NCBI GenBank assembly: GCA_025210345.1 | Contig: JAOARX010000013.1 | Coordinates: forward strand, 143,135 to 207,134 | Source of the DNA: Pelagimonas sp. | GTDB taxonomy: Bacteria > Pseudomonadota > Alphaproteobacteria > Rhodobacterales > Rhodobacteraceae | DNA: 64,000 bases | Reading direction: 5' to 3' | Shown: one piece after another, positions 1 to 64,000 of the stretch | Numbering within the stretch: position 1 is the stretch's first letter | Layout: every line of letters begins with the position of its first letter | Position numbers and translations under genes: made by a program | Notes under the pieces: generated by a model | Databases searched by the model: none | What the model was told of the DNA's origin: nothing | The model's input: the letters and a program-made list of their open reading frames with translations, nothing else

Positions 1-720
1 CACCGGTGGCAAAGCGGTCAGATCCTGCCAGGGCAGACGCCCGCCGTTCCCGCGTGACGGGGTGGCCGAGAACCGACGTGCCTGAGCCGAAAAGGCAGAT
101 TCGGACTCAAGTTGGGAAATCCGGTTGGCCCGATCGCGCACGGTTTGTTCGTTGGCAGGGGTCATCGGCATGATGATTTCCGAAACCAGCACGCGCACAC
201 CTGCGCCTTGACCCGCAGATTGGTTGAGCGCCCGGTCGATTTCGGCCTCAGACAGCGATACGCGACCGGCAAAACGCTGGCCGGCAAGAATGCGCCAGCT
301 CAGACCGGCGCGCACAAAATCGCGGAACGTCTGTTGCGCAACGCCATTGGCTTCGAGCGCCTGAATGAATTCTTCCTGGCTCAGATTGGCGCGGCCCGCG
401 AATTCTGCCATGCCGTCGGCGATTTCTTCGGGGGTGGGGTTGATGCCCGCATCCAGCGCCGCTTGCAGTTTCAGGCGGTCATCCACCAGCTGTTCGCGCG
501 CGACCTGGGTGGGATCACCGGGGGCGCGCAGCAGTTCGAGCATGCGTTTGCGCTGCTCGATTTCATACCCTGTGATCACAAGGTCGTTGACGATGATCGC
601 CGGGGCGAATTTGCCCTGTGCCAATGCAGGTGTCGGCGCCACAATCGTCAAAGAGACGATGGGCAAAGACAGGGCGGCGGTCGTGGTCAAAGAGGCCAGC
701 AGGCGGGTCAGTTTGCGCAT
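1..720 (-). CDS. surA: Periplasmic chaperone/PPIase SurA, N-terminal part (5' partial in window; gene continues beyond coordinate 1)
   Basis: Minus-strand translation from GTG/ATG ~720 gives a signal peptide then the SurA N-domain (MRKLTRLLASL...IVNDLVITGYEIEQRKRMLE...). Classic position immediately downstream of lptD. The + strand ORF 112..849 is the antisense artefact. Confidence 0.75.
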   Translation of the reverse strand, partial: MRKLTRLLASLTTTAALSLPIVSLTIVAPTPALAQGKFAPAIIVNDLVITGYEIEQRKRMLELLRAPGDPTQVAREQLVDDRLKLQAALDAGINPTPEEIADGMAEFAGRANLSQEEFIQALEANGVAQQTFRDFVRAGLSWRILAGQRFAGRVSLSEAEIDRALNQSAGQGAGVRVLVSEIIMPMTPANEQTVRDRANRISQLESESAFSAQARRFSATPSRGNGGRLPWQDLTALPPV

Positions 721-2906
721 GAGCGACGGTTCTCCTTGGCGCTGCCGCCAGTGCTGAACCCTTTCAGCGCGACAGACAGGTCGAAATCGGTTGATGGCTC
801 AAGGTTGCTTGCGGATGCAAAGCGACGCGAGGCGTTGAAATTCACCTGAACGCATTCGTTCTGGTACTGCAACCCCATCCCGGTACGATCCAGTCGGCCA
901 TCGGCGGCATCATAACGGGCATTCAGGGTCGAGGTCCAATGGGAATTGATGTGATAGGCGCTATCCAGCGTCCATTCCGATTGGTCGATGCTGCGGTTTT
1001 CATAGGGATCTTGCACCAATTGCAAATAGGACAGGCCGAAATCGACTTTCGGCGTGCTCCAATCGACCCGGGCTTCGCCCTTGGACAGGCGCGTGCGGTC
1101 GTCGATCAGGCCACGGGCGCTGATGCCAAGACCTTCGGCGGTTTTGAAGTGCCCTGAAACCAGCCAGTCGGAATGGGCGGTTTTCAACCCAGAGGATCTG
1201 GACAGGTTTGAATCGGATTCGTCACGCCAGATCCGCGCAAGGATCACCGAAGAATGCCAGCCCTGCGTCGAGACGTGGCGCCAGCGCAGCCCCCCGGCAA
1301 TCGTTGCCCCATGTTCCCGCCGATCCGCTGCCGGGAAACGGGACAGTGACAACAGGTTGCCTTCGTCAAATTCGACGCTGGTGCTTTCATCATTGGGGTT
1401 TTTGCCCCGCTCTCCCCCGACCCAGCCGAACTGAACGATGGGTTCCAGCAGAGTATGGCCGCCGTTCGCATCCGCGGCCCGCATCGGCAGACGGAAATCA
1501 AGCGAAACCCCCGGTGTGACCGCAGAAACATGTGCGTCGGAGGTTGCGTCCTGCTGGGTGTTGTAATGGTCCAACCACAGGTGTGTCGAGGCTCCGACCC
1601 GCAGGCCGGGGCCGATGGTCCAGCGATTGCGCCAGCTGAGTTCCGCGTTCAGGCGCGCGACATCGCGGCCATCGGGCAGGGTGTCGGTGTCGGGGCCGTC
1701 CACGGGGCTGTGTGACCACCGCTGATGGGCTTGGCCTTCGGCCGACAGGCGAAACTCGCCGCCGAAACGGGGGAACAGCCGTTGTTCCGCGCTGATCGAC
1801 GCGACGTGGCTGGGCTGCGTATCTTCGTCCTCGGAAGCGCGCAGCGAACGGTAGTTTGACAAGTCCAGATCAAGCAGGCTGTCACGATCCGCCCGCGTCA
1901 GGCCGACGTAGCTGTGCAGGCGATCGCCACCGCCAATGCCGTAATCGTTTGAATATGAGCTGTCCGTGACCGAATTGAACGAGAACTGCAGCTTGTAGCG
2001 ATTGCGCAGATCAAATGTGCCATTCGCGAACAGATACCCGCGCAGCTCGTCGCGGTTCTTGAGCAGCGTATCATTGCTGAGGGCACCGTTCAGTTCGATA
2101 TCGCCGTTCCAGAACGCCCGGCGATAGCGGAACTCAAGGGTCTGCCCATGCTGTGCCAGATAGGGTGTCAGGGTCAGATCCTGATGACGGCCGATCGGGA
2201 TGAAATAGGGCAGCTTGATGCCAAAGCCCAGCTGGCTGGTGTTGCGCAGGCGTGGAAACAGGAAACCACGCGCGCGTTTGAGCGTCGGATCCGGCAGGCG
2301 CAGGCGCGGAAAATAAAACACCGGCATGTCCAACACGCGCAATTGCGCATTGTCGAAATACAGCTGGCGCTCTTCCTGATCGTGGATCACACGCGTGGCA
2401 CGGATCTGCCAGATGGGGGCCTTGTCGGCGTCGCAAACCTGGCATGAGGTGACCGCGACCTTGGTGAGCTCAGTATAGCGCCCCTGGACACGGCGGGCCT
2501 GCACCGAGGCCAGTTGCAATTGCTGGTCCAAGACGGCGCGCGCACCCAGGATCAGACCGTTGCGCAGTTCCCGGTCCAGCTCGGCGCTGTCAGCGACAAT
2601 CACATCACCGTTGCGGTGTGTGATGCGGATCGGCCCGTCAATCTGGAGCGTTTCCGTCGCGCTGTCATAGATCACCCGGCTTGCACGCAGGTGATAATCC
2701 CCATGCATGGCTTCGACGTGACCCGAAGCCACGAGCCGTTCGTCGGCTTCGACCACGACGGTGTCAGCAACCAGCAAGGCGGGGCGCGCCTCGTTCTGAG
2801 GGGCAGGGGCCGACACAACATCGGAGCGCCCCTGCGCAAGCGTGGCCCCCCCGGTCAGGAACGTCGACGCCAGGACCGCCGCAAGGATGGAGAAAGAGCG
2901 TTTCAT
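708..2906 (-). CDS. lptD: LPS-assembly outer membrane protein LptD (OstA)
   Basis: 753-aa ORF. Likely true start MKRSFSILAAVLAST (signal peptide) with GGAGGA RBS. OstA N-domain plus large beta-barrel. Overlaps surA start and lptG stop. Confidence 0.9.
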   Translation of the reverse strand: MKRSFSILAAVLASTFLTGGATLAQGRSDVVSAPAPQNEARPALLVADTVVVEADERLVASGHVEAMHGDYHLRASRVIYDSATETLQIDGPIRITHRNGDVIVADSAELDRELRNGLILGARAVLDQQLQLASVQARRVQGRYTELTKVAVTSCQVCDADKAPIWQIRATRVIHDQEERQLYFDNAQLRVLDMPVFYFPRLRLPDPTLKRARGFLFPRLRNTSQLGFGIKLPYFIPIGRHQDLTLTPYLAQHGQTLEFRYRRAFWNGDIELNGALSNDTLLKNRDELRGYLFANGTFDLRNRYKLQFSFNSVTDSSYSNDYGIGGGDRLHSYVGLTRADRDSLLDLDLSNYRSLRASEDEDTQPSHVASISAEQRLFPRFGGEFRLSAEGQAHQRWSHSPVDGPDTDTLPDGRDVARLNAELSWRNRWTIGPGLRVGASTHLWLDHYNTQQDATSDAHVSAVTPGVSLDFRLPMRAADANGGHTLLEPIVQFGWVGGERGKNPNDESTSVEFDEGNLLSLSRFPAADRREHGATIAGGLRWRHVSTQGWHSSVILARIWRDESDSNLSRSSGLKTAHSDWLVSGHFKTAEGLGISARGLIDDRTRLSKGEARVDWSTPKVDFGLSYLQLVQDPYENRSIDQSEWTLDSAYHINSHWTSTLNARYDAADGRLDRTGMGLQYQNECVQVNFNASRRFASASNLEPSTDFDLSVALKGFSTGGSAKENRRSCAN

Positions 2907-3997
2907 CCGTCCTCCATATGTAGAATGAGGCCCGTGGCCAACAGGAATGACGCCACCGGCGGCACCCATGCGGCCAGGATCGGCGAAAGCTGACCGCTTT
3001 CACCGAGAATCTGGGCAAAGTTACGAATGTAGAACAGGCCAAAACCCAGCAGCACGGCGCTTAGGACGCCCAAACCGGTGTTGCCAAGTCGGGTGGGGCG
3101 CATGGTAAAGGCCGCCCCCACCATCATGAGTGCTGCCAAAAACAGCGGGCGGGCGAGCTCCATTTGGAACCAGACCAGGTGACGGCGGCTTGAGAAACCC
3201 GCTGTATCAAGGTCTTGAATAAAGGCAGGCAGGTCCCAGAACGGCACCGCATTGGGTTTGCCGAACCGGTCCCGGATGCTTTCTCGGGTGAGGTTGGACG
3301 GCAGTTCATACGTGGGGTGGATGCGCGCGCCCACCTCGGGGTTCAGCCCGGCCGAAAGCGGCCAGGCCTTGGCATCGCGTAGGTGCCAGGCCCCGTCTCG
3401 CAGTTGGGCTTCGGTCGCCAGGACACGATGCGCGGGCCCCCCGTCCGGGCCGTAGAGCACGAAACTGACGTCAAAGAGGGTCGTCGCATCCGCATTGGCC
3501 CGGGCCGCGCGGATCACCGATTGGCCGCTTTCGCTGCCCTGCCGCAACCACAGCCCTTCGGACCCGATGGAAATGGCCGAGGTCGAGCCTGTCTCAAGGC
3601 GATCCACCTGATCGATATAGCGCTTGGAGGTGGCGGCAACGATGGGGTTGAGGATGCCCACAACCGCAATCCCGACGGCAAAGGCCACCACGGCAGGTGA
3701 CAACAGGACCGCAAAACCTGACCGTCCAACCGCCCGGGCCACCACCAGTTCGGAGGATCTGGCCAGCCCCAGGAAAAGCGCGACCGAAGAGAGGATCATC
3801 ACCAGCGGAAGTATCTCATAAATGCCTTCGGGCAGTTTGAGCGCGGTCAACTGCAATGCAAGGCCCAGACCACCATTGTCGGAGACGCGGCGAATTTCCT
3901 CGATTAGATCAAACAGGCCCTGAAAGGCCGCGAGAATCACGAAAACCCCAAGGAAAATAAGGAAATAGCGCCGTGCGAAATACAGGTGCAGTTTCAT
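2903..3997 (-). CDS. lptG: LPS export ABC permease LptG
   Basis: 364 aa with YjgP/YjgQ permease architecture (MKLHLYFARRYF...). 4-bp overlaps with lptD and lptF. Confidence 0.85.
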   Translation of the reverse strand: MKLHLYFARRYFLIFLGVFVILAAFQGLFDLIEEIRRVSDNGGLGLALQLTALKLPEGIYEILPLVMILSSVALFLGLARSSELVVARAVGRSGFAVLLSPAVVAFAVGIAVVGILNPIVAATSKRYIDQVDRLETGSTSAISIGSEGLWLRQGSESGQSVIRAARANADATTLFDVSFVLYGPDGGPAHRVLATEAQLRDGAWHLRDAKAWPLSAGLNPEVGARIHPTYELPSNLTRESIRDRFGKPNAVPFWDLPAFIQDLDTAGFSSRRHLVWFQMELARPLFLAALMMVGAAFTMRPTRLGNTGLGVLSAVLLGFGLFYIRNFAQILGESGQLSPILAAWVPPVASFLLATGLILHMEDG

Positions 3998-5142
3998 GCG
4001 GCACCTCCGGTCTGCTCAGCTGTCCCCTGCGCGGCTGCCTTGCCTTTGCGAAAACGACGCGACGAGACCCAAAGCAAGAGGGCAACAATCCCCGCCCCAA
4101 ACAGCGGGGGCAGGTACACCATCGGCCAAAGTGCAGCATTGTCGCGCACGGGTTCCGTGACCATCCCCTTGGAAAACTCGACCAGCACGATCAGAAAGAT
4201 CGCCAGAATGATCTGCGTTGAACTGCCTGTGCGCGAGAACCCACCGGCAACCAGCGTCGCATAGCCGATCAGCGCCGCGACGATGCACAACAGCGGTTGT
4301 TGAAAGCGAAGATGGGCCTCTTCCAGAATTTCACCGATGGATTCGTTGGTTTCCTTTGAGATCGCCGCCGGATCCCCCAGCAGCTCAGGTGTGGGGATGA
4401 ACTTGATCTTGCGGCGCTTTTTCTTGGGGGGTGCCACCATTGCCGAAATGTCATAGGTGAGGTTGCTGAAGTTGGTCGTCGACAGCTGCCCGGTTTCATG
4501 CGTCAGCGTCTGAGCGATGCCCGAAACCATCACGATCTTGGGCCCCTCGTCATCTTTGACCAGGTAGGCGGTGTCGGCGGTATAGATCACTTCGCGTTTG
4601 TCCGAGCGCCGATCGCTGAGCAGCACATCGGTCAATTCACCCGTGGGGGCAGAGTCGCGGATGTAGAATGTCACCCCATCAGAAGGGTGCAGGAACTGCC
4701 CCTCGCGCATCAGCTTGGCCGATATGGACCCGGCGATTTCAAGTTCGCGTTGCTGCAGCCGTTCAAGGCTTTTGGGCACGAGAACATGCGACAGGATCAA
4801 CATCATAGTTGCAATGAATAGGCCAAAGACCAGAACCGGGCGGGCCAGCCGCCAGTTGGAAAACCCCACGGCCTGAAGAACGGTCAGTTCCGATTCCGAG
4901 GCCAGCCGATTGGTCACATAGACGGCTGCGGCAAAGGTGGCCAGGGGCAGGATCCGGGCAATGACCGCAGGCAAAGACAGCACAGAAAACTCAAGGAAAA
5001 TCTGTGCGGAATGGCCGTCTGAGATCAGTTCGTCAAACAGCACAACAGCCCGGTTGACCCAGAAGATCGCCACTAGAACTAGGGCGAAAAAGCCGAACAA
5101 CACCAGTAGTTGCGACAGGGCATATCTGTCGAATCGCTGCAC
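3994..5142 (-). CDS. lptF: LPS export ABC permease LptF
   Basis: YjgP/YjgQ family. The conserved N-terminus VQRFDRYALSQL suggests a GTG start near 5142 rather than the ATG at 5253. Start position is uncertain. Confidence 0.8.
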   Translation of the reverse strand: MQRFDRYALSQLLVLFGFFALVLVAIFWVNRAVVLFDELISDGHSAQIFLEFSVLSLPAVIARILPLATFAAAVYVTNRLASESELTVLQAVGFSNWRLARPVLVFGLFIATMMLILSHVLVPKSLERLQQRELEIAGSISAKLMREGQFLHPSDGVTFYIRDSAPTGELTDVLLSDRRSDKREVIYTADTAYLVKDDEGPKIVMVSGIAQTLTHETGQLSTTNFSNLTYDISAMVAPPKKKRRKIKFIPTPELLGDPAAISKETNESIGEILEEAHLRFQQPLLCIVAALIGYATLVAGGFSRTGSSTQIILAIFLIVLVEFSKGMVTEPVRDNAALWPMVYLPPLFGAGIVALLLWVSSRRFRKGKAAAQGTAEQTGGAA

Positions 5143-5267
5143 GCGGATTGTTCCCCCCAGAACATTCTTTGCACGGACCCTACTGGATTGCGCCTTTGGG
5201 GGAAAGGTGCCTCTGGCATTCTGGGCGCGACATGATAGGTCTTGAGCAAACATTGGCTGAGGAGAGT

Positions 5268-6737
5268 ATGATGACCGATCTGCGCAAGGTGAGCTTTGGG
5301 GCGGTTGAGCTGGATGGGCTGGCAGAGGTTGGCGGGCGCGTGGCCCTGCTATTGCCAGCCGAGGGCACCATGAGCCCAGGCGCGCGCCGTGTGAACCGTC
5401 TGACCAAAGGCGCGGTGCAGCGGATCGTCGATGCCGAAGCCTGGGAAAAGCTGGCCGTGGGCGATGCGCTTAGCCTGACCTACCCAACCGGCATGGCGGC
5501 TGTCGCGGTCGATCTGGTCAAGCTGCCCCGCCGTCCGTCGGTGGCCGAGGCCCGCAAGGGCGGCGCGTCTCTGGCCAAACTGGCCAAGTCCGAGGCGCTG
5601 ACGGTCCTGTCTGAAAACACCACCCGCCCCGAAGAGCTGGCGCTGGGCCTGATGTTGCGTGGCTATGCGTTTACCGCGCGCAAGTCCGAAGCCGCAGATG
5701 CGCTGGCTGAGACCCAGATCCTGTGCAAAGCCCCACAAGAGGCAACCGCGGCCTTCGCGGTTTCACAGGCCGTGGCCGAGGGGGTGACCTTTACCCGTGA
5801 TCTGGTATCCGAACCCGCCAACGTGCTGGGAACCGTCGAATTCGCGGACCGCCTTTTGGCTCTGAAAGAACACGGTCTTGAGGTTGAGGTTCTGGAAGAA
5901 GAACAGCTTGCTGAGCTGGGGATGCACGCGTTGCTTGGCGTGGGGCAGGGGTCGGCCATGCCCTCTAAGGTTGTCGTCATGCGCTGGAACGGCGGCGAAG
6001 GCGCGCCCCTGGCGCTGGTTGGCAAGGGGGTTGTGTTCGACACGGGCGGCATCAGCCTGAAACCCGCGGGCGGCATGGAAGACATGACCATGGATATGGG
6101 CGGCGCGGGTGTTGTGGCCGGCGTGATGAAAACGCTGGCGATGCGCAAGGCCAAGGCCAATGTCGTTGGTCTGGTCGGACTGGTCGAGAACATGCCCTCA
6201 AGCACGGCGCAGCGCCCCGGAGACATCGTGACCTCGATGAAGGGGGACACGATCGAGGTGATCAACACCGACGCCGAGGGGCGGCTCGTGCTGTGCGACG
6301 TGATGTGGTATGCGCAGCAAGAGATAAAACCCAGGGCGATGATTGATCTTGCGACGCTGACGGGGGCGGTGATCATTGCGCTGGGTCATGAAAACGCCGG
6401 GGTTCTGTCGAACAACGATGGCTTTGCCAACCAATTCCTGCGCGCCGCTCAGGCCGAGGGCGAAGGGGCATGGCGGTTGCCCTTGGGCAAAGCCTATGAC
6501 GACCAGCTGAAATCGCTGAAAGCGGATATGAAAAATGTCGGCGGGCGCCCGGCGGGAACCATTACGGCGGCGCAGTTCCTGCAACGCTTCGTCAAAGAAG
6601 ACATGCCGTGGATTCACCTCGACATTGCGGGGGTTGCGCAGACCGGGGGCGAAACCGCTCTTGCCCCCAAGGGGGCAACCGGCTGGGGTGTCATGGCGCT
6701 GGATCGTCTGGTGCGCGATCAATTCGAAAGCGAATAG
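5268..6737 (+). CDS. pepA: Leucyl aminopeptidase (M17)
   Basis: Motifs VGKGVVFDTGGISLKP and NTDAEGRLVLCDV. Start MMTDLRK preceded by a GGAGAG RBS. Divergent from lptFG as in E. coli. Confidence 0.9.
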   Translation: MMTDLRKVSFGAVELDGLAEVGGRVALLLPAEGTMSPGARRVNRLTKGAVQRIVDAEAWEKLAVGDALSLTYPTGMAAVAVDLVKLPRRPSVAEARKGGASLAKLAKSEALTVLSENTTRPEELALGLMLRGYAFTARKSEAADALAETQILCKAPQEATAAFAVSQAVAEGVTFTRDLVSEPANVLGTVEFADRLLALKEHGLEVEVLEEEQLAELGMHALLGVGQGSAMPSKVVVMRWNGGEGAPLALVGKGVVFDTGGISLKPAGGMEDMTMDMGGAGVVAGVMKTLAMRKAKANVVGLVGLVENMPSSTAQRPGDIVTSMKGDTIEVINTDAEGRLVLCDVMWYAQQEIKPRAMIDLATLTGAVIIALGHENAGVLSNNDGFANQFLRAAQAEGEGAWRLPLGKAYDDQLKSLKADMKNVGGRPAGTITAAQFLQRFVKEDMPWIHLDIAGVAQTGGETALAPKGATGWGVMALDRLVRDQFESE

Positions 6738-6742
6738 ACGCA

Positions 6743-7201
6743 TTGGGGGCGGCATATTTCTATCACCTGACGCAGCGCTCGCTTGAAGAGACTTTGCCCA
6801 TGCTGCTGGAAAAGTCTTTGCAAGCGGGCTGGCGCGTGGCGGTTCGGGGAACCGATCCGGGCCGGATGGAATGGCTGGACCAGAAGCTTTGGCTTGGGTC
6901 TGAAGAAGGGTTTTTGCCACATGGCATGGCCGGTGGTCCCCATGATGCGCGCCAGCCGATCTTGTTGACCTGCGCCACTGAAACGCCCAACGGGGCAGCC
7001 TGTCTGATGATCGTCGACCAGGCGCAGGTCTCGGCCGCAGAGGTCACCGCGATGGAACGCGTCTGCGTGATCTTTGATGGTCACGACCCAGAGGCGCTGA
7101 ATGCCGCGCGCGGCCAGTGGAAATCCCTGACACAGGCGGGATGCTCGGCGCAGTATTGGTCCGAAGAATCCGGTCGATGGGAGAAAAAGGCAGAAAGCTG
7201 A
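6743..7201 (+). CDS. holC: DNA polymerase III chi subunit
   Basis: AAYFYHLTQ...LLEKSLQAGWRVAV is chi-like. Immediately follows pepA in the conserved pepA-holC pair. Start codon (TTG at 6743) is uncertain. Confidence 0.65.
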   Translation: MGAAYFYHLTQRSLEETLPMLLEKSLQAGWRVAVRGTDPGRMEWLDQKLWLGSEEGFLPHGMAGGPHDARQPILLTCATETPNGAACLMIVDQAQVSAAEVTAMERVCVIFDGHDPEALNAARGQWKSLTQAGCSAQYWSEESGRWEKKAES

Positions 7202-7292
7202 GGCCGTTCCAACCCGAAACGACGAGGGAACACACGGGGGTGGTTTTTCGTATGGCCGTTTCCTGGGAGTTCTTTGGAAGTACGGAGCGAAC

Positions 7293-7874
7293 TTAGCGTG
7301 TCAGCACCAGCTGACCGCCAGCGATCTCGATTTTGTCGAACCGGTTCAGATAGCTCATGCCCAAAAGCGAAGTGTGCATTTCACCCCCGTTCACAAAGGC
7401 GCGTACACGTTTGTCCGAGATGCTGCCGAACTGCACCTGTGTGAGAACAATCGGGGCCGTTGCCACGGATCCATTGGCGGTGCGGGCTTCGGAATAAAAC
7501 CCCTGTTCGCCGGGGTCGACACCCGCCCGCATGGCGTCTTCCCGGGTGAGCACCACCGAGGTCGCCCCGGTGTCGACGACGAATTCCACTGGCACATCGT
7601 TGATGATCAGCGTCGCATAGTAATGGCCATCGGGATCACGCGGCAGCGAAATCTGACCGCTGTCATCAAACACCGCCTGTCTATTGAAGCTCTGGTCGCG
7701 GATATCGGACCAGATCGCGCTGACAAACAGCGCGCCCACCAGCAAGATCACGATATTGGCAGAGTGGCGGGCCAGGTTCACGGCGCCCAGACGTTTGCGA
7801 AAGACAAAGAGCATAAGCAGCCCCGCCCCGGCGATCGCGGCCAACTCAAGTGATACGGATTGAAGATCGAACAT
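7293..7874 (-). CDS. Membrane-anchored retropepsin-like (clan AA) aspartic protease
   Basis: N-terminal TM helices plus DTGATSVVL active-site motif. Resembles the TIGR02281-type family common in alphaproteobacteria. Confidence 0.75.
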   Translation of the reverse strand: MFDLQSVSLELAAIAGAGLLMLFVFRKRLGAVNLARHSANIVILLVGALFVSAIWSDIRDQSFNRQAVFDDSGQISLPRDPDGHYYATLIINDVPVEFVVDTGATSVVLTREDAMRAGVDPGEQGFYSEARTANGSVATAPIVLTQVQFGSISDKRVRAFVNGGEMHTSLLGMSYLNRFDKIEIAGGQLVLTR

Positions 7875-7931
7875 GTGCGAACCTCCTGATCTGTATAAAC
7901 TTAGGGTACTGTCGTGAAAAGAAAAGAGGGC

Positions 7932-8552
7932 TCAGACCCCTCCGATTCCGAAATCGCGCAGACCGTCTAGGATGAACTGGATCGAAAGTGCGGCCAAAAG
8001 CATGCCCAAAAGGCGGGACACAACGACGATCCCCGTGCGCCCCAGGGCGCGTTCGATGTGGTCTGCCAAAAGGAAAAGGCACAGCACGATCAAGATCACG
8101 GCCATGAGAACCAGCATGACACTGCTCCATTCGAACAGGGTATCGGTCTGCCCAGTCAGCAAGATCATGGTGGCGATTGCGCCTGGCCCTGAAATCAACG
8201 GCATCGCAAGGGGAAAGACGGATGGGTCGTCGTGGTCTTCTTCGTCGGCCTGATCCTCACGCCGTTTGCTGCGGCGTTCAAACAGCATGTCGAGTGCGGT
8301 CAGGAACAAAAGCGCACCGCCGGCAATGCGAAAGGCGGGCATCGAGATGCCGATAAAGCCCAGCACGGATTCGCCAAACAGCGAAAAGAGCGTCAGCAGT
8401 ACAAAGGCAATCCCACAGGCACGCAGCGCCATCTGGCGTCGCTGGCGCCGTGAAACCCCTTGGGTCAGGGCGATGAAGAGGGGCGTCAGGCCGATGGGAT
8501 CGACAATGACGAAGAGGGTCGCAAAGGCGCTTACGAGGAATGCACTGTCCAT
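7932..8552 (-). CDS. MarC family (UPF0056) integral membrane protein
   Basis: 206 aa with six TM helices. MarC-like N-terminus MDSAFLVSAFATLFVIVDPIG. Confidence 0.8.
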   Translation of the reverse strand: MDSAFLVSAFATLFVIVDPIGLTPLFIALTQGVSRRQRRQMALRACGIAFVLLTLFSLFGESVLGFIGISMPAFRIAGGALLFLTALDMLFERRSKRREDQADEEDHDDPSVFPLAMPLISGPGAIATMILLTGQTDTLFEWSSVMLVLMAVILIVLCLFLLADHIERALGRTGIVVVSRLLGMLLAALSIQFILDGLRDFGIGGV

Positions 8553-8598
8553 GTCGCATGCGTAACGGCTGCGACAGCCCGTCGCAAGAGGGATGCGC

Positions 8599-10488
8599 TT
8601 AAGCGCCTTCCGCCGCGTCCAGCCTTTCTTGTGCTTCCAGCCAAAGCTCTTCCGCGCGCATCAGGCCTTCTTCGATCTCGGAAAACTTGCGGTTCCACAG
8701 CGCGAGGTCGTCTTTCTTGTCGTCTTCATACATCGCGGGATCGGCCAGTTTGACCGAGAGCTTGTCGCGCATCTCTTCGATCTTGGACACGCGCTCTTCG
8801 CATTTGCGAAGCTCTGCGCGCAGTTCAAGAATACGGTCGCGGGGCGGGCGGGCCGGTTTGGCGGCTTTGGGTTTGTCCGCCTTCGCGGGCTTGTCGGCCG
8901 TCAGCAGGAAATTGCGATAGGCCTCGAGATCGTCGTCATAGGGTTTGACGGTCCCCCCGCTGACCAGCCAAAGACGATCCGCCACCATCGACAGCAGGTG
9001 CATATCGTGGCTGACCAGGATCACCGCACCCGAGTAGGCGGTCAGGGCCTCGACCAGCGCTTCGCGGCTTTCGATATCGAGGTGGTTGGTGGGCTCGTCG
9101 AGGATCAACAGATGCGGCGCCTCAAGGGTTGCCAGCAACAGTGACAGACGTGCCTTTTGCCCCCCCGACAGGCGACCCACCTCGGTATCGGCCTGATCCG
9201 CCATCAGGCCAAACCCGGCCAGTTTGGCCCGAAGTTGGGCCGGAGGCGTTTCCGGGCGTTCGCGTTGCAGGTGCTGGAGCGGCGTTTCATCGAGATGCAG
9301 CTCATCGACCTGATGCTGGGCAAAATAGCCGATGCGCAGCTTGGTGGAACGGGTCATTTTCCCGCTTTGCAGCGGGAGCCGATCCGACAGCAGCTTTGAC
9401 AGGGTCGATTTACCCTGGCCGTTTTTCCCCAACAGGGCGATGCGGTCGTCCTGGTCAATCCGCAGGTTCAATCGGCTTAGGACCGTTGTGTCGCCATAGC
9501 CAGTCGCCCCCCCTTCGATATGGATGATCGGAGGCGACAGTTCGTCGGGCTGGGGAAAGTTGAACACGCGTTTTGCCGCCTCTTCCGGGGCGGCGATCAT
9601 GTCCATGCGTTCGATCATTTTCAAACGGGCCTGCGCCTGTTTCGCCTTGGTCGCCTTGGCACGGAAGCGGTCGACAAAGCTTTGCAGGTGGGCGCGGCGG
9701 GCCTCTTGCTTTTTGGCGACGGCGCTGGCCTGGGCGCGCTTGGCGGCGCGTTGTTTGACGAATTGGTCGTAGGGGCCCTGATACAGCGTCAGCTGGCGGT
9801 CTTCGAGGTGCAAAATCGCACCGACAGAGCGGTTCAACAGCCCCCGGTCGTGACTGATGATCACGACGGTATGGGGGTATTTTGCCAGATAGGTTTCCAG
9901 CCAAAGCGCCCCTTCGAGGTCCAGATAGTTGGTGGGTTCGTCCAACAACAACAGATCGGGCTGGGCAAAGAGCACCCCGGCGAGAGCGACGCGCATCCGC
10001 CAGCCCCCCGAGTAATCCGAACAGGGGCGCTGTTGATCGGCATGATCAAAGCCCAAACCCGCGAGGATCGAGGCCGCGCGTGCTTCGGCGCTCCAGGCAT
10101 CAATATCGGCAAGCCGGGTCTGGACTTCGGCGATGCGGGTCGGATCGGTGGCGGTCTCGGCTTCGGCCATCAGCGCCGCGCGCTCGGTATCGGCGGCGAG
10201 AACCGTGTCGATCAGAGACACATCGGACGAGGGGACTTCCTGACTTACCCCCCCAACCCGGGCGCGTGAGGGCAGGGTGATCGCCCCGCCGTCCAGCGTC
10301 AGCTCTTCGTGAATCAGGCGGAACAGGGTGGTCTTGCCCGCGCCATTGGGGCCAACAAGCCCCACCTTGTGGCCCGTTGGGATGGTGGCGCTGGCGCCTT
10401 CGAACAAGGGGCGGCCTTCGACGGAATAGGCGATATCCTGAATGCGTAACATGGGTGTCGCAGTGCCAGAGGGGCCGGGGGCTGTCAA
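8599..10488 (-). CDS. uup: ABC-F family ATPase (Uup-like), tandem ABC domains with C-terminal coiled coil
   Basis: Two Walker A motifs (GPNGAGKTT, GKNGQGKST), two LSGG signatures, charged coiled-coil C-terminal domain. Confidence 0.85.
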   Translation of the reverse strand: MTAPGPSGTATPMLRIQDIAYSVEGRPLFEGASATIPTGHKVGLVGPNGAGKTTLFRLIHEELTLDGGAITLPSRARVGGVSQEVPSSDVSLIDTVLAADTERAALMAEAETATDPTRIAEVQTRLADIDAWSAEARAASILAGLGFDHADQQRPCSDYSGGWRMRVALAGVLFAQPDLLLLDEPTNYLDLEGALWLETYLAKYPHTVVIISHDRGLLNRSVGAILHLEDRQLTLYQGPYDQFVKQRAAKRAQASAVAKKQEARRAHLQSFVDRFRAKATKAKQAQARLKMIERMDMIAAPEEAAKRVFNFPQPDELSPPIIHIEGGATGYGDTTVLSRLNLRIDQDDRIALLGKNGQGKSTLSKLLSDRLPLQSGKMTRSTKLRIGYFAQHQVDELHLDETPLQHLQRERPETPPAQLRAKLAGFGLMADQADTEVGRLSGGQKARLSLLLATLEAPHLLILDEPTNHLDIESREALVEALTAYSGAVILVSHDMHLLSMVADRLWLVSGGTVKPYDDDLEAYRNFLLTADKPAKADKPKAAKPARPPRDRILELRAELRKCEERVSKIEEMRDKLSVKLADPAMYEDDKKDDLALWNRKFSEIEEGLMRAEELWLEAQERLDAAEGA

Positions 10489-10621
10489 TCTTGGGTGACA
10501 TCGTTCCCCGCGATTTTAGTCGTGGCGCGAATGAGGGCTTCCCAAAGATGTGCCCCCGTGCTAACGCCCGCGCAATAGAAACCGCCGGGTCGTGAACCCG
10601 GATTTTTGACGGAGCAAGACC

Positions 10622-11044
10622 ATGGCCCTTGAGCGCACTTTCTCGATCATCAAGCCCGATGCAACCCGCCGCAACCTGACCGGCAAGATCAACGCCAAGT
10701 TCGAAGACGCTGGCCTGCGCATCGTTGCACAAAAGCGCATCCACCTGACCAAGGCACAGGCAGGTGAGTTCTATGCCGTGCACAAAGAGCGCCCCTTCTA
10801 CGACGAACTGTGCGAATTCATGGCGTCGGCGCCGATCGTCGCCCAGGTTCTGGAAGGCGAAGGTGCGATCGCGAAAAACCGCGAAGTCATGGGCGCAACC
10901 AACCCGGCAGACGCAGCCGAAGGCACCATCCGCGCGGAATTCGCGGAATCGGTTGGCGAGAACTCGGTTCACGGTTCCGACGCCCCGGAAACCGCAGCGG
11001 TTGAAATCGCTTACTTCTTCTCGGGTCTTGAGCTGGTCGGCTAA
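10622..11044 (+). CDS. ndk: Nucleoside diphosphate kinase
   Basis: 140 aa. [14 protein letters not shown]...NSVHGSD active-site His motif. Confidence 0.95.
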
Positions 11045-11070
11045 GCCCCGCTTGTGATCAGAATTCAGAA

Positions 11071-11110
11071 GGGCCGTTCCCGCTGGGGGCGGCCCTTTTG
11101 CTTTTGGTTT
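11071..11110. terminator. Rho-independent terminator between ndk and the convergent TfoX-C gene
   Basis: GGGCCG...CGGCCC stem followed by TTTTGCTTTTGGTTT. Confidence 0.55.
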
Positions 11111-11126
11111 GTGTGCGGGGGACCTG

Positions 11127-11486
11127 TTATTTGCCCGGCTTGGCCCGTGGTTTCGCCTGCGGTTTGGGCACAACACCAATTTCATCCAGAGCCTTCTCCA
11201 ACCCCGATAGCGGTTCCGGCGTGGTTTCGGCCTTGAGGGCATCAAAACTCTCGCGAAGTGCGTCTTTTTCAGTGCCTTTGCAGTCATTCCATGGCCGCCC
11301 CTGAAGCGCCATGTGCAGGACATAGTAGCCGATGAAATGTGGGCGTGTGCCGTGGGTTAACAGCCGTCGATAGGCTTCGTGAGCCCCGAGGGCGCGCAGG
11401 GTTTCCGCATCGGGCACCCCGGCCTTGATCAGCTCGGATTCAATCGCCGGACCAAGATTGCGGATCGTGGAAATGGCTGTGCCCAC
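11127..11486 (-). CDS. TfoX/Sxy C-terminal-domain protein
   Basis: 119 aa. GTG start. Matches the TfoX_C fold pattern (NLGPAIESEL...GYYVLHMALQGRPW). Confidence 0.55.
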   Translation of the reverse strand: MGTAISTIRNLGPAIESELIKAGVPDAETLRALGAHEAYRRLLTHGTRPHFIGYYVLHMALQGRPWNDCKGTEKDALRESFDALKAETTPEPLSGLEKALDEIGVVPKPQAKPRAKPGK

Positions 11487-11495
11487 GGGACCGGA

Positions 11496-12692
11496 TCACG
11501 CAACGGCGTGTTGATCGGCGAGGGCTTTGGCAAAACTGCAAATGGTGCGCAACGCGTCAGCAAGCCGGTCATCCGCGACAGTCAGCGCGACACGCAGATG
11601 CCCTGCGGCTGAATCGCCAAAGCTTTCACCCGGCATCACCGCGATTTTATGGGTTTCAAGCAGCGCTTCGGCAAAGGCGCGCCCCGACAGGCCTGTGGCG
11701 CGGATATTGAGCATCAGGTACATGGCACCGCTGGGGGGAACCGCCTGGATGGTGTCTTGTTCCGCCAAGACCGACAAGGCCAAGTCGCGGCGTCTTTGGA
11801 AAGGTGCCGCGATTTCCGGTTCAAGCCTTTCGGCGTTCTCAAGCGCGAATACGGCCGCATCCTGAATAAAGCCGGGCACCCCATAAGTGGTTGAGGTGGC
11901 CAGGGCAATCAGGCCTTCGATCAAGGGTTCGGGGGCCACGATCCAGCCGATCCGCGATCCGGTCATGGCAAAGCTTTTGGACATGGACCCGATGACGATG
12001 GTGCGCTCTTGCATCCCCGCAAGCGCCCGGGGAGAGATATGTTCCCCGGCCCAGATCTGGGTGTCGTAGACCTCATCCGAGATGAGCCACATATCGTGGT
12101 CCTGACAGGCTTGGGCGATCTCTTGCAGGGTCTCTTTGGGATAGACCATGCCGGTGGGGTTGTTGGGCGAATTGATCAGCAGGCTTTTGGCGTTATGGGT
12201 TTGCGCGGCCGCGCGGATGGTTTCGTGGGACGGCAAAAACGCATCACGCGCCCGCGTTGGGATCGACACGGGAATGGCAGAGGCCGCACGCAGTGTTCCG
12301 GGGTAGGTCGCGTAATAGGGATCAACGTAGAGCGCCGTATCCCCGGGCGCGAGCGCAGCCATATGCGCGGCGAACAGGCCCGCCTGTCCACCCGGTGTGA
12401 TCATGACATTTTCCGGGCGCGTGGGGACGCCGGTTTGTCGTGTGACACGATCGGCCACGATCTGGCGCAGGCGATCGACCCCCGGCACCATCGCATAGCC
12501 CGTGTGCCCCGCTATTGCCGATTTGTGCATCGCGTCAAGAATGTCAGAATGGGTGCGAATGTCGTGCTCACCAATTGTGAGTTCCGTCACATCAACACCG
12601 CGGGCCACCATCTCGCGGGCCTTGAGAAAGACCTCCCATCCGTCAGAGCCACCACCGTTCAGGTTCAGAATTCGAGATGAGATTTGCGCCAT
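11496..12692 (-). CDS. PLP-dependent aminotransferase, class I (aspartate/aromatic family)
   Basis: 398 aa. SMSKSFAMTGSRIGW lysine motif, NSPNNPTG. Confidence 0.85.
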   Translation of the reverse strand: MAQISSRILNLNGGGSDGWEVFLKAREMVARGVDVTELTIGEHDIRTHSDILDAMHKSAIAGHTGYAMVPGVDRLRQIVADRVTRQTGVPTRPENVMITPGGQAGLFAAHMAALAPGDTALYVDPYYATYPGTLRAASAIPVSIPTRARDAFLPSHETIRAAAQTHNAKSLLINSPNNPTGMVYPKETLQEIAQACQDHDMWLISDEVYDTQIWAGEHISPRALAGMQERTIVIGSMSKSFAMTGSRIGWIVAPEPLIEGLIALATSTTYGVPGFIQDAAVFALENAERLEPEIAAPFQRRRDLALSVLAEQDTIQAVPPSGAMYLMLNIRATGLSGRAFAEALLETHKIAVMPGESFGDSAAGHLRVALTVADDRLADALRTICSFAKALADQHAVA

Positions 12693-12965
12693 TTAAGATC
12701 CTTTCCCCGCCAGTGTTGCCTTAGGAAAGAGCGCGGGGCAAGGGGGATTGAAAGGTTTTTCTGACTTGGGGTGCTTTGTCTGGTTCAAAGGTATTCGTAA
12801 ATAAAGTCAAAGGGTTGAGGTCGGTGGTGGATTTGACGGGCCAGAGGTCTTGGCCTATTCTTCCCCCATGCTGGACGAGGTGCGCAGCTTGGCCACAGAG
12901 GTTTGTGGTCAATGTGCGTGCTGGCCCAAGGAGGGGTGACCTTACAGGCAAGAAAGGTGTCGAGC

Positions 12966-13328
12966 ATGAGTAATGTAGAAAAAGAACAGGTGTTGATTAC
13001 GGCACAATGCGAAGCAGACCGTCTGACAGAGCAACGAGAAGAGATTGCGCAGACATTGGCGGAACTGGTGGCAGATATCCGCACCATCCAGAAGGATTTG
13101 AGACAAGGGGAAGTCGATCGCAAAAGCGAGACCGGCAAGTTGCTGGGAGAGCTGAGGTATTGGCTGCGTGCAGCCCGTGAAACGGAGGCTGAACTTGAAA
13201 TTATCAGACGAAAAGAGGCAGGGATTGGTGACGCCTACGGGATCGATCTCAGAGCCGCAGAGCTTGCGGTCAGGTGCCGCCTGGATAGCCTCCGCGCCTG
13301 CTGCGACACAGGAAGAATTCCTGAATGA
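12966..13328 (+). CDS. GTA g1-like small protein (putative small terminase/DNA-packaging factor)
   Basis: About 120 aa beginning MSNVEKEQ. First gene of the head-tail cluster directly upstream of the large terminase. The six-frame ORF begins earlier at 12903. Confidence 0.55.
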   Translation: MSNVEKEQVLITAQCEADRLTEQREEIAQTLAELVADIRTIQKDLRQGEVDRKSETGKLLGELRYWLRAARETEAELEIIRRKEAGIGDAYGIDLRAAELAVRCRLDSLRACCDTGRIPE

Positions 13329-13347
13329 CCTTGATGAGGGAGCGCTG

Positions 13348-14604
13348 ATGGCGCTCCCCTATTTGTTCGATTTCTGGGCGCATGAGCATCAGATCGCCCC
13401 CGGGGGGGACTGGCGTTCCTGGGTGATCCTGGGGGGGCGTGGCGCAGGCAAAACCCGCGCGGGCGCCGAATGGGTGCGCCAGATGGTCGAAGGTCCCAAG
13501 CCTCTGGATGCGGGGCGGTGCAAACGGATGGCGCTGATTGGGGAAACGTTTGATCAGGCGCGCGAGGTGATGATCTTTGGGGACAGCGGGATTTTGGCCT
13601 GTTCCCCCAAGGACCGCAGTCCCAGCTGGGTATCGACACGGCGCTGTCTGGTTTGGCCCAACGGGGCCGAAGCGATGGTGTTCTCGGCCCATGATCCCGA
13701 AGCCCTGCGCGGGCCGCAGTTTGATGGCGCTTGGGTGGATGAACTGGCCAAGTGGAAGCGCGCGCAGGACGCTTGGGATATGCTTCAATTTGGACTGCGC
13801 CTGGGGGATAGCCCGCGCGTCTGTGTGACCACGACACCGCGCAATGTTGCTGTGCTGAAAGATTTGCTTGATGCGCCTTCGACCGTGCTGACCCGTGCCC
13901 CCACCGAGGCGAACCGGGCACATCTGGCCAAGTCGTTTCTGGATGAGGTGCGCGCACGCTATGCCAATTCGGCACTTGGACAGCAAGAGCTGGACGGGAT
14001 CTTGCTGGATGAGGTCGACGGTTCGTTGTGGTCGCGTGAGATGCTGGATGGGGTGCGTTCAGGTCGGGTGCCGGAGCTTTCGCGGATCGTCGTGGCCGTA
14101 GATCCGCCCGCGGGGGAAGGAAAGGCATCGGATGAATGTGGCATTGTCGTCGCAGGCGCCGTGCTTGACGGGGCGCCTTCGGATTGGCGGGCCTTTGTGC
14201 TGGAGGACGCCACCGTTCAGGGGCTTTCGCCGCTTGGGTGGGCCAATGCCGTCGATGCGGCGGTGCAGCGATGGGGTGCGGACCGGGTCGTGGTCGAAGT
14301 GAACCAGGGGGGCGCGATGGTCGAAAGCGTCTTGCGGCAGGCCAATGCGTTGATGCCGGTGCGCAACGTCCACGCCACACGCGGAAAAATCGCCAGGGCC
14401 GAGCCGGTGTCGGCCCTGTATGAACAGGGGCGCGTAACCCATGGCCAAGGCCTACGCGAGCTCGAAGCACAGATGTGCCTGATGACGCATCGTGGTTTCG
14501 AGGGCGCCGGCAGTCCTGATCGCGTGGACGCATTGGTTTGGGCGCTGACAGATCTGATGCTGGATTGGACCCCCTCCGCCCGACCGGGCGTGCGCAGTTT
14601 ATAG
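13348..14604 (+). CDS. GTA terminase large subunit (g2)
   Basis: MALPYLFDFWAHEHQ...GGRGAGKTRAGAEW Walker A plus C-terminal nuclease region. Typical RcGTA-type terminase N-terminus. Confidence 0.85.
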   Translation: MALPYLFDFWAHEHQIAPGGDWRSWVILGGRGAGKTRAGAEWVRQMVEGPKPLDAGRCKRMALIGETFDQAREVMIFGDSGILACSPKDRSPSWVSTRRCLVWPNGAEAMVFSAHDPEALRGPQFDGAWVDELAKWKRAQDAWDMLQFGLRLGDSPRVCVTTTPRNVAVLKDLLDAPSTVLTRAPTEANRAHLAKSFLDEVRARYANSALGQQELDGILLDEVDGSLWSREMLDGVRSGRVPELSRIVVAVDPPAGEGKASDECGIVVAGAVLDGAPSDWRAFVLEDATVQGLSPLGWANAVDAAVQRWGADRVVVEVNQGGAMVESVLRQANALMPVRNVHATRGKIARAEPVSALYEQGRVTHGQGLRELEAQMCLMTHRGFEGAGSPDRVDALVWALTDLMLDWTPSARPGVRSL

Positions 14605-14629
14605 AGGGGGATCACACGAATGACCAAAA

Positions 14630-14655
14630 GGGTCTGCCAAGTGCAGGCCCTTTTT
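14630..14655 (+). terminator. Terminator-like hairpin with T-run 26 bp after the terminase stop, inside the GTA operon
   Basis: GGGTCTGCCAAGTGCAGGCCC stem-loop followed by TTTTT, then an AT-rich stretch. May act as attenuator or internal terminator. Confidence 0.35.
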
Positions 14656-14829
14656 GTTTGGAACAGCTGTCTGTTTTTAATGTTGTTTGTCAATTGTTTG
14701 GGCGTTGCGGCAACAGCGTGCGCTGCTGTCAACGCTCATAAACCCTGGAAGGTTAGGTTCATTTTCAACGGCGGAATGACCCGCCCCTGACGCGGCGCGA
14801 GCCGCCTGCGAGGAAAAGGAGCGAGACGC

Positions 14830-16032
14830 ATGGTATTGGATTTCTTCCGGCGCGGTGGTGGATCAGACGCAACCCCGACCGGGGCACCCGAGGCTAAGGC
14901 TTCGGCCACGGGTCGCGTGGTGGCGCATATGAGCGCGGGACGCGTGGCCTGGACGCCCCGCGACACGGTTTCGCTGACCAAGCAGGCGTTTTCCGGCAAT
15001 CCGGTTGGATTTCGCGCGGTCAAGCTGATCGCGGAAGCCGCAGCTGCCCTGCCATTGGTCTTGCAGGATGCGGATACGCGCTATGCGGATCATCCGATCC
15101 TCAAGCTGATCACAGCGCCCAACCCGGCGCAGGGCCGCGCTGAATTGTTCGAGGCGCTCTATGGCCAGATCCTGTTGTCTGGCGATGGCTACGTCGAGGC
15201 GGTCGCCGGTGAGGGGGGATTGCCGTTTGAGTTGCACGTTTTGCGCTCGGATCGGATGCGTGTGCTGCCGGGGGCGGATGGCTGGCCCGTGGCTTATGAA
15301 TACGCCGTCGGCAACCGCAAACATCGTTTCAATGTGACCGGGCCGGTTTCGCCCATTTGTCACGTCAAGGCATTCCATCCACTGGATGACCACTACGGCC
15401 TGTCCCCCTTGCAGGCGGCAGCCCAGGCGGTGGATGTACATAATTCGGCCAGCCGCTGGTCGAAGGGGCTATTGGACAATGCCGCCCGACCCTCTGGGGC
15501 GATTGTCTATCAGGGTGCCGAAGGGCACGGCCACCTGAGCCCCGAACAATACGACCGCCTCGTCTCCGAGATGGAGGCCCACCATCAAGGCGCCCGCAAC
15601 GCGGGTCGGCCGATGCTGCTGGAAGGCGGTCTGGATTGGAAACCGATGGGGTTTTCCCCCAGCGATATGGAGTTCCAAAAAACCAAAGAGGCCGCCGCGC
15701 GCGAAATTGCCGTTGCCTTTGGCGTGCCGCCGATGCTGTTGGGCATCCCCGGCGAGGCGACCTATTCCAACTACGCCGAAGCGCACCGGGCGTTTTATCG
15801 CCAGACGGTGCTGCCGCTGGCGTCGAAAGTGTCCACCAGTGTCGGGCGATGGCTGTCGCAGTTTGTCGGGGAACAGGTCGCTTTGAAACCCGATCTGGAT
15901 CAGGTTCCCGCGCTTGCGACGGAACGCGATGCACAGTGGAACCGCGTGGCAGGGGCCGATTTCCTGACCCAGGCGGAAAAGCGTCAGATGCTGGGCCTGC
16001 CGGCTTTGCCAGAGGATTCGTTGGATGAGTGA
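14830..16032 (+). CDS. GTA portal protein (g3), HK97-family portal
   Basis: 400 aa, AAGGAG RBS. Portal-like central region (LLSGDGYVEAV..., NSASRWSKGLLDNAARPSGA...). Confidence 0.9.
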   Translation: MVLDFFRRGGGSDATPTGAPEAKASATGRVVAHMSAGRVAWTPRDTVSLTKQAFSGNPVGFRAVKLIAEAAAALPLVLQDADTRYADHPILKLITAPNPAQGRAELFEALYGQILLSGDGYVEAVAGEGGLPFELHVLRSDRMRVLPGADGWPVAYEYAVGNRKHRFNVTGPVSPICHVKAFHPLDDHYGLSPLQAAAQAVDVHNSASRWSKGLLDNAARPSGAIVYQGAEGHGHLSPEQYDRLVSEMEAHHQGARNAGRPMLLEGGLDWKPMGFSPSDMEFQKTKEAAAREIAVAFGVPPMLLGIPGEATYSNYAEAHRAFYRQTVLPLASKVSTSVGRWLSQFVGEQVALKPDLDQVPALATERDAQWNRVAGADFLTQAEKRQMLGLPALPEDSLDE

Positions 16033-16252
16033 GATGCGCCATAAGGCCGAAGCCTTCGCCTGCGCGCCCGCGCTGCGCCTTGAGGCCCATGAGCGGGTAA
16101 GCAAGCTGCATTACGACCAGTTCAACGAAAAGCTGGTGCGCATGGAGATGCTGATGGAACGCTTGGAAAAACGTTTGTGGTTAACCGTTTACGGAGTGGC
16201 GGGCGTCATTCTTGCCGAAGCATTTCAAAGCCTGATGAAAGCCGCGCCCTAA
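16025..16252 (+). CDS. GTA g3.5-like small protein
   Basis: 75-aa ORF overlapping the portal stop. Positional equivalent of RcGTA g3.5 between portal and protease. Confidence 0.55.
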   Translation: MSEMRHKAEAFACAPALRLEAHERVSKLHYDQFNEKLVRMEMLMERLEKRLWLTVYGVAGVILAEAFQSLMKAAP

Positions 16253-16274
16253 GCGCGTGAAGAAAGGACGAAAC

Positions 16275-16817
16275 ATGGATCTGGAACATAAATTCTGCCG
16301 TTTCGATGCCGAGGTCACTGTGGCCGAAGGGTCAAAGATCGAAGGTTACGCCAGCCTGTTCGGCGCCTGTGATCAGGGTGGCGACGTGGTGGCCAAAGGG
16401 GCCTATGCCCGTTCGCTGAAATCACTGAATGCGGATGGTCGCGCGGTTAAAATGCTGTGGCAGCACGATCCGGCCCAACCGATCGGGATCTGGGACGAGG
16501 TGTGCGAAGACGCAAAGGGCCTGTATGTGAAAGGCCGCTTGCTGGACAGCGTGGAAAAGGGCCGAGAAGCCGCCGCACTGATCGAAGCGGGCGCGATTGA
16601 CGGATTGTCGATCGGCTATCGCACGGTGAAAGCCGCAAAGAATGACAAGGGCCAGCGGCTCTTGAAGGAACTGGAGCTTTGGGAAGTGTCCTTGGTGACT
16701 TTCCCGATGCTTCCCAGTGCGCGTGTCGCCGCCAAGGGGGAGAGCCCCGAGGAAGACGGCATGCGTGAATTGGCGGAGGCCCTTGAGGGCATGCGCCGTA
16801 ACCTGGCGGGCGGCTGA
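16275..16817 (+). CDS. GTA prohead protease (g4), HK97 family
   Basis: MDLEHKFCRFDAEV...KMLWQHD. AAGGAC RBS before the ATG at 16275. The six-frame ORF begins at 16257. Confidence 0.85.
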   Translation: MDLEHKFCRFDAEVTVAEGSKIEGYASLFGACDQGGDVVAKGAYARSLKSLNADGRAVKMLWQHDPAQPIGIWDEVCEDAKGLYVKGRLLDSVEKGREAAALIEAGAIDGLSIGYRTVKAAKNDKGQRLLKELELWEVSLVTFPMLPSARVAAKGESPEEDGMRELAEALEGMRRNLAGG

Positions 16818-16838
16818 CGCGCGCCACTCATAGGGGAA

Positions 16839-18023
16839 ATGTCCATGAGCACAACCGAGACCACGTCTCGGACCGGGGAAGATATGCCTCCGGTCGCCCG
16901 GGTGAGTGCCGCAATGGCGGGACTGATCGGGGACTTCAAGGCCTTGCAGGCCGACCTTCAACAGAAGCTGAACAAACAGGAAGAGCGACTGACTATGCTT
17001 GATCACAAATCTGCCCTCGCGGTGCGCCCCGCACTGTCGACCCACGCCGAGGTCGATGCACCGCACCAAAAGGCGTTTGATGCCTATTTGCGTTCCGGCG
17101 ACGATGATGCGCTGCGCGGTCTGGAAATCGAAGGCAAGGGTATGACCACTGCCGTGAATTCGGATGGTGGCTATCTGGTGGATCCGCAGACCTCGGACAG
17201 CATCCGCGGCCGTCTGGAAGCCAGCGCGTCCGTCCGTGCGATTTCGAATGTCGTCAATGTCGAGGCACAGGCCTTTGATGTCCTGATCGACCAGAACGAT
17301 ACCGTCGCGGGTTGGGCGGCGGAAACCGCTTCGGCGGCAGAGACCGGCACGGCCTCGATCGACCGTATCTCGATCCCGCTTTACGAGCTGAACGCAATGC
17401 CCAAAGTGTCTCAGCGCCTGCTGGACGACAGCGCGTTTGATATCGAAACCTGGCTGGCGACCCGTATCGCTGACAAGTTCATCCGCGCAGAGGCAGCGGC
17501 CTTTGTGAACGGTGACGGTGTCGACAAGCCCCGTGGCTTCCTGAACCACACCCAAGTGGCGGATGACAGCTGGTCCTGGGGCAATCTGGGCTATGTGACC
17601 ACCGGTGTTGCCGATGACATCGACAACGGCGACTCGCTGATCGACCTGGTCTATACCCTGGGTGCGCAGTACCGCGCCAATGGCACCTTTGTGATGAACT
17701 CGAAAACGGCGGGCGCATTGCGCAAGTTGAAGGATGCGGATGGTCGTCACCTGTGGGCCGATGGTTTCTCGGCAACTGAACCCGCGCGCCTGCTGGGCTA
17801 TCCTGTTCTGACCGCAGAAGACATGCCCGACATTGATGCGGATGCGACCCCGATCGCCTTTGGTGATTTCTCGAACGGGTACACCATCGCCGAGCGTCCG
17901 GACATCCGTGTTCTGCGCGACCCCTTCAGCGCCAAACCCCACGTTCTGTTCTATGCGTCCAAACGCGTGGGCGGTGACGTGAGCGATTTTGCGGCCATCA
18001 AGCTGCTGCGCTGCGCGGTCTAA
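16839..18023 (+). CDS. GTA major capsid protein (g5), HK97 fold
   Basis: 394 aa. N-terminal scaffold-like delta domain with a coiled coil, then an HK97-type capsid body. Confidence 0.9.
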   Translation: MSMSTTETTSRTGEDMPPVARVSAAMAGLIGDFKALQADLQQKLNKQEERLTMLDHKSALAVRPALSTHAEVDAPHQKAFDAYLRSGDDDALRGLEIEGKGMTTAVNSDGGYLVDPQTSDSIRGRLEASASVRAISNVVNVEAQAFDVLIDQNDTVAGWAAETASAAETGTASIDRISIPLYELNAMPKVSQRLLDDSAFDIETWLATRIADKFIRAEAAAFVNGDGVDKPRGFLNHTQVADDSWSWGNLGYVTTGVADDIDNGDSLIDLVYTLGAQYRANGTFVMNSKTAGALRKLKDADGRHLWADGFSATEPARLLGYPVLTAEDMPDIDADATPIAFGDFSNGYTIAERPDIRVLRDPFSAKPHVLFYASKRVGGDVSDFAAIKLLRCAV

Positions 18024-18175
18024 ACGCTGCCAGAGATGAAGGGTGGGGGCATCTCCACTCTTCCCAGGGCGCGCGCAGGCTCGTTGTCCAGCTGTCCCCT
18101 CCGCCAAAGGCAGCGTAGGCGGCGCGCGTCCGCCAGATCGCTGGGGATGTTGGTTCAGGATTTCGGAGAAGAAAC

Positions 18176-18769
18176 ATGATGTTGGTGGAAGAAACACAGG
18201 TGCCCGAGGCGGCCCTTCCGGTGGCGGAGCTGAAACAGCATCTGCGTTTGGGGAGCGGGTTTGCAGAAGATGACGTGCAGGATCCGGTTCTGAAGTCTTT
18301 TCTGCGCGCAGCATATGCCGCAATCGAGGCGCGCACCGGCAAAGCGCTGATCCAACGCAGCTTTGTCGCAACTCTGGACGGGTGGCGCGAGATCACCGGT
18401 CAGGTGCTGCCGGTCTCTCCGGTGCAATCGATCACGGATATTTCGATTGTGGATCAATTGGGTATCGGTGCAGAGCTGGCAAGTTCGAGCTATCGGTTGA
18501 AACAGGACATGTTCCAGCCCGAGGTCAAGCCGATCGGTGGTTGCCTTCCTGGTGTTCCAAGTGGCGGCAGCGTCGAGATCCGTTTCCAGGCGGGCTATGG
18601 CCCGGCGTTTGATGACATCCCGGCAGATCTGCGCCAGGCGGTGCTGTTGCTGGCGTCGCACTACTATGAATACCGCGATGAAACCGCGTTGGGTCAGGGC
18701 TGTATGCCCTTTGGCGTGACCAGCCTGATCGCGCGTTATCGTCCCGTCCGCCTGGGGCTGGGCGCATGA
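18176..18769 (+). CDS. GTA head-tail adaptor (g6), gp6-like
   Basis: 197 aa in the conserved position after the capsid gene. RBS GGAGAAG. Confidence 0.75.
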   Translation: MMLVEETQVPEAALPVAELKQHLRLGSGFAEDDVQDPVLKSFLRAAYAAIEARTGKALIQRSFVATLDGWREITGQVLPVSPVQSITDISIVDQLGIGAELASSSYRLKQDMFQPEVKPIGGCLPGVPSGGSVEIRFQAGYGPAFDDIPADLRQAVLLLASHYYEYRDETALGQGCMPFGVTSLIARYRPVRLGLGA

Positions 18770-19104
18770 GCGCCCCGCGTTTGAACCGCCCCCTGACCCT
18801 GGAAGCACCGACGCGCTCAGCTGATGGCGCGGGTGGCTATGCCGAGACATGGACCGAACTGGGCGTTTTGTGGGCCGAACTTGATGAGCGGACGGGGCGA
18901 CTGGACAAGGGCGAAGGCGCGACCTTCTCCGACATTGCCTTTCGCATCACGGTGCGCGCCGCCCCGGTCGGGGCTTCGAACCGCCCTGTTGCCGGTCAGC
19001 GTTTTCGCATGAACGCGAGGCTGTTTCGCATCGATGCAGTCAGTGAAACCGGTGCAAACGGGTTCTTCCTGATCTGCTCCTGTCACGAGGAGGTCGCGGT
19101 ATGA
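18766..19104 (+). CDS. GTA head closure/stopper protein (g7)
   Basis: 112 aa. ATGA overlap with g6. Head-tail joining family. Confidence 0.75.
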   Translation: MSAPRLNRPLTLEAPTRSADGAGGYAETWTELGVLWAELDERTGRLDKGEGATFSDIAFRITVRAAPVGASNRPVAGQRFRMNARLFRIDAVSETGANGFFLICSCHEEVAV

Positions 19105-19508
19105 GCTATGCGGTTTCAAGCGCTTTGCAGGCGGCGATCTATGCGCAACTGCAAGCGGATGGTGCGCTTTCCCTATTGGTGGGTGACAGCATCTTTGATG
19201 CACCACCTGTCGGCACCTTGCCCCCATTGTACGTGTCGCTGGGCCCCGAGGCGGTCCGCGAGGCCGGAACCGGCGGGTGCGATGGCGCCTGGCACAGTTT
19301 CACAGTTTCGGTCGTGACAGAAAATGCCGGTTTCCAGACCGCAAAAGACGCGGCCGTTGCCGTGAGTGATGCCTTGCATGATGCGGATCTGACGCTGAGC
19401 CGGGGGCATCTTGTCGGGCTGTGGTTTTCCAAGGCCCGGGCCTATCGCGAAACAGACGATTTGCGCCGTGTCGACCTGACATTCCGCGCACGCGTTGAAG
19501 ACGAATAA
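19101..19508 (+). CDS. GTA tail terminator (g8), DUF3168-like
   Basis: 135 aa. ATGA overlap with g7. Confidence 0.7.
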   Translation: MSYAVSSALQAAIYAQLQADGALSLLVGDSIFDAPPVGTLPPLYVSLGPEAVREAGTGGCDGAWHSFTVSVVTENAGFQTAKDAAVAVSDALHDADLTLSRGHLVGLWFSKARAYRETDDLRRVDLTFRARVEDE

Positions 19509-19530
19509 CCTATTCCAAAGGAGTGAGATC

Positions 19531-19953
19531 ATGAGTGCTCAAAAAGGTAAGGATCTGTTGGTCAAGATTGATTTGACCGGGGACGGCCAGTTCGAAACGC
19601 TTGCCGGGCTGCGGGCAACGCGCATCAGTTTCAACGCTGAACAGGTCGATGTGACCACGCTGGACAGCGCGGGTGGTTGGCGAGAGTTGCTGGCAGGTGC
19701 CGGTGTCAAATCGGCCAGCATCAGCGGTTCGGGCGTGTTCAAGGATGCGGGAACCGATGAACGGGCCCGTCAGATCTTCTTTGACGGAGAAACCCCTGAT
19801 TTCCAGGTGATCATCCCCGAGTTCGGCACGGTCGAGGGCCGCTTTCAGGTGGGCAGCATTGAATATGCGGGCACCTATAATGGCGAAGCGACCTATGAGC
19901 TGTCGCTGGCGTCAGCGGGCGAGCTGACCTTTATCGCTGTGCCGGTAGTCTGA
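19531..19953 (+). CDS. GTA major tail (tube) protein (g9), TP901-1 type
   Basis: MSAQKGKDLLVKIDLTGDG... with AAAGGAG RBS. 140 aa. Confidence 0.8.
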   Translation: MSAQKGKDLLVKIDLTGDGQFETLAGLRATRISFNAEQVDVTTLDSAGGWRELLAGAGVKSASISGSGVFKDAGTDERARQIFFDGETPDFQVIIPEFGTVEGRFQVGSIEYAGTYNGEATYELSLASAGELTFIAVPVV

Positions 19954-20285
19954 TGGGCAATCCTTGGCGGGGGGATGTGACGCTGATCATGAATGATGAG
20001 CGCCATGTAATGCGCCTGACCTTGGGCGCATTGGCAGAATTGGAAGCAGGGCTGCAAAGTGGCTCGCTTGTGGATCTGGTTCAGCGTTTCGAGGGGGGAG
20101 CATTTTCCACTCGGGATGTTCTGTCCCTGATCGTCGCGGGTCTTCGCGGCGGCGGCTGGCAAGGGGATGCCCGCGATCTGATGCACGCGGACATCGAAGG
20201 CGGACCAGTCGCCGCAGCCAGGGCCGCAGCGGCGCTGCTGGTCCGCGCCTTCGCGGTGCCCGAGGGCGATCATGGCGACGCGTGA
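19953..20285 (+). CDS. GTA tail assembly chaperone (g10)
   Basis: 110 aa. ATGA overlap with g9. GTA-family protein N-terminus MGNPWRGDVTLIMNDERHVMRLTLGALAELE. Confidence 0.7.
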   Translation: MGNPWRGDVTLIMNDERHVMRLTLGALAELEAGLQSGSLVDLVQRFEGGAFSTRDVLSLIVAGLRGGGWQGDARDLMHADIEGGPVAAARAAAALLVRAFAVPEGDHGDA

Positions 20286-21093
20286 CGGCAATATTGACTG
20301 GCCTGTCCTGATGCGGGCCGGGATGCGCGGGCTGGGCCTTAAACCCTGGGAGTTCTGGGATCTTACACCGGCTGAGCTGCAGATCCTGCTGGGACACTCT
20401 GGGGGGCTATCATCCGCCATCAAGCGCGACCATGTACAAAACGGGACGCGTTTGATCGAAATATGGGAGCCCATTCGCGCCCAGGTTCAACCAGGAGATA
20501 CGGTCCGCCTGCTTGCCGGGTGCGACAAGCGTTTTGAAACCTGTCGGCTGAAATTCCTGAACGGTGCGAATTTTCAGGGCTTTCCGGATCTTCCCGATGA
20601 GGATTGGGTCAGTGTGGCGCCGGGGCTGTCATCGAACTACCTCGGGCGGGAGCCGCAGATGACACCGATTGTCACCTCCGCAAGAGGATGGATAGGCACG
20701 CCCTATCTGCATCAGTGTTCGCGCAAGGGGGCCGGGTGTGATTGCCTTGGGCTATTGCGTGGCGTCTGGCGTGAGGTGATCGGACCAGAGCCCGAGGTGG
20801 TCCCTGCCTACAGTCGGGACTGGTCGGAAACAGGTCCTGATGAGCTGCTCTGGGCGCGGTTATCCGACTATCTGATCCCCAAGCCCATCGACGACACCGA
20901 AACGGGTGATGTGGTGTTGTTTCGCATGCGGTCGGGGGCAGTGGCCAAACATATCGGCATTCAGACCCAAGTGGGGTCTGAGCCTGCCTTCGTGCACGCC
21001 TATTTTCGGCATGGTGTTTGCGAAACTTCGTTCAATCGCGCCTGGGCCCGCCGCACGGTGGCCCGGTTTGCCTTTCCACAGGAGATTTTCTGA
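20272..21093 (+). CDS. Chimeric ORF: g10.1-like N-terminus (~42 aa), then the C-terminal ~50 aa of the DUF2163/BR0599 hub protein (g13), then the complete NlpC/P60 phage cell-wall peptidase (g14); tape measure and distal-tail genes absent
   Basis: Residues 1-42 (MATRDGNIDWPVLMRAGMRGLGLKPWEFWDLTPAELQILLG) look like a g10.1/rcc01693-family protein. Residues ~60-110 (LLAGCDKRFETCRLKFLNGANFQGFPDLPDEDW) are the conserved extreme C-terminus of BR0599/DUF2163. From MTPIVTSARGWIGTPYLHQCSRKGAGCDCLGL onward (internal ATG at 20668) is an NlpC/P60 peptidase with Cys and His catalytic residues. There are no stops between the three parts. Confidence 0.65.
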   Translation: MATRDGNIDWPVLMRAGMRGLGLKPWEFWDLTPAELQILLGHSGGLSSAIKRDHVQNGTRLIEIWEPIRAQVQPGDTVRLLAGCDKRFETCRLKFLNGANFQGFPDLPDEDWVSVAPGLSSNYLGREPQMTPIVTSARGWIGTPYLHQCSRKGAGCDCLGLLRGVWREVIGPEPEVVPAYSRDWSETGPDELLWARLSDYLIPKPIDDTETGDVVLFRMRSGAVAKHIGIQTQVGSEPAFVHAYFRHGVCETSFNRAWARRTVARFAFPQEIF

Positions 21094-22150
21094 TGGCGAC
21101 AATCCTTCTTTCAGCCGCAGGCGCGGCACTTGGCAATACCGTGGGCGGTACAGCGCTGGGCATGTCCATGGGGACAGTTGGCCGTTTCCTGAGGTGTCCC
21201 TGAGTGCGTTTGCGCCCGCGGTGCCGGTGGTGTCGACCTTTATGGATTTGCCTTTGATGACCGGCAGCGAAGACCCGATCGCGCCGCATGTGGCGGTCTC
21301 TTCCGATCCGTGGCCCGGGAGTGTCGCCGTTTATGATGCGGCGCAAGACGACGGGTATGGGCTGAACTCCGTGCTCTATGAGCGGGCCGTCATCGGCGTC
21401 ACCGAGACAGATCTGAGCGCGGCGCAGGTAGGCCTGATGGATCGCGGCGCGCCGCTTGAGGTCAACCTGTCGTCCGGGACCCTTGAGTCGGTCAGCGAAG
21501 AGCAGCTGCTGGCAGGGGCGAACCTGATGGCCATCGGAGATGGGAGCCCCGGAAACTGGGAATTGTTCCAGTTTCAACAGGCCACATTGCTTGACGGCAA
21601 TCGCTGGCAGCTTTCACAGCGGCTGCGCGGTCAGGCCGGGACCGATGGCGCTATGCCTGCGGTTTGGCCGGCCGGGTCCAAGGTGGTGCTGATGAATGGC
21701 GCGCCCCAGCAGATTGATTTGACCTCTGCCAACCGGCGCGTTGCACGCCACTATCGCATCGGACCGGGGGATCGCCCCTACAGTGACCCAACCTATTCGC
21801 ATGCGATACATGCTTTTGATGGGAACGGGTTGCGCCCCTATCGTCCCGCGCATGTCCGCCTGGTGGATGTCGGTGGCGATCTACAAGTCAGCTGGATACG
21901 TCGAACACGCTTGGACGGGGACAGTTGGGAGTTGTATGAAGTCCCCCTGTCCGAAGACAGCGAGAGCTATCTTGTCCGTGTGAAAAATGGGGCGCAGGTG
22001 CTGCGAGAAGAGCAGGTTTCCTCGCCGAACTGGACCTATGTTGCGGCAGATCAGGCCGCCGACGGCTATGGTTTGGGATGCACTGTGGAAGTGGCTCAAA
22101 TCTCGGCGCAATATGGCCCGGGGCTCTTCGCTGAGGCAGAGGTGTTCTGA
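21093..22150 (+). pseudogene. Remnant of GTA host-specificity/tail-fibre protein g15: 36-codon N-terminus, frame break near 21185-21200, then ~315 C-terminal codons in another frame
   Basis: ATGA overlap with the preceding ORF. The Gly-rich N-terminus MATILLSAAGAALGNTVGGTALG is typical of g15 and hits TGA at 21201. A different frame continues to 22150. Full-length homologues are ~1300 aa, so only ~1.06 kb survives here. Confidence 0.6.
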
Positions 22151-22278
22151 GCTTAACCGGGTGTTGAATTCCGGGTGTTAAATTCTAGGTGCGCACGGAT
22201 GAGTTTCCGGGCGCACCCTATTGTGATTTCCTCTCGTGTGACTATTTGCTAAGCTCCATCCAGCCAAGGAGGAAGTCG

Positions 22279-23088
22279 ATGGCACAGGAACGCGCAAAAC
22301 TGGCCCAGATTGACCCGGTTTGGGCCCGCATCAAGGCCGAGGCCGAAGATGCTGTGAAAACAGAACCTCTGTTGGGGGGGATGGTGCACTATTCCATTTT
22401 GCACCACCCTTCGCTTGAGCGGGCGCTGAGCTATCGGATCTCGTTGAAACTTGCGAATGGCGAAATGTCGGAACAGATCCTGCGCGAGATTTGCGACGAA
22501 GCCTATGGTGCCGATCCCGAGCTGGCGGTCGCCGCTCGCGCCGATATTGTGGCCACCCACGACCGTGATCCCGCCTGCCATCGTTTTCTCCAGCCGTTGC
22601 TGTTTTTCAAAGGGTTTCAGGCGGTTCAGGCGCATCGCATTGGACATTGGCTCTGGTTGCAGGGGCGCAAAGACTTGGCGAGCTTTTTTCAAATGCGCTC
22701 ATCCGAGATGTTCGGGATCGATATTCACCCTGCGGCACGTGTCGGGCGCGGCATCATGATTGACCACGCGCATTCCATTGTTATTGGTGAAACTGCGGTT
22801 GTCGGCGACAATGTATCGATGCTGCATTCTGTGACCTTGGGTGGAACCGGCAAAGAGGATGAAGACCGCCACCCCAAGATCGGTGATGGCGTGTTGATTG
22901 GTGCTGGCGCCAAGGTGTTGGGCAACATTCGTGTTGGAAAATGCTCACGCATTGCAGCTGGATCGGTTGTCCTGAAAGAGGTGCCGCCCTGTTCCACGGT
23001 CGCCGGTGTTCCGGCGCGCATCGTTGGGGAAGCTGGCTGTGACCAACCCTCAGTGGAAATGGATCAGTTGCTGGGTTCATCGAAATAG
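22279..23088 (+). CDS. cysE: Serine O-acetyltransferase
   Basis: AGGAGG RBS. Hexapeptide-repeat C-terminus (GIDIHPAARVGRGIMIDHA...GAKVLGNIRVG). Conserved downstream neighbour of Rhodobacterales GTA clusters. Confidence 0.9.
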   Translation: MAQERAKLAQIDPVWARIKAEAEDAVKTEPLLGGMVHYSILHHPSLERALSYRISLKLANGEMSEQILREICDEAYGADPELAVAARADIVATHDRDPACHRFLQPLLFFKGFQAVQAHRIGHWLWLQGRKDLASFFQMRSSEMFGIDIHPAARVGRGIMIDHAHSIVIGETAVVGDNVSMLHSVTLGGTGKEDEDRHPKIGDGVLIGAGAKVLGNIRVGKCSRIAAGSVVLKEVPPCSTVAGVPARIVGEAGCDQPSVEMDQLLGSSK

Positions 23089-23117
23089 CACGGGCGTTCC
23101 GCACCGGTATTGGGGGC

Positions 23118-24866
23118 TCAGGCGGCGCGGGAGCTGTCATCCAAGACAGATTTTTCAGATGTTTCATTAACGGTGAAAACCTCTAGCAAGGCGCTCATGC
23201 GTGAGAGCTTGCTTGTCATGTCGATCGTCGATTGGTTGGCTTTCTCGGTCACCTGCGCATTTGTTTCTGCGTCGCGATCAAGGGCGGAAATTGAACTGTT
23301 GGTTTGGGAAATCAAATCGGATTGCAGATCTGCATCCTGCGCGATTCTGTTGATCTGATCAGAAACCGTGTCGACCTGTGTGACAATTTCACCAAGTCGG
23401 GCCCCCGCGCTGCGCACATGAGTTGCGCCGCTTTGGACACTTTCTTCTGACGCCGCAATCAGTTGGCGGCTCTCTTGGGCGGCAGCTGCGGCGCTGTTTG
23501 CCAGGCCTCTCACTTCCGTTGCGACCACGGCAAACCCTTTGCCAGCCGGTCCCGCGCGCGCGGCTTCCACCCCCGCATTCAAAGCGAGCAGGCTGGTTTG
23601 AAAGGCGATGTCATCGATCAGCTCTAGGACCTGTATGATCTGTGATGAGCGCTCTTCCAATTCATCGATGGCCTCGATGGCCTGCCGCATGGTTGGCAGG
23701 CTCTCGCTTGCATGGGACTTGGCGCTGGCCGCGGCGGTGTCGGCGGCCTTGGTGCGTTGCCCCGTAGACAGCAGCGTATCGGTCATCTTGGTCACAGAGG
23801 CTGAGGTTTGCTGCAGGCGTGCAGATGTCTGTCGGCTGGCTTGTGATATATCGGCAACCACGCGCGCAAGCACTCCAGACGTGTTCTGAATGGTGCGCCC
23901 AAAGCTGTTCAACTCAATAAAGGCGTGTTCGATCTGCTCGACAGCGGCGTTGAAATCGCGGCGCAGCACGTCATATTTTTCCGAAAACGGTCCTTCGATT
24001 CGCGTGGTCAGATCACAGTTCTGCAGTCGGCTCAGCGCGTCGCGCAGCTCAGTGATCGCTTTGTTTTGCGCAAGCTGGTCCTCCTTCGTGACAAGACGCT
24101 CTTGTGCCGCTGTTGTCAGATTTTGTCTGAGCACTTCGAGCCTCGCACAAAATGCCCCGATCTGGTCGCTGCGATGCTGCATCGGGATCGGCGCGTCGTA
24201 GTCTTCTGCCTGCAACCTCTCCAGCGCCGCTTCCAGTTGCTGCACAACACGTCCAAAGCTGCGGCTCAGCAAAAGCGACATCAACGCGATCACGCTGAGA
24301 AAGACCAGGGCCGCAACAGCAAGACCGATCAGTTGTTGCCTGTTGGTCGACGCCAGGGTGGATTGGGCGCTCCAGACAGAGACCAATGCGCCGACGACCT
24401 CGCCCTTTTTGTTTTGGACCGGCAAGATCAGGGTCAAACCCCCCGTTTGTGCGCGCGCCGCGCCGGTTTCAAGCACCTCCGCGATCAGCGCATCATCGGG
24501 TGCCAGGCTCGCTTCGCTGCTTTGTTCGTTGGTGATTTCCACAAGCGTGCGTCCAGAAATGTCCACCACGCGCCCACCGACAAAACTGTCTTCTGATCTC
24601 TGGGCGAACTCTTCGAGACGTTTTTGGATGCTGCCCGAAAACCCCAGTTTGATCGGCTGAGACAGCGATGCGGCGGTGGTTTGTGCCAATTCCCGATGCA
24701 ACCGGTTCAGTTGTTCCAGAACCACGTCGTTGATCTGACGATCAGCGTTCCACGTAAGCGTGCCCGCCACAAGCAGCGTCCCCGCCGCAAAGAGCACCAT
24801 AAGCTTGGATTCGATCCCGTGGATCATACGAAGAACAGCAGTTTGAATTCGGGTTTTGAAAATCAT
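23118..24866 (-). CDS. Methyl-accepting chemotaxis protein
   Basis: 582 aa. N-terminal TM, periplasmic sensor, second TM, HAMP, then MCP signalling domain with the conserved hairpin tip (QTSLLALNAGVEAARAG). Confidence 0.85.
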   Translation of the reverse strand: MIFKTRIQTAVLRMIHGIESKLMVLFAAGTLLVAGTLTWNADRQINDVVLEQLNRLHRELAQTTAASLSQPIKLGFSGSIQKRLEEFAQRSEDSFVGGRVVDISGRTLVEITNEQSSEASLAPDDALIAEVLETGAARAQTGGLTLILPVQNKKGEVVGALVSVWSAQSTLASTNRQQLIGLAVAALVFLSVIALMSLLLSRSFGRVVQQLEAALERLQAEDYDAPIPMQHRSDQIGAFCARLEVLRQNLTTAAQERLVTKEDQLAQNKAITELRDALSRLQNCDLTTRIEGPFSEKYDVLRRDFNAAVEQIEHAFIELNSFGRTIQNTSGVLARVVADISQASRQTSARLQQTSASVTKMTDTLLSTGQRTKAADTAAASAKSHASESLPTMRQAIEAIDELEERSSQIIQVLELIDDIAFQTSLLALNAGVEAARAGPAGKGFAVVATEVRGLANSAAAAAQESRQLIAASEESVQSGATHVRSAGARLGEIVTQVDTVSDQINRIAQDADLQSDLISQTNSSISALDRDAETNAQVTEKANQSTIDMTSKLSRMSALLEVFTVNETSEKSVLDDSSRAA

Positions 24867-24989
24867 GGCGTGGCCTCAATCGACACGTATGCACAATGAG
24901 TCCCCGAAAAAAACTAGCAAAGCCTTTCTCTCTGAGCCTTTGCACAGAAGAAACAAAGACAATTTGCCTAGATCTGTCCCGGATGCGGG

Positions 24990-26255
24990 TTAAATCACCA
25001 AGGCCCCGGGGGCTTCGAGCAAGCGGACCAGATGCGCCAGGAACGCCGCGCCATCCGCGCCATCCAATACACGATGATCCAGTCCCAGTGTTAGCGCCAT
25101 CATCGGGGCGGATCTTACCGAGCCGTCAGATGTGACCATGGGCTTTTGCACGATGGCGCCCACCGCCAGAACAGCACTTTGGGGGGCGGTGATAATGGCA
25201 TCAAAGCTTTCGACCCCATGTGGCCCCAGGTTTGAAAGCGTCAGGCTGCTGCGTTCTGCTTCACTTGAGATCGGTGACCCGGAGTCCACCTGCGCGCGCA
25301 GGGCACGCATCTCTTGCGAAATTTGCGTGATCGGTTTGTGGTCTACGTCTTGCACCACCGGAGACACAACGCTGTCCCGCGTGGCGATGGCGACGCCAAC
25401 ATCACATGTGCCGCGGTCAAGGATATGATCGTCGGCCCAGATGTGGCGGGCCTTGGGCACCTGCTGTAGCGTCAGACCGCAGGCCTTGAGGATGAAATCG
25501 TTGATCGTCAGGTGCTCTCCTCTTTCGGCAAGCACGCTGTTGATCTCAGATCGCAAGGCCACCAGGCGCGTGGCATCAAGGCTGCGATGCAAATAGATAT
25601 GCGGGATCTCGTTGCGCGATGTGCTCATGCGCGTGGCAATGCTGCGTCGCATCGCTGTCAGGGGGATATGCGTGGTGCCCGCCGAAGAAACCGCAGGGGC
25701 CTTCACTGCGGGGGCTGGCACCTGTGAATCAGGGGCGGGCATGGTCGGTGGTATGGGGGTGCTTTGGCCGCGTGTTTCAGTGCCCTCGATCAAATCCGCA
25801 ACCACGATACGCCCGCCGGGCCCCGATCCGGTTATCCCGGTCAGCTCCATTCCGCGTTCCCGGGCAATACGCCGTGCCGCCGGTGAGGCCATAACGCGGT
25901 GCGCGCGTTCTTCTGTGGCCGCGAAGCCCCCCGAGGGAGCCGCCGCCGTGTCGTCGCTGCTGGGCGCGCTTGGTTGCTCACGGCAAGCCAAGACATCGTC
26001 CGCCGTGGTTTCGTCCCCCGTCGCCAGCAGGGCAATGGGCGCGTCCACCTTGATCTGGGCCTCTCCTGCTGCAACCAGGATCTGGGTCACGCGGCCGGCC
26101 ATCGGGGCTTCGAAGTCCAAGGCGGCTTTGTCGGTCTCAATCTCGGCAATGACATCGCCCTGCGCCACCTGCGCGCCTTCCTGTATCAGCCACTTTCTGA
26201 GCCGCCCTTCCTCCATCGTCGGCGAGAGCGCGGGCATACGGATTTCGACCGGCAT
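24990..26255 (-). CDS. pdhC: Pyruvate dehydrogenase E2 (dihydrolipoamide acetyltransferase)
   Basis: Lipoyl domain (IETDKA), E3-binding domain, catalytic domain DHRVLDGA. Confidence 0.9.
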   Translation of the reverse strand: MPVEIRMPALSPTMEEGRLRKWLIQEGAQVAQGDVIAEIETDKAALDFEAPMAGRVTQILVAAGEAQIKVDAPIALLATGDETTADDVLACREQPSAPSSDDTAAAPSGGFAATEERAHRVMASPAARRIARERGMELTGITGSGPGGRIVVADLIEGTETRGQSTPIPPTMPAPDSQVPAPAVKAPAVSSAGTTHIPLTAMRRSIATRMSTSRNEIPHIYLHRSLDATRLVALRSEINSVLAERGEHLTINDFILKACGLTLQQVPKARHIWADDHILDRGTCDVGVAIATRDSVVSPVVQDVDHKPITQISQEMRALRAQVDSGSPISSEAERSSLTLSNLGPHGVESFDAIITAPQSAVLAVGAIVQKPMVTSDGSVRSAPMMALTLGLDHRVLDGADGAAFLAHLVRLLEAPGALVI

Positions 26256-26258
26256 GGC

Positions 26259-26498
26259 TTAGCCCTCGTCCAGCAAGAGCATCTGATCAAACGGGCGTGC
26301 GGGCGGGCGGCCCGTGCGCAGATCCTCAAGGGCTTGCCCGAGCTCCTCCTGGAGCGCCGACGCCCACTCGGTCGCGCGTGCTTCGCTGGCTTCCCCCATT
26401 TCCTGTGTCAAAAGCGCATTCGGCACAAGCGCCACGACCCGCCCCAATCCGATGCGCAGGCCTTCGCTGCTCAGTCCAAGAATCTCGATCTGTGCCAT
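26259..26498 (-). CDS. Small hypothetical protein (~79 aa) inside the pdh operon between pdhB and pdhC
   Basis: ATG at 26498 with GGAGAG RBS. Its stop lies 3 nt from the pdhC start. The six-frame ORF extends to 26564 across a tandem repeat and is probably over-called. No recognisable domain. Confidence 0.4.
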   Translation of the reverse strand: MAQIEILGLSSEGLRIGLGRVVALVPNALLTQEMGEASEARATEWASALQEELGQALEDLRTGRPPARPFDQMLLLDEG

Positions 26499-26508
26499 AT
26501 TCGGCTCT

Positions 26509-26571
26509 CCAAATAGTCGGTCCAATGACCGGGCCAAACAGACCGGGTCAAATAGTCGGTCCAAAGACCGG
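26509..26571. repeat. Tandem direct repeat, two ~24-bp copies (CAAATAGTCGGTCCAA[T/A]GACCGGG) with a 15-bp spacer
   Basis: Fills the 76-bp gap between the pdhB stop and the small ORF start. One mismatch between copies. Confidence 0.6.
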
Positions 26572-26574
26572 GGC

Positions 26575-27921
26575 TTAGGGGGTGTCGCGATAGGTTACTT
26601 GGCGTGCGGCCGCGACCACGTCGTTGGCACTGACCAAGGCCATTTTTTCCAGATTTGCGGCATAGGGCATGGGCACATCCTTGCCCGTCACATTGATCAC
26701 CGGCGCATCCAGCCAGTCAAAGGCCTCTTGCATCAGGACCGCGCTGATGTGGTTGCCGATCGACCCCATGGGGAACCCCTCTTCGATGGTCACGCAGCGA
26801 TGGGTTTTGCGGACCGAAGCGATGATCGTTTCCGTATCAAGGGGGCGCAGGGTGCGCAGGTCGATCACCTCGGCGCTGATGCCCTGTTGCGCCAGCAGGT
26901 CGGCGGCCGCCAGCGTATGATCCATGCCAATGCCAAAACTGACCAAAGTCACATCCGTGCCCGCGCGTACGATTTTGGCCTTGCCAAGCGGGATCGTGAA
27001 ATCGGGCAATGCGGGAACATCCGAGCTGTGCCCATACAGGATTTCATTTTCGAGGAAAATCACCGGGTTCGGATCGCGAATGGCGGATTTCAACAATCCT
27101 TTCGCATCGGCAGCGCTATGGGGCATCACCACTTTGAGGCCCGGAATATGCGCATACCACGCAGCGTAGTCCTGGGAATGCTGTGCTCCGACGCGTGCCG
27201 CTGCGCCATTGGGGCCGCGAAACACAATCGGACAGGACAGGCGCCCACCGGAAATGTAATGTGTCTTGGCTGCGGAATTCACGATCTGATCCATGGCCTG
27301 CATGGCAAAGTTGAACGTCATGAATTCGACCACTGGCTTGAGCCCGGCAAAGGCCGCCCCGACACCGATCCCTGCGAACCCGTGTTCCGTGATCGGCGTG
27401 TCGACCACGCGCTTGCTGCCAAATTCGTCCCACAATCCTTGCGTGATTTTGTAAACACCTTGGTACTCGGCGATTTCCTCACCCATCAAGAAAACATCGC
27501 TGTCTGCGCGCATCTCTTCGGCCAGCGCATCGCGCAGCGCTTCGCGCACGGTTTGGGTCTTGGTACGCGTGCCCTCGGGCCACTCTTGTGGTGCCGCCGG
27601 GGCAGGGGGCGTGGCAGAGGGGGCGGCTTGGGCTGGCGCGGATGCGGGCGAAACCTTGCTGGGGGGCGGCGGCGTTTCACCGGGTTCCAAAAGCAAAGCG
27701 ATCGGGGTGTTGATCTTGATGCCGGCGCTGCCCGCCGGGGTCAGGATCTGCCCCAGGATGCCATCTTCGGGGGCCTCGAACTCAAGGGTGGCCTTGTCGG
27801 TTTCGATCTCGGCGATCACGTCGCCCACACGCAGGTCATCGCCTTCGCGCACCAGCCATTTGGACAGCGTGCCTTCTTCCATCGTCGGGGAAAGGGTCGG
27901 CATAAGCAGGGGTTTGGTCAT
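26575..27921 (-). CDS. pdhB: Pyruvate dehydrogenase E1 beta subunit with N-terminal lipoyl domain
   Basis: 448 aa. [17 protein letters not shown] lipoyl domain, Ala/Pro linker, transketolase-like E1 beta. Confidence 0.9.
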
Positions 27922-27942
27922 CTGTATCGCGCTCCTGTCCTG

Positions 27943-28959
27943 TCACGCCTGCGGGGCGGGATTGGGGGCTGCATAGACATCGCGCCAAAGCGCATCTGTG
28001 GCCGGTTCGGAACAGGCCCGTGCAAAATCCGCGGCCTCGCTCACAATGGCCTTGGTTTCCTTGTCGATGGCTTTCAGATCCTCTTCGCTCAGGTGCTTGC
28101 CCGTCAACAGCAGATCGCGCACGTGATCAATCGGATCGCGCTCTTCGCGCATACGGGTCACCTCTTCTCGGGTGCGGTACTTGGCTGGGTCAGACATCGA
28201 ATGCCCGCGATAGCGGTAGGTCTTGACCTCAAGGATATAGGGCCCTTTCCCCGTCCGCGCATGTTTGGCCGCTTTCAAACCCGCTGCCCGCACCGCTTCG
28301 ACATCCATGCCGTCGACGATTTGACCGGGGATGCCAAAGCTTTGGCCACGGGTGTACAATTCCGTGGTCTTGGCGCCGCGCCGTGTCATCATTCCCAGAT
28401 CGTGCTGGTTGTTTTCTATGACAAAAACAACCGGCAGCGACCAATGCGCAGCCATGTTGAAGGTCTCGTAGACCTGCCCCTGATTGGCCGCGCCATCGCC
28501 GAAATAGGTGAAAGTCACGGCAGGTTTGCCGCGATACTTGTCGGCAAAGGCCAGGCCCGCGCCAATGGGCACCTGCGCGCCTACAATGCCATGTCCCCCG
28601 TAAAACCGCGTTTCGGGGTTGAACATATGCATCGAGCCCCCCTTGCCCCCCGAATAGCCCTCGGCGCGGCCGGTCAGCTCGGCCATGATGCGCCCGGGGT
28701 CCATGCCACAGGCCAGCATGTGACCGTGATTGCGATACGAGGTGATGCGCCTGTCGCCGTCCTGCGCACAGGATTCCAGCCCAACCACCACGGCCTCTTG
28801 GCCAATGTACAGATGGCAAAACCCCCCGATCAGACCCATGCCATACAGCTGCCCGGCCTTTTCCTCAAAGCGCCGGATCAACAGCATATCGCGATACCAC
28901 GCGGTCAGCTCATCGCCGGTTGATTGCGTGGTTTGGCGGGTGGGTTTTGGTGTGGCCAT
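27943..28959 (-). CDS. pdhA: Pyruvate dehydrogenase E1 alpha subunit
   Basis: Start MATPKPTR (ATG at 28959). TPP-binding motifs (GDGAANQG). The ORF caller extends the N-terminus to 29082. Confidence 0.9.
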   Translation of the reverse strand: MATPKPTRQTTQSTGDELTAWYRDMLLIRRFEEKAGQLYGMGLIGGFCHLYIGQEAVVVGLESCAQDGDRRITSYRNHGHMLACGMDPGRIMAELTGRAEGYSGGKGGSMHMFNPETRFYGGHGIVGAQVPIGAGLAFADKYRGKPAVTFTYFGDGAANQGQVYETFNMAAHWSLPVVFVIENNQHDLGMMTRRGAKTTELYTRGQSFGIPGQIVDGMDVEAVRAAGLKAAKHARTGKGPYILEVKTYRYRGHSMSDPAKYRTREEVTRMREERDPIDHVRDLLLTGKHLSEEDLKAIDKETKAIVSEAADFARACSEPATDALWRDVYAAPNPAPQA

Positions 28960-29138
28960 ATGGGGGCGCCCTCTGGTCAGGTCCTGCGGGTCAGGTCTTG
29001 GGTAGTTTAGTGTTAAACTTTCTCCAAACCCTATCCCGCCCCGCCCCAAGGGTAAAGGGGTGCGCAATAAAATTTCGTTCAAAAGGGTGAATATGTTCGA
29101 AAGTGACGTGACCAGTGTGTCGGCCGGGGTAATGTGGG

Positions 29139-29441
29139 CTAGTTCACCACCACTTCGTCGCTGCGGACAAGGCCTAGAACATCGCGTGCCTGCTGATCCA
29201 GAAGGTCAAGATCAAGGTACTCATCCGACAAGCGCAATGTGAGATTCTCCACGCGTGAGACCTCTTCGCGCAGGACATCCAGCTCGCGTTCAAGCGCCAA
29301 ACGCTCGACAACGATTTCAGACCGGCGAAACAGCCCGAAATCACCCTGCACCGCAGCAAAGAGGAAATAGGCCGCAAGGCTGATCGTGATGGTGAAATAG
29401 ATCAATGCCCCAAAGCCGGGGCGATGTCTGCGGGTGGTCAT
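29139..29441 (-). CDS. ftsB: Septum formation initiator (FtsB/DivIC-like)
   Basis: 100 aa. N-terminal TM plus coiled coil. Conserved position upstream of pdhA in alphaproteobacteria. Confidence 0.7.
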   Translation of the reverse strand: MTTRRHRPGFGALIYFTITISLAAYFLFAAVQGDFGLFRRSEIVVERLALERELDVLREEVSRVENLTLRLSDEYLDLDLLDQQARDVLGLVRSDEVVVN

Positions 29442-29682
29442 ATATGGGCCTCAAGGCGCATCTCTTGATGGATGCATGGGCACAGAATGCCCGATCTGAT
29501 TCCGGGTCGAAAGAGGGTGATTCGCATCACTGAAAAATGACATGAAACCGTTGCATTCCTGCACAAAGCGCCCGCTGGATGCGGTGTTTCCCAACAGGAA
29601 ATGAACACTTGATCAAAGATTGCAATGGGATCACACGCGTGCCAGTCTTGGCCGCGCAGGGCATTTGCTTACCGGGGACTCC

Positions 29683-30693
29683 ATGACGCGCTTTTTCATC
29701 GCATTGATCCTGTTTGTCGGCGTGACGGGCTGTGCGCCTCGTGGGAACTTCAGCTATCTTCCGCTTCCGGTATTACAAGGTGAAGAGCTTCAACGGGTCT
29801 ATGTCGCGACCAACCGGGCGGCGTATCGGTATGGTAACATTGAATTGGTGCGCCAGCAGTTCGGAGATCGGCGGGATCCGGTGTTGCGGTTCGGGCGTAT
29901 CGACATCTCGGTGCCCCCTGCACATGCGATTGGTCAGATTGAATGGCCCAGCCGCGGATCCGGGGATCCTTCCCAGCACTTTCTGACCCGGGACGGGCGG
30001 GTTTTCGAAACCGAATCCGAATTTCACACCGCGCTTCGCAGCGATGCGATGGCGCACTCACGCGAGATTATCGTGTTCGTGCACGGGTACAACGTCAACA
30101 ATGCCGAAGCGCTCTATCGTCTAGCGCAGATCGCCCATGATTTTGAGGCTCCCGTTCCGGTTCTCGCCTATTCTTGGGCCTCCGCAGGCGAGCCGCGGGG
30201 CTATGTTTATGACCGGGACAGCGTCATTTTCTCGCGCGATGGGCTTGAAGAGGTTTTGACCGGGCTTGCGCAGCAAAACTGGAAGGTGACTTTGATCGCC
30301 CATTCCATGGGGTCGCAGCTGGTCATGGAAACCCTGCGCCAGATGTCGATTTCCGGAAATCGAAAGACGCTTCGCAAAATTCATGGTTTGGCGCTGATCA
30401 GTCCGGACATTGACGAAGATGTGTTTGTCCAGCAGGCCCGGCGCATTCATCCGATACCACAGCCCTTCTTGTTGCTGGTGTCAACGCGCGACAAAGCGCT
30501 TGGCCTGTCTGCATGGCTGTCTGGCCGGCCCCAGCGGTTGGGATCCATTCAGAACGCGGATCGGCTTGGCGAGATGCCTGTTCAGGTGATCGACCTGAGC
30601 GACATTTCGGGCGGGGACCGGGTGGGTCACAGCACCGCCTTCACGGCGCCGACCGCCATATCCATGCTGCGCGAGATGCAACTCGGGCGGTAA
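29683..30693 (+). CDS. Alpha/beta-hydrolase lipoprotein (DUF900-like esterase family)
   Basis: Lipobox LFVGVTGC. Nucleophile elbow GHSMG and HGYNV motif. Confidence 0.7.
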   Translation: MTRFFIALILFVGVTGCAPRGNFSYLPLPVLQGEELQRVYVATNRAAYRYGNIELVRQQFGDRRDPVLRFGRIDISVPPAHAIGQIEWPSRGSGDPSQHFLTRDGRVFETESEFHTALRSDAMAHSREIIVFVHGYNVNNAEALYRLAQIAHDFEAPVPVLAYSWASAGEPRGYVYDRDSVIFSRDGLEEVLTGLAQQNWKVTLIAHSMGSQLVMETLRQMSISGNRKTLRKIHGLALISPDIDEDVFVQQARRIHPIPQPFLLLVSTRDKALGLSAWLSGRPQRLGSIQNADRLGEMPVQVIDLSDISGGDRVGHSTAFTAPTAISMLREMQLGR

Positions 30694-30722
30694 GACCTTC
30701 CCCGCAACGATACAAATATAAA

Positions 30723-30755
30723 AAGGCCCCGATGAGGGGCCCTTGATGTTTTGAT
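30723..30755. terminator. Bidirectional Rho-independent terminator between the convergent hydrolase gene and pgk
   Basis: AAGGCCCC-GATGA-GGGGCCTT hairpin flanked by an A-run and a T-run. Confidence 0.6.
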
Positions 30756-30783
30756 GCGTCGTTGCCGAGCTGGGGCCACCCCC

Positions 30784-31971
30784 CTAGCCAAGCGCGGCGA
30801 CGCCGGGCAGGGTCTTGCCTTCCATCCATTCGAGGAACGCGCCCCCCGCGGTGGAGATATAGGTGAAATCAATCGCCGCCCCGGCCTTGTTCAGCGCGGC
30901 CACCGTGTCACCCCCGCCTGCGACCGAAATCAGCGACGACGCAGCCGAAGCGGCGGCCGCATGCTGCGCAGCGGCATTGGTGGCCGTGTCGAAGGGGGCA
31001 ATCTCGAAGGCGCCCAAGGGGCCGTTCCAGATCAGAGTTTTCGCCTTGTCGATGGCCTCTTTGACCGAGGCCACGGCCTGTGGACCCGCATCAAGGATCA
31101 TCGCGTCCTCGGGGCAGGCACCCGCGGCAACGGTTTCATTTGCCGCGTTTTCGGCGAATTCACGCGCCACCACCACATCGCTTGGCAGTAGAATTTCGCA
31201 GTTTGCCGTTGCAGCCTTTTCCAAAATGGCACGGGCCGTGTCGGCCATGTCGTGCTCGCACAGCGATTTGCCGACGTTGATGCCCTGGGCCGCCAAAAAG
31301 GTATTGGCCATGCCACCCCCGATCACCAGCATGTCGACTTTTTCAACAAGGTTGCCCAAAAGATCGAGCTTGGTCGAAACCTTGGCCCCGCCGACCACTG
31401 CAAGCACGGGGCGTTCTGGCGTGCCCAATGCGCTTTCCAGTGCGGACAACTCTGCCTGCATCAGGCGGCCAGCGCAGGCGGGCAGCAGACGAGCAAGACC
31501 CTCGGTCGAGGCATGGGCACGGTGCGCGGCAGAAAAGGCGTCGTTGCAATAGACGTCGCCCAGTTTGGCCATCTCGGCGGCCAGTTCGGGGTCGTTCTTT
31601 TCTTCGCCTTTGTGGAACCGGGTGTTTTCCAACAGGGCGATTTGGCCTTCGGACAGGCCCTCCACCACCGCGGCGGCCGCAGGGCCAATGCAATCCGCAG
31701 CAAAGACAACCTGAACACCCAGCACCGTCTCAAGGGTGGGGATCAGGGGCTGAAGGCTCAGGTCTGGTTTGCGTTCGCCCTTGGGGCGGCCGAAATGCGC
31801 CAGCAAGACCGGCTTGCCGCCGCGATCCAGAATATCCTGAACGGTCGCTGCAATGCGCTCGATCCGGGTGGCATCGGTTACTTTGCCATCCTCGACCGGC
31901 ACGTTGATATCCACGCGGGTCAATACGCGTTTGCCGTTCAAATCCATGTCGTCCAATGTCTTCCAGGCCAT
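30784..31971 (-). CDS. pgk: Phosphoglycerate kinase
   Basis: Start [17 protein letters not shown]. Typical PGK motifs. The ORF caller extends 17 codons upstream. Confidence 0.9.
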
Positions 31972-32163
31972 CTCATCCTCCGGCGCCACTCTTGGACGTT
32001 GGTCTGCCCTGAATGGGGGCAATCGTCAACGGTTCCTTAACCACTCTGACGGCCTTGCGTGGCACATGGTTAACACCCTTGGTGCCTCGGGTGCTTGGCA
32101 TTCGGTGTTCAAGCCATTACCTCTGTGCGCAGCAACAGCACTAAGACGCATCGGAGTAGCGTA

Positions 32164-32673
32164 ATGGCCGAAATCAAAGACCCCGAAAACACCATCTTGA
32201 TGGAACTCAAAGACGGCACCGTCACCATCGAGTTGCTGCCGGATGTGGCGCCCGAACATGTGAAACGCATGAAAGAGCTGGCGCGCGCGGGTAAATATGA
32301 TGGCGTGGTGTTCCACCGGGTGATCGATGGCTTTATGGCCCAGACCGGTGACGTGCAGCACGGCAATGAAAATGATGAGGGGTTCAACCTGCGCCGCGCG
32401 GGCACCGGGGGCTCGGATCTGCCGGATCTGCCCGCCGAGTTTTCAAAGCTCCCGCATGACCGTGGCACCCTGGGGGCCGCGCGCAGCCAGATGCCGAATT
32501 CGGCCAACTCGCAGTTTTTCATCAACTTTAGCGACAACCACTTCCTGAATGGTCAATACACGGTCTATGGCCGCGTGATCGAAGGGATGGCGCATGTTGA
32601 CGCAATCACCCGTGGCGAGCCGCCCATGGTGCCCGATACCATGATCAGCGTTAAGGTTGCGGCCGATGCGTAA
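32164..32673 (+). CDS. ppiB: Cytoplasmic cyclophilin-type peptidyl-prolyl isomerase
   Basis: MAEIKDPENT... VVFHRVIDGFMAQTGD. No signal peptide. Confidence 0.9.
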   Translation: MAEIKDPENTILMELKDGTVTIELLPDVAPEHVKRMKELARAGKYDGVVFHRVIDGFMAQTGDVQHGNENDEGFNLRRAGTGGSDLPDLPAEFSKLPHDRGTLGAARSQMPNSANSQFFINFSDNHFLNGQYTVYGRVIEGMAHVDAITRGEPPMVPDTMISVKVAADA

Positions 32674-33232
32674 TCTGTTTGCCGCGCTCACACTGGCGAT
32701 GACCGCCAGCCCGGCCCTGTCCAGCGGCATCGAGATTGCCGTTGGCGGAGAGAATGGCGACAAAGGGGTGATCATGATCGACCTTCTGGAAGATCTGGCC
32801 CCCGGTCACGTTGAACAGATCTCTGCGCTGGCGGCGGATGGCGCCTATGACGGGGTGGTGTTTCACCGCGTGATCGACGGGTTCATGGCGCAGACCGGCG
32901 ATGTTCAGTTCGGCGACCAGACCGGCGACAAGTTCTCGATGCAGATGGCGGGAATGGGCGGATCTGATCGTCCGGACCTGAAGGCCGAGTTCAGCGATGT
33001 TCCGTTTGATCGCGGGATTGTCGGCATGGCGCGGTCGCAGAACCCCGACAGTGGCAATTCGCAGTTCTTCATCATGTTCGCGGACGGGCATTTCTTGAAC
33101 GGTCAATATACGGTTGTTGGCCGGGTGACGGCTGGCATGGATGTGGTGGACGGCATCAAGCGCGGCGAGGGCCGCAACGGTGCTGTTACGGGCCAGCCGG
33201 ATTTCATGAAGTCGGTGACCGTGACCGAGTAA
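32657..33232 (+). CDS. ppiA: Periplasmic cyclophilin-type peptidyl-prolyl isomerase
   Basis: Signal peptide MRNLFAALTLAMTASPALS, then a cyclophilin domain paralogous to the upstream gene. Overlaps the ppiB stop. Confidence 0.85.
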   Translation: MRPMRNLFAALTLAMTASPALSSGIEIAVGGENGDKGVIMIDLLEDLAPGHVEQISALAADGAYDGVVFHRVIDGFMAQTGDVQFGDQTGDKFSMQMAGMGGSDRPDLKAEFSDVPFDRGIVGMARSQNPDSGNSQFFIMFADGHFLNGQYTVVGRVTAGMDVVDGIKRGEGRNGAVTGQPDFMKSVTVTE

Positions 33233-33303
33233 TCGAACCAAAGGTGAGGGGATTCTGAGGTCTCGGGCTGGCCCGAGCCATCTCTTTGCAGCCCCCAACC
33301 TGT

Positions 33304-33327
33304 CCTTCCCCCGGATCCGGGGGAAGG
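33304..33327. repeat. Perfect 24-bp GC-rich palindrome CCTTCCCCCGGATCCGGGGGAAGG
   Basis: Read directly. Follows a smaller hairpin (CTCGGGCTGGCCCGAG, 33261-33276) downstream of ppiA. No clear U-tract. Confidence 0.5.
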
Positions 33328-33485
33328 GATTGTGCCGAGAGCGACCCCGACCCGAGGGCTTGTACGGGTTTCAAACAGTGCTTTGTCTTGCGATGGGTCT
33401 CGTGTTCGTGTGTCCCTGTCACAATCGCGTGTTGCGGCTGGTGTGATCGCCGGTTTGCGGGCAGGGTAGGGCAGGAGGATCACCG

Positions 33486-34451
33486 ATGCGCATTCTAAAG
33501 CTGTTCTTGTTGGCCGTGACATTGGCAGGGGCGGCGTCAGCTGATCCGTCTTTTTGGCGCCATGAGTGGCCTGAGACCGATTTCAGCAAGACAAGCATCG
33601 GGAATTGGGTTGAGATCATGTCTGGTGGACCGCCCAAGGATGGTATCCCGGCGCTGGACGACCCCAAGTATCGCGCCGTGGATAAGGAAAGCCGCATCGC
33701 GGACACGGAGCCGGTGATCACCCTGGAAATCGAAGGTGCGGTGCCGCGCGCCTATCCGATCCGCTATCTGACCTGGCATGAAATCGTGAATGCCGAAGCG
33801 GGGGGCGTGCCTGTCGCGGTCACGTTTTGTCCGCTTTGCAACTCTGCCCTGACCTTCGACCGCCGTGTCCAGGACCGCGTGCTGAGTTTTGGGGTCTCGG
33901 GCAAGCTGCGGAACTCGGATATGATCATGTATGATCGGGAAACGCAAAGCTGGTGGCAGCAGGCCATCGGCACCGGAGTCGTGGGCGACATGACCGGTGT
34001 GGAGTTGACGCAGCTGCCCAGTTGGATGGAAAGCTGGTCGGCGTTCAAAGCCCGCAACCCCGACGGTCTGGTGATGGAAGAGCCCGCCTGGAATCGCGCT
34101 TACGGGCGCAACCCATATCGGGGGTATGACAGTTCGCACCGTCCGTTCCTGTATTCAGGCGAGATGCCGCCGCATGGCGTGCCCCCCTTGATGCGCGTTG
34201 TCCGGGTCGGAGACCGGGCCTGGCCGATGGATCGTCTGGCCAAGGCCGGTGAAATCACAGAAGCGGGGGTCAGCCTGTCATGGCAAGCGGGGCAGGCCTC
34301 GGCCCTTGATACGGATCGCATTGCAAAGGGCCGCGATGTCGGCAGTGTGCGTGTGCGCGACGCACAGGGCCGGGATGTGCCGCATGACGTGATGTTTGCT
34401 TTTGCCTTTCACGCGTTCTGGCCCCAAGGCATGTGGATGCTGCCACAGTAA
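33486..34451 (+). CDS. Secreted DUF3179-family protein
   Basis: Signal peptide plus the conserved SGGPPKDGIPALDDPKY block and a CPLCNS motif. Confidence 0.7.
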   Translation: MRILKLFLLAVTLAGAASADPSFWRHEWPETDFSKTSIGNWVEIMSGGPPKDGIPALDDPKYRAVDKESRIADTEPVITLEIEGAVPRAYPIRYLTWHEIVNAEAGGVPVAVTFCPLCNSALTFDRRVQDRVLSFGVSGKLRNSDMIMYDRETQSWWQQAIGTGVVGDMTGVELTQLPSWMESWSAFKARNPDGLVMEEPAWNRAYGRNPYRGYDSSHRPFLYSGEMPPHGVPPLMRVVRVGDRAWPMDRLAKAGEITEAGVSLSWQAGQASALDTDRIAKGRDVGSVRVRDAQGRDVPHDVMFAFAFHAFWPQGMWMLPQ

Positions 34452-34452
34452 A

Positions 34453-34486
34453 AACCGCCCAAGGCGCGCGTGGTCCATGGGCGGTT
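34453..34486. terminator. Hairpin terminator between the convergent DUF3179 and SPFH genes
   Basis: AACCGCCCA...TGGGCGGTT 9-bp stem. Preceded by TAAAAA, which gives a T-run on the minus strand. Confidence 0.5.
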
Positions 34487-34514
34487 GTAACAGGTCGTGG
34501 CCGTGTTCTGGACC

Positions 34515-35957
34515 TTATTCAGCGGGGGTCGTGGGTTTGATCCCGCGTTCGTAATCCAACCGTTCGGCGGCCTGCAGCGTCAGGATCTGGAACAGGCGTT
34601 GCGCTTCGTCATCGGACCCGGTGGGGGCGCCGCCTTCTCCGCTTGCACCAAAGACATAGGTCGGGACTTGTCGGCGGGCAAAGGCCGCGGCCCAAAGGCG
34701 CTGGATCTCGACTTCGGCCTCAAGCTTTTGTGCCAAAGCGTTGTCCGCCTCAAGGATTTTCTCTTTGGCATAGGCTTCGGCGTCGGCGGCGACCTGAACG
34801 GCCTGGGCATCAATACGCGCCTTTTCAAGCAGGATTTCGGATTGCTCCTTGGCAATACGGGCTGCTTCGCGTTCGCGTTCTGCCGCGGTGATGGCCAGTT
34901 GTTTTTGTGTCTCGGCGTCGGTGGTTTTCTCGATCTGGATCACCTTGGCCGCGGCCTGACGTTCCGCGACTTCGCGTTCGCCGCGCGCCACCGCCAAGAG
35001 CTTTTGCTCTTCTTCCTGGATGCGTTGTTCGCGGGCGATTGCGCGATCCGCAGCGGCCTGCTGACGCAGGGCCATGCGGTCTTTGAATTTCTGGTTCGGG
35101 TTGACGTCAGTCACGCGGGCCGAGGTGACCGAAATGCCGAACTTGGCAAAGCTCTGGGCCTTGCGCCGGGGCTGACCCGTCTCATCCAACAGCTTTTTCA
35201 CGACAAAGACGGTTTTGCTGTCTTCGCCGAATTCTTCCTGATCGGTGCCAAGCGCGGCATTGGCCGACCCGGGGCGCGAGCCCTCAATCCTGACCTGTTG
35301 CTCGATCCGGCGAACCAGATAGATCCCACCTTCCATCTGCCGCTGGAACTCATTGTTGAACTCAGTTTTGCCACCCTGAAAATAGTCCTCGGCGGACATC
35401 AGCGCGGCGGTGGCGCCCAGCGTTTCCTCAAAGGCAGGCACCAATTCGGTGCGCAGCAGGTTTTCCGGCGTGCGGTACTGACGCGCCAGCCGCAAAAAGG
35501 ATTCCTCGTCCGAGGGAAGTTCAAACCGCGAGGTCGCAGAGACAAGCGCATCGACTTGATCCAGGAAAACCAAGGACTTGGGGGCCAGGTTGGCGCTCAT
35601 GTTGATGCTCTCGGATTCGGCAAAAACCTGACCGCTGCCCGAGGCCGACGCCTGAACCGACATGGCGTTTTTCCAGGCGTTGTAGCGGCCGAACAAATAC
35701 AGATTGTACCCCGTGTCCGAGACCATCTTTTCTTGGCCGGTGATGGTGCGGACATGGTATTTATAGCCGGGTTCAGCATAGAAAAACATGCCCAGAAACA
35801 GGGTCATGACCACGGTCAAAGCGCCGCCGATGGCGATGCCCAGCCCCGCAAGATTCAGCAGGCTGTCGATGTTTGGACGGTCCGGCCAGCTAAAGGCTCT
35901 GCGCAATGCAAAACCCGCAAAGATGACAATGATTCCTAAAATGGGGCCGATGATCAT
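34515..35957 (-). CDS. SPFH/band-7 (flotillin-like) membrane protein with long Ala/Glu/Arg-rich coiled coil
   Basis: Two N-terminal TM helices, SPFH core, then an extended repetitive AEREREAARIAKEQ-type coiled coil. Confidence 0.75.
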   Translation of the reverse strand: MIIGPILGIIVIFAGFALRRAFSWPDRPNIDSLLNLAGLGIAIGGALTVVMTLFLGMFFYAEPGYKYHVRTITGQEKMVSDTGYNLYLFGRYNAWKNAMSVQASASGSGQVFAESESINMSANLAPKSLVFLDQVDALVSATSRFELPSDEESFLRLARQYRTPENLLRTELVPAFEETLGATAALMSAEDYFQGGKTEFNNEFQRQMEGGIYLVRRIEQQVRIEGSRPGSANAALGTDQEEFGEDSKTVFVVKKLLDETGQPRRKAQSFAKFGISVTSARVTDVNPNQKFKDRMALRQQAAADRAIAREQRIQEEEQKLLAVARGEREVAERQAAAKVIQIEKTTDAETQKQLAITAAEREREAARIAKEQSEILLEKARIDAQAVQVAADAEAYAKEKILEADNALAQKLEAEVEIQRLWAAAFARRQVPTYVFGASGEGGAPTGSDDEAQRLFQILTLQAAERLDYERGIKPTTPAE

Positions 35958-36070
35958 GCGAAGCCTCTGAATTAGTTTGATGAAAACTGTCTATGTGCCG
36001 CAGCACATCGTCAGGTTAGCGTGACTTAGCTGGGGCGGGAAGTCTTGATTTTCTGACCTGCTCAGCCCGA

Positions 36071-36976
36071 TCACCCCGCTAGCCTCATGGGGAGAAGCCG
36101 CGCCATCGGTGCCAGCACACCACTGTGAAGCCATGTTCCCGCCAACCTGTGCGCCTTAGCGCCCGTGCCAAGCTTGAACCGGGTCATGCCCGGGGCGTCC
36201 TGATCATTCAGCAACCCAAGATCCAGGCAAACATGCCCGCGCTCGGCAAGCCAGCACATGGCCTGCCACAAAATCAGGTTCATGGCGTTCATTTTGCGGC
36301 CTTCAGGAAAGCTGTGGCCGATTTGCCAGGTTGCCATCGGCCCGTGCCTGAGCATCACGGCACCCGCGATGATATCCCCCCGATGTCGGGCTTCGAACAC
36401 CACCGCTTGTCCGGGGTTGGCCCGGGTGTAGGCGGCGCAGAGCGCCGGGGGAAGCGGGCGATACCCCTTGTCGCGCGCCTGTTCCAGTTCCTGATGCAAA
36501 AGCCAGTGCTGGGGTGTCAGCGCATGCCGCGTGACCTTGACCGCGCTGGATTGGGCTTTGGTCAGTCGGTTTCGCCATTTTTGATGCTGCGCCGCACGCA
36601 TTACCTCGGGTGGGCCGAGATCCAAAAGCGCAATGGTCGCGGGGGTCATGAGCGGCCAGAACCCGGCTTTGCGCAGCCATGTCGCCCGCATCCCTTCGGC
36701 GTTCAGCACAAGCGGGCGCCCGTCATGCCAATGTTGCCAACGGTCGAGCCAATCGCGCAGATCATCCGGTGTGCGTCCGACGGGGCCGCGTGACACCATA
36801 TCCACGCGCCCAAGGGGCTTGAAGCGCCTCGATTGCACTTGCCACCAAAGACGCAGGTCCCCGCCTTGTTCGCGTTTGCACGCACGCAGGTTCAGCCCCA
36901 TGGCCTCGCAGGCGCGCGCATATTCCGGAGATTGCTGCAGCGGCAGACAAAGCGATTGTGAAATGACATCCAACAT
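36071..36976 (-). CDS. FemAB-like / GNAT-fold acyltransferase family protein
   Basis: The ~300-aa core from MLDVISQSLCLPL (ATG at 36976) matches FemAB/BioF2-like acetyltransferase length. The ORF caller extends to 37249 across a low-complexity stretch and a 26-bp palindrome, which is probably non-coding. Confidence 0.6.
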   Translation of the reverse strand: MLDVISQSLCLPLQQSPEYARACEAMGLNLRACKREQGGDLRLWWQVQSRRFKPLGRVDMVSRGPVGRTPDDLRDWLDRWQHWHDGRPLVLNAEGMRATWLRKAGFWPLMTPATIALLDLGPPEVMRAAQHQKWRNRLTKAQSSAVKVTRHALTPQHWLLHQELEQARDKGYRPLPPALCAAYTRANPGQAVVFEARHRGDIIAGAVMLRHGPMATWQIGHSFPEGRKMNAMNLILWQAMCWLAERGHVCLDLGLLNDQDAPGMTRFKLGTGAKAHRLAGTWLHSGVLAPMARLLPMRLAG

Positions 36977-37298
36977 AGGCGTATTAACCGGATGGAAAGT
37001 TTCTGTATGGTTAATGCTGGGATGAAACACGGATATCCAGGGCGCACAGACGCCCAACAGCCCCGCCTCAACAACCAAGGGATCTGATGCTTGTGAAAAC
37101 AGGACATGCAATTGTAAGACCAGCGCGCTCGGTTGGCCGTGTCGCGACGCGCCCACGGCCAACCGCCGCAGCGGCGCTGTTGCTGGCGTCGCTGCTGTCG
37201 ACGCCCTTTTTGGTTTTCGTGGTGATTGATTTTTTGCGCTAACGACCAAGGCACCGGTTCGGTGTCGGTTTGCCCGGTCTCACGCCAGCGGCGTGCAT

Positions 37299-37324
37299 CC
37301 CCCCGGTGTCATGACACCGGGGGG
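37299..37324. repeat. Perfect 26-bp palindrome CCCCCCGGTGTCA|TGACACCGGGGGG just downstream of the tyrS stop
   Basis: Read directly. 13-bp arms with no spacer. Shares the CCCCCGG/CCGGGGG ends with the 33304 palindrome. Confidence 0.5.
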
Positions 37325-37336
37325 AAGTTTGTTCGG

Positions 37337-38587
37337 TCAGCCAAGTTTGACAAGCGCATGGCGTTTCTTGCCTGCGCTCAGCTTGATCGGGCTGGCCAGC
37401 GCCTGGGCGTCCAGAACAAGGCCCGCTTCGGTCAGGGGGGCGTCGTCCAGTTTGGCACCGTTTTCCGCGATCAGGCGCTTGGCTTCCTTACCGGATTTGG
37501 CCAAGCCGGAGCGAACGATCAACTGGACGATGGAAATCCCATCGCCGATCTCGCCAGCGCTGAGCTCCAAGGTCGGCAGATCGTCGCCAACCCCCCCCTT
37601 TTCGAACACTTCGCGCGCGGTTTGTTCCGCCGCCGCCGCCGCATCCGCGCCGTGGCACAGGGTGGTCACGGCATTGGCCAGAATGATCTTGGCGTCGTTG
37701 ATCTCGGAACCGGCCAGCGCGCCCAGCCGGTCACATTCCTCGACGGGCATCTCTGTGTACAGCTTCAAGAAACGCCCGACATCCGCATCGGTACTGTTGC
37801 GCCAGAACTGCCAGAATTCGTAGGGTGACAGCATTTCAGCGTTCAGCCACATGGCCCCGCCCTGCGATTTGCCCATCTTGCGCCCATCGCTGGTGGTCAG
37901 CAGCGGCGAGGTCAGCCCGTGGATTTCATTGTCCAGTACACGGCGGGTCAGGTCGATCCCGTTGATGATATTGCCCCACTGGTCGCTGCCGCCCATTTGC
38001 AGGGTACAGCCATAGCGGCGGTTCAGCTCAAGGAAATCATAGGCCTGCAGGATCATATAGTTGAACTCGAGGAACGACAGAGACTGTTCGCGGTCCAGAC
38101 GCGATTTCACCGATTCAAACGACAGCATCCGGTTGACGCTGAAATGGCGACCGATGTCGCGCAGGAATTCCAGATAGTTGAGCCCATCCAGCCATTCGGC
38201 ATTGTTCAGCATTAGGGCGCCATTGGGCGAATCGTCGTACGACAGGTATTTTGAAAACACCTGTTTCATGCCCGCGATATTGGCGTCGATCTGTTCCGGC
38301 CCCAGCAGCGGGCGCTCATCAGAACGGAAAGACGGATCGCCCACTTTGGTCGTGCCGCCCCCCATCAAAGTGATCGGGCGGTGGCCGGTTTTTTGCAGCC
38401 AGCGCAGCATCATAATGTTCAGAAGATGCCCCACATGCAGCGATTTTGCCGTGGCATCATAGCCGATATAAGCGGTGACCACCCCGTTGCTCAGGGCCTC
38501 GTCCAGCTCTTGCATGTTGGTGCAGTCAGCAAGATAGCCGCGCTCCATCATGATAGCCATGAAATCCGATTTGGGATGGTAGGTCAT
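37337..38587 (-). CDS. tyrS: Tyrosine--tRNA ligase
   Basis: Start MTYHPKSDF with GAGGTGAA RBS. HIGH motif as [21 protein letters not shown]-type motif KMGKS. Confidence 0.9.
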
Positions 38588-38648
38588 GGGTTCACCTCTA
38601 TATACTTCGGCAGAACGTATAAGGTGGGCTGGGGCCGAGGGAAAGAGC

Positions 38649-39746
38649 ATGTTGAAAGATGGGGCAATCTGGGCTCTGGGCGCCATGTCGGGCACGTCGC
38701 TGGATGGGGTTGATGCCGCCATGGTGCTGACCGACGGGATCGAGATCCAGCAGTTCGGTCCAAGCAAATACCGCCCCTATACCCCTGACGAGCGTGCGGT
38801 GCTGCGGTCTGCCCTGGGTAAATGGCAAGACGATAATCTGACCCAGGCGCAGGCGCTGTGTCATGGCGCGCATCTGGATGTCCTGTCCGGGTTTGAGGGT
38901 GCGCAATTGGTTGGGTTTCACGGCCAGACGCTTGCCCACGATCCCAAGGGGCGGGGTACGCATCAAATGGGCGATGGCGAGGCTTTGGCAGATGCCCTGG
39001 GCCTGCCGGTTGTGTGGGATTTTCGCACTACAGATGTGGAATTGGGCGGGCAGGGGGCCCCGCTTGCTCCCTTCTTTCATTTTGCCTGTGCCAAGAAAAT
39101 CGGGGCAACCACACCGGTGGCTTTTCTCAATCTCGGGGGGGTGGGGAACATCACCTGGGTCGACCCGCGCAAGGCCAACCCGCAAGATCCGGGCGCGCTT
39201 TTGGCCTTTGACACGGGGCCAGCCAATGCCCCCCTGAATGACCTCATGCAAATGCGTCTTGGTCTGGATTGTGACCACGACGGGCAGTTGGCGCGTCAGG
39301 GAAGCGTGGAAGAGGGCGCGCTTGAGCTGTTCCTTGCAGAAGGCTACTTTCGGAAAATCCCACCCAAGTCACTGGATCGGGACGATTTTTCCCTGATGCT
39401 GGATCTGGTTGGGGAATTGTCAGACGCGGATGCCGCCGCCACGATGACAGCCATGGCTGCCGCGGCCGTCGCACAAGGCATGGAGCATTGCCCCAGCTCC
39501 CCGGCACAGATTTTCGTGACAGGCGGGGGGCGCAACAATCCGGTTATGATGCGGATGCTTGAAGTCAGCCTCGATTGTCCGGTTCGCCCTGTCGAGGCTG
39601 TCGGTCTGGATGGAGATATGCTTGAAGCGCAGGCCTTTGCCTATCTCGCGGTGCGCGTGGCGCGGGGGTTGCCGACCTCGGCCCCCGCCACCACAGGTGT
39701 TGCAACCGCGATCGGGGGGGGGCGTATCAGCCGCCCGCAGGAATAG
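38649..39746 (+). CDS. anmK: Anhydro-N-acetylmuramic acid kinase
   Basis: [25 protein letters not shown]-terminus. Conserved divergent pairing with tyrS. Confidence 0.85.
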
Positions 39747-39894
39747 ACCGCCCTGGTGGGTACTGGACCCAGATGGCACCCCTGATCTGCGCGCCCGTGG
39801 GGGGCTCAGGTTTGGCGCGGGTTTCATCTCTTCATAAATATCCCGGGGTCTGGGGCAGCGCCCCAGCCTTCTGACCAGCCTTCATACCAGGCGC

Positions 39895-40905
39895 CTAGCC
39901 CCCGGTATGGCTCATGTGCCGCGACATGGTGCCGCCAACCGTCTGGCGGGAATAGTCGAAATCATGCCCCTTGGGTTTCAGCCGGATGGCCGCGCGAATG
40001 GCCTCTTCGAGCGCCAGATCATCTTCGGGGTGGTTGCGCAACGCGGCGCGCAGATCGGCCTTGTCTTCCTGGCCCAGGCACATGAACAGCTCGCCCGTGC
40101 AGGTCATCCGCACGCGGTTGCAGCTTTCGCAAAAGTTATGGCTCAGCGGGGTGATAAACCCGATTTTCTGACCGGTTTCTTCCAGCCGGACATAGCGCGC
40201 CGGCCCGCCCGAGCTTTCGCTAAGGTCGGTCAATGTATACTGCTGCGCCAACCGTGCGCGCAGATCGGTCAGTTTCCAGTATTGATCCAGACGATAGTCG
40301 CTGCCCATGTCGCCCCCCATGGGCATGACCTCGATCCAGGTCAGATCCAGATCGCGCGCCGCACACCATTCGGTCAGGGTAAAAAGCTCGTCTTCGTTGA
40401 ACCCTTTCACCGCGACGGCGTTCAGCTTGACCCGCATGCCCGCGTCCTGCGCGGCATCAATCCCCTTAAGAACCTGAGGCAAACGCCCCCAGCGGGTGAT
40501 ATCCGTGAACTTTTGTTCATCCAGCGTGTCCAGCGACACATTCACCCGCCGCACACCGGCCTGTGCCAGATCGCCGGCGTATTTCGCCAGTTGCGATCCA
40601 TTGGTGGTCAGCGTCAGTTCCTTCAACGCGCCGCTGTCCAGATGCCGGGTCATCGCCCGGAAAAAGGTCATGATATCACGACGCACAAGCGGTTCGCCCC
40701 CGGTGATCCGCAGTTTCTCGACCCCCAGGTTCACAAAGGTCGAACACATGCGATCCAGCTCTTCCAGGGTCAAAAGCTCTTTCTTGGGCAAAAAGCTCAT
40801 GTTTTCGGACATGCAATAGACACAGCGGAAATCACAGCGGTCCGTCACGGAGACGCGCAGATATGAGATCGGACGGTGGAACGGGTCGATAAGCGGGGCT
40901 GTCAT
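39895..40905 (-). CDS. moaA: GTP 3',8-cyclase (molybdenum cofactor biosynthesis protein A)
   Basis: Radical-SAM CDFRCVYC cluster and C-terminal second Cys cluster. 336 aa. Confidence 0.9.
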
Positions 40906-40991
40906 GCGAGAAACCTAGTGATGCGCGGAAACATGAGCAAGCCTAGCGCACGTGATTGTCATTTTGCAGCCCAGACCATAGATGTAGAGAT

Positions 40992-41507
40992 ATGCGCCTA
41001 GGATTGATTATACTTGCTTCTCTTGCCCTTGCCGGTTGCGCAAAGGGGCCTTTCTCGCAAACATCTCAGGCCGTGCCCACGGCCGAGACCCCCGCACAGC
41101 CCGCGCAAGACGGCGCGATTCGGCCCCAATCGCGGCCCTCAGAGATCTCTGTGGCCCCGGCTCCGCCGAAAAATGCCCGTACCGCTGAGCAATTTGACAC
41201 CACGACAGCCTCAGAGCGCCAAGAGGCCGCGGCTGTCCCCACCGCCACCAGCGAACGCGCCTTGGGCGAAACCATTGCCAGCCTGGGCGATGTGTCCAAA
41301 CCCGGCTTCTGGTTGGAAACCCCCTTGGTGTCCGAACCCACGCAGGGGCGCGTGCTTTTCCCCGGCAGCGGGAAATCCGCCCAGGTTGACTTGATCCCGA
41401 TTGAGGGCCCCGCCACGGCGGGCAGCCGAATTTCGCTTGCCGCCATGCGCCTGATCGAAGCGCCGCTGACCGATCTGCCCACGCTCAAAGTCTTTGCCGG
41501 AGGATAA
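40992..41507 (+). CDS. Hypothetical lipoprotein
   Basis: Lipobox LALAGC, Pro/Ala-rich linker, ~90-aa C-terminal domain of unknown function. Confidence 0.55.
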   Translation: MRLGLIILASLALAGCAKGPFSQTSQAVPTAETPAQPAQDGAIRPQSRPSEISVAPAPPKNARTAEQFDTTTASERQEAAAVPTATSERALGETIASLGDVSKPGFWLETPLVSEPTQGRVLFPGSGKSAQVDLIPIEGPATAGSRISLAAMRLIEAPLTDLPTLKVFAGG

Positions 41508-41510
41508 ACC

Positions 41511-42236
41511 ATGATCAAACGCGCCGCTTTTCTTGGGGCCTTGATGGCCTCGCCGGTGATGGCCCAGCAAGAGGCGCAGGACTTTGTCCAATCCAACATC
41601 ATTGGCATCTTTTATCACGAATTGGGCCACGCGCTGATCGACATCGAAGGCATCCCGATTTTCGGCCAGGAAGAAGACGCCGCCGATGTGTTCTCGATCT
41701 TCCTGATTGACGCGATGTTCGAAGAGGAAAGCGCGCTGGATCTGGCCTATGATGCGTCGTTTGGCTTTCTGGGTGAGGCCATCTTGCGCGGCGGGGACGC
41801 CGAAGACGTCGCCTGGTGGGATGTTCACGGACCGGACGAACAGCGGTTTTATAACACGGTTTGCCTGTTCTACGGCGCCGACCCTGAGGCACGCGAAGAC
41901 TTTGCTCAGGACATGGACCTTCCCCAAGAGCGGGCCGACTATTGTCCGGACGAATATGACGCCGCCAGCCAAAGCTGGGGGGGCATCATGGAGGACTTGA
42001 TGGACCGGGGCGCGGGCACCTCAATTCGTTTTGAGGGGTCGACCGCGACCCCCACGCACGAATGGGTGGCCGAAGAGGTCACAGCCCTGAACGAGAACCT
42101 GACCCTGTCCGCCCCGCTGACTGTCCGGGTTGAGGCCTGCGGTGAGGCCAACGCATTTTACGACTCCAATGATCAGAGCATCACGGTTTGCACCGAGTTT
42201 GCAGACCACCTGTTCGAGATGTTCGATCAGCTTTAA
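41511..42236 (+). CDS. Secreted putative metallopeptidase (DUF4344 family, HExxH)
   Basis: Signal peptide plus FYHELGHALID zinc-binding motif. 4-nt gap from the preceding lipoprotein gene. Confidence 0.65.
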   Translation: MIKRAAFLGALMASPVMAQQEAQDFVQSNIIGIFYHELGHALIDIEGIPIFGQEEDAADVFSIFLIDAMFEEESALDLAYDASFGFLGEAILRGGDAEDVAWWDVHGPDEQRFYNTVCLFYGADPEAREDFAQDMDLPQERADYCPDEYDAASQSWGGIMEDLMDRGAGTSIRFEGSTATPTHEWVAEEVTALNENLTLSAPLTVRVEACGEANAFYDSNDQSITVCTEFADHLFEMFDQL

Positions 42237-42919
42237 TCTGCTTTGGGCAGATACTTTTCCGCTTCTTTGCGGGCGAATTTCTTCATCTTGGGGGCATGTG
42301 CCGCCATAAACGCCCGCACGCGATCGGGGTCGTGCTTTGAAAGCTCACGCAGCCACCAGGCCACGGATTTCTGGATAAACCATTCGGGATCATAGATATA
42401 GTCTGCCGCCCAGCCCAAGATCCGTTCCCGGGCGGCCCGTTCGGCCTCGGTTGGGTGGTTTTGCTTGGTCCAGGGAAGGGTCATGACCATCGCCGCGCGC
42501 TTGGTCCAATGATTGTCCGATTGGGTCCAGGTTTCGACCACGTCCAGGCGCGCGGGATCGGCGGTCAAGCGCCGCGCCCCGGCGGAACAGGCGTGATCGG
42601 CGATGGCCCATGCATCAAAATCCGGCACCCAGGACACAATCAACTCCCAAACCGCGTCATCGGGGCGGATGCGCGCCTGGGTCAGCAGTTTGGCTGCGCA
42701 GACGCGGGCTTCGTGGATGTTGGTCTGCCACAGCCCATCCGCCAGCGCGACCCGTGCGTCCAGGTCCAGCGCCTTGCGCCAATCCCGGCTCAGGTCATTG
42801 AGGACGGGATTCGGGCAGCCCAAATAGGTGCGCGGCACCTTGTGATAATCGGCCATGCCCTGCGCGCGGGTCGGATCGCCCGCAGATGTGATGGCCTCTA
42901 GGGCGTCGTCCAGCGTCAT
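42233..42919 (-). CDS. DNA alkylation repair protein (AlkD-like HEAT-repeat fold)
   Basis: 228 aa. Characteristic WW..R/W-rich helical repeats (WAIADHACS, WFIQKSVAWWLRE). Confidence 0.7.
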   Translation of the reverse strand: MTLDDALEAITSAGDPTRAQGMADYHKVPRTYLGCPNPVLNDLSRDWRKALDLDARVALADGLWQTNIHEARVCAAKLLTQARIRPDDAVWELIVSWVPDFDAWAIADHACSAGARRLTADPARLDVVETWTQSDNHWTKRAAMVMTLPWTKQNHPTEAERAARERILGWAADYIYDPEWFIQKSVAWWLRELSKHDPDRVRAFMAAHAPKMKKFARKEAEKYLPKAD

Positions 42920-42967
42920 AAGTCACCTCAAAGTAAAAGCCCCAGCGATGGGCCGGGGCTTTTGCGT

Positions 42968-44785
42968 TTACTCGACCGTGACCGATTTGGCCAGATTGCG
43001 TGGCTGGTCGACGTCGGTCCCCTTGGCCACCGCCGTATGATAGGCCAGCAACTGCGCCGGCAGCGCATAGAGCAAAGGCGCCAGCACGTCGTGCACTTCG
43101 GGCAGGACGATGGTTTTCCAGGCTTCGGCCCCGGCGATCTCGGCCCCGGCGGCATCGGTGACAAGACAGATCCGCCCGCCGCGCGCCATGACCTCTTGCA
43201 TGTTCGAAATGGTCTTTTCGAACAGCGCGTCCTTCGGCGCCATGACCACGATGGGCACATGTTGATCAACCAGGGCAATCGGCCCATGCTTGAGTTCGCC
43301 CGAGGCATAGGCTTCGGCGTGGATATAGCTGATTTCCTTGAGCTTCAGCGCCCCCTCCAACGCGAGCGGGTACATCAACCCGCGTCCAAGGAACAAGATA
43401 TCGCGCGCCTCGGCCAACTCTTGTGAGACCTCTTCCATCGTGCTGTTGCGATCCAGAGCAGCATTGACCACCCCCGGAAGCGCACGCAGGGCGCCCAGGA
43501 TTTCGTCGCTTTTGGCGGCACTCATGCGGCCGCGATCCTGCGCGGCTTTCAGCGCCAGCATCAGCAGCACGGTCAACTGGCAGGTAAAGGCCTTGGTCGA
43601 GGCCACGCCGATTTCGGTGCCCGCGTGAATGGGCAGTGCCAGATCGCTTTCACGTGCGATCGAGCTTTCCGGCACATTCACCACGGAGAAAATCTTGTCC
43701 GCCTTGCCCGCGCAATAGCGCAGCGCCGCAAGCGTATCGGCGGTTTCGCCGGATTGCGACACGAACAGCGCGGCGGTGCCCGGTGTGATCGGCGGTTCAC
43801 GATAGCGGAATTCCGAAGCGACATCGGTTTCAACCGGGATGCCCGCCAATTGTTCGAACCAGTATTTCGCGGTGAAACACGCATAGTAGGCCGTGCCACA
43901 GGCGACCATGGTCAGGCGGTCGATCTTGGTGAAATCAATGCCCGGATCGGGCAGTGTGATCGCGTCGCCCTTAAGGTAGGCCCCAATTGCGTCCGACAGC
44001 ACAGTGGGCTGTTCCGCGATCTCTTTGGCCATGAAATGCTTGTGGCCCGCTTTGTCGATCTGCGCTTGATCCAGACGGATCACGCGTTTTTCGCGGTTGG
44101 CCAGTTCGCCGTTTTCATCACGGATCTCGATGCTTGTGCGGGTCAGAACCACGCGGTCGCCCTCTTCGAGATAGGTGATCTGATCGGTCATCGGCGCCAG
44201 GGCGATGGCGTCGGACCCCACGTACATTTCGCCGTCTCCATGCCCGATCGCCAGGGGCGAGCCCTTGCGCGCCGCAACCATCAGATCCTCTTCGCCATCA
44301 AACAGGAAGGCCAGCGCAAAGGCACCCTCCAGCTGGTCAATGGTGGCCATGGCCGCGTCCACAGGGGACATGCCCTGATCAATGTGGCGCTGGGTCAGCA
44401 AGGCGACGGTTTCGGTATCGGTTTCAGTCTGGGCCTCGATGCCATGCGCGGCAAGATCGGCGCGTAACTCTTTGTAATTTTCCACAATTCCGTTGTGAAC
44501 AACCGCCACTTTCCCCGCGCGGTGGGGATGGGCATTGGTGGTCGACGGCGCACCATGGGTGGCCCAGCGGGTGTGGCCGATGCCGGATTTTCCCAAGAGC
44601 GGCTCATGCACCAGAAGGTCCGAAAGGTTGACCAGTTTGCCAACCGCGCGGCGGCGCTCCAACTTGCCATTATTGACGGTCGCAATGCCCGCGCTGTCAT
44701 AGCCGCGATACTCAAGCCGCTTGAGCGACTCGACAAGAATGGGGGAGACTTCGTGGGTTCCCAATACGCCAACAATGCCGCACAT
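42968..44785 (-). CDS. glmS: Glutamine--fructose-6-phosphate aminotransferase
   Basis: MCGIVGVLG N-terminal nucleophile. Two SIS domains. Ends with the conserved VE tail (KSVTVE). Confidence 0.95.
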   Translation of the reverse strand: MCGIVGVLGTHEVSPILVESLKRLEYRGYDSAGIATVNNGKLERRRAVGKLVNLSDLLVHEPLLGKSGIGHTRWATHGAPSTTNAHPHRAGKVAVVHNGIVENYKELRADLAAHGIEAQTETDTETVALLTQRHIDQGMSPVDAAMATIDQLEGAFALAFLFDGEEDLMVAARKGSPLAIGHGDGEMYVGSDAIALAPMTDQITYLEEGDRVVLTRTSIEIRDENGELANREKRVIRLDQAQIDKAGHKHFMAKEIAEQPTVLSDAIGAYLKGDAITLPDPGIDFTKIDRLTMVACGTAYYACFTAKYWFEQLAGIPVETDVASEFRYREPPITPGTAALFVSQSGETADTLAALRYCAGKADKIFSVVNVPESSIARESDLALPIHAGTEIGVASTKAFTCQLTVLLMLALKAAQDRGRMSAAKSDEILGALRALPGVVNAALDRNSTMEEVSQELAEARDILFLGRGLMYPLALEGALKLKEISYIHAEAYASGELKHGPIALVDQHVPIVVMAPKDALFEKTISNMQEVMARGGRICLVTDAAGAEIAGAEAWKTIVLPEVHDVLAPLLYALPAQLLAYHTAVAKGTDVDQPRNLAKSVTVE

Positions 44786-44806
44786 CTTATTGTTTCCCTT
44801 CGTAAA

Positions 44807-46156
44807 TTACTTGGCTTGCTCTTTGGCCTTGCGGGCCTTGAGCATTTTGAAAAGCTTGGTAGCGAGGCCAGGTTTGATCTCTTGCTTGCCGCGTGCCAGC
44901 GCCAGCGCCCCGTCAGGCACGTTCTCGGTGATGACCGATCCGCTGGCTGTCATACCGCCCGCGCCGATGGTCACAGGGGCCACCAGCATGGTGTTGGACC
45001 CGATAAAGGCCCCGGCACCGATGGTGGTTTTATGCTTAAAGACACCGTCATAGTTGCAGGTGATTGTCCCGGCGCCAATATTGGTGCCCGCGCCGATGTC
45101 CGCATCGCCGATATAGGTTAGATGATTGGCCTTAACGCCTTCATGTAACACGGCTTTCTTGATTTCGACAAAGTTGCCGACATGCACGTTCTCGGCCAGT
45201 TCAGCCCCCGGACGCAGGCGTGCATAGGGGCCGACCACCGACCCGCGGCTGACATGCGCGCCCTCAAGATGGGAAAACGCCCGAATATGCGCCCCGCTTT
45301 CAACGGTCACATCGGGGCCAAAGACAACGTTCTGTTCCACTTCGCAATCGCGACCGATGACCGTGTCCCAAGCCAGATGAACTGTCTCAGGCGCTGGCAG
45401 GGTGATGCCGTTTTCCAGCAGTTCGGCGCGCCTGCGCCTTTGGAACGCCGCTTCGGCTGCGGCCAGATCCGCGCGCGAATTCACCCCCAGTGTTTCGGCT
45501 TCGGCGCATTGCACAACGGTCGCGCTCAGCCCCTGTTCGCGGGCAATCCCCACGATGTCGGTCAGATAGTATTCCCCACTGGCATTGTCGTTTCCAACCG
45601 CCTCGATCAGGGAAAAAAGCACTTGCGCATCAGCGGCAATCACGCCTGAGTTGCAAAGCGTTATGGTGCGTTCTTGATCCGATGCGTCCTTGAACTCGAC
45701 GATGCGTTCCAAGCTGTTGCCCTGGGTGACCAGGCGCCCGTAACGCGCCGGATCTGCAGCCTCAAAGCCCAGCACCACCACGTCGTGGGATGTGCGGGCC
45801 TCGGCCATGGCGGTCAGGGTCTCTTGGCTGATAAAGGGCGTGTCCCCATATAGGACGATCGCATCCCCGCGAAAGCCCTCAAGCGCCGGGCGGGCCTGCG
45901 CCACGGCGTGGCCTGTTCCCAACTGTTCGGTTTGCAAAACGACCTGGGCGGTCGGGTCAAAATCCCGGGCGCTGGCCTGAACCAGATCGGCCCCGTGCCC
46001 GGCAACGACCACCGTGTGCGCGGGCTCCAGCGCGGCACCGGCGCGCATGGCATGCCACAGCATGGGCGCATGGGCGATCTTGTGCAGGACTTTCGGCAGG
46101 TCCGATTTCATCCGCGTGCCCTTGCCCGCGGCGAGAACGATCAAAGCAATGCTCAT
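44807..46156 (-). CDS. glmU: Bifunctional UDP-GlcNAc pyrophosphorylase / GlcN-1-P acetyltransferase
   Basis: LAAGKGTRMKSDLPKVLH nucleotidyltransferase motif plus C-terminal left-handed beta-helix hexapeptide repeats. Confidence 0.9.
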   Translation of the reverse strand: MSIALIVLAAGKGTRMKSDLPKVLHKIAHAPMLWHAMRAGAALEPAHTVVVAGHGADLVQASARDFDPTAQVVLQTEQLGTGHAVAQARPALEGFRGDAIVLYGDTPFISQETLTAMAEARTSHDVVVLGFEAADPARYGRLVTQGNSLERIVEFKDASDQERTITLCNSGVIAADAQVLFSLIEAVGNDNASGEYYLTDIVGIAREQGLSATVVQCAEAETLGVNSRADLAAAEAAFQRRRRAELLENGITLPAPETVHLAWDTVIGRDCEVEQNVVFGPDVTVESGAHIRAFSHLEGAHVSRGSVVGPYARLRPGAELAENVHVGNFVEIKKAVLHEGVKANHLTYIGDADIGAGTNIGAGTITCNYDGVFKHKTTIGAGAFIGSNTMLVAPVTIGAGGMTASGSVITENVPDGALALARGKQEIKPGLATKLFKMLKARKAKEQAK

Positions 46157-46321
46157 GTTGCAATCCGGTTTATCTTTCAGTTATGGCCGTTTTAATGGTC
46201 TGACACGTCAGGGCAAGCCGCCTTTGCTCACGCAGTATTGCGAGTTGTGACAATGCGGGATGATCTGCAACGGATTGGCAACCTGCCGGTGACACGGTGG
46301 CAAAAAAATAGGCGGGGCGCG

Positions 46322-46984
46322 ATGCGTTGTGTGATTTTCGATCTTGATGGGACATTGGCCGACACCAGCGGCGATCTGTTGGCGGCGGCCAATCACTGCT
46401 TTGAGCGCATGGGAGAAGAGGTGCGCCTGACCCCCCAATCCGACGCGGGCATTGCCCTGCGCGGCGGGCGTGCGATGTTGACGGCGGGTCTGACCCGCGC
46501 GGGTCGTATGTCAGAAGATCTGGTCAGTAAATGGTATCCCGAACTGCTCGGCGCCTATGAGGCGTCGATTGATATGCACAGCCGTTTCTATCCCGGCGCG
46601 CTTGAGGCGGTCGAAACCCTGCGCAGCCGCGGCTATGCTGTGGGCATTTGCACCAACAAGCCCGAGGCCCTGGCCGAAAAGCTGATGCGGTCCATGGGCG
46701 CGCGCGATTTGTTTGGCTCGCTGATCGGCGCGGATACGCTCAGCACGCACAAGCCCGATGTTGCGCCCTATTGGGCCGCTGTCGATCAGGCCGGGGGCAG
46801 CCGGTACCGTTCGCTTTTGGTGGGGGATTCGGACACGGATCGCAATACGGCCAAGGCGGCGGGCGTGCCCAGCATCCTTGTGACCTTTGCGCCGCCGGGA
46901 CAGGCGGTGCGCGCGTTAAAGCCCGAGGGGATCATTGATCACTTTGACGATCTGCCCGCTGAGGTTGAGCGTTTGATCGGTTAG
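46322..46984 (+). CDS. HAD-superfamily hydrolase (phosphoglycolate phosphatase-like)
   Basis: MRCVIFDLDGTLADT motif I and GDSDTD motif IV. The ORF caller starts 28 codons upstream. Confidence 0.75.
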   Translation: MRCVIFDLDGTLADTSGDLLAAANHCFERMGEEVRLTPQSDAGIALRGGRAMLTAGLTRAGRMSEDLVSKWYPELLGAYEASIDMHSRFYPGALEAVETLRSRGYAVGICTNKPEALAEKLMRSMGARDLFGSLIGADTLSTHKPDVAPYWAAVDQAGGSRYRSLLVGDSDTDRNTAKAAGVPSILVTFAPPGQAVRALKPEGIIDHFDDLPAEVERLIG

Positions 46985-47146
46985 CACCTTGGGGTCGCGC
47001 GTGCCAAATCAGGCCTCGGGAATCTGGGTATCATAAGCGGCATTTTTCCCGTGTTTGCGACATGAGGTGCCATTCCTTGCGCGGCAGGCGCGGTGAATGG
47101 GCAATGCATCATTGACCTTGCAACGGGGCAGGCGCACAAAAGCCGT

Positions 47147-48340
47147 ATGAGCGAGATCTTCAAAGGCAATTTCACCCAACAAGAACCGATCCCCGAGCAG
47201 GGCATCGAGGCCGCATTGCGCGTGATGCAATCGGGACGGTTGCATCGTTACAACGTCGCACAGGGAGAGATCTCTGAAGCGGCGCTGCTTGAACAAGAGT
47301 TTGCCGCCTATACCGGTGCAAAATACTGTATCGGGGTGGCGTCCGGGGGCTATGCCCTGGCCTGTGCGTTGCGTGCGGTCGGGGTCAGGCCCGGCGACCG
47401 CGTGCTGACCAATGCTTTTACCCTCGCGCCGGTGCCGGGGGCCATCGCCAGCACCGGGGCCGTGCCGGTGTTTGTCGGCGTGACCGAAGGTCTGGTGATT
47501 GATCTTGACGATCTGGAAACCAGGATTGACGGGGCGGGGTGCCTGGTGCTGTCACATATGCGCGGGCATCTGTGTGATATGGATCGCCTGATGCAGATCT
47601 GTGATGCCGCCGGCGTGATCGTGATCGAAGATTGCGCCCACACGATGGGGGCGACGTGGAACGGGGTGCCGTCGGGCCGTCACGGCGCCGTGGGGTGCTA
47701 TTCGACCCAGACTTACAAACACATGAACTCGGGCGAAGGCGGTTTGCTGATCACCGATGATGATCAGATCGCGGCCCGTGCGACCATGCTGTCGGGATCC
47801 TACATGCTGTATGATCGCCATCTGGTGGCGCCCGACCCGCAGGTCTTTGAGGCGATCAAATACGATACGCCCAATGTGTCGGGCCGGATTGACAATCTGC
47901 GCGCCGCGATCTTGCGGCCGCAGCTGGCGGATCTGGATGCCCAGGTGGCGCGGTGGAACGACCGCTACCGCGTGGTCGAAGAGGGGTTGCAAGGCACGCC
48001 CGGCCTGACCTTGATCGACCGGCCCAAAGCGGGGGTCTATGTCGGTTCCTCGATCCAGTTTCTCTTGCTGGACTGGTCAGCGGACAAGATCGCAGACGTG
48101 CTGGCGCGTTGTTTGGCGCGCGGGGTTGAGCTCAAGTGGTTTGGCGGTGACGAACCCAATGGCTTTACCAGCCGCTATGACAGTTGGCGCTATGCCCCGT
48201 CAGAGCGCATGCCCGCAAGCGATCGCGTGTTGCGCGGGATCATCGACATGCGTCTGCCTTTGACCTTCAGCCTTGAGGATTGCGCCCAGATCGCCCGGAT
48301 CATCCGCGCCGAAGTGGGCGCCGTTTGGCAAGGCGCATAA
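47147..48340 (+). CDS. DegT/DnrJ/EryC1/StrS-family PLP aminotransferase
   Basis: About 398 aa with the DegT fold. Isolated, with no sugar-biosynthesis partners in the window. Confidence 0.8.
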   Translation: MSEIFKGNFTQQEPIPEQGIEAALRVMQSGRLHRYNVAQGEISEAALLEQEFAAYTGAKYCIGVASGGYALACALRAVGVRPGDRVLTNAFTLAPVPGAIASTGAVPVFVGVTEGLVIDLDDLETRIDGAGCLVLSHMRGHLCDMDRLMQICDAAGVIVIEDCAHTMGATWNGVPSGRHGAVGCYSTQTYKHMNSGEGGLLITDDDQIAARATMLSGSYMLYDRHLVAPDPQVFEAIKYDTPNVSGRIDNLRAAILRPQLADLDAQVARWNDRYRVVEEGLQGTPGLTLIDRPKAGVYVGSSIQFLLLDWSADKIADVLARCLARGVELKWFGGDEPNGFTSRYDSWRYAPSERMPASDRVLRGIIDMRLPLTFSLEDCAQIARIIRAEVGAVWQGA

Positions 48341-48567
48341 GCGCCGTGTCTTGCGGGGGGCGTCAGGCAGGTCTCAGAATTCAGAATCCTGTGACCCAAT
48401 GAGGGGCGGTGCCAAATAGTGCGCCTGTGATCCACGCCCTATGCGCGTCGTGCTGGGTGCGATCAATCCTTAACGCAATGAATTTAAAGGAAAACACCCT
48501 CTGCGCCTCGTGTCGCAGGGGGCTTTGCCGTACCGGGGATTGACCCGAATCTGCATTCCGGCTTAGA

Positions 48568-48585
48568 AATGAACAAGCGTTCATT
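48568..48585. promoter_or_regulatory. Candidate operator AATGAAC-AAGC-GTTCATT just upstream of the ivd RBS
   Basis: 7-bp perfect inverted repeat with a 4-bp spacer, 20 bp before the ivd ATG in an AT-rich leader. Confidence 0.4.
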
Positions 48586-48604
48586 AAATCTGGAGGAGTG
48601 GCGC

Positions 48605-49768
48605 ATGTTCATGGGCTCGATGGAGTTTGACCTGGGCGAAGACGTAAATGCCCTGCGTGAGATGGTGCACAAATGGGCGCAAGAACGCCTCAAGCCGATG
48701 GCGGCGAAAATCGATCTCGACAATGAGTTCCCCAATGAACTGTGGGAAGAAATGGGCGAGCTGGGCCTGCTGGGCGTCACCGTAGCCGAAGAATACGGCG
48801 GTGCGGGCATGGGCTATCTGGCGCATTGCGTGGTGGTCGAAGAGCTGGCGCGCGTGTCGGCCTCGGTCTCGCTGTCCTATGGGGCGCATTCGAACCTCTG
48901 CGTGAACCAGATCAAACTGAACGCCACCCACGAGCAAAAGATGAAATATCTGCCCGATCTGGTGTCGGGCAAAAAGATCGGCGCATTGGCCATGTCTGAA
49001 CCCGGTGCGGGATCGGATGTTGTGTCGATGAAGCTGCGCGCGGAAAAGCGCAATGACCGCTATGTTCTGAATGGCAACAAATACTGGATCACCAACGGTC
49101 CGGATGCTCATACATTGGTCGTCTATGCCAAGACCGATCCGGATGCGGGATCCAAGGGCATCACCACCTTTCTGATTGACAAGGACATGGAGGGGTTCTC
49201 GACCAGCCCGCATTTCGACAAGATGGGGATGCGTGGGTCGAACACCGCCGAGCTGATTTTTGACAATGTCGAAGTGCCCTTTGAGAACGTGCTGGGCGAA
49301 GAGGGCAAGGGCGTGCGCGTTCTGATGTCGGGTCTGGATTACGAGCGCACCGTTCTGGCGGCCATCGGGCCGGGCATCATGGCGGGCTGCATGGACGAGG
49401 TCATGCCCTATATGGTCGAGCGCAAACAGTTCGGTCAGCCGATCGGGAACTTCCAGCTGATGCAGGGTAAGATCGCCGATATGTACACCAAGATGAACTC
49501 GGCCCGTGCCTATGTCTACGAAGTCGCCAAGGCCTGTGATCGCGGTCAGGTGACCCGTCAGGACGCGGCGGCCTGCTGTCTGTATGCCTCGGAAGAGGCG
49601 ATGGTTGTCGCGCATCAGGCGGTTCAGGCCTTTGGTGGCGCGGGCTTTTTGTCGGACGCGCCGGTGGGCCGCTTTTTCCGCGATGCCAAGCTGATGGAAA
49701 TCGGCGCGGGCACCTCGGAAATCCGTCGTATGCTGATCGGGCGGGAACTGATGGCAGGGCAGGCCTGA
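48605..49768 (+). CDS. ivd: Isovaleryl-CoA dehydrogenase
   Basis: Acyl-CoA dehydrogenase with IVD-type N-terminus [13 protein letters not shown] and catalytic-region YERTVLAA. First gene of the liu cluster. Confidence 0.9.
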
Positions 49769-49837
49769 TCCTATGGCAGGGCAGGCCTGATCCTTGAGAT
49801 CACTGGGGACATCATCGGACGCATCGGGGGGCTGGGA

Positions 49838-50461
49838 ATGAAATACGTCGCAATACGCCTGTTGATGTGTCTGGTGGCGGGTCTGGCCGGGGCGGCCGCG
49901 CATGCGGATGAGCCGCCCAAGCTGGCGCCCTTGCCCAGTTTTGAAATCTGCATCGACAAAGAGCTTGCACGGTTCGAACGCGCCCTCACACGGCATCACG
50001 CCAGTCAGCGCGCGGGCAGCGCGGTGCAGGAGTTCGAAATCGGCGGCGTGACCGGGGTCGATCTATGCGGGGCGATTGGCATCACGAATTGTGATCGCTC
50101 TGGCGATACCATCCCGTGCCAACGGGATCTGCGGCTGCGGCAAGAGGCGCTTTTCGCCCGGGTTTCTGCCGCGCTGCCACATCCGGATGCGATTGTGGGC
50201 GGGCAGCAGAACTGGCTTGGCGATCTTTACGCGCGGGTGTTCGCGCTGGCCCATGGCGGATCCGCGGGGCCGGATTGTGCAGGGGATCACGAGGCGCGGC
50301 AGGTCTGGTGTGAAAGCTGGGAGGCCAACCGCACGCTGGCCTCGGCCATTCTGGCCTGGCAGGTGGCGCGGTATCTGGGGCAGGTGCCGTCGGCCATCGC
50401 ACAGGGCTGGGCCCACGAACCGCCCCCCACACGCCCCCGCGCCCGCGGGGATGCCGCCTGA
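49838..50461 (+). CDS. Hypothetical secreted protein
   Basis: Signal peptide MKYVAIRLLMCLVAGLAGAAAHA. No recognisable domain. Cys-containing. Confidence 0.5.
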   Translation: MKYVAIRLLMCLVAGLAGAAAHADEPPKLAPLPSFEICIDKELARFERALTRHHASQRAGSAVQEFEIGGVTGVDLCGAIGITNCDRSGDTIPCQRDLRLRQEALFARVSAALPHPDAIVGGQQNWLGDLYARVFALAHGGSAGPDCAGDHEARQVWCESWEANRTLASAILAWQVARYLGQVPSAIAQGWAHEPPPTRPRARGDAA

Positions 50462-50533
50462 AAGGGCAGCTGAATTCTGGCACAGGGGTGCCGTAAGTCT
50501 TCTCTTGGAAACAAGAGGTTAGGGAGGAAGATT

Positions 50534-52138
50534 ATGAAGCTCCAATCACAGGCCATTGCCTCATCCGAGGGGTTCAAGGCCAATCAGGCGGCGCATCTGG
50601 AGGCGCTGGCACAGATCAACGAAGCGGCTCAGGCTGCGGCACAGGGTGGCGGTGAGCGCGCCCGCGACCGCCATGTGAGCCGGGGCAAGATGTTGCCGCG
50701 CGAACGGGTTGCCAACCTGCTCGATCCGGGCTCGCCCTTTCTCGAAGTGGGGGCAACGGCAGCGCATGGCATGTATGATGGCGTCGCCCCGGCGGCGGGG
50801 GTCGTCGCGGGCATCGGGCTGGTGCAGGGGCGCCAGGTCATGGTGGTCTGCAACGATGCCACCGTAAAGGGCGGCACCTATTACCCGATGACGGTGAAAA
50901 AACACCTGCGCGCCCAGGAAATTGCAGAAGAGAACCATCTTCCGTGCATCTATCTGGTCGACAGCGGCGGCGCGAACCTGCCGAATCAGGATGAGGTATT
51001 CCCGGATCGCGACCACTTTGGCCGGATCTTCTATAATCAGGCCCGCATGTCCGCCAAGGGGATCGCCCAGATCGCCGTGGTCATGGGGTCGTGTACTGCG
51101 GGCGGCGCCTATGTGCCGGCCATGTCCGATGTGACCATCATCGTGAAAGAGCAAGGGACGATCTTCCTTGCGGGTCCGCCTCTGGTCAAGGCCGCCACCG
51201 GCGAAGTTGTCACCGCCGAAGATCTGGGTGGCGGCGATGTGCATACCCGTCTGTCCGGCGTGGCCGATTACCTGGCCGAAGACGATGCCCATGCCCTGGC
51301 CCTCGCACGGCGGGCGGTCGGTTCGCTTGGTCCGGTCAACGGGGCCGTGATGAACCTGCAAAGTCCCGAAGACCCGGCCTATGATCCCGCCGAGATCCTC
51401 GGTGTCGTGCCCGGCGATCTGCGCACGCCCTATGACATTCGCGAAGTCATCATGCGTCTGGTTGACGGATCGCGTTTTGACGAGTTCAAACCCCGCTTTG
51501 GCGAAACCCTCGTGACCGGTTTTGCCCATGTGATGGGCATGCCCGTGGGCCTCATCGCCAACAATGGGGTGCTGTTCTCGGAGGCCGCGCAGAAAGGCGC
51601 GCATTTCATCGAACTGTGCAGCCAGCGCAAAATCCCGCTGGTGTTCTTGCAAAACATCACCGGCTTCATGGTCGGCCGCAAATACGAAAACGAAGGCATC
51701 GCGCGCCATGGCGCCAAGATGGTGACCGCCGTGGCCACCACCAATGTGCCAAAGATCACCATGCTGGTGGGGGGCTCGTTCGGGGCGGGCAACTATGGCA
51801 TGTCGGGGCGCGCCTATCAGCCGCGTTTCCTGTGGACCTGGCCCAACGCGCGCATCTCGGTCATGGGCGGCGAACAGGCGGCGGGCGTTCTGGCCACGGT
51901 CAAGCGCGACGGCATCGAACGCAAGGGCGGCACATGGTCCGCTGAGGAAGAGGCCGAGTTCAAGCGCCCGACCATCGAGATGTTCGAAGAACAGGCGCAT
52001 CCGCTCTATGCCTCTGCACGTCTTTGGGACGACGGTATCATCGACCCGCGCAAATCGCGGGACGTGCTGGCCCTGTCGCTCCGGGCGGCGCTCAATGCTC
52101 CGATCGAAGACACCCGCTTTGGCATCTTCCGGATGTAA
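50534..52138 (+). CDS. mccB: Methylcrotonoyl-CoA carboxylase beta (carboxyltransferase) subunit
   Basis: 534 aa. Acyl-CoA carboxyltransferase N- and C-domains. Confidence 0.9.
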
Positions 52139-52141
52139 GTC

Positions 52142-52552
52142 ATGACGCTGGCTTCTCTCAAATTGCGCTATCCCGAGGCAGAGACTTTTCTCTTTGGAGA
52201 CAATGAAAAGCTCTGCCAGGCGCTGCTTTCACGGGTTCTGTCGGGCCAGAAGACCGCCACCTGTACCGCCCTGCGAGACGTCGAAACCGGCACCGAAGCC
52301 ATGCCCGTTGTCGGACGCAGGGACATTGCTCTCAATTGGGATGGCACGCCCGCCTGTGTGATCGAAACAACCGAGGCCACGATCCGTCGATACTGCGATG
52401 TGGATGCCGCATTCGCATTGGCCGAGGGCGAGACTGAAACGCTTGAGGGCTGGCAACGTGAACATCAGGCATATTTCGCACGCAACGGCGGGTTCGATCC
52501 TGAAATGAAGCTTGTGTGTGAACGTTTTCGCCTGATCGAGGTGATCACATGA
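52142..52552 (+). CDS. ASCH-domain (PUA-like) protein
   Basis: 136 aa. Tightly packed between mccB and mccA. ASCH-like beta-barrel signature. Confidence 0.65.
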   Translation: MTLASLKLRYPEAETFLFGDNEKLCQALLSRVLSGQKTATCTALRDVETGTEAMPVVGRRDIALNWDGTPACVIETTEATIRRYCDVDAAFALAEGETETLEGWQREHQAYFARNGGFDPEMKLVCERFRLIEVIT

Positions 52553-52642
52553 TCTGCGTCACCTTTTCCAAAATATCCCGGGGGGCTTGCCAGCGGCAAG
52601 CGGGGCAGAGCCCCCTTCTGAAATTCAGACAAGGACAAACCG

Positions 52643-54580
52643 ATGTTTGATAAAATCCTGATTGCAAACCGCGGTGAAATTGCCTGTCGCGTGATGGAAA
52701 CCGCCCGCGGCATGGGGGTGGCCACCGTGGCGGTCTATTCCGACGCGGACGCCACGTCGAAACATGTGGCCATGGCGGATGAGGCGGTGCACATCGGCGG
52801 TGCGGCCCCGTCCGAGAGCTATCTCAAAGGGGATGTGATCATCGCTGCGGCCAAGGAAACCGGCGCCCAGGCCATCCATCCCGGCTATGGCTTTTTGTCA
52901 GAGAACCCGGATTTCGTGGATGCGGTTGAGCAGGCCGGGCTGGTGTTTATCGGCCCCAACGCCGATGCGATCCGCAAAATGGGCCTCAAGGATGCGGCCA
53001 AGGCGCTGATGCACGATGCGGGTGTGCCTGTTGTTCCCGGGTATCATGGCGAAAACCAGGATCCTGATTTCCTGGCCGAAGAGGCGGGAAAAATCGGCTA
53101 CCCCGTGCTGATCAAAGCGGTCGCAGGTGGCGGCGGCAAAGGCATGAGGTTGGTCGAGGTCGAAAATGAATTTGCCGATGCCCTCACCAGCGCGCAAAAC
53201 GAAGCCCGCACCGCCTTTGGCAATGAAGCGGTCTTGATTGAGAAATTCATTCAGCAACCGCGCCACATCGAGGTTCAGGTGTTTGGCGATGGCACCTCGG
53301 CAGTGCATTTGTTTGAGCGCGATTGCTCGCTTCAGCGCCGCCATCAAAAGGTGATCGAAGAGGCCCCCGCACCTGATATGCCACTGACCGTGCGCGAGGC
53401 CATGGGGGCAGCCGGGGTGCGCGCTGCCGAAGCCATCGGCTATAAGGGTGCTGGCACGGTCGAGTTCATTGTGGATGGATCGGATGGCCTGCGTGAAGAT
53501 GGGTTCTGGTTCATGGAAATGAACACGCGGTTGCAGGTTGAACACCCTGTGTCCGAACTGATCACCGGTGTGGATCTGGTCGAATGGCAGCTGCGCGTTG
53601 CGGCGGGGGAAGCCCTGCCCAAGGCGCAAGAGGACCTTTCCATCACCGGCCATGCCTTTGAGGCACGCCTGTATGCGGAAGATGTGCCAGCCGGATTCTT
53701 GCCGGCGACGGGACGCTTGTCCCATTTGTCCTTCCCTGAGGATGTGCGCGCGGACAGCGGTGTGCGTTCGGGGGATGACATCAGCCCGAATTACGACCCG
53801 ATGATCGCCAAGGTGATTGTTCACGGCCCAACCCGCGCCGTGGCGTTGAAGCAACTCGCGCGCGGTCTGGAAAAGACGCAGGTTGCGGGCACCGTGACCA
53901 ACCTCGCGTTCCTGGGGGCGCTGGCACGGCATGAGGGCTTTGGTCGCGGTGAGGTCGACACCGGGTTGATCGCCCGGGACATCGATGAGCTGGTCAAGGC
54001 CCCCGAGATCACCCCGCGCATCATCGCACGGGCTGCCCTGACGGCGAGCGGCTTGGATAGGACCCAGGCCGCGTTGACAGGCTTTCATCTTTGGGGGCCG
54101 ATGGTGCGCAGCGTTTGCCTGCGCCGCGCGGGAGAGGATCTGCTGTGCAAGGTGATGTCCGATGGTGCGGATCGCGTCCGTTTGCAGATCGGGGACGATA
54201 CTGTCACGGCCGAACGCCGTGCGGGACGTTGGATCTTGGATGGGCTGCTGGGGGCCGAGACGCACCGTGATGGTCACGTTGTCACCGTATTCGAGCACTC
54301 CGGCGTTGCCTTTGACATCATTGACCCGCTGGCGATTGAAACACAGGGGGCAGGGGGCAGCGGAATGACCCTCGCCCCCATGCCCGGGCGGGTTGTGTCC
54401 GTGCACGTCGAGGCGGGTCAGACGGTTGCCGAGGGAGATCGTCTCGCGGTACTGGAGGCCATGAAGATGGAACACAGCCTGACCGCGGCCCGTGATGGGG
54501 TGGTGGCCGAAATCTTGGTACGCGCCGGTGATCAGGTAGAGGCAGGCGCGCCATTGATCCAGTTGGAAGACGAAGAGTGA
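52643..54580 (+). CDS. mccA: Methylcrotonoyl-CoA carboxylase alpha subunit (biotin carboxylase + BCCP)
   Basis: Biotin carboxylase ATP-grasp domain plus C-terminal biotinyl domain EAMKME. Confidence 0.9.
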   Translation: MFDKILIANRGEIACRVMETARGMGVATVAVYSDADATSKHVAMADEAVHIGGAAPSESYLKGDVIIAAAKETGAQAIHPGYGFLSENPDFVDAVEQAGLVFIGPNADAIRKMGLKDAAKALMHDAGVPVVPGYHGENQDPDFLAEEAGKIGYPVLIKAVAGGGGKGMRLVEVENEFADALTSAQNEARTAFGNEAVLIEKFIQQPRHIEVQVFGDGTSAVHLFERDCSLQRRHQKVIEEAPAPDMPLTVREAMGAAGVRAAEAIGYKGAGTVEFIVDGSDGLREDGFWFMEMNTRLQVEHPVSELITGVDLVEWQLRVAAGEALPKAQEDLSITGHAFEARLYAEDVPAGFLPATGRLSHLSFPEDVRADSGVRSGDDISPNYDPMIAKVIVHGPTRAVALKQLARGLEKTQVAGTVTNLAFLGALARHEGFGRGEVDTGLIARDIDELVKAPEITPRIIARAALTASGLDRTQAALTGFHLWGPMVRSVCLRRAGEDLLCKVMSDGADRVRLQIGDDTVTAERRAGRWILDGLLGAETHRDGHVVTVFEHSGVAFDIIDPLAIETQGAGGSGMTLAPMPGRVVSVHVEAGQTVAEGDRLAVLEAMKMEHSLTAARDGVVAEILVRAGDQVEAGAPLIQLEDEE

Positions 54581-54653
54581 CGCGCGGGAAATTCGTTTCA
54601 AACGAATTTGGCAACGCCCTTGCAAGGGCGTTTGTCCCGCGAAAGGAGAGGGA

Positions 54654-55334
54654 ATGACCAAGCTTAGATTACACCACGTTCAGTATGGCCGCTCTTTTCG
54701 TGTGCTTTGGTTGCTGGAAGAAATCGGTCTCGCGGACAGGCTGGGGACGCATTTGGACGTGGTCGAATACCACATTGGGACCCGTGAGATGCGCGAAAGC
54801 GAGTTGCCGCAGGTCTCGCCTGCGGTGCGTATTCCAGCGCTTGAGATCGGCGATGTGCAGATGGCAGAAAGCGGCGCCATTGTGGAGTATATCACGGAAA
54901 CCTATGCGCCCGAGTTGGGGGTAAGAGCTGGGGATGCCGCGCGCCACGAATATCTTCAGTGGGTTCACTATTCCGAAACCCAAGCGAGCCTGATTGAGCA
55001 ACTCAATCTTCAGATGGTGTTTTTGCGTCCCCCGGCCAAGGCCAGTCCGGTTGTGTTGAAACTGAACGTGGCGCGGTTGCGCGCAACCCTCAAAGGATTG
55101 GAACAGCGGCTTGAAGGGCGCGATTGGATCCTAGACCGGGGGTTTAGCGCGGCGGATATTATGTATGGGTTCAACCTGTTTGCAGCGCCCTTCTATGTCA
55201 GGCTCGACGCATTTCCCAACATTTGTGCGTATAAGGCCCGCATGGAGGCGATGCCCTCGTTTCTGCGTGCCGTGGCGCGCGAAGGAAAGCAGCGGTTTTA
55301 TACACAGGACTTTTATCCTGTGCCCGAGCTGTGA
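54654..55334 (+). CDS. Glutathione S-transferase family protein
   Basis: Thioredoxin-like N-domain with ESGAIVEYI, and a GST C-domain. Confidence 0.8.
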   Translation: MTKLRLHHVQYGRSFRVLWLLEEIGLADRLGTHLDVVEYHIGTREMRESELPQVSPAVRIPALEIGDVQMAESGAIVEYITETYAPELGVRAGDAARHEYLQWVHYSETQASLIEQLNLQMVFLRPPAKASPVVLKLNVARLRATLKGLEQRLEGRDWILDRGFSAADIMYGFNLFAAPFYVRLDAFPNICAYKARMEAMPSFLRAVAREGKQRFYTQDFYPVPEL

Positions 55335-55397
55335 GTGGGTAAAGAGACGTCGGATGCCTCCGGCGGGGATATTTTTCAAGAGATGAAGGGCTGAGGA

Positions 55398-56252
55398 ATG
55401 GAAAAGGTCGAGATCTTTGAGGTTGGTCCTCGTGATGGGTTGCAAAATGAGAAAAACCCGATTGCCACGGCGGACAAGGTCGCCTTGGTGGATCTTCTGT
55501 CGCGCACCGGGTTTTCTCGCATTGAATGTGCATCCTTCGTGAGCCCCAAATGGGTGCCGCAAATGGCAGATAGTGCCGAGGTTCTGGCCGAGATTACCCG
55601 GGTGGACGGGGTTTCGTATGCGGCTTTGACCCCGAATATGAGGGGGCTTGAGCGCGCGATTGCGGCCAAAGCAGATGAGGTGGCGATTTTTGGGTCGGCT
55701 TCCGAGGGATTTTCCAAGGCCAATATCAATGCCACCATAGAAGAGAGCCTTGCGCGATTTGAACCCGTTGCCAAGGCGGCCGGGGCGCAGGGCTTGCCGG
55801 TACGCGGTTATGTCTCTTGTGTGGTTGAGTGTCCCTATGATGGGGCGGTGGATCCGGCTCAGACTGCGCGGGTTGTTGCGGCGTTGCGGGATATGGGATG
55901 TTATGAAATCTCGCTGGGCGATACCATTGGACGGGCCCAGCCAGACGCCATGGACGCGATGCTTGCCGCTGTTTTGGAAGAGATCGACGCGGCCAAACTG
56001 GCGGGCCATTTCCACGACACAAGCGGGCGCGCGCTGGCCAATGTTTCGGTTGCGCTTGAGCGCGGGATCAGGGTGTTCGACGCGGCTGTCGGAGGTCTTG
56101 GTGGGTGTCCCTATGCCCCGGGCGCGGCCGGAAATGTCGCCACCGAGGCGGTCCATGATCATGTGACGGCTTTGGGATATGCAACGGGCCTAGATCGCGA
56201 TTTGCTGGATCAGGCGGCGCAGATGGCGCGGGCGATGCGCGGGGCGTCCTGA
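55398..56252 (+). CDS. hmgL: Hydroxymethylglutaryl-CoA lyase
   Basis: FEVGPRDGLQNE active-site motif. TIM barrel. Confidence 0.9.
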   Translation: MEKVEIFEVGPRDGLQNEKNPIATADKVALVDLLSRTGFSRIECASFVSPKWVPQMADSAEVLAEITRVDGVSYAALTPNMRGLERAIAAKADEVAIFGSASEGFSKANINATIEESLARFEPVAKAAGAQGLPVRGYVSCVVECPYDGAVDPAQTARVVAALRDMGCYEISLGDTIGRAQPDAMDAMLAAVLEEIDAAKLAGHFHDTSGRALANVSVALERGIRVFDAAVGGLGGCPYAPGAAGNVATEAVHDHVTALGYATGLDRDLLDQAAQMARAMRGAS

Positions 56253-56371
56253 CCCTGGTCCCAATCCTGGCCCCACGCGTTTTGCCATGGCTGACGCGCA
56301 TCTGGGGGATCCCCAACCAATCAGGCTTTCGCGCGTATGCCGGGCTGGCCGCAAGACAAAGGAGACCTGTG

Positions 56372-57157
56372 ATGGGTGAGTTGATCGACGTAACACGCGA
56401 TGCGCGTGGCGTGGCCACGCTGTGGCTGGCGCGTGAGGATAAACACAACGCGCTTTCGGCGCAGATGATGACAGAGTTGGTATCACACGCCGATGCACTG
56501 GCGCAGGACGATACGGTGCGCGTGGTGGTTCTTGCGGCCAGGGGCAAGAGCTTTTGCGCCGGTGGGGATCTGGCGTGGATGCGTGCGCAGTTCGAGATGG
56601 ACAGCCCCACGCGCAAGGTGGAATCCGCTCGAATTGCTCAGGCGCTGGCGGCATTGGACCGCCTGCCGCAGCCCTTGATCGGGCGCATCCAGGGGAATGC
56701 GTTTGGTGGCGGTGTGGGGCTTGCGGCGGTCTGTGATGTGACCGTGGCGGCGGAACACATCATGATGGGGCTGACCGAAGTCAAACTGGGGCTGATCCCG
56801 GCCAATATCGGGCCCTATGTGGTGGCGCGGATGGGGGCGGTGCGCGCCAAAGAGGTCTTTATGAATGCACGTCTTTTCGATGCACAAGAAGCGGTTCGCC
56901 TGAACCTGGTGACCCGCGCGGTGCCCGAAGATCAGCTGGACGAGGCGGTCGAGGCGGAAATCACCCCCTATCTGTCCTGTGCGCCCGGGGCCGTCCGCGA
57001 TGCCAAGCGCCTGTTGCGGGAGTTGGCCGGCGTTGTGACGCAAGACAAGGTCGATTTCGCCATCGACGCATTGGCTGGTCGCTGGGAAACCTCTGAAGCC
57101 CGCGAAGGGATCGGCGCGTTTTTTGACAAACGACCGGCCCCTTGGGTGAAATCCTAG
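56372..57157 (+). CDS. liuC: Enoyl-CoA hydratase family (probable methylglutaconyl-CoA hydratase)
   Basis: Crotonase fold (FCAGGDL, GNAFGGG). AAAGGAG RBS. Last gene of the liu cluster. Confidence 0.8.
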   Translation: MGELIDVTRDARGVATLWLAREDKHNALSAQMMTELVSHADALAQDDTVRVVVLAARGKSFCAGGDLAWMRAQFEMDSPTRKVESARIAQALAALDRLPQPLIGRIQGNAFGGGVGLAAVCDVTVAAEHIMMGLTEVKLGLIPANIGPYVVARMGAVRAKEVFMNARLFDAQEAVRLNLVTRAVPEDQLDEAVEAEITPYLSCAPGAVRDAKRLLRELAGVVTQDKVDFAIDALAGRWETSEAREGIGAFFDKRPAPWVKS

Positions 57158-58068
57158 TCCAGATCAAAGTAGCTGTCGTCCAGTGCTTTGATGTACAGCA
57201 CCTCTTTGCTTTCGCAACCGATGCCATATTTGACCATCAGTTGGCTGAGTTCGAGACCGTCGATCAAGACAATCCGCGATCCCAGATCGCGGGCTGTTTG
57301 TTTCGCAGCGTCCGTAAAATATGATGTGGTCACAAAGATCCCCTTGCTTGCCTTTTTCAGGCTTAGGGCGCCAAAGAAATCGCGGATCTCGCTTGGACCC
57401 ACGCTGTTGTTGGCTTGGTATCTCTTTGCTTGAAGATAGATTTGGTCAAGGCCAAGCGGGTCTTGGTCAATCACGCCGTCAACGCCGTTGTCACCGGATT
57501 GCCCTAGCGCGCGGCCAGCCCCCTCAAATGACCCGCCGTATCCCATCGCAAGAAACAAATCGATGATCAGATGCTCGAAAAATGCTGGGTTAGACCGCCT
57601 CGTGTTGTCCAACAATGTTGCGGCCAGGGCGTTCTCAAGCCGTTTATGTGCGAATTGAAGATCTTCGTCCGGGGTGTTTGTCTCTTTCTCAGAAGAGGGG
57701 GCTTTGGTTCGGCTGATTTCATCCGATTTGGTACGTGACCTAAAATCTTGAAACTCAGCGAACTGTTCGAGATAGCTATTATCCAATGTCACGTTTCGTT
57801 GCTTAAGTGCTTGGTGCCCGCGTTCCGTGAGCTCAAACCAACCGCGTTTGGGATTGCGAAGAAGACCCGCTTGTTTCAGGTAAGAGCGGGCCCAGTGAAT
57901 TCGATTGGCGATCAGGGTTTGCTTCCCACTGGGGAGCATGCGACGGCGCTCTTCCTCTGAAAGATTGAGATGTTGGGAAATCTCTTCAACAACGTCCGAG
58001 ATTTTTCGGGGCTCATTCTGGGCCGCCATTAAGACCGGCCGCATCAGCGATTGGAAGTCGGGAATCAT
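57154..58068 (-). CDS. mrr: Mrr-family restriction endonuclease (type IV modification-dependent)
   Basis: N-terminal winged-helix Mrr_N plus C-terminal Mrr catalytic core (DGVID...QAKRY). Noticeably lower GC than the flanks. Stop overlaps the liuC stop in a CTAG. Confidence 0.8.
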   Translation of the reverse strand: MIPDFQSLMRPVLMAAQNEPRKISDVVEEISQHLNLSEEERRRMLPSGKQTLIANRIHWARSYLKQAGLLRNPKRGWFELTERGHQALKQRNVTLDNSYLEQFAEFQDFRSRTKSDEISRTKAPSSEKETNTPDEDLQFAHKRLENALAATLLDNTRRSNPAFFEHLIIDLFLAMGYGGSFEGAGRALGQSGDNGVDGVIDQDPLGLDQIYLQAKRYQANNSVGPSEIRDFFGALSLKKASKGIFVTTSYFTDAAKQTARDLGSRIVLIDGLELSQLMVKYGIGCESKEVLYIKALDDSYFDLD

Positions 58069-58239
58069 AGTATTTTCTGTGGGTTTCAAGCTAATGGCAA
58101 AAGGTATGAGTTACTCTATCGTAGCTTGCATCGATGCCTTGATACAAGCGCCCCAGGGCAGTCTCATTGCGTTGATTTTTCTGGGTGCAGTTCGGATCGA
58201 AGTGTGGAATGCTCGCCTTAAACCAGATTTCTATCAAGG

Positions 58240-58632
58240 TTGCATTTGATGCTTATCCAAATTGCCCATCTCTACGCCACCGTTTGTCTTGCGAATGTGT
58301 TTTTCCAGGTTGCCCTGGTCGCTGGCGCCCCTTTGGGGGAATATACCCAGGGCGGGCAGCACAAAGGGGCCTTGCCGCGCTCGGGGCGGATCATTGCGGC
58401 GGTGTCCATTCCCATCGTTGTGTTCCAAGGCCTTGCGATCCTCTCAGCCGCGGGGTTTCCGGGTCTGGGCTGGGCGCTTTGGACCGGGTGGGTGGCCTTT
58501 GCGGTCAGCGTGCTGTCCGCGGTTCTCAATTTGATCACCCCCAGTGTGCCCGAACGCACGGTCTGGGGTCCGATCATGGTGATCATGGCGGGGCTTTCGG
58601 GCTATGTCATGTTGCTGAGTCTTAACGTTTGA
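58240..58632 (+). CDS. Hypothetical small integral membrane protein (4 predicted TM helices)
   Basis: 130 aa, hydrophobic. Lies between the Mrr island and the nuo promoter. Confidence 0.45.
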   Translation: MHLMLIQIAHLYATVCLANVFFQVALVAGAPLGEYTQGGQHKGALPRSGRIIAAVSIPIVVFQGLAILSAAGFPGLGWALWTGWVAFAVSVLSAVLNLITPSVPERTVWGPIMVIMAGLSGYVMLLSLNV

Positions 58633-58764
58633 TGACTATTGAGAATTTTCCGCATATCGCGCGGGGCGAAAACCGCGACGCATAGGCGCGGTTCAGGGGG
58701 CGCAAACCAGGCGCGAACCGGTGAAAATCCCAATAAAATAAGGCTGTTCTGGCGCATTTTCGAC

Positions 58765-58784
58765 TTGCAAAGGGATATTTGCAA
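58765..58784. promoter_or_regulatory. Inverted repeat TTGCAAA-N6-TTTGCAA in the nuoA upstream region
   Basis: Perfect 7-bp arms, about 170 bp upstream of nuoA in an AT-rich leader. Confidence 0.3.
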
Positions 58785-58952
58785 TCTTTTGAATGTCTTC
58801 GCTGCTTGTTGACCCTGAACCGTCACAAGGATAAGCCAGCGAAGAAAGCCGTGGCACAGCTGTGTCCCGGCACCCAAACTCGCCCAATCCGCGTATGGCG
58901 CGGTGGGTGGAACTAGGCATAGCGCATCGCGCGACATCGAAGGAGCTGCCTC

Positions 58953-59318
58953 GTGGAAGAGATGCTGCGGGAATACCTTCCCATCCTCGTGTTTCTGGCC
59001 GTCGCCATTGGCCTCGGAATCGTCTTGATCCTTGCTGCCGTCGTTCTGGCGGTCCGCAACCCTGACCCGGAAAAAGTCTCGGCCTATGAATGTGGGTTCA
59101 ACGCCTTTGACGATGCGCGCATGAAATTCGATGTGCGGTTCTATCTGGTGTCGATCCTCTTCATCATCTTCGATCTTGAGATCGCGATGCTGTTCCCCTG
59201 GGCCGTGGCATTCAAGGATATTTCGATGGTGGCCTTCTGGTCGATGATGGTCTTCCTCGCGGTGCTGACCGCGGGCTTTGCCTATGAATGGAAGAAGGGG
59301 GCGCTGGAATGGGAATGA
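58953..59318 (+). CDS. nuoA: NADH-quinone oxidoreductase subunit A
   Basis: 121 aa, three TM helices, conserved YECGF. Confidence 0.95.
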
Positions 59319-59842
59319 TGACCGGAGCCAACACCGCAGGGGCCGACAAAGAGGTCGTGACCCAGGCGATCAACCGCGAATTGCAGGACAAGGGGTTTTT
59401 GCTGACCTCGACCGAGGACATCATCAACTGGGCGCGTACCGGTTCGCTGCACTGGATGACATTTGGTCTGGCCTGTTGCGCGGTTGAGATGATGCACACC
59501 TCGATGCCGCGTTACGACGCAGAGCGTTTCGGCATTGCACCGCGCGCCTCGCCGCGTCAGTCCGACCTGATGATCGTGGCCGGTACGCTGACCAACAAGA
59601 TGGCCCCGGCGCTGCGCAAGGTGTATGACCAGATGCCCGAGCCGCGTTACGTGCTGTCCATGGGCAGCTGCGCCAATGGCGGTGGCTATTACCACTACAG
59701 CTATTCGGTTGTGCGGGGCTGTGACCGGATCGTGCCGGTTGACGTCTATGTTCCCGGCTGCCCGCCGACGGCCGAGGCGCTGCTGTATGGTCTGATGGCC
59801 CTGCAACGCAAAATCCGCCGCACCGGCACGCTGGTCCGCTAA
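59309..59842 (+). CDS. nuoB: NADH-quinone oxidoreductase subunit B
   Basis: [21 protein letters not shown] and GCPP N2 Fe-S cluster-binding motifs. Start overlaps the nuoA stop. Confidence 0.9.
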
Positions 59843-59859
59843 GCCAAAGGAGAGACCTG

Positions 59860-60468
59860 ATGAGCGAAGCCCTGAACGAACTTGGCCAGCACCTTGAACT
59901 GAAACGCCCCGATTGCGTTTTGGCGTGGGATGTCACGGTGGGTGAGCTGAACGTTGACGTGACCCCGTCCAACATCAAGGGGTTTGTCGAGTTCCTGAAA
60001 ACCGACAACACCTGTAAATTCAGCACTTTGGTGGACATCACCGGCGTGGATTACCCCGAGCGCGCCAAGCGCTTTGATGTGGTTTACCACTTTTTGTCGA
60101 TGTACACGAACCAACGCATTCGCCTGCGGGTCTCGGTGCGCGAAGACGAAATGGTCCCCTCGATCGTCGATGTACACCCTTCGGCCAACTGGTTTGAGCG
60201 CGAGATCTTTGACATGTTCGGGATCATTTTTTCCGGCCACCCGGATCTGCGCCGCATCCTGACCGACTATGGGTTCCGCGGCTATCCGCTGCGCAAGGAT
60301 TTCCCGACCACGGGCTATACCGAGATGCGCTATGACGAAGAGCTGAAACGCTGCGTCTATGAGCCGGTCAAGCTGACACAGGAATACCGCCAGTTTGATT
60401 TCATGAGCCCGTGGGAAGGCGCGCAATATGTGCTTCCGGGTGATGAAAAGCAGGAGGAGGCCAAGTAA
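59860..60468 (+). CDS. nuoC: NADH-quinone oxidoreductase subunit C
   Basis: 202 aa. 30-kDa subunit signature ERE(I/V)(F/Y)DMFG. Confidence 0.9.
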
Positions 60469-60472
60469 TCAG

Positions 60473-60763
60473 ATGAGCTTGCTTGTCGGGTTTTTGCTGT
60501 TGCTGTTGTTTATCGGTTTGCCGCTGTCCATCTTTGTTATGATGCAAGTGCGCGCAATCAGATCGCATGGCAAGGCCGGCAAGCGCGGGGTCGTCATCGA
60601 CGCAATTATGTTGGGCATGTTTGAGGGACCATTGACCTCGCTATTACTTGCCGAGCCTAAGGCCGCAGATGAACTTGAGACACTTGATGATCTGGACTTG
60701 ACCAATGAAAATGGGTTTGGAGGGGGCTATATCATGCCCTCTGAGACGAGGAACGAAAGATGA
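60473..60763 (+). CDS. Small membrane URF inserted between nuoC and nuoD
   Basis: About 96 aa with one TM helix. Lower GC than the flanking nuo genes. Tightly packed (5-nt gap from nuoC; stop 60761-60763 overlaps the nuoD start 60760-60762). Confidence 0.5.
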
Positions 60764-61983
60764 TGGATGGTTCCAAAGGATTTGAAGACGCCCTGACCGG
60801 CGAACAGAAAATCCGCAATTTCAACATCAACTTCGGCCCGCAACACCCTGCGGCGCACGGGGTGCTGCGTCTGGTTCTGGAGCTGGACGGCGAGATCGTG
60901 GAACGCTGCGACCCGCATATCGGGCTGCTGCATCGCGGGACGGAAAAGCTCATGGAGAGCCGGACCTACCTGCAAAACCTGCCGTATTTCGACCGGCTCG
61001 ATTACGTGGCGCCGATGAACCAGGAACACGCCTGGTGTCTGGCCATCGAAAAGCTGACCGGGGTTGAGGTGCCGCGCCGTGGCTCGCTCATCCGGGTGCT
61101 GTACTCGGAAATCGGCCGCATCCTGAACCATCTGCTGAACATCACCACACAGGCGATGGACGTGGGCGCGCTGACCCCGCCGCTTTGGGGCTTTGAAGAG
61201 CGTGAAAAGCTCATGATCTTTTACGAGCGCGCCTGTGGTGCCCGCCTGCACGCGAACTATTTCCGCCCCGGCGGTGTGCATCAGGATCTTCCGCCCGATC
61301 TGATCGACGATATCGAAACCTGGGCGCATGAATTCCCCAATGTCATCGCGGATATTGACGGGCTGTTGACCGAAAACCGGATTTTCAAACAGCGCAACGC
61401 GGATATTGGCATCGTGTCCGAGCAGGACATTCTGGACTGGGGCTATTCCGGTGTGATGGTGCGTGGTTCTGGCCTTGCATGGGATTTGCGCCGCGCGCAA
61501 CCCTATGAATGTTATGACGAATTCGACTTCCAGATCCCGGTGGGCAAAAACGGCGACTGCTATGATCGCTATCTGGTGCGCATGGAAGAGATGCGCCAGT
61601 CGCTGTCGATCATCCATCAGGCGATCGCCAAACTGCGCGCGCCCGAAGGGCAGGGGGATGTGCTGGCCCGTGGCAAGCTGACTCCGCCCAAACGCCAGGA
61701 TATGAAGACCTCGATGGAGGGGCTGATCCATCACTTCAAACTCTATACCGAGGGCTTCAAGGTGCCCGAGGGTGAGGTTTACGCCGCTGTCGAAGCCCCC
61801 AAGGGCGAGTTCGGTGTTTATCTCGTGTCGGATGGGTCCAACAAACCCTATCGTGCCAAGCTGCGTGCGCCAGGCTTTCTGCATCTCCAGTCGATGGATT
61901 ACATCGCGGGCGGCCACCAATTGGCGGATGTCGCGGCGATCATCGGCACCATGGACGTCGTGTTTGGAGAGATTGACCGCTAA
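60760..61983 (+). CDS. nuoD: NADH-quinone oxidoreductase subunit D
   Basis: 407 aa. 49-kDa subunit motifs ([14 protein letters not shown]). Confidence 0.95.
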
Positions 61984-62056
61984 GCCCGCCGTTTGAGCGG
62001 GGGATTTTCGGCAGGACGCTGCCGCGCGCCCGGCAAAGCCGGTTGATGAGGGAAGA

Positions 62057-62353
62057 TTGATGAAGAAAATCGCAATGGCTTTTGCCGCTCTGGGTTTGAC
62101 AGCTGCCTGTGTGGTGCCGCCGCAGAACGTATCGCCTGATGATCTGGTGGCCTTTGACGAAGCGGTGGCCTCGATCGGATGTGATCTGGTGGCCGAAAGC
62201 GACTATCTGCCGGTGGAACTGCAGACCGGGCTGACCCGCGAGAAAGTCATCGAAGTGGCCCAATACCGCGTCGCCAACGAACAGGCGGTCAACCTGTCAA
62301 ACGGGGGTGTCCGCCTGAAAACCGGCGCCTGTGCCCCGGACAGCGAAGCCTGA
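62057..62353 (+). CDS. Small lipoprotein URF between nuoD and nuoE
   Basis: 98 aa. Lipobox LTAAC. No known domain. Confidence 0.5.
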
Positions 62354-62423
62354 GATACGAATAGCCCCTACCGGGCCCCACAGCCACGAAGGATATCCTT
62401 CGAACAAGCAACGGAACGAACCC

Positions 62424-63515
62424 ATGCTGCGTCGACTGCACAATGACCAACCCGAAAGCTTCGCCTTTACCGAAGCCAATCTGGCCTGGGCGAATGAACA
62501 GATCACGAAATACCCCGCAGGGCGTCAGGCCAGTGCGGTGATCCCGCTGTTGTGGCGTGCGCAGGAACAGGAAGGCTGGCTTAGCCAACGGGCGATCGAA
62601 GCCGTGGCAGATATGCTGGACATGGCCTATATCCGCGTGTTTGAGGTGGCGTCCTTCTACTTTATGTTCCAGTTGCAGCCCGTGGGCTCGGTCGCGCATA
62701 TCCAGATCTGCGGAACCACCTCGTGTATGATCTGCGGCGCAGAGGATCTGATTGCGGTATGTCAAGAAAAGATCGCCACCAAACCGCATGTGATTTCTGA
62801 CGACGGCAAGTTTTCGTGGGAAGAGGTCGAATGCCTTGGTGCCTGCACCAACGCGCCCATGGCCCAGATCGGCAAGGATTATTACGAGGATCTGACCGCC
62901 GAAAAGCTGGCGGACCTGCTGGAGCGCCTTGGCAAGGGTGAGGTCCCACAGGTGGGTCCGCAAAACGGCCGTTTTGGCTCTGAACCCCTGGGGGGCGTGA
63001 CCAACCTCAAGGAATTTGTGAACGGTGCGATTACGCTGAATGCCTCGGCGCAACTGGCGCATGATATCGGGGACACGGTCAAACGGATCGACGGCACCGA
63101 GGTGCCTTTGCGCGCCCCATGGGGGGATCAGTCCGGCCGCCGCGGGGAAGGCCTTGCAAATGCGCAACCCCCCAAGGCGCCCGAGGCCCCCAAATCCGCG
63201 GTCCAGCAGGCCGCAGCGGAAAAGGCTGCGGCGGAAAATACCAAGGAAACGGCCTCCGAGCCCGAGGCCCCCGGTGTCAAACCCCAAACCCTTGAGGCCG
63301 CCCGCGACGGGGGGCCGGACGATCTGAAGCGGATCAAAGGGGTTGGACCCAAGCTGGAGGCGTTGCTGCATCGCCTTGGGTTCTTCCATTTTGATCAGGT
63401 CGCGGCCTGGACAGCGGATGAAGTCGCATGGGTCGATCAGAACCTTGAGGGCTTTAAAGGCCGCGTCAGCCGTGACGAATGGGTCAAACAAGCCAAAGAA
63501 TTTGCCGCCGAGTAA
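62424..63515 (+). CDS. nuoE: NADH-quinone oxidoreductase subunit E with ~150-aa C-terminal extension
   Basis: 24-kDa thioredoxin-like 2Fe-2S domain ([10 protein letters not shown]...[10 protein letters not shown]). Followed by an Ala/Pro/Lys-rich linker and a helix-hairpin-helix-like [11 protein letters not shown]-terminal module. Confidence 0.9.
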
Positions 63516-63593
63516 AATCGAAATTTGCGCTCTGTACGAAGAAAGGCAATAGTTTGCCATATGCTACGTAGAAAACGTACAGGGAGTAATGAG

Positions 63594-64000
63594 ATGACGA
63601 ATATGAATGGCGGCGAGGGCTGCGCAATGAAATGCTGGGGCGGAGCGGCGATTTTTGGTGCCTTGGCACTGGTCTTTGCTCTATTGGCGGGAAAGGGATT
63701 TTTTGCCGCTCTGGTGATCGGATTGCTGGTGCTCGGGCTGCTGGGTGCGTTATTTAACTGGCTCTTTTGTGCGGCGGTCCCCCAACCGGGAACAACGACA
63801 AGCGCGCAAGCGGAAACCGTTTCGGCACCTGCATCACCTGTTGCGGCGCCCGCAGCCGTGACATCTGGGGCCGCTGTGGTCGACGCGGCTGAGACCTCTG
63901 CTGGACAAACGCAGGCCACTGAGGCGACTTCTTCAGAAGCAGAAGCAGAAGCAGAAGCAGAAGCAGAAGCAGAAGCAGAAGCAGAAGCAGAAGCAGAAGC
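63594..64000 (+). CDS. URF with TM segment, Ala/Pro-rich region and Glu-Ala repeat tail (3' partial; runs off the window)
   Basis: ATG at 63594. Hydrophobic block, then (EA)n encoded by a GAAGCA repeat. No stop before 64000, which is why it is absent from the ORF track. Confidence 0.5.
   Translation, partial: MTNMNGGEGCAMKCWGGAAIFGALALVFALLAGKGFFAALVIGLLVLGLLGALFNWLFCAAVPQPGTTTSAQAETVSAPASPVAAPAAVTSGAAVVDAAETSAGQTQATEATSSEAEAEAEAEAEAEAEAEAEAE
63936..64000 (+). repeat. Hexanucleotide microsatellite (GAAGCA)n, at least 10 copies, continuing past the window edge
   Basis: Read directly. Encodes a Glu-Ala repeat in the frame of the preceding URF. Confidence 0.9.

Follow-up and report, generated by a model that had tools for sequence, protein, structure and literature searches.

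As a rule, the tail tube of a siphophage polymerises on a tip complex made up of the tape measure, distal tail protein, hub and megatron. In the gene transfer agent of Rhodobacter capsulatus (RcGTA), the complex built from these four components serves as the base for tube polymerisation and opens the envelope of the recipient, and we took the domain map of the hub and megatron from the same study (PMC7296036). Laboratory mutants with a single defect illustrate how this assembly fails: a Δg14 mutant produces empty heads without tails, and heads without tails or aberrant particles, as seen in that mutant and in particles lacking the tape measure, are the phenotype expected of a tail-tip defect (PMC7296036). 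Degraded GTA clusters are already documented, and large RcGTA-like clusters with pseudogenised genes are on record, a large cluster being one with at least nine clustered RcGTA head-tail homologues (Shakya et al. 2017, PMC5721377).

We analysed a 64-kb stretch of DNA, referred to throughout as the window, in which positions 12966-22150 on the + strand hold an RcGTA-type head-tail cluster between an aminotransferase gene and cysE, its usual chromosomal site. Very probably, this is a vertically inherited RcGTA-type cluster of an uncultured marine Pelagimonas-like bacterium of the Roseobacter group that has suffered two recent internal deletions. The locus keeps the order known from RcGTA (rcc01682-rcc01698; PMC7296036), with g1 to g10, g14 and g15 followed by cysE, and shares with it families that include the GTA-specific rcc01685, rcc01693, GTA-gp10 and megatron. 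Profile searches and comparison with locus L007, an intact cluster in Pelagimonas sp. MAG McD1.36 and the closest relative found, identified g1 to g10 and g14 as complete and g10.1, g13 and g15 as fragments only. The upstream region, the head, neck and tube genes and the downstream neighbour are arranged as follows.

12693-12965, +, non-coding region ahead of g1, with conserved promoter-like blocks TTGAC.. and CCATGCTGGACGAG followed by the ribosome-binding site and start of g1
12966-13328, +, g1 (small-terminase position), with 62% identity across residues 3-120 to the gene that opens the L007 cluster
13348-14604, +, g2, large terminase (Terminase_6N, Terminase_6C; 80% identical to L007)
14830-16032, +, g3, portal (Phage_portal 300 bits, portal_HK97 215 bits; exact match to NCBI MCT4557408.1)
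16025-16252, +, g3.5, GTA head formation protein (NF048001, rcc01685 family, 101 bits, cut-off 50)
16257-16817, +, g4, prohead protease (Peptidase_S78, proheadase_HK97)
16839-18023, +, g5, HK97-type major capsid protein (Phage_capsid 288 bits, major_cap_HK97 360 bits; 100% match to NCBI MCT4557411.1)
18176-18769, +, g6, head-tail connector/adaptor (TIGR02215, 191 bits)
18766-19104, +, g7, head completion (stopper) protein (Phage_HCP)
19101-19508, +, g8, tail completion/terminator protein (Tail_completion_gp17)
19531-19953, +, g9, tail tube protein (Phage_tail_2 168 bits; 87% identical to L007)
19953-20285, +, g10, tail assembly chaperone (Phage_TAC_11, GTA-gp10; named 'gene transfer agent family protein' at NCBI)
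22279-23088, +, cysE (SATase_N and Hexapep, cysE equivalog), the downstream neighbour, outside the particle genes

The original prediction had described an RcGTA-type cluster of about 9.2 kb in g1-to-g15 order, with cysE directly after it and with an intact head module, tube and chaperone whose start and stop codons overlap. These claims held up: every named gene lies where it was predicted and in RcGTA order, cysE was found at 22279, neighbours from g3 to g10 overlap or abut and are full length, and a check of the open reading frames (ORFs) against Pfam and NCBIfam returned all of the terminase, portal, protease and capsid profiles. No Pfam or NCBIfam profile matched g1, for which the JGI call is a 138-aa version starting at 12912; g2 is called at 418 aa in a reading frame that is open from 13168. 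An alignment with six relatives showed that the conserved upstream blocks are kept here, and they may act as a promoter.

With at least nine RcGTA head-tail homologues in one region, the locus counts as a large cluster. Its RcGTA gene order is accompanied by GTA-specific protein families (NF048001 at 101 bits, cut-off 50; PF11836 at 99 bits), and TIGR02216 and NF048004 match with scores under their cut-offs because the genes concerned are truncated. It does not have the complete structural set of tape measure g11, distal tail g12, hub g13 and megatron g15. Its chromosomal site is the fixed one, with cysE downstream, a placement after g15 that nearly all loci in the survey share, and without an integrase, att site or lysis module. 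Upstream of g1 sits a TfoX_C gene.

Most of the cluster's genes come from families common to HK97-like siphophages, which would also suit a remnant of a conventional HK97-like prophage rather than a GTA. We consider that origin extremely improbable, since families specific to GTAs are matched (the rcc01685 family, GTA-gp10, the rcc01693 family and megatron) and colinearity of the locus extends to clusters in dozens of Rhodobacterales genera, cysE again lying downstream. Both flanks consist of housekeeping genes among the ORFs surveyed in the window, with no repressor or replication gene; the integrase and lysis genes that the prediction had named as marks of a conventional prophage were absent within 13 kb upstream and 42 kb downstream of the cluster, and scanning the window for Rfam families and for tRNAs gave no matches. 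The prophage origin was therefore rejected on the absence of the expected genes and the conservation of the insertion site across genera.

The cluster spans 9185 bp, compared with ~14.1 kb for the equivalent span in L007; the prediction had taken about 14-15 kb as canonical. L007 occupies the same chromosomal site, encodes head proteins 80-90% identical to those here, and is colinear with the window at the DNA level from upstream of g1 through cysE save for two gaps (175 bp here versus 2180 bp, and 64 bp here versus 2963 bp); it retains both of the stretches absent here, of ~2.0 kb and ~2.9 kb. For g14 and the g15 C-terminus the identity to L007 is only 60-62%. The same shortfall separates the locus from more distant clusters: the interval from g9 to cysE is ~4.9 kb longer in ~100 other relatives, that from g9 to the end of g14 measures 1.55 kb here versus 3.0-3.7 kb in ~100 relatives with adequate flanks, and that from the end of g14 to cysE measures 1.2 kb here versus at least 4.2 kb in relatives with adequate flanks. 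All of the ~100 related loci with enough flanking DNA keep g11, g12 and g13, and a full-length g15 is present in all those with enough downstream DNA. RcGTA also has g16, which is found between g15 and cysE neither here nor in the intact L007.

We mapped the breakpoints against L082 and against L007. The first deletion leaves the following features.

20272-21093, +, chimeric 273-codon ORF: g10.1 codons 1-~41, then the hub g13 C-terminus (~codons 46-129), then g14
20395-20406, +, junction 1 (tblastn alignments to L082 g10.1 and hub; DNA colinearity gap versus L007)
20659-21093, +, g14, NlpC/P60 cell-wall peptidase, complete (TIGR02219 1-134/134; NCBI MCT4557417.1)

Deletion 1 removed ~2.0 kb in frame, joining g10.1 codon ~41 to hub g13 codon ~206, and took with it the end of g10.1, g11 (tape measure), g12 (distal tail) and codons 1-~205 of the hub, two thirds of that gene. 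Three profiles accordingly match consecutive parts of ORF 20272-21093: TIGR02216 (rcc01693/g10.1, 3-42/58), TIGR02218 (hub, 186-261/266) and TIGR02219 (NlpC/P60 peptidase, 1-134/134). The same 273-codon ORF is called in three other assemblies, and scans of metagenome contigs and genomes returned no other cluster with the g10.1::hub fusion. Only the final ~85 residues of the hub persist; the attachment domain, two of the four Fe-S cysteines and part of the sugar-binding domain are gone, and the remnant keeps the second cysteine pair only. In L007 the hub ends on a stop codon that overlaps the start of g14; here the hub frame runs on into g14, which has its own GGGAG ribosome-binding site.

The second deletion lies immediately downstream, in the megatron gene.

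21093-21203, +, g15 (megatron) N-terminal stub with 33 codons of homology, followed by 3 codons out of frame and a stop codon
21186-21190, +, junction 2, where ~2.9 kb (megatron codons ~34 to ~1000) is deleted out of frame
21188-22150, +, C-terminal remnant of g15, corresponding to the fibre-binding domain (GTA_megatron profile 982-1298/1299; Rcc01698_C)

The stub, called as a 36-aa ORF, is 70% identical to L082 g15 residues 1-33, and the C-terminal remnant is 63% identical to L082 residues 1004-1314. The reading frame switches at the junction, from frame +3 in the N-terminal piece to frame +2 in the C-terminal piece, and homology to L007 restarts at 'PEVSL'. The C-terminal remnant contains no stop codons and, judged by homology, has no start of its own; gene callers disagree on it, choosing internal starts that give 297-318 aa. 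Deletion 2 stripped the megatron of its adhesin-like, peripheral and central domains. The prediction that the distal tail/baseplate module is largely missing is thus borne out by the absence of g11 and g12, a hub reduced to profile positions 186-261 and a megatron reduced to positions 982-1298 plus the 33-codon stub, so that, unlike RcGTA, the locus is without g11 and g12 and has a hub of ~85 residues and a megatron in pieces. The 'g15 remnant' it listed is present, although not as one piece: the stub and the fibre-binding domain stand in different frames.

The window derives from a metagenome-assembled genome, and such assemblies can collapse or mis-join sequence, so the deletions might in principle be assembly or binning artefacts hiding a full 14-kb cluster in the real genome. 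The chance of this is very small. Both junctions recur with 100% identity in a Logan contig of SRR21418663, the truncated cluster is found again on a 104,949-bp contig from JGI metagenome 3300045498, and a short contig from a separate metagenome, JGI 3300039008, is 99.8% identical across junction 1. The 3300045498 contig differs by 4 SNPs in 36 kb, none of them inside the cluster. One of the three contigs represents a different strain, as its SNPs show. The flanks of the two junctions are, furthermore, not repeats of each other. The artefact explanation was rejected on the recurrence of the junctions in separately made assemblies, and the junctions are not assembly errors. Scans of metagenome contigs and of genomes returned no further contigs of the same species. 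The recovery of the deletion-bearing lineage from several metagenomes indicates that it is established rather than a transient mutant.

The genes that survive show no stops and no frameshifts and are full length relative to L007, and relative-rate tests gave no consistent acceleration, although the assumption in these tests that L007 is the sister is doubtful for g14 and the g15 C-terminus. From this lack of lesions and of consistent acceleration we infer that the deletions are recent. Polymorphism within the species is sparse: zero SNPs fall within the cluster on the 105-kb contig, and the 3300039008 contigs show only 7 (1 synonymous, 5 nonsynonymous and 1 ambiguous), several of them A-to-T and perhaps low-coverage errors, while at least 2 of the 4 SNPs in the housekeeping flanks alter protein. 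The ambiguous SNP is nonsynonymous under a longer g4 call.

Selection on a head-plus-tube product would also predict lesion-free surviving genes and intact upstream blocks, and we considered whether the shortened cluster is still used, its tail tip being supplied in trans by another locus, either a second GTA-like tail module or a prophage, or its head-plus-tube being kept for a tail-independent role, for instance the release of capsid-protected DNA when the cell lyses. The full-length g1 to g10 and g14, the lack of consistent rate acceleration against a relative with an intact cluster, the retained upstream blocks, the in-frame first deletion with g14 keeping its ribosome-binding site, and the occurrence of the truncated structure in at least three metagenomic data sets are all compatible with continued use, and RcGTA itself is encoded at several loci (PMC5026251). 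We nonetheless regard continued use as unlikely. No homologue of g11, g12, the hub N-terminus or mid-g15 occurs elsewhere in the 64-kb window, the out-of-frame second deletion resembles damage rather than design, and the hub fragment has neither the attachment domain nor half of the Fe-S site. In RcGTA, moreover, loss of g14 alone already leads to empty tail-less heads (PMC7296036), and intact surviving genes are equally expected soon after a recent deletion. The more specific proposal that selection keeps the head, neck and tube module, for capsid-only DNA packaging with release on lysis or for completion by a tail tip encoded elsewhere, seems slightly less probable again; if true, it would make the locus a natural two-part or minimised GTA. 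As a minor variant of this improbable reading, a rare -1 slip at junction 2 (GTTTCC) could yield a mini-megatron composed of the iris helix and the fibre-binding domain.

Recent decay of a GTA cluster thus remains our preferred explanation. Deletion 1 fused the start of g10.1 to the end of the hub and took out g11 and g12, and deletion 2, which shifts the frame, took out most of the megatron. With its tip-complex genes lost, the locus would no longer make a tailed, DNA-delivering particle; most likely it can neither build a tail nor deliver DNA, and heads and unregulated tube protein may be the most it could produce. The PMC7296036 mutants are laboratory strains with a single defect, whereas here four tail-tip components have been lost naturally and the phenotype is read from the genes. 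That g14, the control region upstream and the genes for head, neck and tube are still intact would reflect the short time since the deletions, not long enough for decay. Of the two options that the original prediction had offered, a decaying GTA is the better supported over a head-plus-tube particle, the losses coming down to two simple deletions, the second out of frame, and the lost genes being those of the tail initiation complex. We see in the locus an ordinary instance of a domesticated virus at the onset of decay and not a new kind of particle.

The value of the locus lies less in novelty, as it reveals no new mechanism and no new type of element, than in offering a clean, datable natural example of GTA loss at its beginning, in which two simple deletions hit exactly the tail initiation and DNA-delivery complex, every other gene is pristine and the lineage is established in several metagenomes. 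It suggests that loss of GTA function is tolerated in a free-living roseobacter lineage, a point of modest relevance to the debate over whether selection maintains GTAs, and it provides a natural 'tail-less' genotype for experiments. Other damaged clusters in our survey (L156, L066 and L036) carry different lesions each time: in L156 a deletion from the terminase to g12 has removed g3 to g11, and in L066 there is no head module and g15 carries an insertion of ~3.9 kb. In contrast to these and to the pseudogenised clusters on record, the head module here is untouched and the tail tip alone is damaged, by two separate deletions that left g14 standing between them.

The original prediction placed an RcGTA-type head-tail cluster of about 9.2 kb here, and at 9185 bp (window 12966-22150) its closely spaced or overlapping plus-strand genes bear out both the length and the predicted order, reproducing the RcGTA arrangement by profile matches from the large terminase to the GTA-gp10 chaperone.

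Head, neck and tube genes in order:
12966-13328, +: g1, small first gene, 62% identical to the first gene of the intact cluster of Pelagimonas sp. MAG McD1.36 (L007)
+: large terminase, the first profile-matched gene
+: HK97 portal
+: GTA-specific head-formation protein (rcc01685 family, 101 bits against a cut-off of 50)
+: S78 prohead protease, then HK97 capsid (MCT4557411.1)
+: head-tail connector, head completion protein, tail completion protein
+: tail tube, then GTA-gp10 chaperone

No profile matched g1 (12966-13328). The terminase frame stays open for 60 codons 5′ of the called g2 start (13168-13347), over the 3′ half of g1, and this extension also aligns to L007 by tblastn; the called start, and with it the length of the g1/g2 overlap, is putative.

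A conventional prophage with integrase and lysis genes nearby had been named as the competing identity. Terminase, portal, protease and capsid all matched their profiles, and no integrase, lysis gene or tRNA was found in the flanks within the window. These flanks are housekeeping: LptD, LptF/G, leucyl aminopeptidase, MarC, ABC-F, NDK, a TfoX_C protein and an aminotransferase upstream; cysE, a chemoreceptor, pyruvate dehydrogenase, PGK, cyclophilins and an aminoacyl-tRNA synthetase downstream, followed by MoaA, GlmS/GlmU, leucine-catabolism genes and nuo genes. Flanks of this make-up, the conserved site and the GTA-specific families between them exclude a conventional prophage. The TfoX_C-domain protein (119 aa, 11127-11486, minus strand) lies two genes upstream of g1 and adjoins the aminotransferase; TfoX_C is a domain family of competence regulators.

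Beyond the chaperone, the predicted loss of most of the distal tail and baseplate module holds: g11 (tape measure) and g12 (distal tail) are absent and only fragments of g13 (hub) and g15 (megatron) persist, with no match to g11, g12, the hub N-terminus or the middle of g15 anywhere in the 64 kb.

Distal genes:
20272-21093, +: chimeric ORF of three NCBIfam pieces in one reading frame
chimera residues 9-49: rcc01693 (g10.1) family, profile positions 3-42 of 58
chimera residues 44-123: baseplate hub, profile positions 186-261 of 266
chimera residues 133-269: NlpC/P60 peptidase, complete, profile positions 1-134 of 134
20659 (ATG), +: g14 (MCT4557417.1), complete, GGGAG ribosome-binding site before the ATG, between the two deletions
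following the chimera, +: g15 remnant (N4A61_05095), 317 stop-free codons
22279: start of cysE

We mapped both breakpoints against an intact metagenomic cluster (L082; 62-83% protein identity to the window). Its g10.1 residues 3-41 and hub residues 200-436 align to the window in one shared frame, placing the first junction, itself in frame, within 20395-20406; relative to L007 (8012-10192 against window 20393-20568), ~2.0 kb is absent. On the RcGTA domain map, this deletion takes the hub attachment domain, the first half of the Fe-S site and part of the sugar-binding domain (PMC7296036), and two of four conserved hub cysteines are left. The hub frame then runs into g14 without a stop codon (20581-20670). 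This read-through is not unique to the window locus: L082 has it with its hub intact (4218-5534; hub-peptidase protein P0002, 438 aa), so a natural hub-peptidase fusion may exist in some lineages. In L007, unlike both, the hub TGA overlaps the g14 ATG (10200-10320).

The second deletion lies inside the megatron. Two parts of the L082 megatron align to the window, in different frames: residues 1-33 in frame +3 (21093-21191) and residues 1004-1314 in frame +2 (21200-22132). The remnant matches the megatron model at positions 982-1298 only, of 1299, and also carries an Rcc01698_C domain. The junction, at about 21186-21190, shifts the frame by -1, so the megatron stub stops at codon 21201-21203. 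Some 2.9 kb is absent from the window (21127-21191 against L007 10750-13713), comprising the adhesin-like, peripheral and central domains and leaving the fibre-binding domain (RcGTA domain map, PMC7296036).

The survey of relatives covered 163 genomic and metagenomic loci. Full g11, g12 and g13 occurred in every locus with adequate flanks and full-length g15 in those with enough downstream DNA; the g10.1-hub fusion was found in none of the others. The interval from g9 start to g14 end is 1.55 kb in the window against 3.0-3.7 kb in relatives, and from g14 end to cysE start 1.2 kb against at least 4.2 kb. L007, the closest relative, has head proteins 80-90% identical to those of the window, and, apart from two gaps, its sequence runs colinear with the window from upstream of g1 through cysE.

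An assembly artefact is very unlikely to be the source of these deletions, because the structure recurs in three other assemblies. One, a Logan contig from SRR21418663, matches window 19722-26686 at 100% identity, both junctions included. A 104,949-bp contig of JGI 3300045498 gives identical gene calls (273-aa chimera, 36-aa stub and 309-aa remnant), with 4 SNPs over 36 kb and none inside the cluster, and a 1438-bp contig of JGI 3300039008 covers the first junction at 99.8% identity.

The missing proteins make up the complex that opens the recipient envelope and serves as the base for tube assembly. In RcGTA, loss of g14 alone leaves empty tail-less heads (PMC7296036). Taken together, these points make it highly probable that the locus has ceased to produce a transducing particle. 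Every surviving gene has its full length when compared with L007, conserved blocks upstream of g1 are kept, and Tajima relative-rate tests with L007 and five outgroups, covering the head, neck and tube genes, g14 and the g15 remnant, detected no consistent excess of window-specific changes. This sequence pattern fits a recent deletion; by itself it may also be compatible with continued use of the head module. JGI 3300039008 contigs (L164 and L081) differ from window 15582-18352 and 19715-21152 by only 7 SNPs, 5 nonsynonymous and three being A-to-T changes within g4, which may reflect either errors at low coverage or a genuine relaxation of constraint. The cluster is an ordinary, though well-documented, case of a GTA at an early stage of decay.

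By contrast with the head proteins, g7 (18766-19104) and g14 with the g15 C-terminus (20659-22150) are 60-62% identical to L007, no nearer than to other genera, and in the g14 and g15 rate tests the window and L007 did not behave as sister lineages, which suggests a mosaic or fast-evolving distal tail module. Between g15 and cysE (22151-22278), g16 (rcc01699/DUF7742-like) is absent in the window and L007, whereas in L082 this position is occupied by a DUF7742 gene and a DksA/TraR zinc-finger gene.

Sporadic decay of RcGTA-like clusters, already noted (PMC5721377), is a recurring event, as damage at three other surveyed loci indicates. One (L156, 8016-9404) has terminase residue ~385 fused directly to g12 residue ~94, with g3 to g11 lost and g13, g14, g15 and cysE kept. 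A Roseovarius MAG (L066, 9677-18566) has no head module upstream, a hub beginning at residue 97, and a g15 interrupted by ~3.9 kb of inserted sequence and by frame changes, and a Cypionkella MAG (L036, 6765-7868) is missing g9 to g11 upstream and carries a ~0.5 kb insertion in g12.

Follow-up and report, generated by a model that had tools for sequence, protein, structure and literature searches.

A Pelagimonas-like Roseobacter MAG carries an RcGTA-type gene cluster with intact head genes and a tail/baseplate module probably inactivated by two deletions and a frameshift

The window, i.e. the whole 64-kb stretch of DNA analysed here, contains on its plus strand a gene cluster of the RcGTA type, which extends approximately from position 13168 to 22150 (Table 1). 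The gene order from g2 to g10 corresponds to that of RcGTA from Rhodobacter capsulatus (g1-g15; Bardy et al., 2020, PMC7296036) and its Rhodobacterales orthologues, and the same families are found in both clusters, namely terminase, portal, S78 protease, HK97-type capsid, TP901-type tube, the TAC proteins g10 and g10.1, hub, NlpC/P60 peptidase and megatron. The chromosomal site beside cysE is also shared with RcGTA, and the cysE synteny in the window is the same as in Sagittula sp. S175 (locus L002) and in the ENA contig L163; compared with these two loci, gene order and downstream context are typical of a large RcGTA-type cluster. The tail assembly chaperone gene g10, whose product is 77% identical to g10 of Sagittula (tblastn), overlaps the following open reading frame by 14 nt. 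Profile matches over the full length were obtained for the head, neck and tube genes, g6-g8 included. When g2, g3, g4, g5, g6, g7, g8, g9, g10 and g14 are counted as intact and g10.1, g13 and g15 as fragments, the region holds the number of genes that defines a large cluster according to Shakya et al. (2017), which is at least nine RcGTA homologues in one region. A scan of the window with Rfam gave no matches.

Table 1. Genes, gene remnants and lesions of the RcGTA-type cluster and its downstream neighbour (positions refer to the window).
Feature	Position	Strand	Remarks
g2, large terminase	13168-14604	+	full-length Pfam match
g3, portal	14830-16032	+	full-length Pfam match
g3.5	16025-16252	+	
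g4, prohead protease	16257-16817	+	full-length Pfam match
g5, HK97-type capsid	16839-18023	+	full-length Pfam match
g6	18176-18769	+	head-tail connector/completion set g6-g8 (18176-19508)
g7	18766-19104	+	head-tail connector/completion set g6-g8 (18176-19508)
g8	19101-19508	+	head-tail connector/completion set g6-g8 (18176-19508)
g9, tail tube	19495/19531-19953	+	full-length profile match
g10, tail assembly chaperone, intact	19953-20285	+	PF11836 Phage_TAC_11, E 1.3e-28, profile 1-95/96
Chimeric ORF, g10.1 N-terminus :: g13 C-terminus :: g14	20272-21093	+	one frame, 273 codons + stop
g10.1 (rcc01693 family), N-terminal segment, codons 1-40	20272-20391	+	compared with g10.1 of 45 relatives
Deletion junction 1, codons 41-46 (G H S G G L)	20392-20409	+	derivable from either parent
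g13 hub remnant, residues ~211-294	20410-20658	+	profile and tblastn mapping
Zone of net +1-nt frameshift versus relatives	20620-20640	+	
Shine-Dalgarno GGGAG; g14 ATG; vestigial out-of-frame g13 stop TGA	20648-20652; 20659-20661; 20660-20662	+	read from sequence; arrangement kept in relatives
g14, NlpC/P60 cell-wall peptidase, complete	20659-21093	+	TIGR02219, 157.2 bits vs cutoff 81.9
g15, N-terminal stub	21093-21203	+	32 homologous codons, then LRCP + TGA stop (36 codons)
Deletion junction 2, inside g15	21189-21199	+	out of frame
g15, C-terminal remnant (fibre-binding domain)	21200-22150	+	NF048004 positions 982-1298/1299; PF23666
cysE, serine O-acetyltransferase	22279-23088	+	profile match; usual chromosomal neighbour of RcGTA-type clusters

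Unlike in RcGTA, parts of g10.1 and g13 and the whole of g14 lie here in one frame. In profile searches, residues 8-54 of this chimeric protein correspond to PF09550 (Phage_TAC_6, E 4.7e-15) and residues 9-49 to positions 3-42 of 58 of TIGR02216 (rcc01693 family), followed by residues 36-111 with a match to PF09356 (Phage_BR0599, E 5.8e-22), residues 44-123 with positions 186-261 of 266 of the baseplate hub profile TIGR02218, and residues 133-269 with the full profile of the phage NlpC/P60 peptidases, TIGR02219 (1-134/134, E 3.1e-46). E-values between 1e-15 and 1e-46 for segments from three unrelated families exclude chance. Searches of the window by tblastn with the proteins of the intact Sagittula cluster placed g10.1 residues 3-42 at 20290-20409, g13 residues 200-290 at 20377-20646 and g14 residues 1-140 at 20659-21078.

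The three segments are preserved to a different extent. From the tail-assembly chaperone g10.1, only approximately 41-46 N-terminal residues are kept; its TIGR02216 score of 38.9 bits remains under the 56.1-bit cutoff, and the C-terminal motif RPMGRxRLxELxAAFPD, which belongs to a full-length family member of ~58-65 aa and is found in the relatives, is absent from the window. Going by the domain limits that we took for g13 and g15 from Bardy et al. (2020, PMC7296036), the oligosaccharide-binding domain is represented in the g13 remnant by its end and the Fe-S-binding domain by its second half, and the clip domain is present as well. Of the four conserved cysteines that serve as Fe-S ligands, the remnant has kept two, which in L002 numbering are Cys249 and Cys256, and the other two, Cys149 and Cys158, are deleted. 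No match to the attachment domain PF09931 was obtained in the window, which consequently lacks a full baseplate hub as defined by TIGR02218 or by PF09931 together with PF09356. In g14, all C, H, D and E columns that are invariant among 80 relatives are kept, and judged from the sequence it can still be translated from its own Shine-Dalgarno motif and ATG. In the NCBI annotation (PGAP), g14 is called by itself, with a 144-aa product (MCT4557417.1).

For comparison, one genome per bacterial species was scanned, which yielded 80 loci selected by g14 similarity. The canonical order g10-g10.1-g11-g12-g13-g14-g15 is contiguous in 78 of these 80 relatives, as exemplified by Sagittula sp. S175, where g10 is followed by g10.1 (64 aa), g11 (219), g12 (210), g13 (294), g14 (143), g15 (1327 aa) and cysE. 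Using the Sagittula proteins as tblastn queries, g11, g12, residues 1-199 of g13 and residues 35-1010 of g15 were not found in the 64-kb window. The complete tail/baseplate set of a functional GTA, i.e. g11, g12, full-length g13 and full-length g15, is thus not present within the window.

At the first junction, the 3' end of g10.1, the tape measure gene g11, the distal tail protein gene g12 and the codons for g13 residues 1 to ~209 are missing, which amounts to a loss of approximately 2.0 kb (median 2007 bp, range 1975-2215, projected on n=75 relatives). The g10.1 proteins of the relatives read ...TPAELxLxLG-E-G-x-G-[A/L/G]-RPMGRxRLxELxAAFPD and their g13 proteins ...GRLxVLSG-A-A-x-G-L-SGAIKRD..., and the window reads ...TPAELQILLGHSGGLSSAIKRD across the junction. 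Since Leu40 is the final residue with similarity solely to g10.1 and Ser47 the earliest with similarity solely to g13, the crossover lies within codons 41-46, i.e. between nt 20392 and 20409. In a codon-register comparison, g10.1 (LLG-E-G-x-G-x) and g13 (LSG-A-A-x-G-L) form in-register quasi-repeats at this point, and the parental stretches in the junction register share the patchy pattern CTG-NNN-GGC-GAN-GNN-NNN-GGN-CTG. Such a quasi-repeat is the sort of short similarity that would favour slipped or illegitimate recombination, with a microhomology here deduced from the relatives, as a close relative with an intact cluster was not found in genome, protein-cluster and metagenome searches. The closest relatives are only approximately 60-77% identical at the protein level. 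In the scan of species representatives, the top genome match in g14 had 66% identity, the scan of metagenome contigs gave no match above 64% and no second chimera, and the 90% protein clusters of seven of the cluster genes have members from this population only.

The first-pass annotation, which was made from the letters of this DNA alone, had proposed a single 273-codon frame of g10.1, the g13 C-terminus and g14 and quoted two peptide strings from it; the frame is confirmed by the ORF, the profiles and tblastn, and both strings are found in the ORF. It had also postulated an internal deletion of g11, g12 and most of g13 with an in-frame scar, which is supported by the contiguous gene order of the relatives and the absence of these parts from the window. 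Several of its measures had to be revised. The assumed spacer of ~15 residues before the hub C-terminus does not exist; the g13 homology begins at the junction and 40 g13-derived residues precede AGCDKRF. Approximately 209 instead of ~250 residues of g13 were lost and ~85 instead of ~45 were retained, the missing DNA amounts to ~2.0 kb and not to 2.3 kb, and the internal ATG of g14 is situated at 20659 and not at 20668. The scar had been sought near 20395-20440, an interval that is now replaced by the narrower one given above. Some similarity at the junction had likewise been envisaged, and the quasi-repeat of g10.1 and g13 corresponds to it, as far as it can be deduced from the relatives.

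A different lesion is found at the boundary between g13 and g14. In the relatives, g13 ends with GGSRR*, its TGA overlaps the start of g14 as ATGA, the two genes are offset by two in frame (76 of 79 loci), and the DNA coding for GGSRR* also holds the Shine-Dalgarno motif GGGAG of g14. In the window, the g13 remnant upstream of the affected zone shares the frame of g14. The distance from the Trp112 codon to the g14 ATG is 51 nt in the window compared to 50 nt in the relatives; frame 0 resembles g13 upstream of the zone (EDWVSVAPG), and downstream the +1 frame retains SGGSRR* with its TGA. Because of the 51 versus 50 nt and the persistence of SGGSRR* in the +1 frame, a net +1-nt frameshift can be placed within 20620-20640. 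The earlier statement that the frame reads without a stop into the peptidase is true, and the read-through is owed to this separate frameshift and not to the deletion. A chimera that runs on into g14 needs a second event beyond the deletion, namely the frameshift that skips the ancestral GGSRR* stop.

The megatron gene g15 is also disrupted. Its N-terminal stub holds 32 residues of the megatron N-terminus (MATILLSAAGAALGNTVGGTALGMSMGTVGRF) ahead of LRCP and the stop, the last codon of g15-N is TTC at 21186-21188, and the earliest secure codon of g15-C is the CTG at 21200, which is in a different frame. Residues ~34 to ~990 are lost at this second junction, corresponding to ~2.9 kb (median 2866 bp over 55 relatives). 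The remaining part scores 355 bits with the megatron profile NF048004, for which the cutoff is 800, and consists, if its domains are assigned as in Bardy et al. (PMC7296036), of a part of the iris helix and exactly the fibre-binding domain. Hence, it is no megatron in the sense of a protein of ~1300 aa with iris, adhesin-like, peripheral, central and fibre-binding domains. The C-terminal remnant lacks an obvious translation start, and each of three gene callers chose a different one. Two candidate repeats were considered at this junction. A 5-nt microhomology, GTTTC, was set aside, as it hinges on an uncertain FPE homology between the window and the relatives, and a 12-nt exact repeat (21170 and 21917), which overlaps the junction, was judged to be due to chance, its first copy being fully explained by the g15 N-terminus. 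Both the ~2.9-kb deletion in g15 and the frameshift in the g13 tail had been missed by the first-pass annotation.

We consider these data best explained, with a probability of roughly 0.85, by a chromosomal RcGTA-type cluster of a Pelagimonas-like Roseobacter MAG in which the tail/baseplate module was inactivated by three lesions. The first would be a seamless deletion of ~2.0 kb, bounded in g10.1 and in g13 by the two short stretches of patchy similarity. Slipped or illegitimate recombination is its most likely origin; it preserved the frame by chance and would have taken away the 3' end of g10.1, g11, g12 and the hub attachment domain of g13. The second would be the net +1-nt frameshift in the final codons of g13, by which the ancestral TGA of the ATGA overlap is skipped and the frame runs on into g14. 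The third would be the out-of-frame deletion of ~2.9 kb in g15, after which the stub of 36 codons and the fibre-binding domain are left of this gene. Accordingly, the 273-codon chimera is not a designed protein but an accidental by-product of an in-frame deletion and a frameshift. A single deletion combined with a single frameshift gives an open frame by chance in roughly 1 of 6 cases, and an open frame with such a chance is no sign of design.

Regarding the functional consequences, siphovirus-type tails begin from a complex of the tape measure, chaperones, the distal tail protein and the hub. A knockout of g14 alone was sufficient in RcGTA to result in empty heads without tails, and the tail parts interlock specifically, with the hub-megatron interface alone burying 3550 A^2 (PMC7296036). 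With tape measure, distal tail protein, hub attachment domain and megatron core all missing from the cluster, the tail-initiation complex would probably not be formed and the element in the window would make heads at most. Since no more than heads could be made, its ability for gene transfer has almost certainly been lost.

It must be asked whether the lesions exist at all or are assembly artefacts, i.e. whether a collapse or mis-join in the MAG created the junctions in a cluster that is in reality intact. The source is indeed a MAG, and two short contigs from other assemblies start near the same point in g9 (19715 and 19722), which hints at some complexity of the assembly graph. Nevertheless, the 273-aa protein occurs in three records, namely the 207-kb NCBI/JGI MAG contig ('Pelagimonas sp.'), the Logan contig L001 and the JGI contig L162. 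The Logan contig (SRR21418663) is 100% identical to the window over 6965 bp and carries the same scar; it may share reads with the MAG, in which case independent support comes mainly from the one 1.4-kb JGI contig (metagenome 3300039008, Ga0400167_067834), which differs by 3 SNPs in 1438 bp and contains the first junction as well as the frameshift. The first-pass annotation had already raised an assembly collapse, against which this contig from an independent metagenome speaks, together with the Logan assembly. Furthermore, the parental segments share a patchy similarity of only ~24 nt, far too short for a collapse, and all three separate lesions would have to be false in spite of two seamless junctions. 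An artefact is therefore extremely improbable. The lesions might also be real and without consequence, if the tail and baseplate proteins came from a further tail module, GTA-like or of a prophage, at another site of the genome and particles were still formed. Our search extended over 64 kb of this genome, no decay is seen in the head module, in g14 or in the fibre-binding domain, and split or replaced components were raised by Shakya et al. for 'incomplete' clusters (PMC5721377). However, the window is devoid of homologues of g11, g12, g13-N and the g15 core, and a foreign module would have to cope with the specific fit among RcGTA tail parts exemplified by the large hub-megatron interface (PMC7296036). 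Moreover, truncated remnants in situ indicate loss and not relocation, and g15, being out of frame, and the g13 tail with its frameshift resemble neglect, which makes such a complementation in trans unlikely.

Another possibility is that the fusion of g10.1, g13C and g14 is held by selection for a new function, perhaps together with the free fibre-binding domain, e.g. as a cell-wall hydrolase with a targeting domain. Three former genes are spanned by one open frame, the invariant residues of g13C and g14 are all kept, g14 is the most divergent one of 39 taxa (mean identity 0.624, median 0.721, among relatives that were picked by g14 similarity), which could mean altered selection, and one further g13::g14 fusion exists. 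This protein, P0002 (438 aa, ENA contig L163), has its g13 tail read in the g14 frame as in the window, with the linker ...RGRREPEM compared to ...LGREPQM in the window; unlike in the window, its g13 is full-length and the remaining cluster is complete. We rejected it as a sign of a natural fusion family, for it is a singleton from a low-coverage contig labelled '2x' and may go back to a sequencing indel. Likewise, the possibility mentioned in the first-pass annotation that the ORF's N-terminal portion represents a natural family is not borne out, as no other protein combining g10.1 and a hub C-terminus was detected among 5.8 billion clustered proteins or in the scan of metagenome contigs. An open frame is moreover not rare by chance, as calculated above, the g13 piece is a domain fragment without half of its Fe-S ligands, and g14 has its own Shine-Dalgarno motif and start and is called alone by PGAP. 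A neofunctionalised fusion thus appears very unlikely. In a broader version, selection would keep the heads, g14 (alone or fused) and the free fibre-binding domain, either for a tail-less or trans-complemented particle or with the chimera as a new cell-wall-active protein; we regard this as improbable, too. If true, the locus would represent a natural intermediate of a GTA that is being repurposed and not lost.

Returning to the inactivation of the tail/baseplate module by three lesions, the state of the surviving genes may tell something about its age. In alignments with up to 80 relatives, the window breaks none of the near-invariant columns (0 in g5-g10, the g13 remnant, g14, the g15 remnant and cysE). 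Neither identity ranks nor singleton deviations at near-invariant columns gave a signal of faster decay of the surviving genes, besides the divergent g14 with the lowest identity as given above. Because what remains is not decayed, the deletions are probably recent; the undecayed head genes and remnants suggest at least that the tail genes were lost not long ago. It must be mentioned that the kept invariant residues in g13C, g15C and g14 are equally expected under continued selection.

Pseudogenised GTA clusters are already known, and the window is a further well-mapped instance and no new mechanism or system. RcGTA-like clusters of both the large and the small type were found to contain putative pseudogenes (Shakya, Soucy and Zhaxybayeva, 2017, PMC5721377), and in alphaproteobacteria GTAs have repeatedly been pseudogenised or lost altogether (Kogay and Zhaxybayeva, 2024, PMC10883770). 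The window resembles these pseudogenised or incomplete large clusters (PMC5721377; PMC10883770) in having at least nine RcGTA homologues and, in addition, fragments that are no longer the ancestral ORFs. In comparison to them, its lesions are placed to within a few codons, and its in-frame chimera of three genes was not found elsewhere. It can be regarded as a cleanly mapped natural example of an early stage of GTA loss in a lineage of the Roseobacter group, with intact heads and a gutted tail and baseplate. Kogay and Zhaxybayeva (2024, PMC10883770) discussed that pseudogenised clusters possibly mark recently emerged cheater lineages, and the window represents a concrete candidate for this idea (PMC10883770). 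It also calls for some caution in surveys, in which such a cluster passes the count of at least nine homologues and is scored as belonging to a GTA producer, though it almost certainly makes no tailed particles. Because a gutted cluster passes the gene count, studies on the presence or absence of GTAs should inspect g11-g13 and the length of g15.

Missing or broken genes in the tail region also occur in two of the 80 RcGTA-type loci compared, both of the Roseobacter group, from Antarctobacter jejuensis KCTC 42009 (L012) and from a Roseovarius MAG (L053), with breakpoints unlike those in the window. In the former, everything upstream of residue 55 of g12 is missing, and the latter begins at residue 97 of g13 and has an insertion of ~3.8 kb in g15. 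Both are without head genes, whereas those in the window are intact.

At the g13-g14 boundary of the window, the conserved tail of the hub protein g13 (GGSRR-stop) also supplies the Shine-Dalgarno motif GGGAG and the ATGA start of the g14 peptidase (window 20620-20662). A net shift of +1 nt in this segment, after which the g13 tail now reads LGREPQM, resulted in the fusion of g13 to g14. A similar linker, ...RGRREPEM, was found in P0002, a full-length g13::g14 fusion encoded in a GTA cluster that is complete apart from this fusion (Table). But this second fusion may be an indel error, because the name of its contig suggests 2x coverage. The g14 part of the window (20659-21093) is the most divergent among 39 taxa, with a mean identity of 0.624 compared to a median of 0.721; despite this divergence, all invariant residues are retained. 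The remaining cluster genes of the window lineage included no outliers in the same comparison.

Coordinates of the damaged GTA clusters and of the second g13::g14 fusion
Feature	Source	Locus	Position
Damaged GTA cluster	Antarctobacter jejuensis KCTC 42009	L012	8650-14359
Damaged GTA cluster	Roseovarius MAG	L053	9387-18276
P0002, full-length g13::g14 fusion, 438 aa	ENA ERZ25074695 ctg307019_2x_l	L163	4218-5534

Separate from the other lesions, approximately 2.9 kb were deleted out of frame within the megatron gene g15, leaving a stub of 36 codons together with a remnant that corresponds exactly to the fibre-binding domain (window 21093-22150). The start of this remnant differs among three gene callers (GTG 21194, GTG 21221 and ATG 21257). 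One copy of a 12-nt exact repeat, GGGGACAGTTGG, overlaps the g15 junction; its copies are located at window 21170-21181 and 21917-21928, with 76% identity across 33 nt, and the match was judged to be due to chance.

Besides the window, two damaged GTA clusters were detected among the 80 species representatives. The Antarctobacter cluster starts at residue 55 of g12 and shows a frame break near residue 603 of g15, and head genes are absent from the 8.6 kb upstream of it. The Roseovarius cluster starts at residue 97 of g13 and harbours an insertion of approximately 3.8 kb within g15.

Two independent short-read assemblies that carry the window's chimera, L162 (JGI metagenome 3300039008) and L001 (Logan, SRR21418663), have left ends that nearly coincide inside the conserved tail-tube gene g9 (window 19715-19722). 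The break of both contigs at almost one position suggests an assembly-graph fork at this site, possibly originating from co-occurring related strains.

Downstream of the cluster, 36 of the 80 relatives possess a DUF7742 gene after g15, among them Sagittula, Maliponia and Pelagimonas varians. This gene is missing from window 22150-22279, where the interval between the g15 stop and the ATG of cysE measures only 128 bp. The short spacer contains a 14-nt tandem repeat, CCGGGTGTTGAATT / CCGGGTGTTAAATT (window 22157-22184), which may represent a regulatory site upstream of cysE.

Follow-up and report, generated by a model that had tools for sequence, protein, structure and literature searches.

Gene clusters of the RcGTA type are conserved across the Rhodobacterales and have been argued to be under selection which maintains them. 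The gene g15 of RcGTA encodes a multidomain baseplate protein, the “megatron”, to whose C-terminal domain another protein, the tail fibre, binds (PMC7296036). Assembly of the siphovirus-like tail begins with the complex of tape-measure, distal-tail and hub proteins, the baseplate is docked onto the tail through megatron's central domain, and the same work provides the domain map of megatron along with the tail-less phenotype of baseplate mutants (PMC7296036). Some large clusters hold pseudogenised RcGTA homologues (Shakya, Soucy and Zhaxybayeva 2017, PMC5721377).

The locus described here lies within a 64-kb stretch of DNA (64,000 nucleotides, hereafter the window) from a Pelagimonas-like metagenome-assembled genome and very probably represents what a deletion has left of the last gene in an RcGTA-type head-tail cluster. 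The initial annotation had called it a host-specificity or tail-fibre gene; the assignment to g15 stands, while the product of g15 is the baseplate megatron and not the fibre (PMC7296036). The gene belongs to the same family as the RcGTA megatron (g15/Rcc01698; PDB 6TBA, 6TEH; PMC7296036), occupies the same last position after g14 and before cysE, and likewise shows, at least in part, the Gly/Ala-rich N-terminal iris/penetration helix, as well as the C-terminal fibre-binding domain. Unlike the RcGTA megatron, it is devoid of residues ~35-985 and carries its two halves in different reading frames, which makes it a remnant and not a functional member of the family. The features of the region are as follows.

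13168 to 20285, + strand: g2 (terminase), g3 (portal), g3.5, g4 (protease), g5 (capsid), g6, g7, g8, g9 (tail tube) and g10, intact, all open
20272 to 20658, + strand: chimeric remnant joining residues ~4-45 of g10.1 (tail assembly chaperone) to residues ~205-290 of the hub g13 (Pfam, NCBIfam, tblastn)
20634 to 20658, + strand: minor shift of reading frame at the 3' terminus of the g13 remnant (three-frame translation set against 28 relatives)
20659 to 21093, + strand: g14, NlpC/P60 tail peptidase, full length, with its own ATG at 20659 (profile match 1-134 of 134)
21093 to 21203, + strand: N-terminal stub of g15 (megatron), 36 codons and TGA (homology and alignment; domain limits from PMC7296036)
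21189 to 21193, no strand: deletion junction (alignment to nine full-length g15 proteins)
21194 to 22150, + strand: C-terminal stub of g15, 318 codons and TGA (matches to NF048004, PF23666 and 6tba_8A)
22279 to 23088, + strand: cysE (serine O-acetyltransferase), the conserved right-hand neighbour, 128 nt past the g15 stop

The N-terminal stub is located directly 3' of g14, in synteny with the relatives. Its ATG (21093-21095) has one base, 21093, in common with the stop codon of g14, so that the overlap reads TGATG instead of the ATGA originally claimed, and a good ribosome-binding site, AGGAGA (21080-21085), precedes it at a spacing of 7 nt. The frame comprises 36 sense codons (MATILLSAAGAALGNTVGGTALGMSMGTVGRFLRCP) and ends with TGA at 21201-21203; here, reading frames and homology agree with what had been noted before. 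With residues 1-33 of the relatives' full-length g15 the stub shares 64% identity (tblastn E 3e-6 and 1.7e-8), and the NF048004 profile (GTA_megatron) matches it weakly at positions 1-25 (E 0.0099, 13.6 bits). Its residues 1 to ~34 correspond by homology to the iris/penetration domain, which spans RcGTA residues 1-46; helix 1, the loop and part of the disordered stretch of this domain are retained, and helix 2 (residues 38-46) is gone. The final two to three codons (LRCP) are sequence of the C-terminal stub read out of frame.

The C-terminal stub is open in another frame from 21194 to the TGA at 22148-22150. The initial annotation had counted about 315 codons down to a stop just before cysE; the frame is indeed that of g15 and reaches 22150, giving 318 codons from 21194, although cysE starts only beyond the intervening 128 nt. 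The stub represents a complete fibre-binding domain (RcGTA residues ~986-1304). From 21206 onwards it matches positions 987-1298 of the 1299 positions of NF048004 (E 1.3e-105, 354.5 bits), it aligns to residues 987-1299 of the RcGTA megatron chain 6tba_8A (E 1.8e-107), it contains Pfam domain PF23666 (Rcc01698_C) in full (1-98 of 98, E 4.6e-37), and 21200-22132 aligns to residues 1002-1312 of a 1318-aa relative (tblastn). What remains of the relatives' g15 is accordingly residues 1-33 and 1002-1312, which bears out the view of two surviving g15 segments, and the frame 21206-22147 aligns to megatron and to no unrelated family, the contrary case that had been considered for it. NCBI annotates the stub as a 318-aa hypothetical protein, MCT4557418.1, starting from the GTG at 21194; the calls of JGI (309 aa) and Logan (297 aa) are shorter. 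A database look-up of the JGI and NCBI versions of this protein returned no record, and the contig was found via the Logan version only.

The position of the junction can be read directly from the alignment to nine full-length g15 proteins. Homology in the N frame stops at Phe (21186-21188) or Leu (21189-21191), and homology in the C frame, VSLSAFAPAVP (cf. LVSLKPFVPPVP in relative L015), starts at 21194. Since the two homologies meet within 21189-21193, a single deletion of 3n+1 bases is enough to account for the missing sequence as well as for the break in frame. Thus, the frame break reported initially is real but no separate lesion, as it coincides with the junction. Equally, the earlier estimate that some 2.9 kb encoding the central domains are physically missing, and that this length is no multiple of three, proved correct: about 965 codons plus 1 nt, ~2.9 kb, are lost, and the frame offset demands 3n+1 bases. 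The deleted part (residues ~35-985) comprises the adhesin-like, the peripheral (TIM-barrel) and the central domains; in Pfam, neither stub matches PF13547 (GTA_TIM) or PF13550 (Phage-tail_3). The stubs, scoring 13.6 and 354.5 bits in two frames, do not reach the whole-protein cut-off of NF048004 (800 bits). In the relatives, g15 encodes 1297-1318 aa in a single frame, and no single-base correction restores an ORF of ~1300 aa, which disposes of the sequencing error initially envisaged. As to the second g15 copy contemplated there, tblastn with two full-length g15 proteins detected no other g15-like sequence in the whole 64-kb window, the scope of this search. In the scenario we favour, a single internal deletion of ~2.9 kb (3n+1) would have joined g15 codon ~34 to the equivalent of RcGTA residue ~986, and the resulting shift of frame would have left a micro-ORF of 36 codons, followed by an orphaned ORF for the fibre-binding domain which is still open.

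Long repeats are absent from the flanks of the junction; the repeats found at it are a 12-nt exact match, GGGGACAGTTGG (21170, 21917), and a CCTGAG duplication (21188/21199), neither of which is convincing. The best relatives share 64% amino-acid identity in a genome scan with the stub and a metagenome scan with g14, and 62% in the protein database besides the window's own cluster. The searched collections thus contain no close relative from which the ancestral sequence, the deletion length to the base or a microhomology could be derived. A promoter scan of 20900-22400 revealed no promoter-like site and terminator-like matches at chance level, and an Rfam scan of the whole window gave no match.

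Upstream of g14, the head and tail-tube genes are well preserved. Full-length profile matches are obtained for g3-g6, g9 and g10, and g7 and g8 align to relatives across more than 85% of their length. For g2 there is no NCBIfam match; it is a full 478-aa ORF, reads ...AWVDELAKWKRAQ and aligns to g2 of L017 (residues 31-477) and L116 (residues 74-478). With g2, g3, g3.5, g4-g10 and g14 present, together with remnants of g10.1, g13 and g15, the region contains at least nine RcGTA homologues, and the order of g14, g15 as last gene of the cluster and cysE is the same in L001, L118 and L120. The intact g14 sits between two deletions. At the second one, g10.1 continues in frame into g13 near 20400, within a short motif which the two parent genes share (G-x-x-G-L/A-S-x-A), and the chimeric ORF covers positions 186-261 of the 266 of the hub profile. 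The tape-measure gene g11 and the distal-tail gene g12 are lost, as are the first two thirds of g13: tblastn with L001 queries gave no match to g11 or g12 in the 64-kb window, and of g13 only residues 195-290 were matched, the N-terminal part being absent. A second, in-frame deletion of ~2 kb has very probably taken g11, g12 and most of g13, and the small frame change ending the g13 remnant constitutes a third lesion. The canonical C-terminus of g13 (..TSGGSRR*), whose stop overlaps the ATG of g14, has been put out of frame, so that translation of the remnant would continue into g14 in one ORF of 273 codons (20272-21093). The notion that the losses in g11-g13 and g15 together remove essentially the whole baseplate is borne out for g11, g12, some two thirds of g13 and the core of g15, while the peptidase g14 has survived intact. 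In annotation, both the 273-aa chimeric ORF and the 318-aa “hypothetical protein” at the g15 locus should be labelled GTA gene remnants.

Among relatives, an intact g15 is the normal state. One g15 of ~1300 aa is present in 29 of 34 species-representative genomes. Of 41 metagenome loci, all ascertained via g14, 37 have one full-length g15 match, two show frame breaks and two differ only at the N-terminus; none has an internal g15 deletion, and g11-g13 are present in 38 of 39.

The lesions are a further case of the pseudogenised RcGTA homologues already described in large clusters. As in those clusters, at least nine RcGTA homologues coexist with pieces of head-tail genes which no longer form a normal ORF (PMC5721377); beyond the published cases, the lesions in the window, two deletions and a small frame change, can be placed at junction resolution, and all of them fall into the tail-tip module. 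The GTA remnant of Fertoebacter nigrum (L116/L117) originates from an independent large deletion and, like the window, keeps next to cysE an open ORF (334 aa, behind a truncated capsid gene) which encodes the fibre-binding domain only (g15 residues ~984-1316). Its right end, residue ~984, is close to the one observed here, whereas its deletion starts in the capsid gene g5, with g5C through g14 lost. One of the F. nigrum assemblies has an IS1595-family transposase within the cluster.

Because the initiators of tail assembly and the docking central domain are gone (PMC7296036), we infer that the locus cannot make tailed, DNA-delivering particles and could at best produce heads. Hence, this metagenome-assembled genome should not be counted as GTA-competent. 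With its head genes intact and tape measure, distal tail, hub and megatron core gone, it offers a small, clean data point on GTA loss, in a lineage apparently caught soon after losing the tail-tip module only. The ratio of the stub's distance to its relatives over their mutual distance is 1.07 (the relatives are distant and were retrieved using the stub itself, a slight bias towards low divergence), the corresponding values being 1.04-1.46 among intact GTA genes and 1.0-2.3 among the housekeeping genes on the flanks. In a test which is weak with such distant relatives, the retained GTA genes give no signal of relaxed selection, their ratios not exceeding those of the housekeeping genes. The GC content of the stub (0.61-0.62) is like that of the remaining cluster, without drift. 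Since the retained genes are all open, the stub lacks excess divergence and its GC content has not drifted, the loss of g15 looks recent, apparently a matter of ordinary gene decay.

Compatible with the deletion scenario, although unlikely, is that the C-terminal stub is alive, i.e. a stand-alone gene for the fibre-binding domain which is translated by termination-reinitiation and kept by selection. The GTG at 21194 is situated 7 nt upstream of the micro-ORF stop (21201-21203), as termination-reinitiation would have it, but candidate starts of the stub have no proper ribosome-binding site, GAGG abutting the GTG with zero spacing. The ORF of 318 codons has remained intact, matches the domain over its full length and is not unusually diverged, but an intact ORF is predicted equally well by a recent deletion. 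The right breakpoint falls exactly at the boundary between the central and the fibre-binding domain (RcGTA residue 985); this is rare for a random deletion and counts against the deletion scenario. The g15 gene is split into two ORFs near this boundary (~residues 962-1005) in several genomes, and in a family of terminase::megatron fusions the C-terminal half of g15 is under apparent purifying selection. The boundary breakpoint, the independent retention in F. nigrum and the recurrent, conserved terminase::megatron-C fusion in Rhodobacterales whose cluster is otherwise lost are the reasons to consider that the retained domain may be a selected, separately expressed protein instead of debris, to which we assign a low probability. 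All other examples of C-end retention were found with the stub as query and are subject to ascertainment bias, and the only role known for the fibre-binding domain is attachment of the tail fibre to a baseplate, a structure which this locus cannot build (PMC7296036). If the domain were selected, the C-terminal modules of megatron would have a cellular role outliving the gene transfer agent.

Very improbable is that the organism has an intact g15 and that deletion and frame break arose only during assembly or binning of the metagenome, through a collapse, a chimera or a consensus error. This would fit the metagenomic source, the proximity of the two deletions (less than 1 kb apart) and a lineage without an isolate genome among those searched. 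Yet, a second, independent assembler yields a contig (Logan contig L035, 6965 bp, run SRR21418663) which is 100% identical, without gaps, to 19722-26686, crosses both junctions and is recorded in two samples, although both assemblies are short-read and probably stem from the same sample. The resequencing recommended in the initial annotation is in part answered by this agreement. In addition, no repeat at the junctions has a length that could lead a k-mer assembler astray, homology is colinear and clean on either side of each junction, and similar natural deletions are found in isolates, namely F. nigrum, Sulfitobacter sp. AS92, Defluviimonas sp. D31 and Roseovarius faecimaris. As both assemblies are short-read and probably from one sample, a minority allele with intact g15 may exist in the population, and copies of g11-g13 and g15 acting in trans may be located elsewhere in the genome, the search having covered the 64-kb window. 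A programmed frameshift or single-base error which joins the stubs to a ~352-aa mini-megatron of pore-forming helix and fibre-binding domain is, even though the N and C frames overlap across 21191-21203 with the C frame at -1 relative to N, next to impossible: 21180-21203 contains no slippery heptamer of the type X XXY YYZ, on which ground programmed frameshifting was rejected, the two assemblies are identical at every base, and such a protein would be without the tail-docking central domain, its tail-tip partners being deleted too.

Apart from the window, an in-frame fusion gene of terminase-N to megatron-C is observed at the GTA locus in Rhodobacterales, where it is widespread, polyphyletic and open across species. 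It features a single, identical junction (g2 ...AAWVDE followed by xGCAAxDKG... at g15 residue ~657), arises from a recurrent deletion of ~11 kb and forms a conserved ORF of 780-855 aa. Like the window, the fusions are deletions in the head-tail cluster which keep the 3' part of g15 beside cysE; unlike the fusion genomes, the window has an intact g2, an out-of-frame deletion elsewhere and retains g3-g10 and g14, and the AAWVDE-to-xGCAAxDKG junction is not present in it. Microhomology was dismissed as the cause of the recurrent junction, since only ~3-7 matching bases are seen in nine intact clusters, which is insufficient. A literature search for the terminase::megatron fusion found no description among the papers covered. 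We regard this fusion family as the more valuable lead, since it suggests a repeatable path of GTA loss which leaves a conserved gene behind.

g15, which encodes the multidomain baseplate protein (megatron) of the RcGTA-type gene transfer agent, is present as two pieces lying in different frames. The N piece starts with ATG 21093-21095, preceded by the ribosome-binding site AGGAGA, and encodes MATILLSAAGAALGNTVGGTALGMSMGTVGRFLRCP up to TGA 21201-21203, the stop after 36 codons that the initial annotation had placed there; the ATGA overlap which it reported actually reads TGATG, the A of the start codon being shared with the g14 stop. The second frame (C piece, 21194-22150) is open up to TGA 22148-22150, upstream of the cysE start at 22279. 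The C piece matches positions 987-1298 of 1299 of NCBIfam GTA_megatron (E 1.3e-105), the full Pfam model Rcc01698_C and residues 987-1299 of the RcGTA megatron chain (PDB 6TBA/6TEH; E 1.8e-107), and the N piece, which is located in the syntenic position, shows 64% identity to full-length relatives over their residues 1-33. Judged by these alignments, both pieces are g15, as had been assigned. The megatron comprises an N-terminal iris/penetration domain (residues 1-46), an adhesin-like domain, a peripheral domain (230-744), a central domain (745-984) and a fibre-binding domain (985-1304) (PMC7296036); the window retains roughly three quarters of the iris/penetration domain and the entire fibre-binding domain. 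A tblastn search with the full-length g15, g11, g12 and g13 of one relative gave no further matches within the 64-kb window.

Alignment of the stubs to nine full-length g15 proteins pins the junction to 21189-21193: homology in the N frame stops at ..GRF (21186-21188), possibly at the next Leu, and that in the C frame sets in with VSLSAFAPAVP (21194), whose counterpart in the relative L015 is LVSLKPFVPPVP. As the C frame stands at -1 relative to the N frame, a single loss of 3n+1 bases (~965 codons, 2.9 kb) explains the absence of the domains as well as the frame break, in agreement with the postulated loss of ~2.9 kb that is not a multiple of three; a separate frameshift is not needed. A minority intact g15 allele may persist in the population. 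An assembler artefact is unlikely because a Logan contig from run SRR21418663 (6965 bp, recorded in two samples), which covers both deletions and the frame break, is identical (100%, gapless) to 19722-26686, and because no long repeat flanks the g15 deletion junction. The stub protein is found in three callings of one sequence (JGI; NCBI, MAG of Pelagimonas sp., MCT4557418.1; Logan). A sequencing error, initially considered as the origin of the frame break, fails as an explanation since no base correction could bring back a long ORF.

Besides this deletion in g15, the RcGTA-type head-tail cluster on the + strand of the window has suffered a second one. The ORFs of g2 to g10 are all open:

13168-14604, + strand, g2 (terminase), no NCBIfam match in the profile search, aligns to g2 of L017 (Sulfitobacter sp. 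AS92) and L116 (Fertoebacter nigrum)
14830-16032, + strand, g3 (portal), full-length profile match
16025-16252, + strand, g3.5, open ORF
16257-16817, + strand, g4 (protease), full-length profile match
16839-18023, + strand, g5 (capsid), full-length profile match
18176-18769, + strand, g6, full-length profile match
18766-19104, + strand, g7, aligned to relatives over >85% of its length
19101-19508, + strand, g8, aligned to relatives over >85% of its length
ending at 19953, + strand, g9 (tail tube), full-length profile match
19953-20285, + strand, g10, full-length profile match

The single 273-codon ORF at 20272-21093 is a mosaic of three pieces, reported by gene callers as one protein: residues ~9-49 belong to the chaperone g10.1 (TIGR02216 positions 3-42/58), residues ~44-123 to the C-terminal part of the hub g13 (TIGR02218 positions 186-261/266) and residues 133-269 to the complete NlpC/P60 peptidase g14 (TIGR02219 positions 1-134/134). 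The g10.1/g13 junction near 20400 is in frame and lies within a short stretch in which both parents read G-x-x-G-(L/A)-S-x-A. Hence the loss of g11-g13 claimed in the initial annotation holds for g11 (tape measure), g12 (distal tail protein) and ~200 residues of g13, whereas the C-terminal part of g13 is retained. At the 3' end of this remnant (20634-20658) a one-base frame change has put the conserved ..TSGGSRR* terminus into another frame; the canonical g13 stop normally overlaps the g14 ATG, and here the remnant reads on into g14, whose own ATG (20659) is kept.

Tails of the siphovirus type are built on an initiator composed of tape-measure, distal-tail and hub proteins. [quoted passage not shown] With neither g11 and g12 nor a hub attachment domain or megatron core left, the locus would be expected to produce heads at most. 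It represents a case of the pseudogenised RcGTA homologues within large clusters that Shakya et al. (PMC5721377) described, here resolved to the junctions. Should the operon still be transcribed, translation of the 36-codon micro-ORF with its putative pore-lining helix is probable, given the good ribosome-binding site, and one may speculate that ribosomes stopping at 21201-21203 reinitiate at GTG 21194 to yield the fibre-binding domain.

With the stub as query, 34 species-representative genomes were retrieved, 29 of which have a single g15 of ~1300 aa. In 41 metagenome loci selected by way of g14, g15 gave a single full-length match in 37, has frame breaks in two, differs only at the N-terminus in two and carries an internal deletion in none; g11-g13 are present in 38 of 39. 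The loss looks recent, since stub GC (0.61-0.62) is the same as in the remainder of the cluster and the ratio of stub-to-relatives divergence to the relatives' mutual divergence, a weak test with nearest relatives only ~60% identical and chosen with the stub as bait, is 1.07 (intact GTA genes 1.04-1.46, flanking housekeeping genes 1.0-2.3).

The right breakpoint in the window coincides with the central/fibre-binding boundary, which, like the following cases, may hint at some importance of the C end. In an independent event in Fertoebacter nigrum (L117:2159-4064; L116:7103-9005), residues ~9-305 of capsid g5 run, out of frame, into g15 residues ~984-1316, leaving an open 334-aa fibre-binding-domain ORF before cysE; in its NCBI assembly g2 and g3 are separated by an IS1595-family transposase (L116:2646-3608). 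In several genomes with otherwise complete clusters the megatron is split into two ORFs:

L118:5083-7995 and 8001-9017, Sulfitobacter undariae, 970 + 338 aa, present on 5 contigs
L120:5003-8026 and 8001-8936, one MAG, 1007 + 311 aa
L063, break near residue 962
L014, break near residues 894-911

The breaks in S. undariae, the MAG and L063 fall at residues ~962-1005, around the same boundary. Such splits may represent either a two-gene form that is tolerated or several frameshift errors. The stub served as query in finding the F. nigrum, S. undariae and MAG cases (L063 being the exception), which biases the apparent retention of the C end, and we consider a selected stand-alone fibre-binding domain quite improbable. 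Another reduced locus, in Sulfitobacter sp. AS92 (L017:7524-10915), has a complete g2, then g15 residues 804-1317, then cysE, all the intervening genes being deleted.

While checking relatives with the C part of g15 only, we met a widespread in-frame g2-g15 fusion outside the window, located at the canonical GTA locus. In it, g2 up to and including the Walker B strand (..PQFDAAWVDE; residues ~26-193 in L021 and L029) is joined to g15 from ..xGCAAxDKG (residue ~657) to its end, the ~11 kb between the two sites being deleted (proteins P0123-P0242):

L021:8519-10951, Defluviimonas sp. D31
L029:8045-10516, Sulfitobacter MAG
L121:8001-10460, Roseovarius faecimaris (CP034348.1)

The first two proteins are only 57% identical and have the junction in common. 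Most of the best 120 database matches show the architecture PF03237 + PF13547 + PF13550 + PF23666, with lengths of 755-887 aa (mostly 780-855 aa), in Roseovarius (complete genomes), Ruegeria, Thioclava, Aliiroseovarius, Celeribacter, Shimia and others. The junction codon is identical in 23/23 fetched fusion sequences, and the junction is the same in 25/25 examined. A neighbour-joining tree built on the g15 part places the fusions, genus by genus, within the intact 1300-aa proteins and shows them to be polyphyletic; that of D31 is 90% identical to the intact D. salinarum megatron and only 75% to the next fusion. Fusions from one genus share 62-90% identity and are of conserved length, implying that the ORF is maintained. 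In R. faecimaris the fusion occupies the canonical locus between a small, 109-aa upstream ORF (candidate g1) and cysE. In nine intact clusters the two sites that the fusion brings together are ~11.2-11.4 kb apart and have only ~3-7 matching bases in common, which does not account for the recurrence of the junction. No description of a terminase::megatron fusion was found in the literature searched. The fusion appears to be a product of GTA loss that recurs and is selected.

A tandem 14-nt direct repeat (22157-22184; CCGGGTGTTGAATT / CCGGGTGTTAAATT), which may be a regulator-binding site for cysE, lies in the 128 nt that separate cysE from the g15 stop. A CtrA box has the spacing TTAA-N7-TTAA, which the repeat does not fit. 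No g16 (DUF7742) gene, the two being taken as one family by assumption, lies between g15 and cysE (22151-22278); in R. capsulatus g16 directly follows g15 and is cotranscribed with the GTA cluster (PMC9552610), and a DUF7742 gene follows g15 in some relatives (L117:4083-4430, L118:9014-9373), not in L120. Downstream of cysE, a methyl-accepting chemotaxis protein gene (23118-24866, - strand) precedes the pyruvate dehydrogenase genes. Of the latter, the E2 gene (24990-26255, - strand) shares only ~43% identity with its counterparts in relatives, compared with ~80% among those counterparts, and may be a divergent paralogue or replacement; for the adjoining E1 genes the identity to relatives is ~70%.
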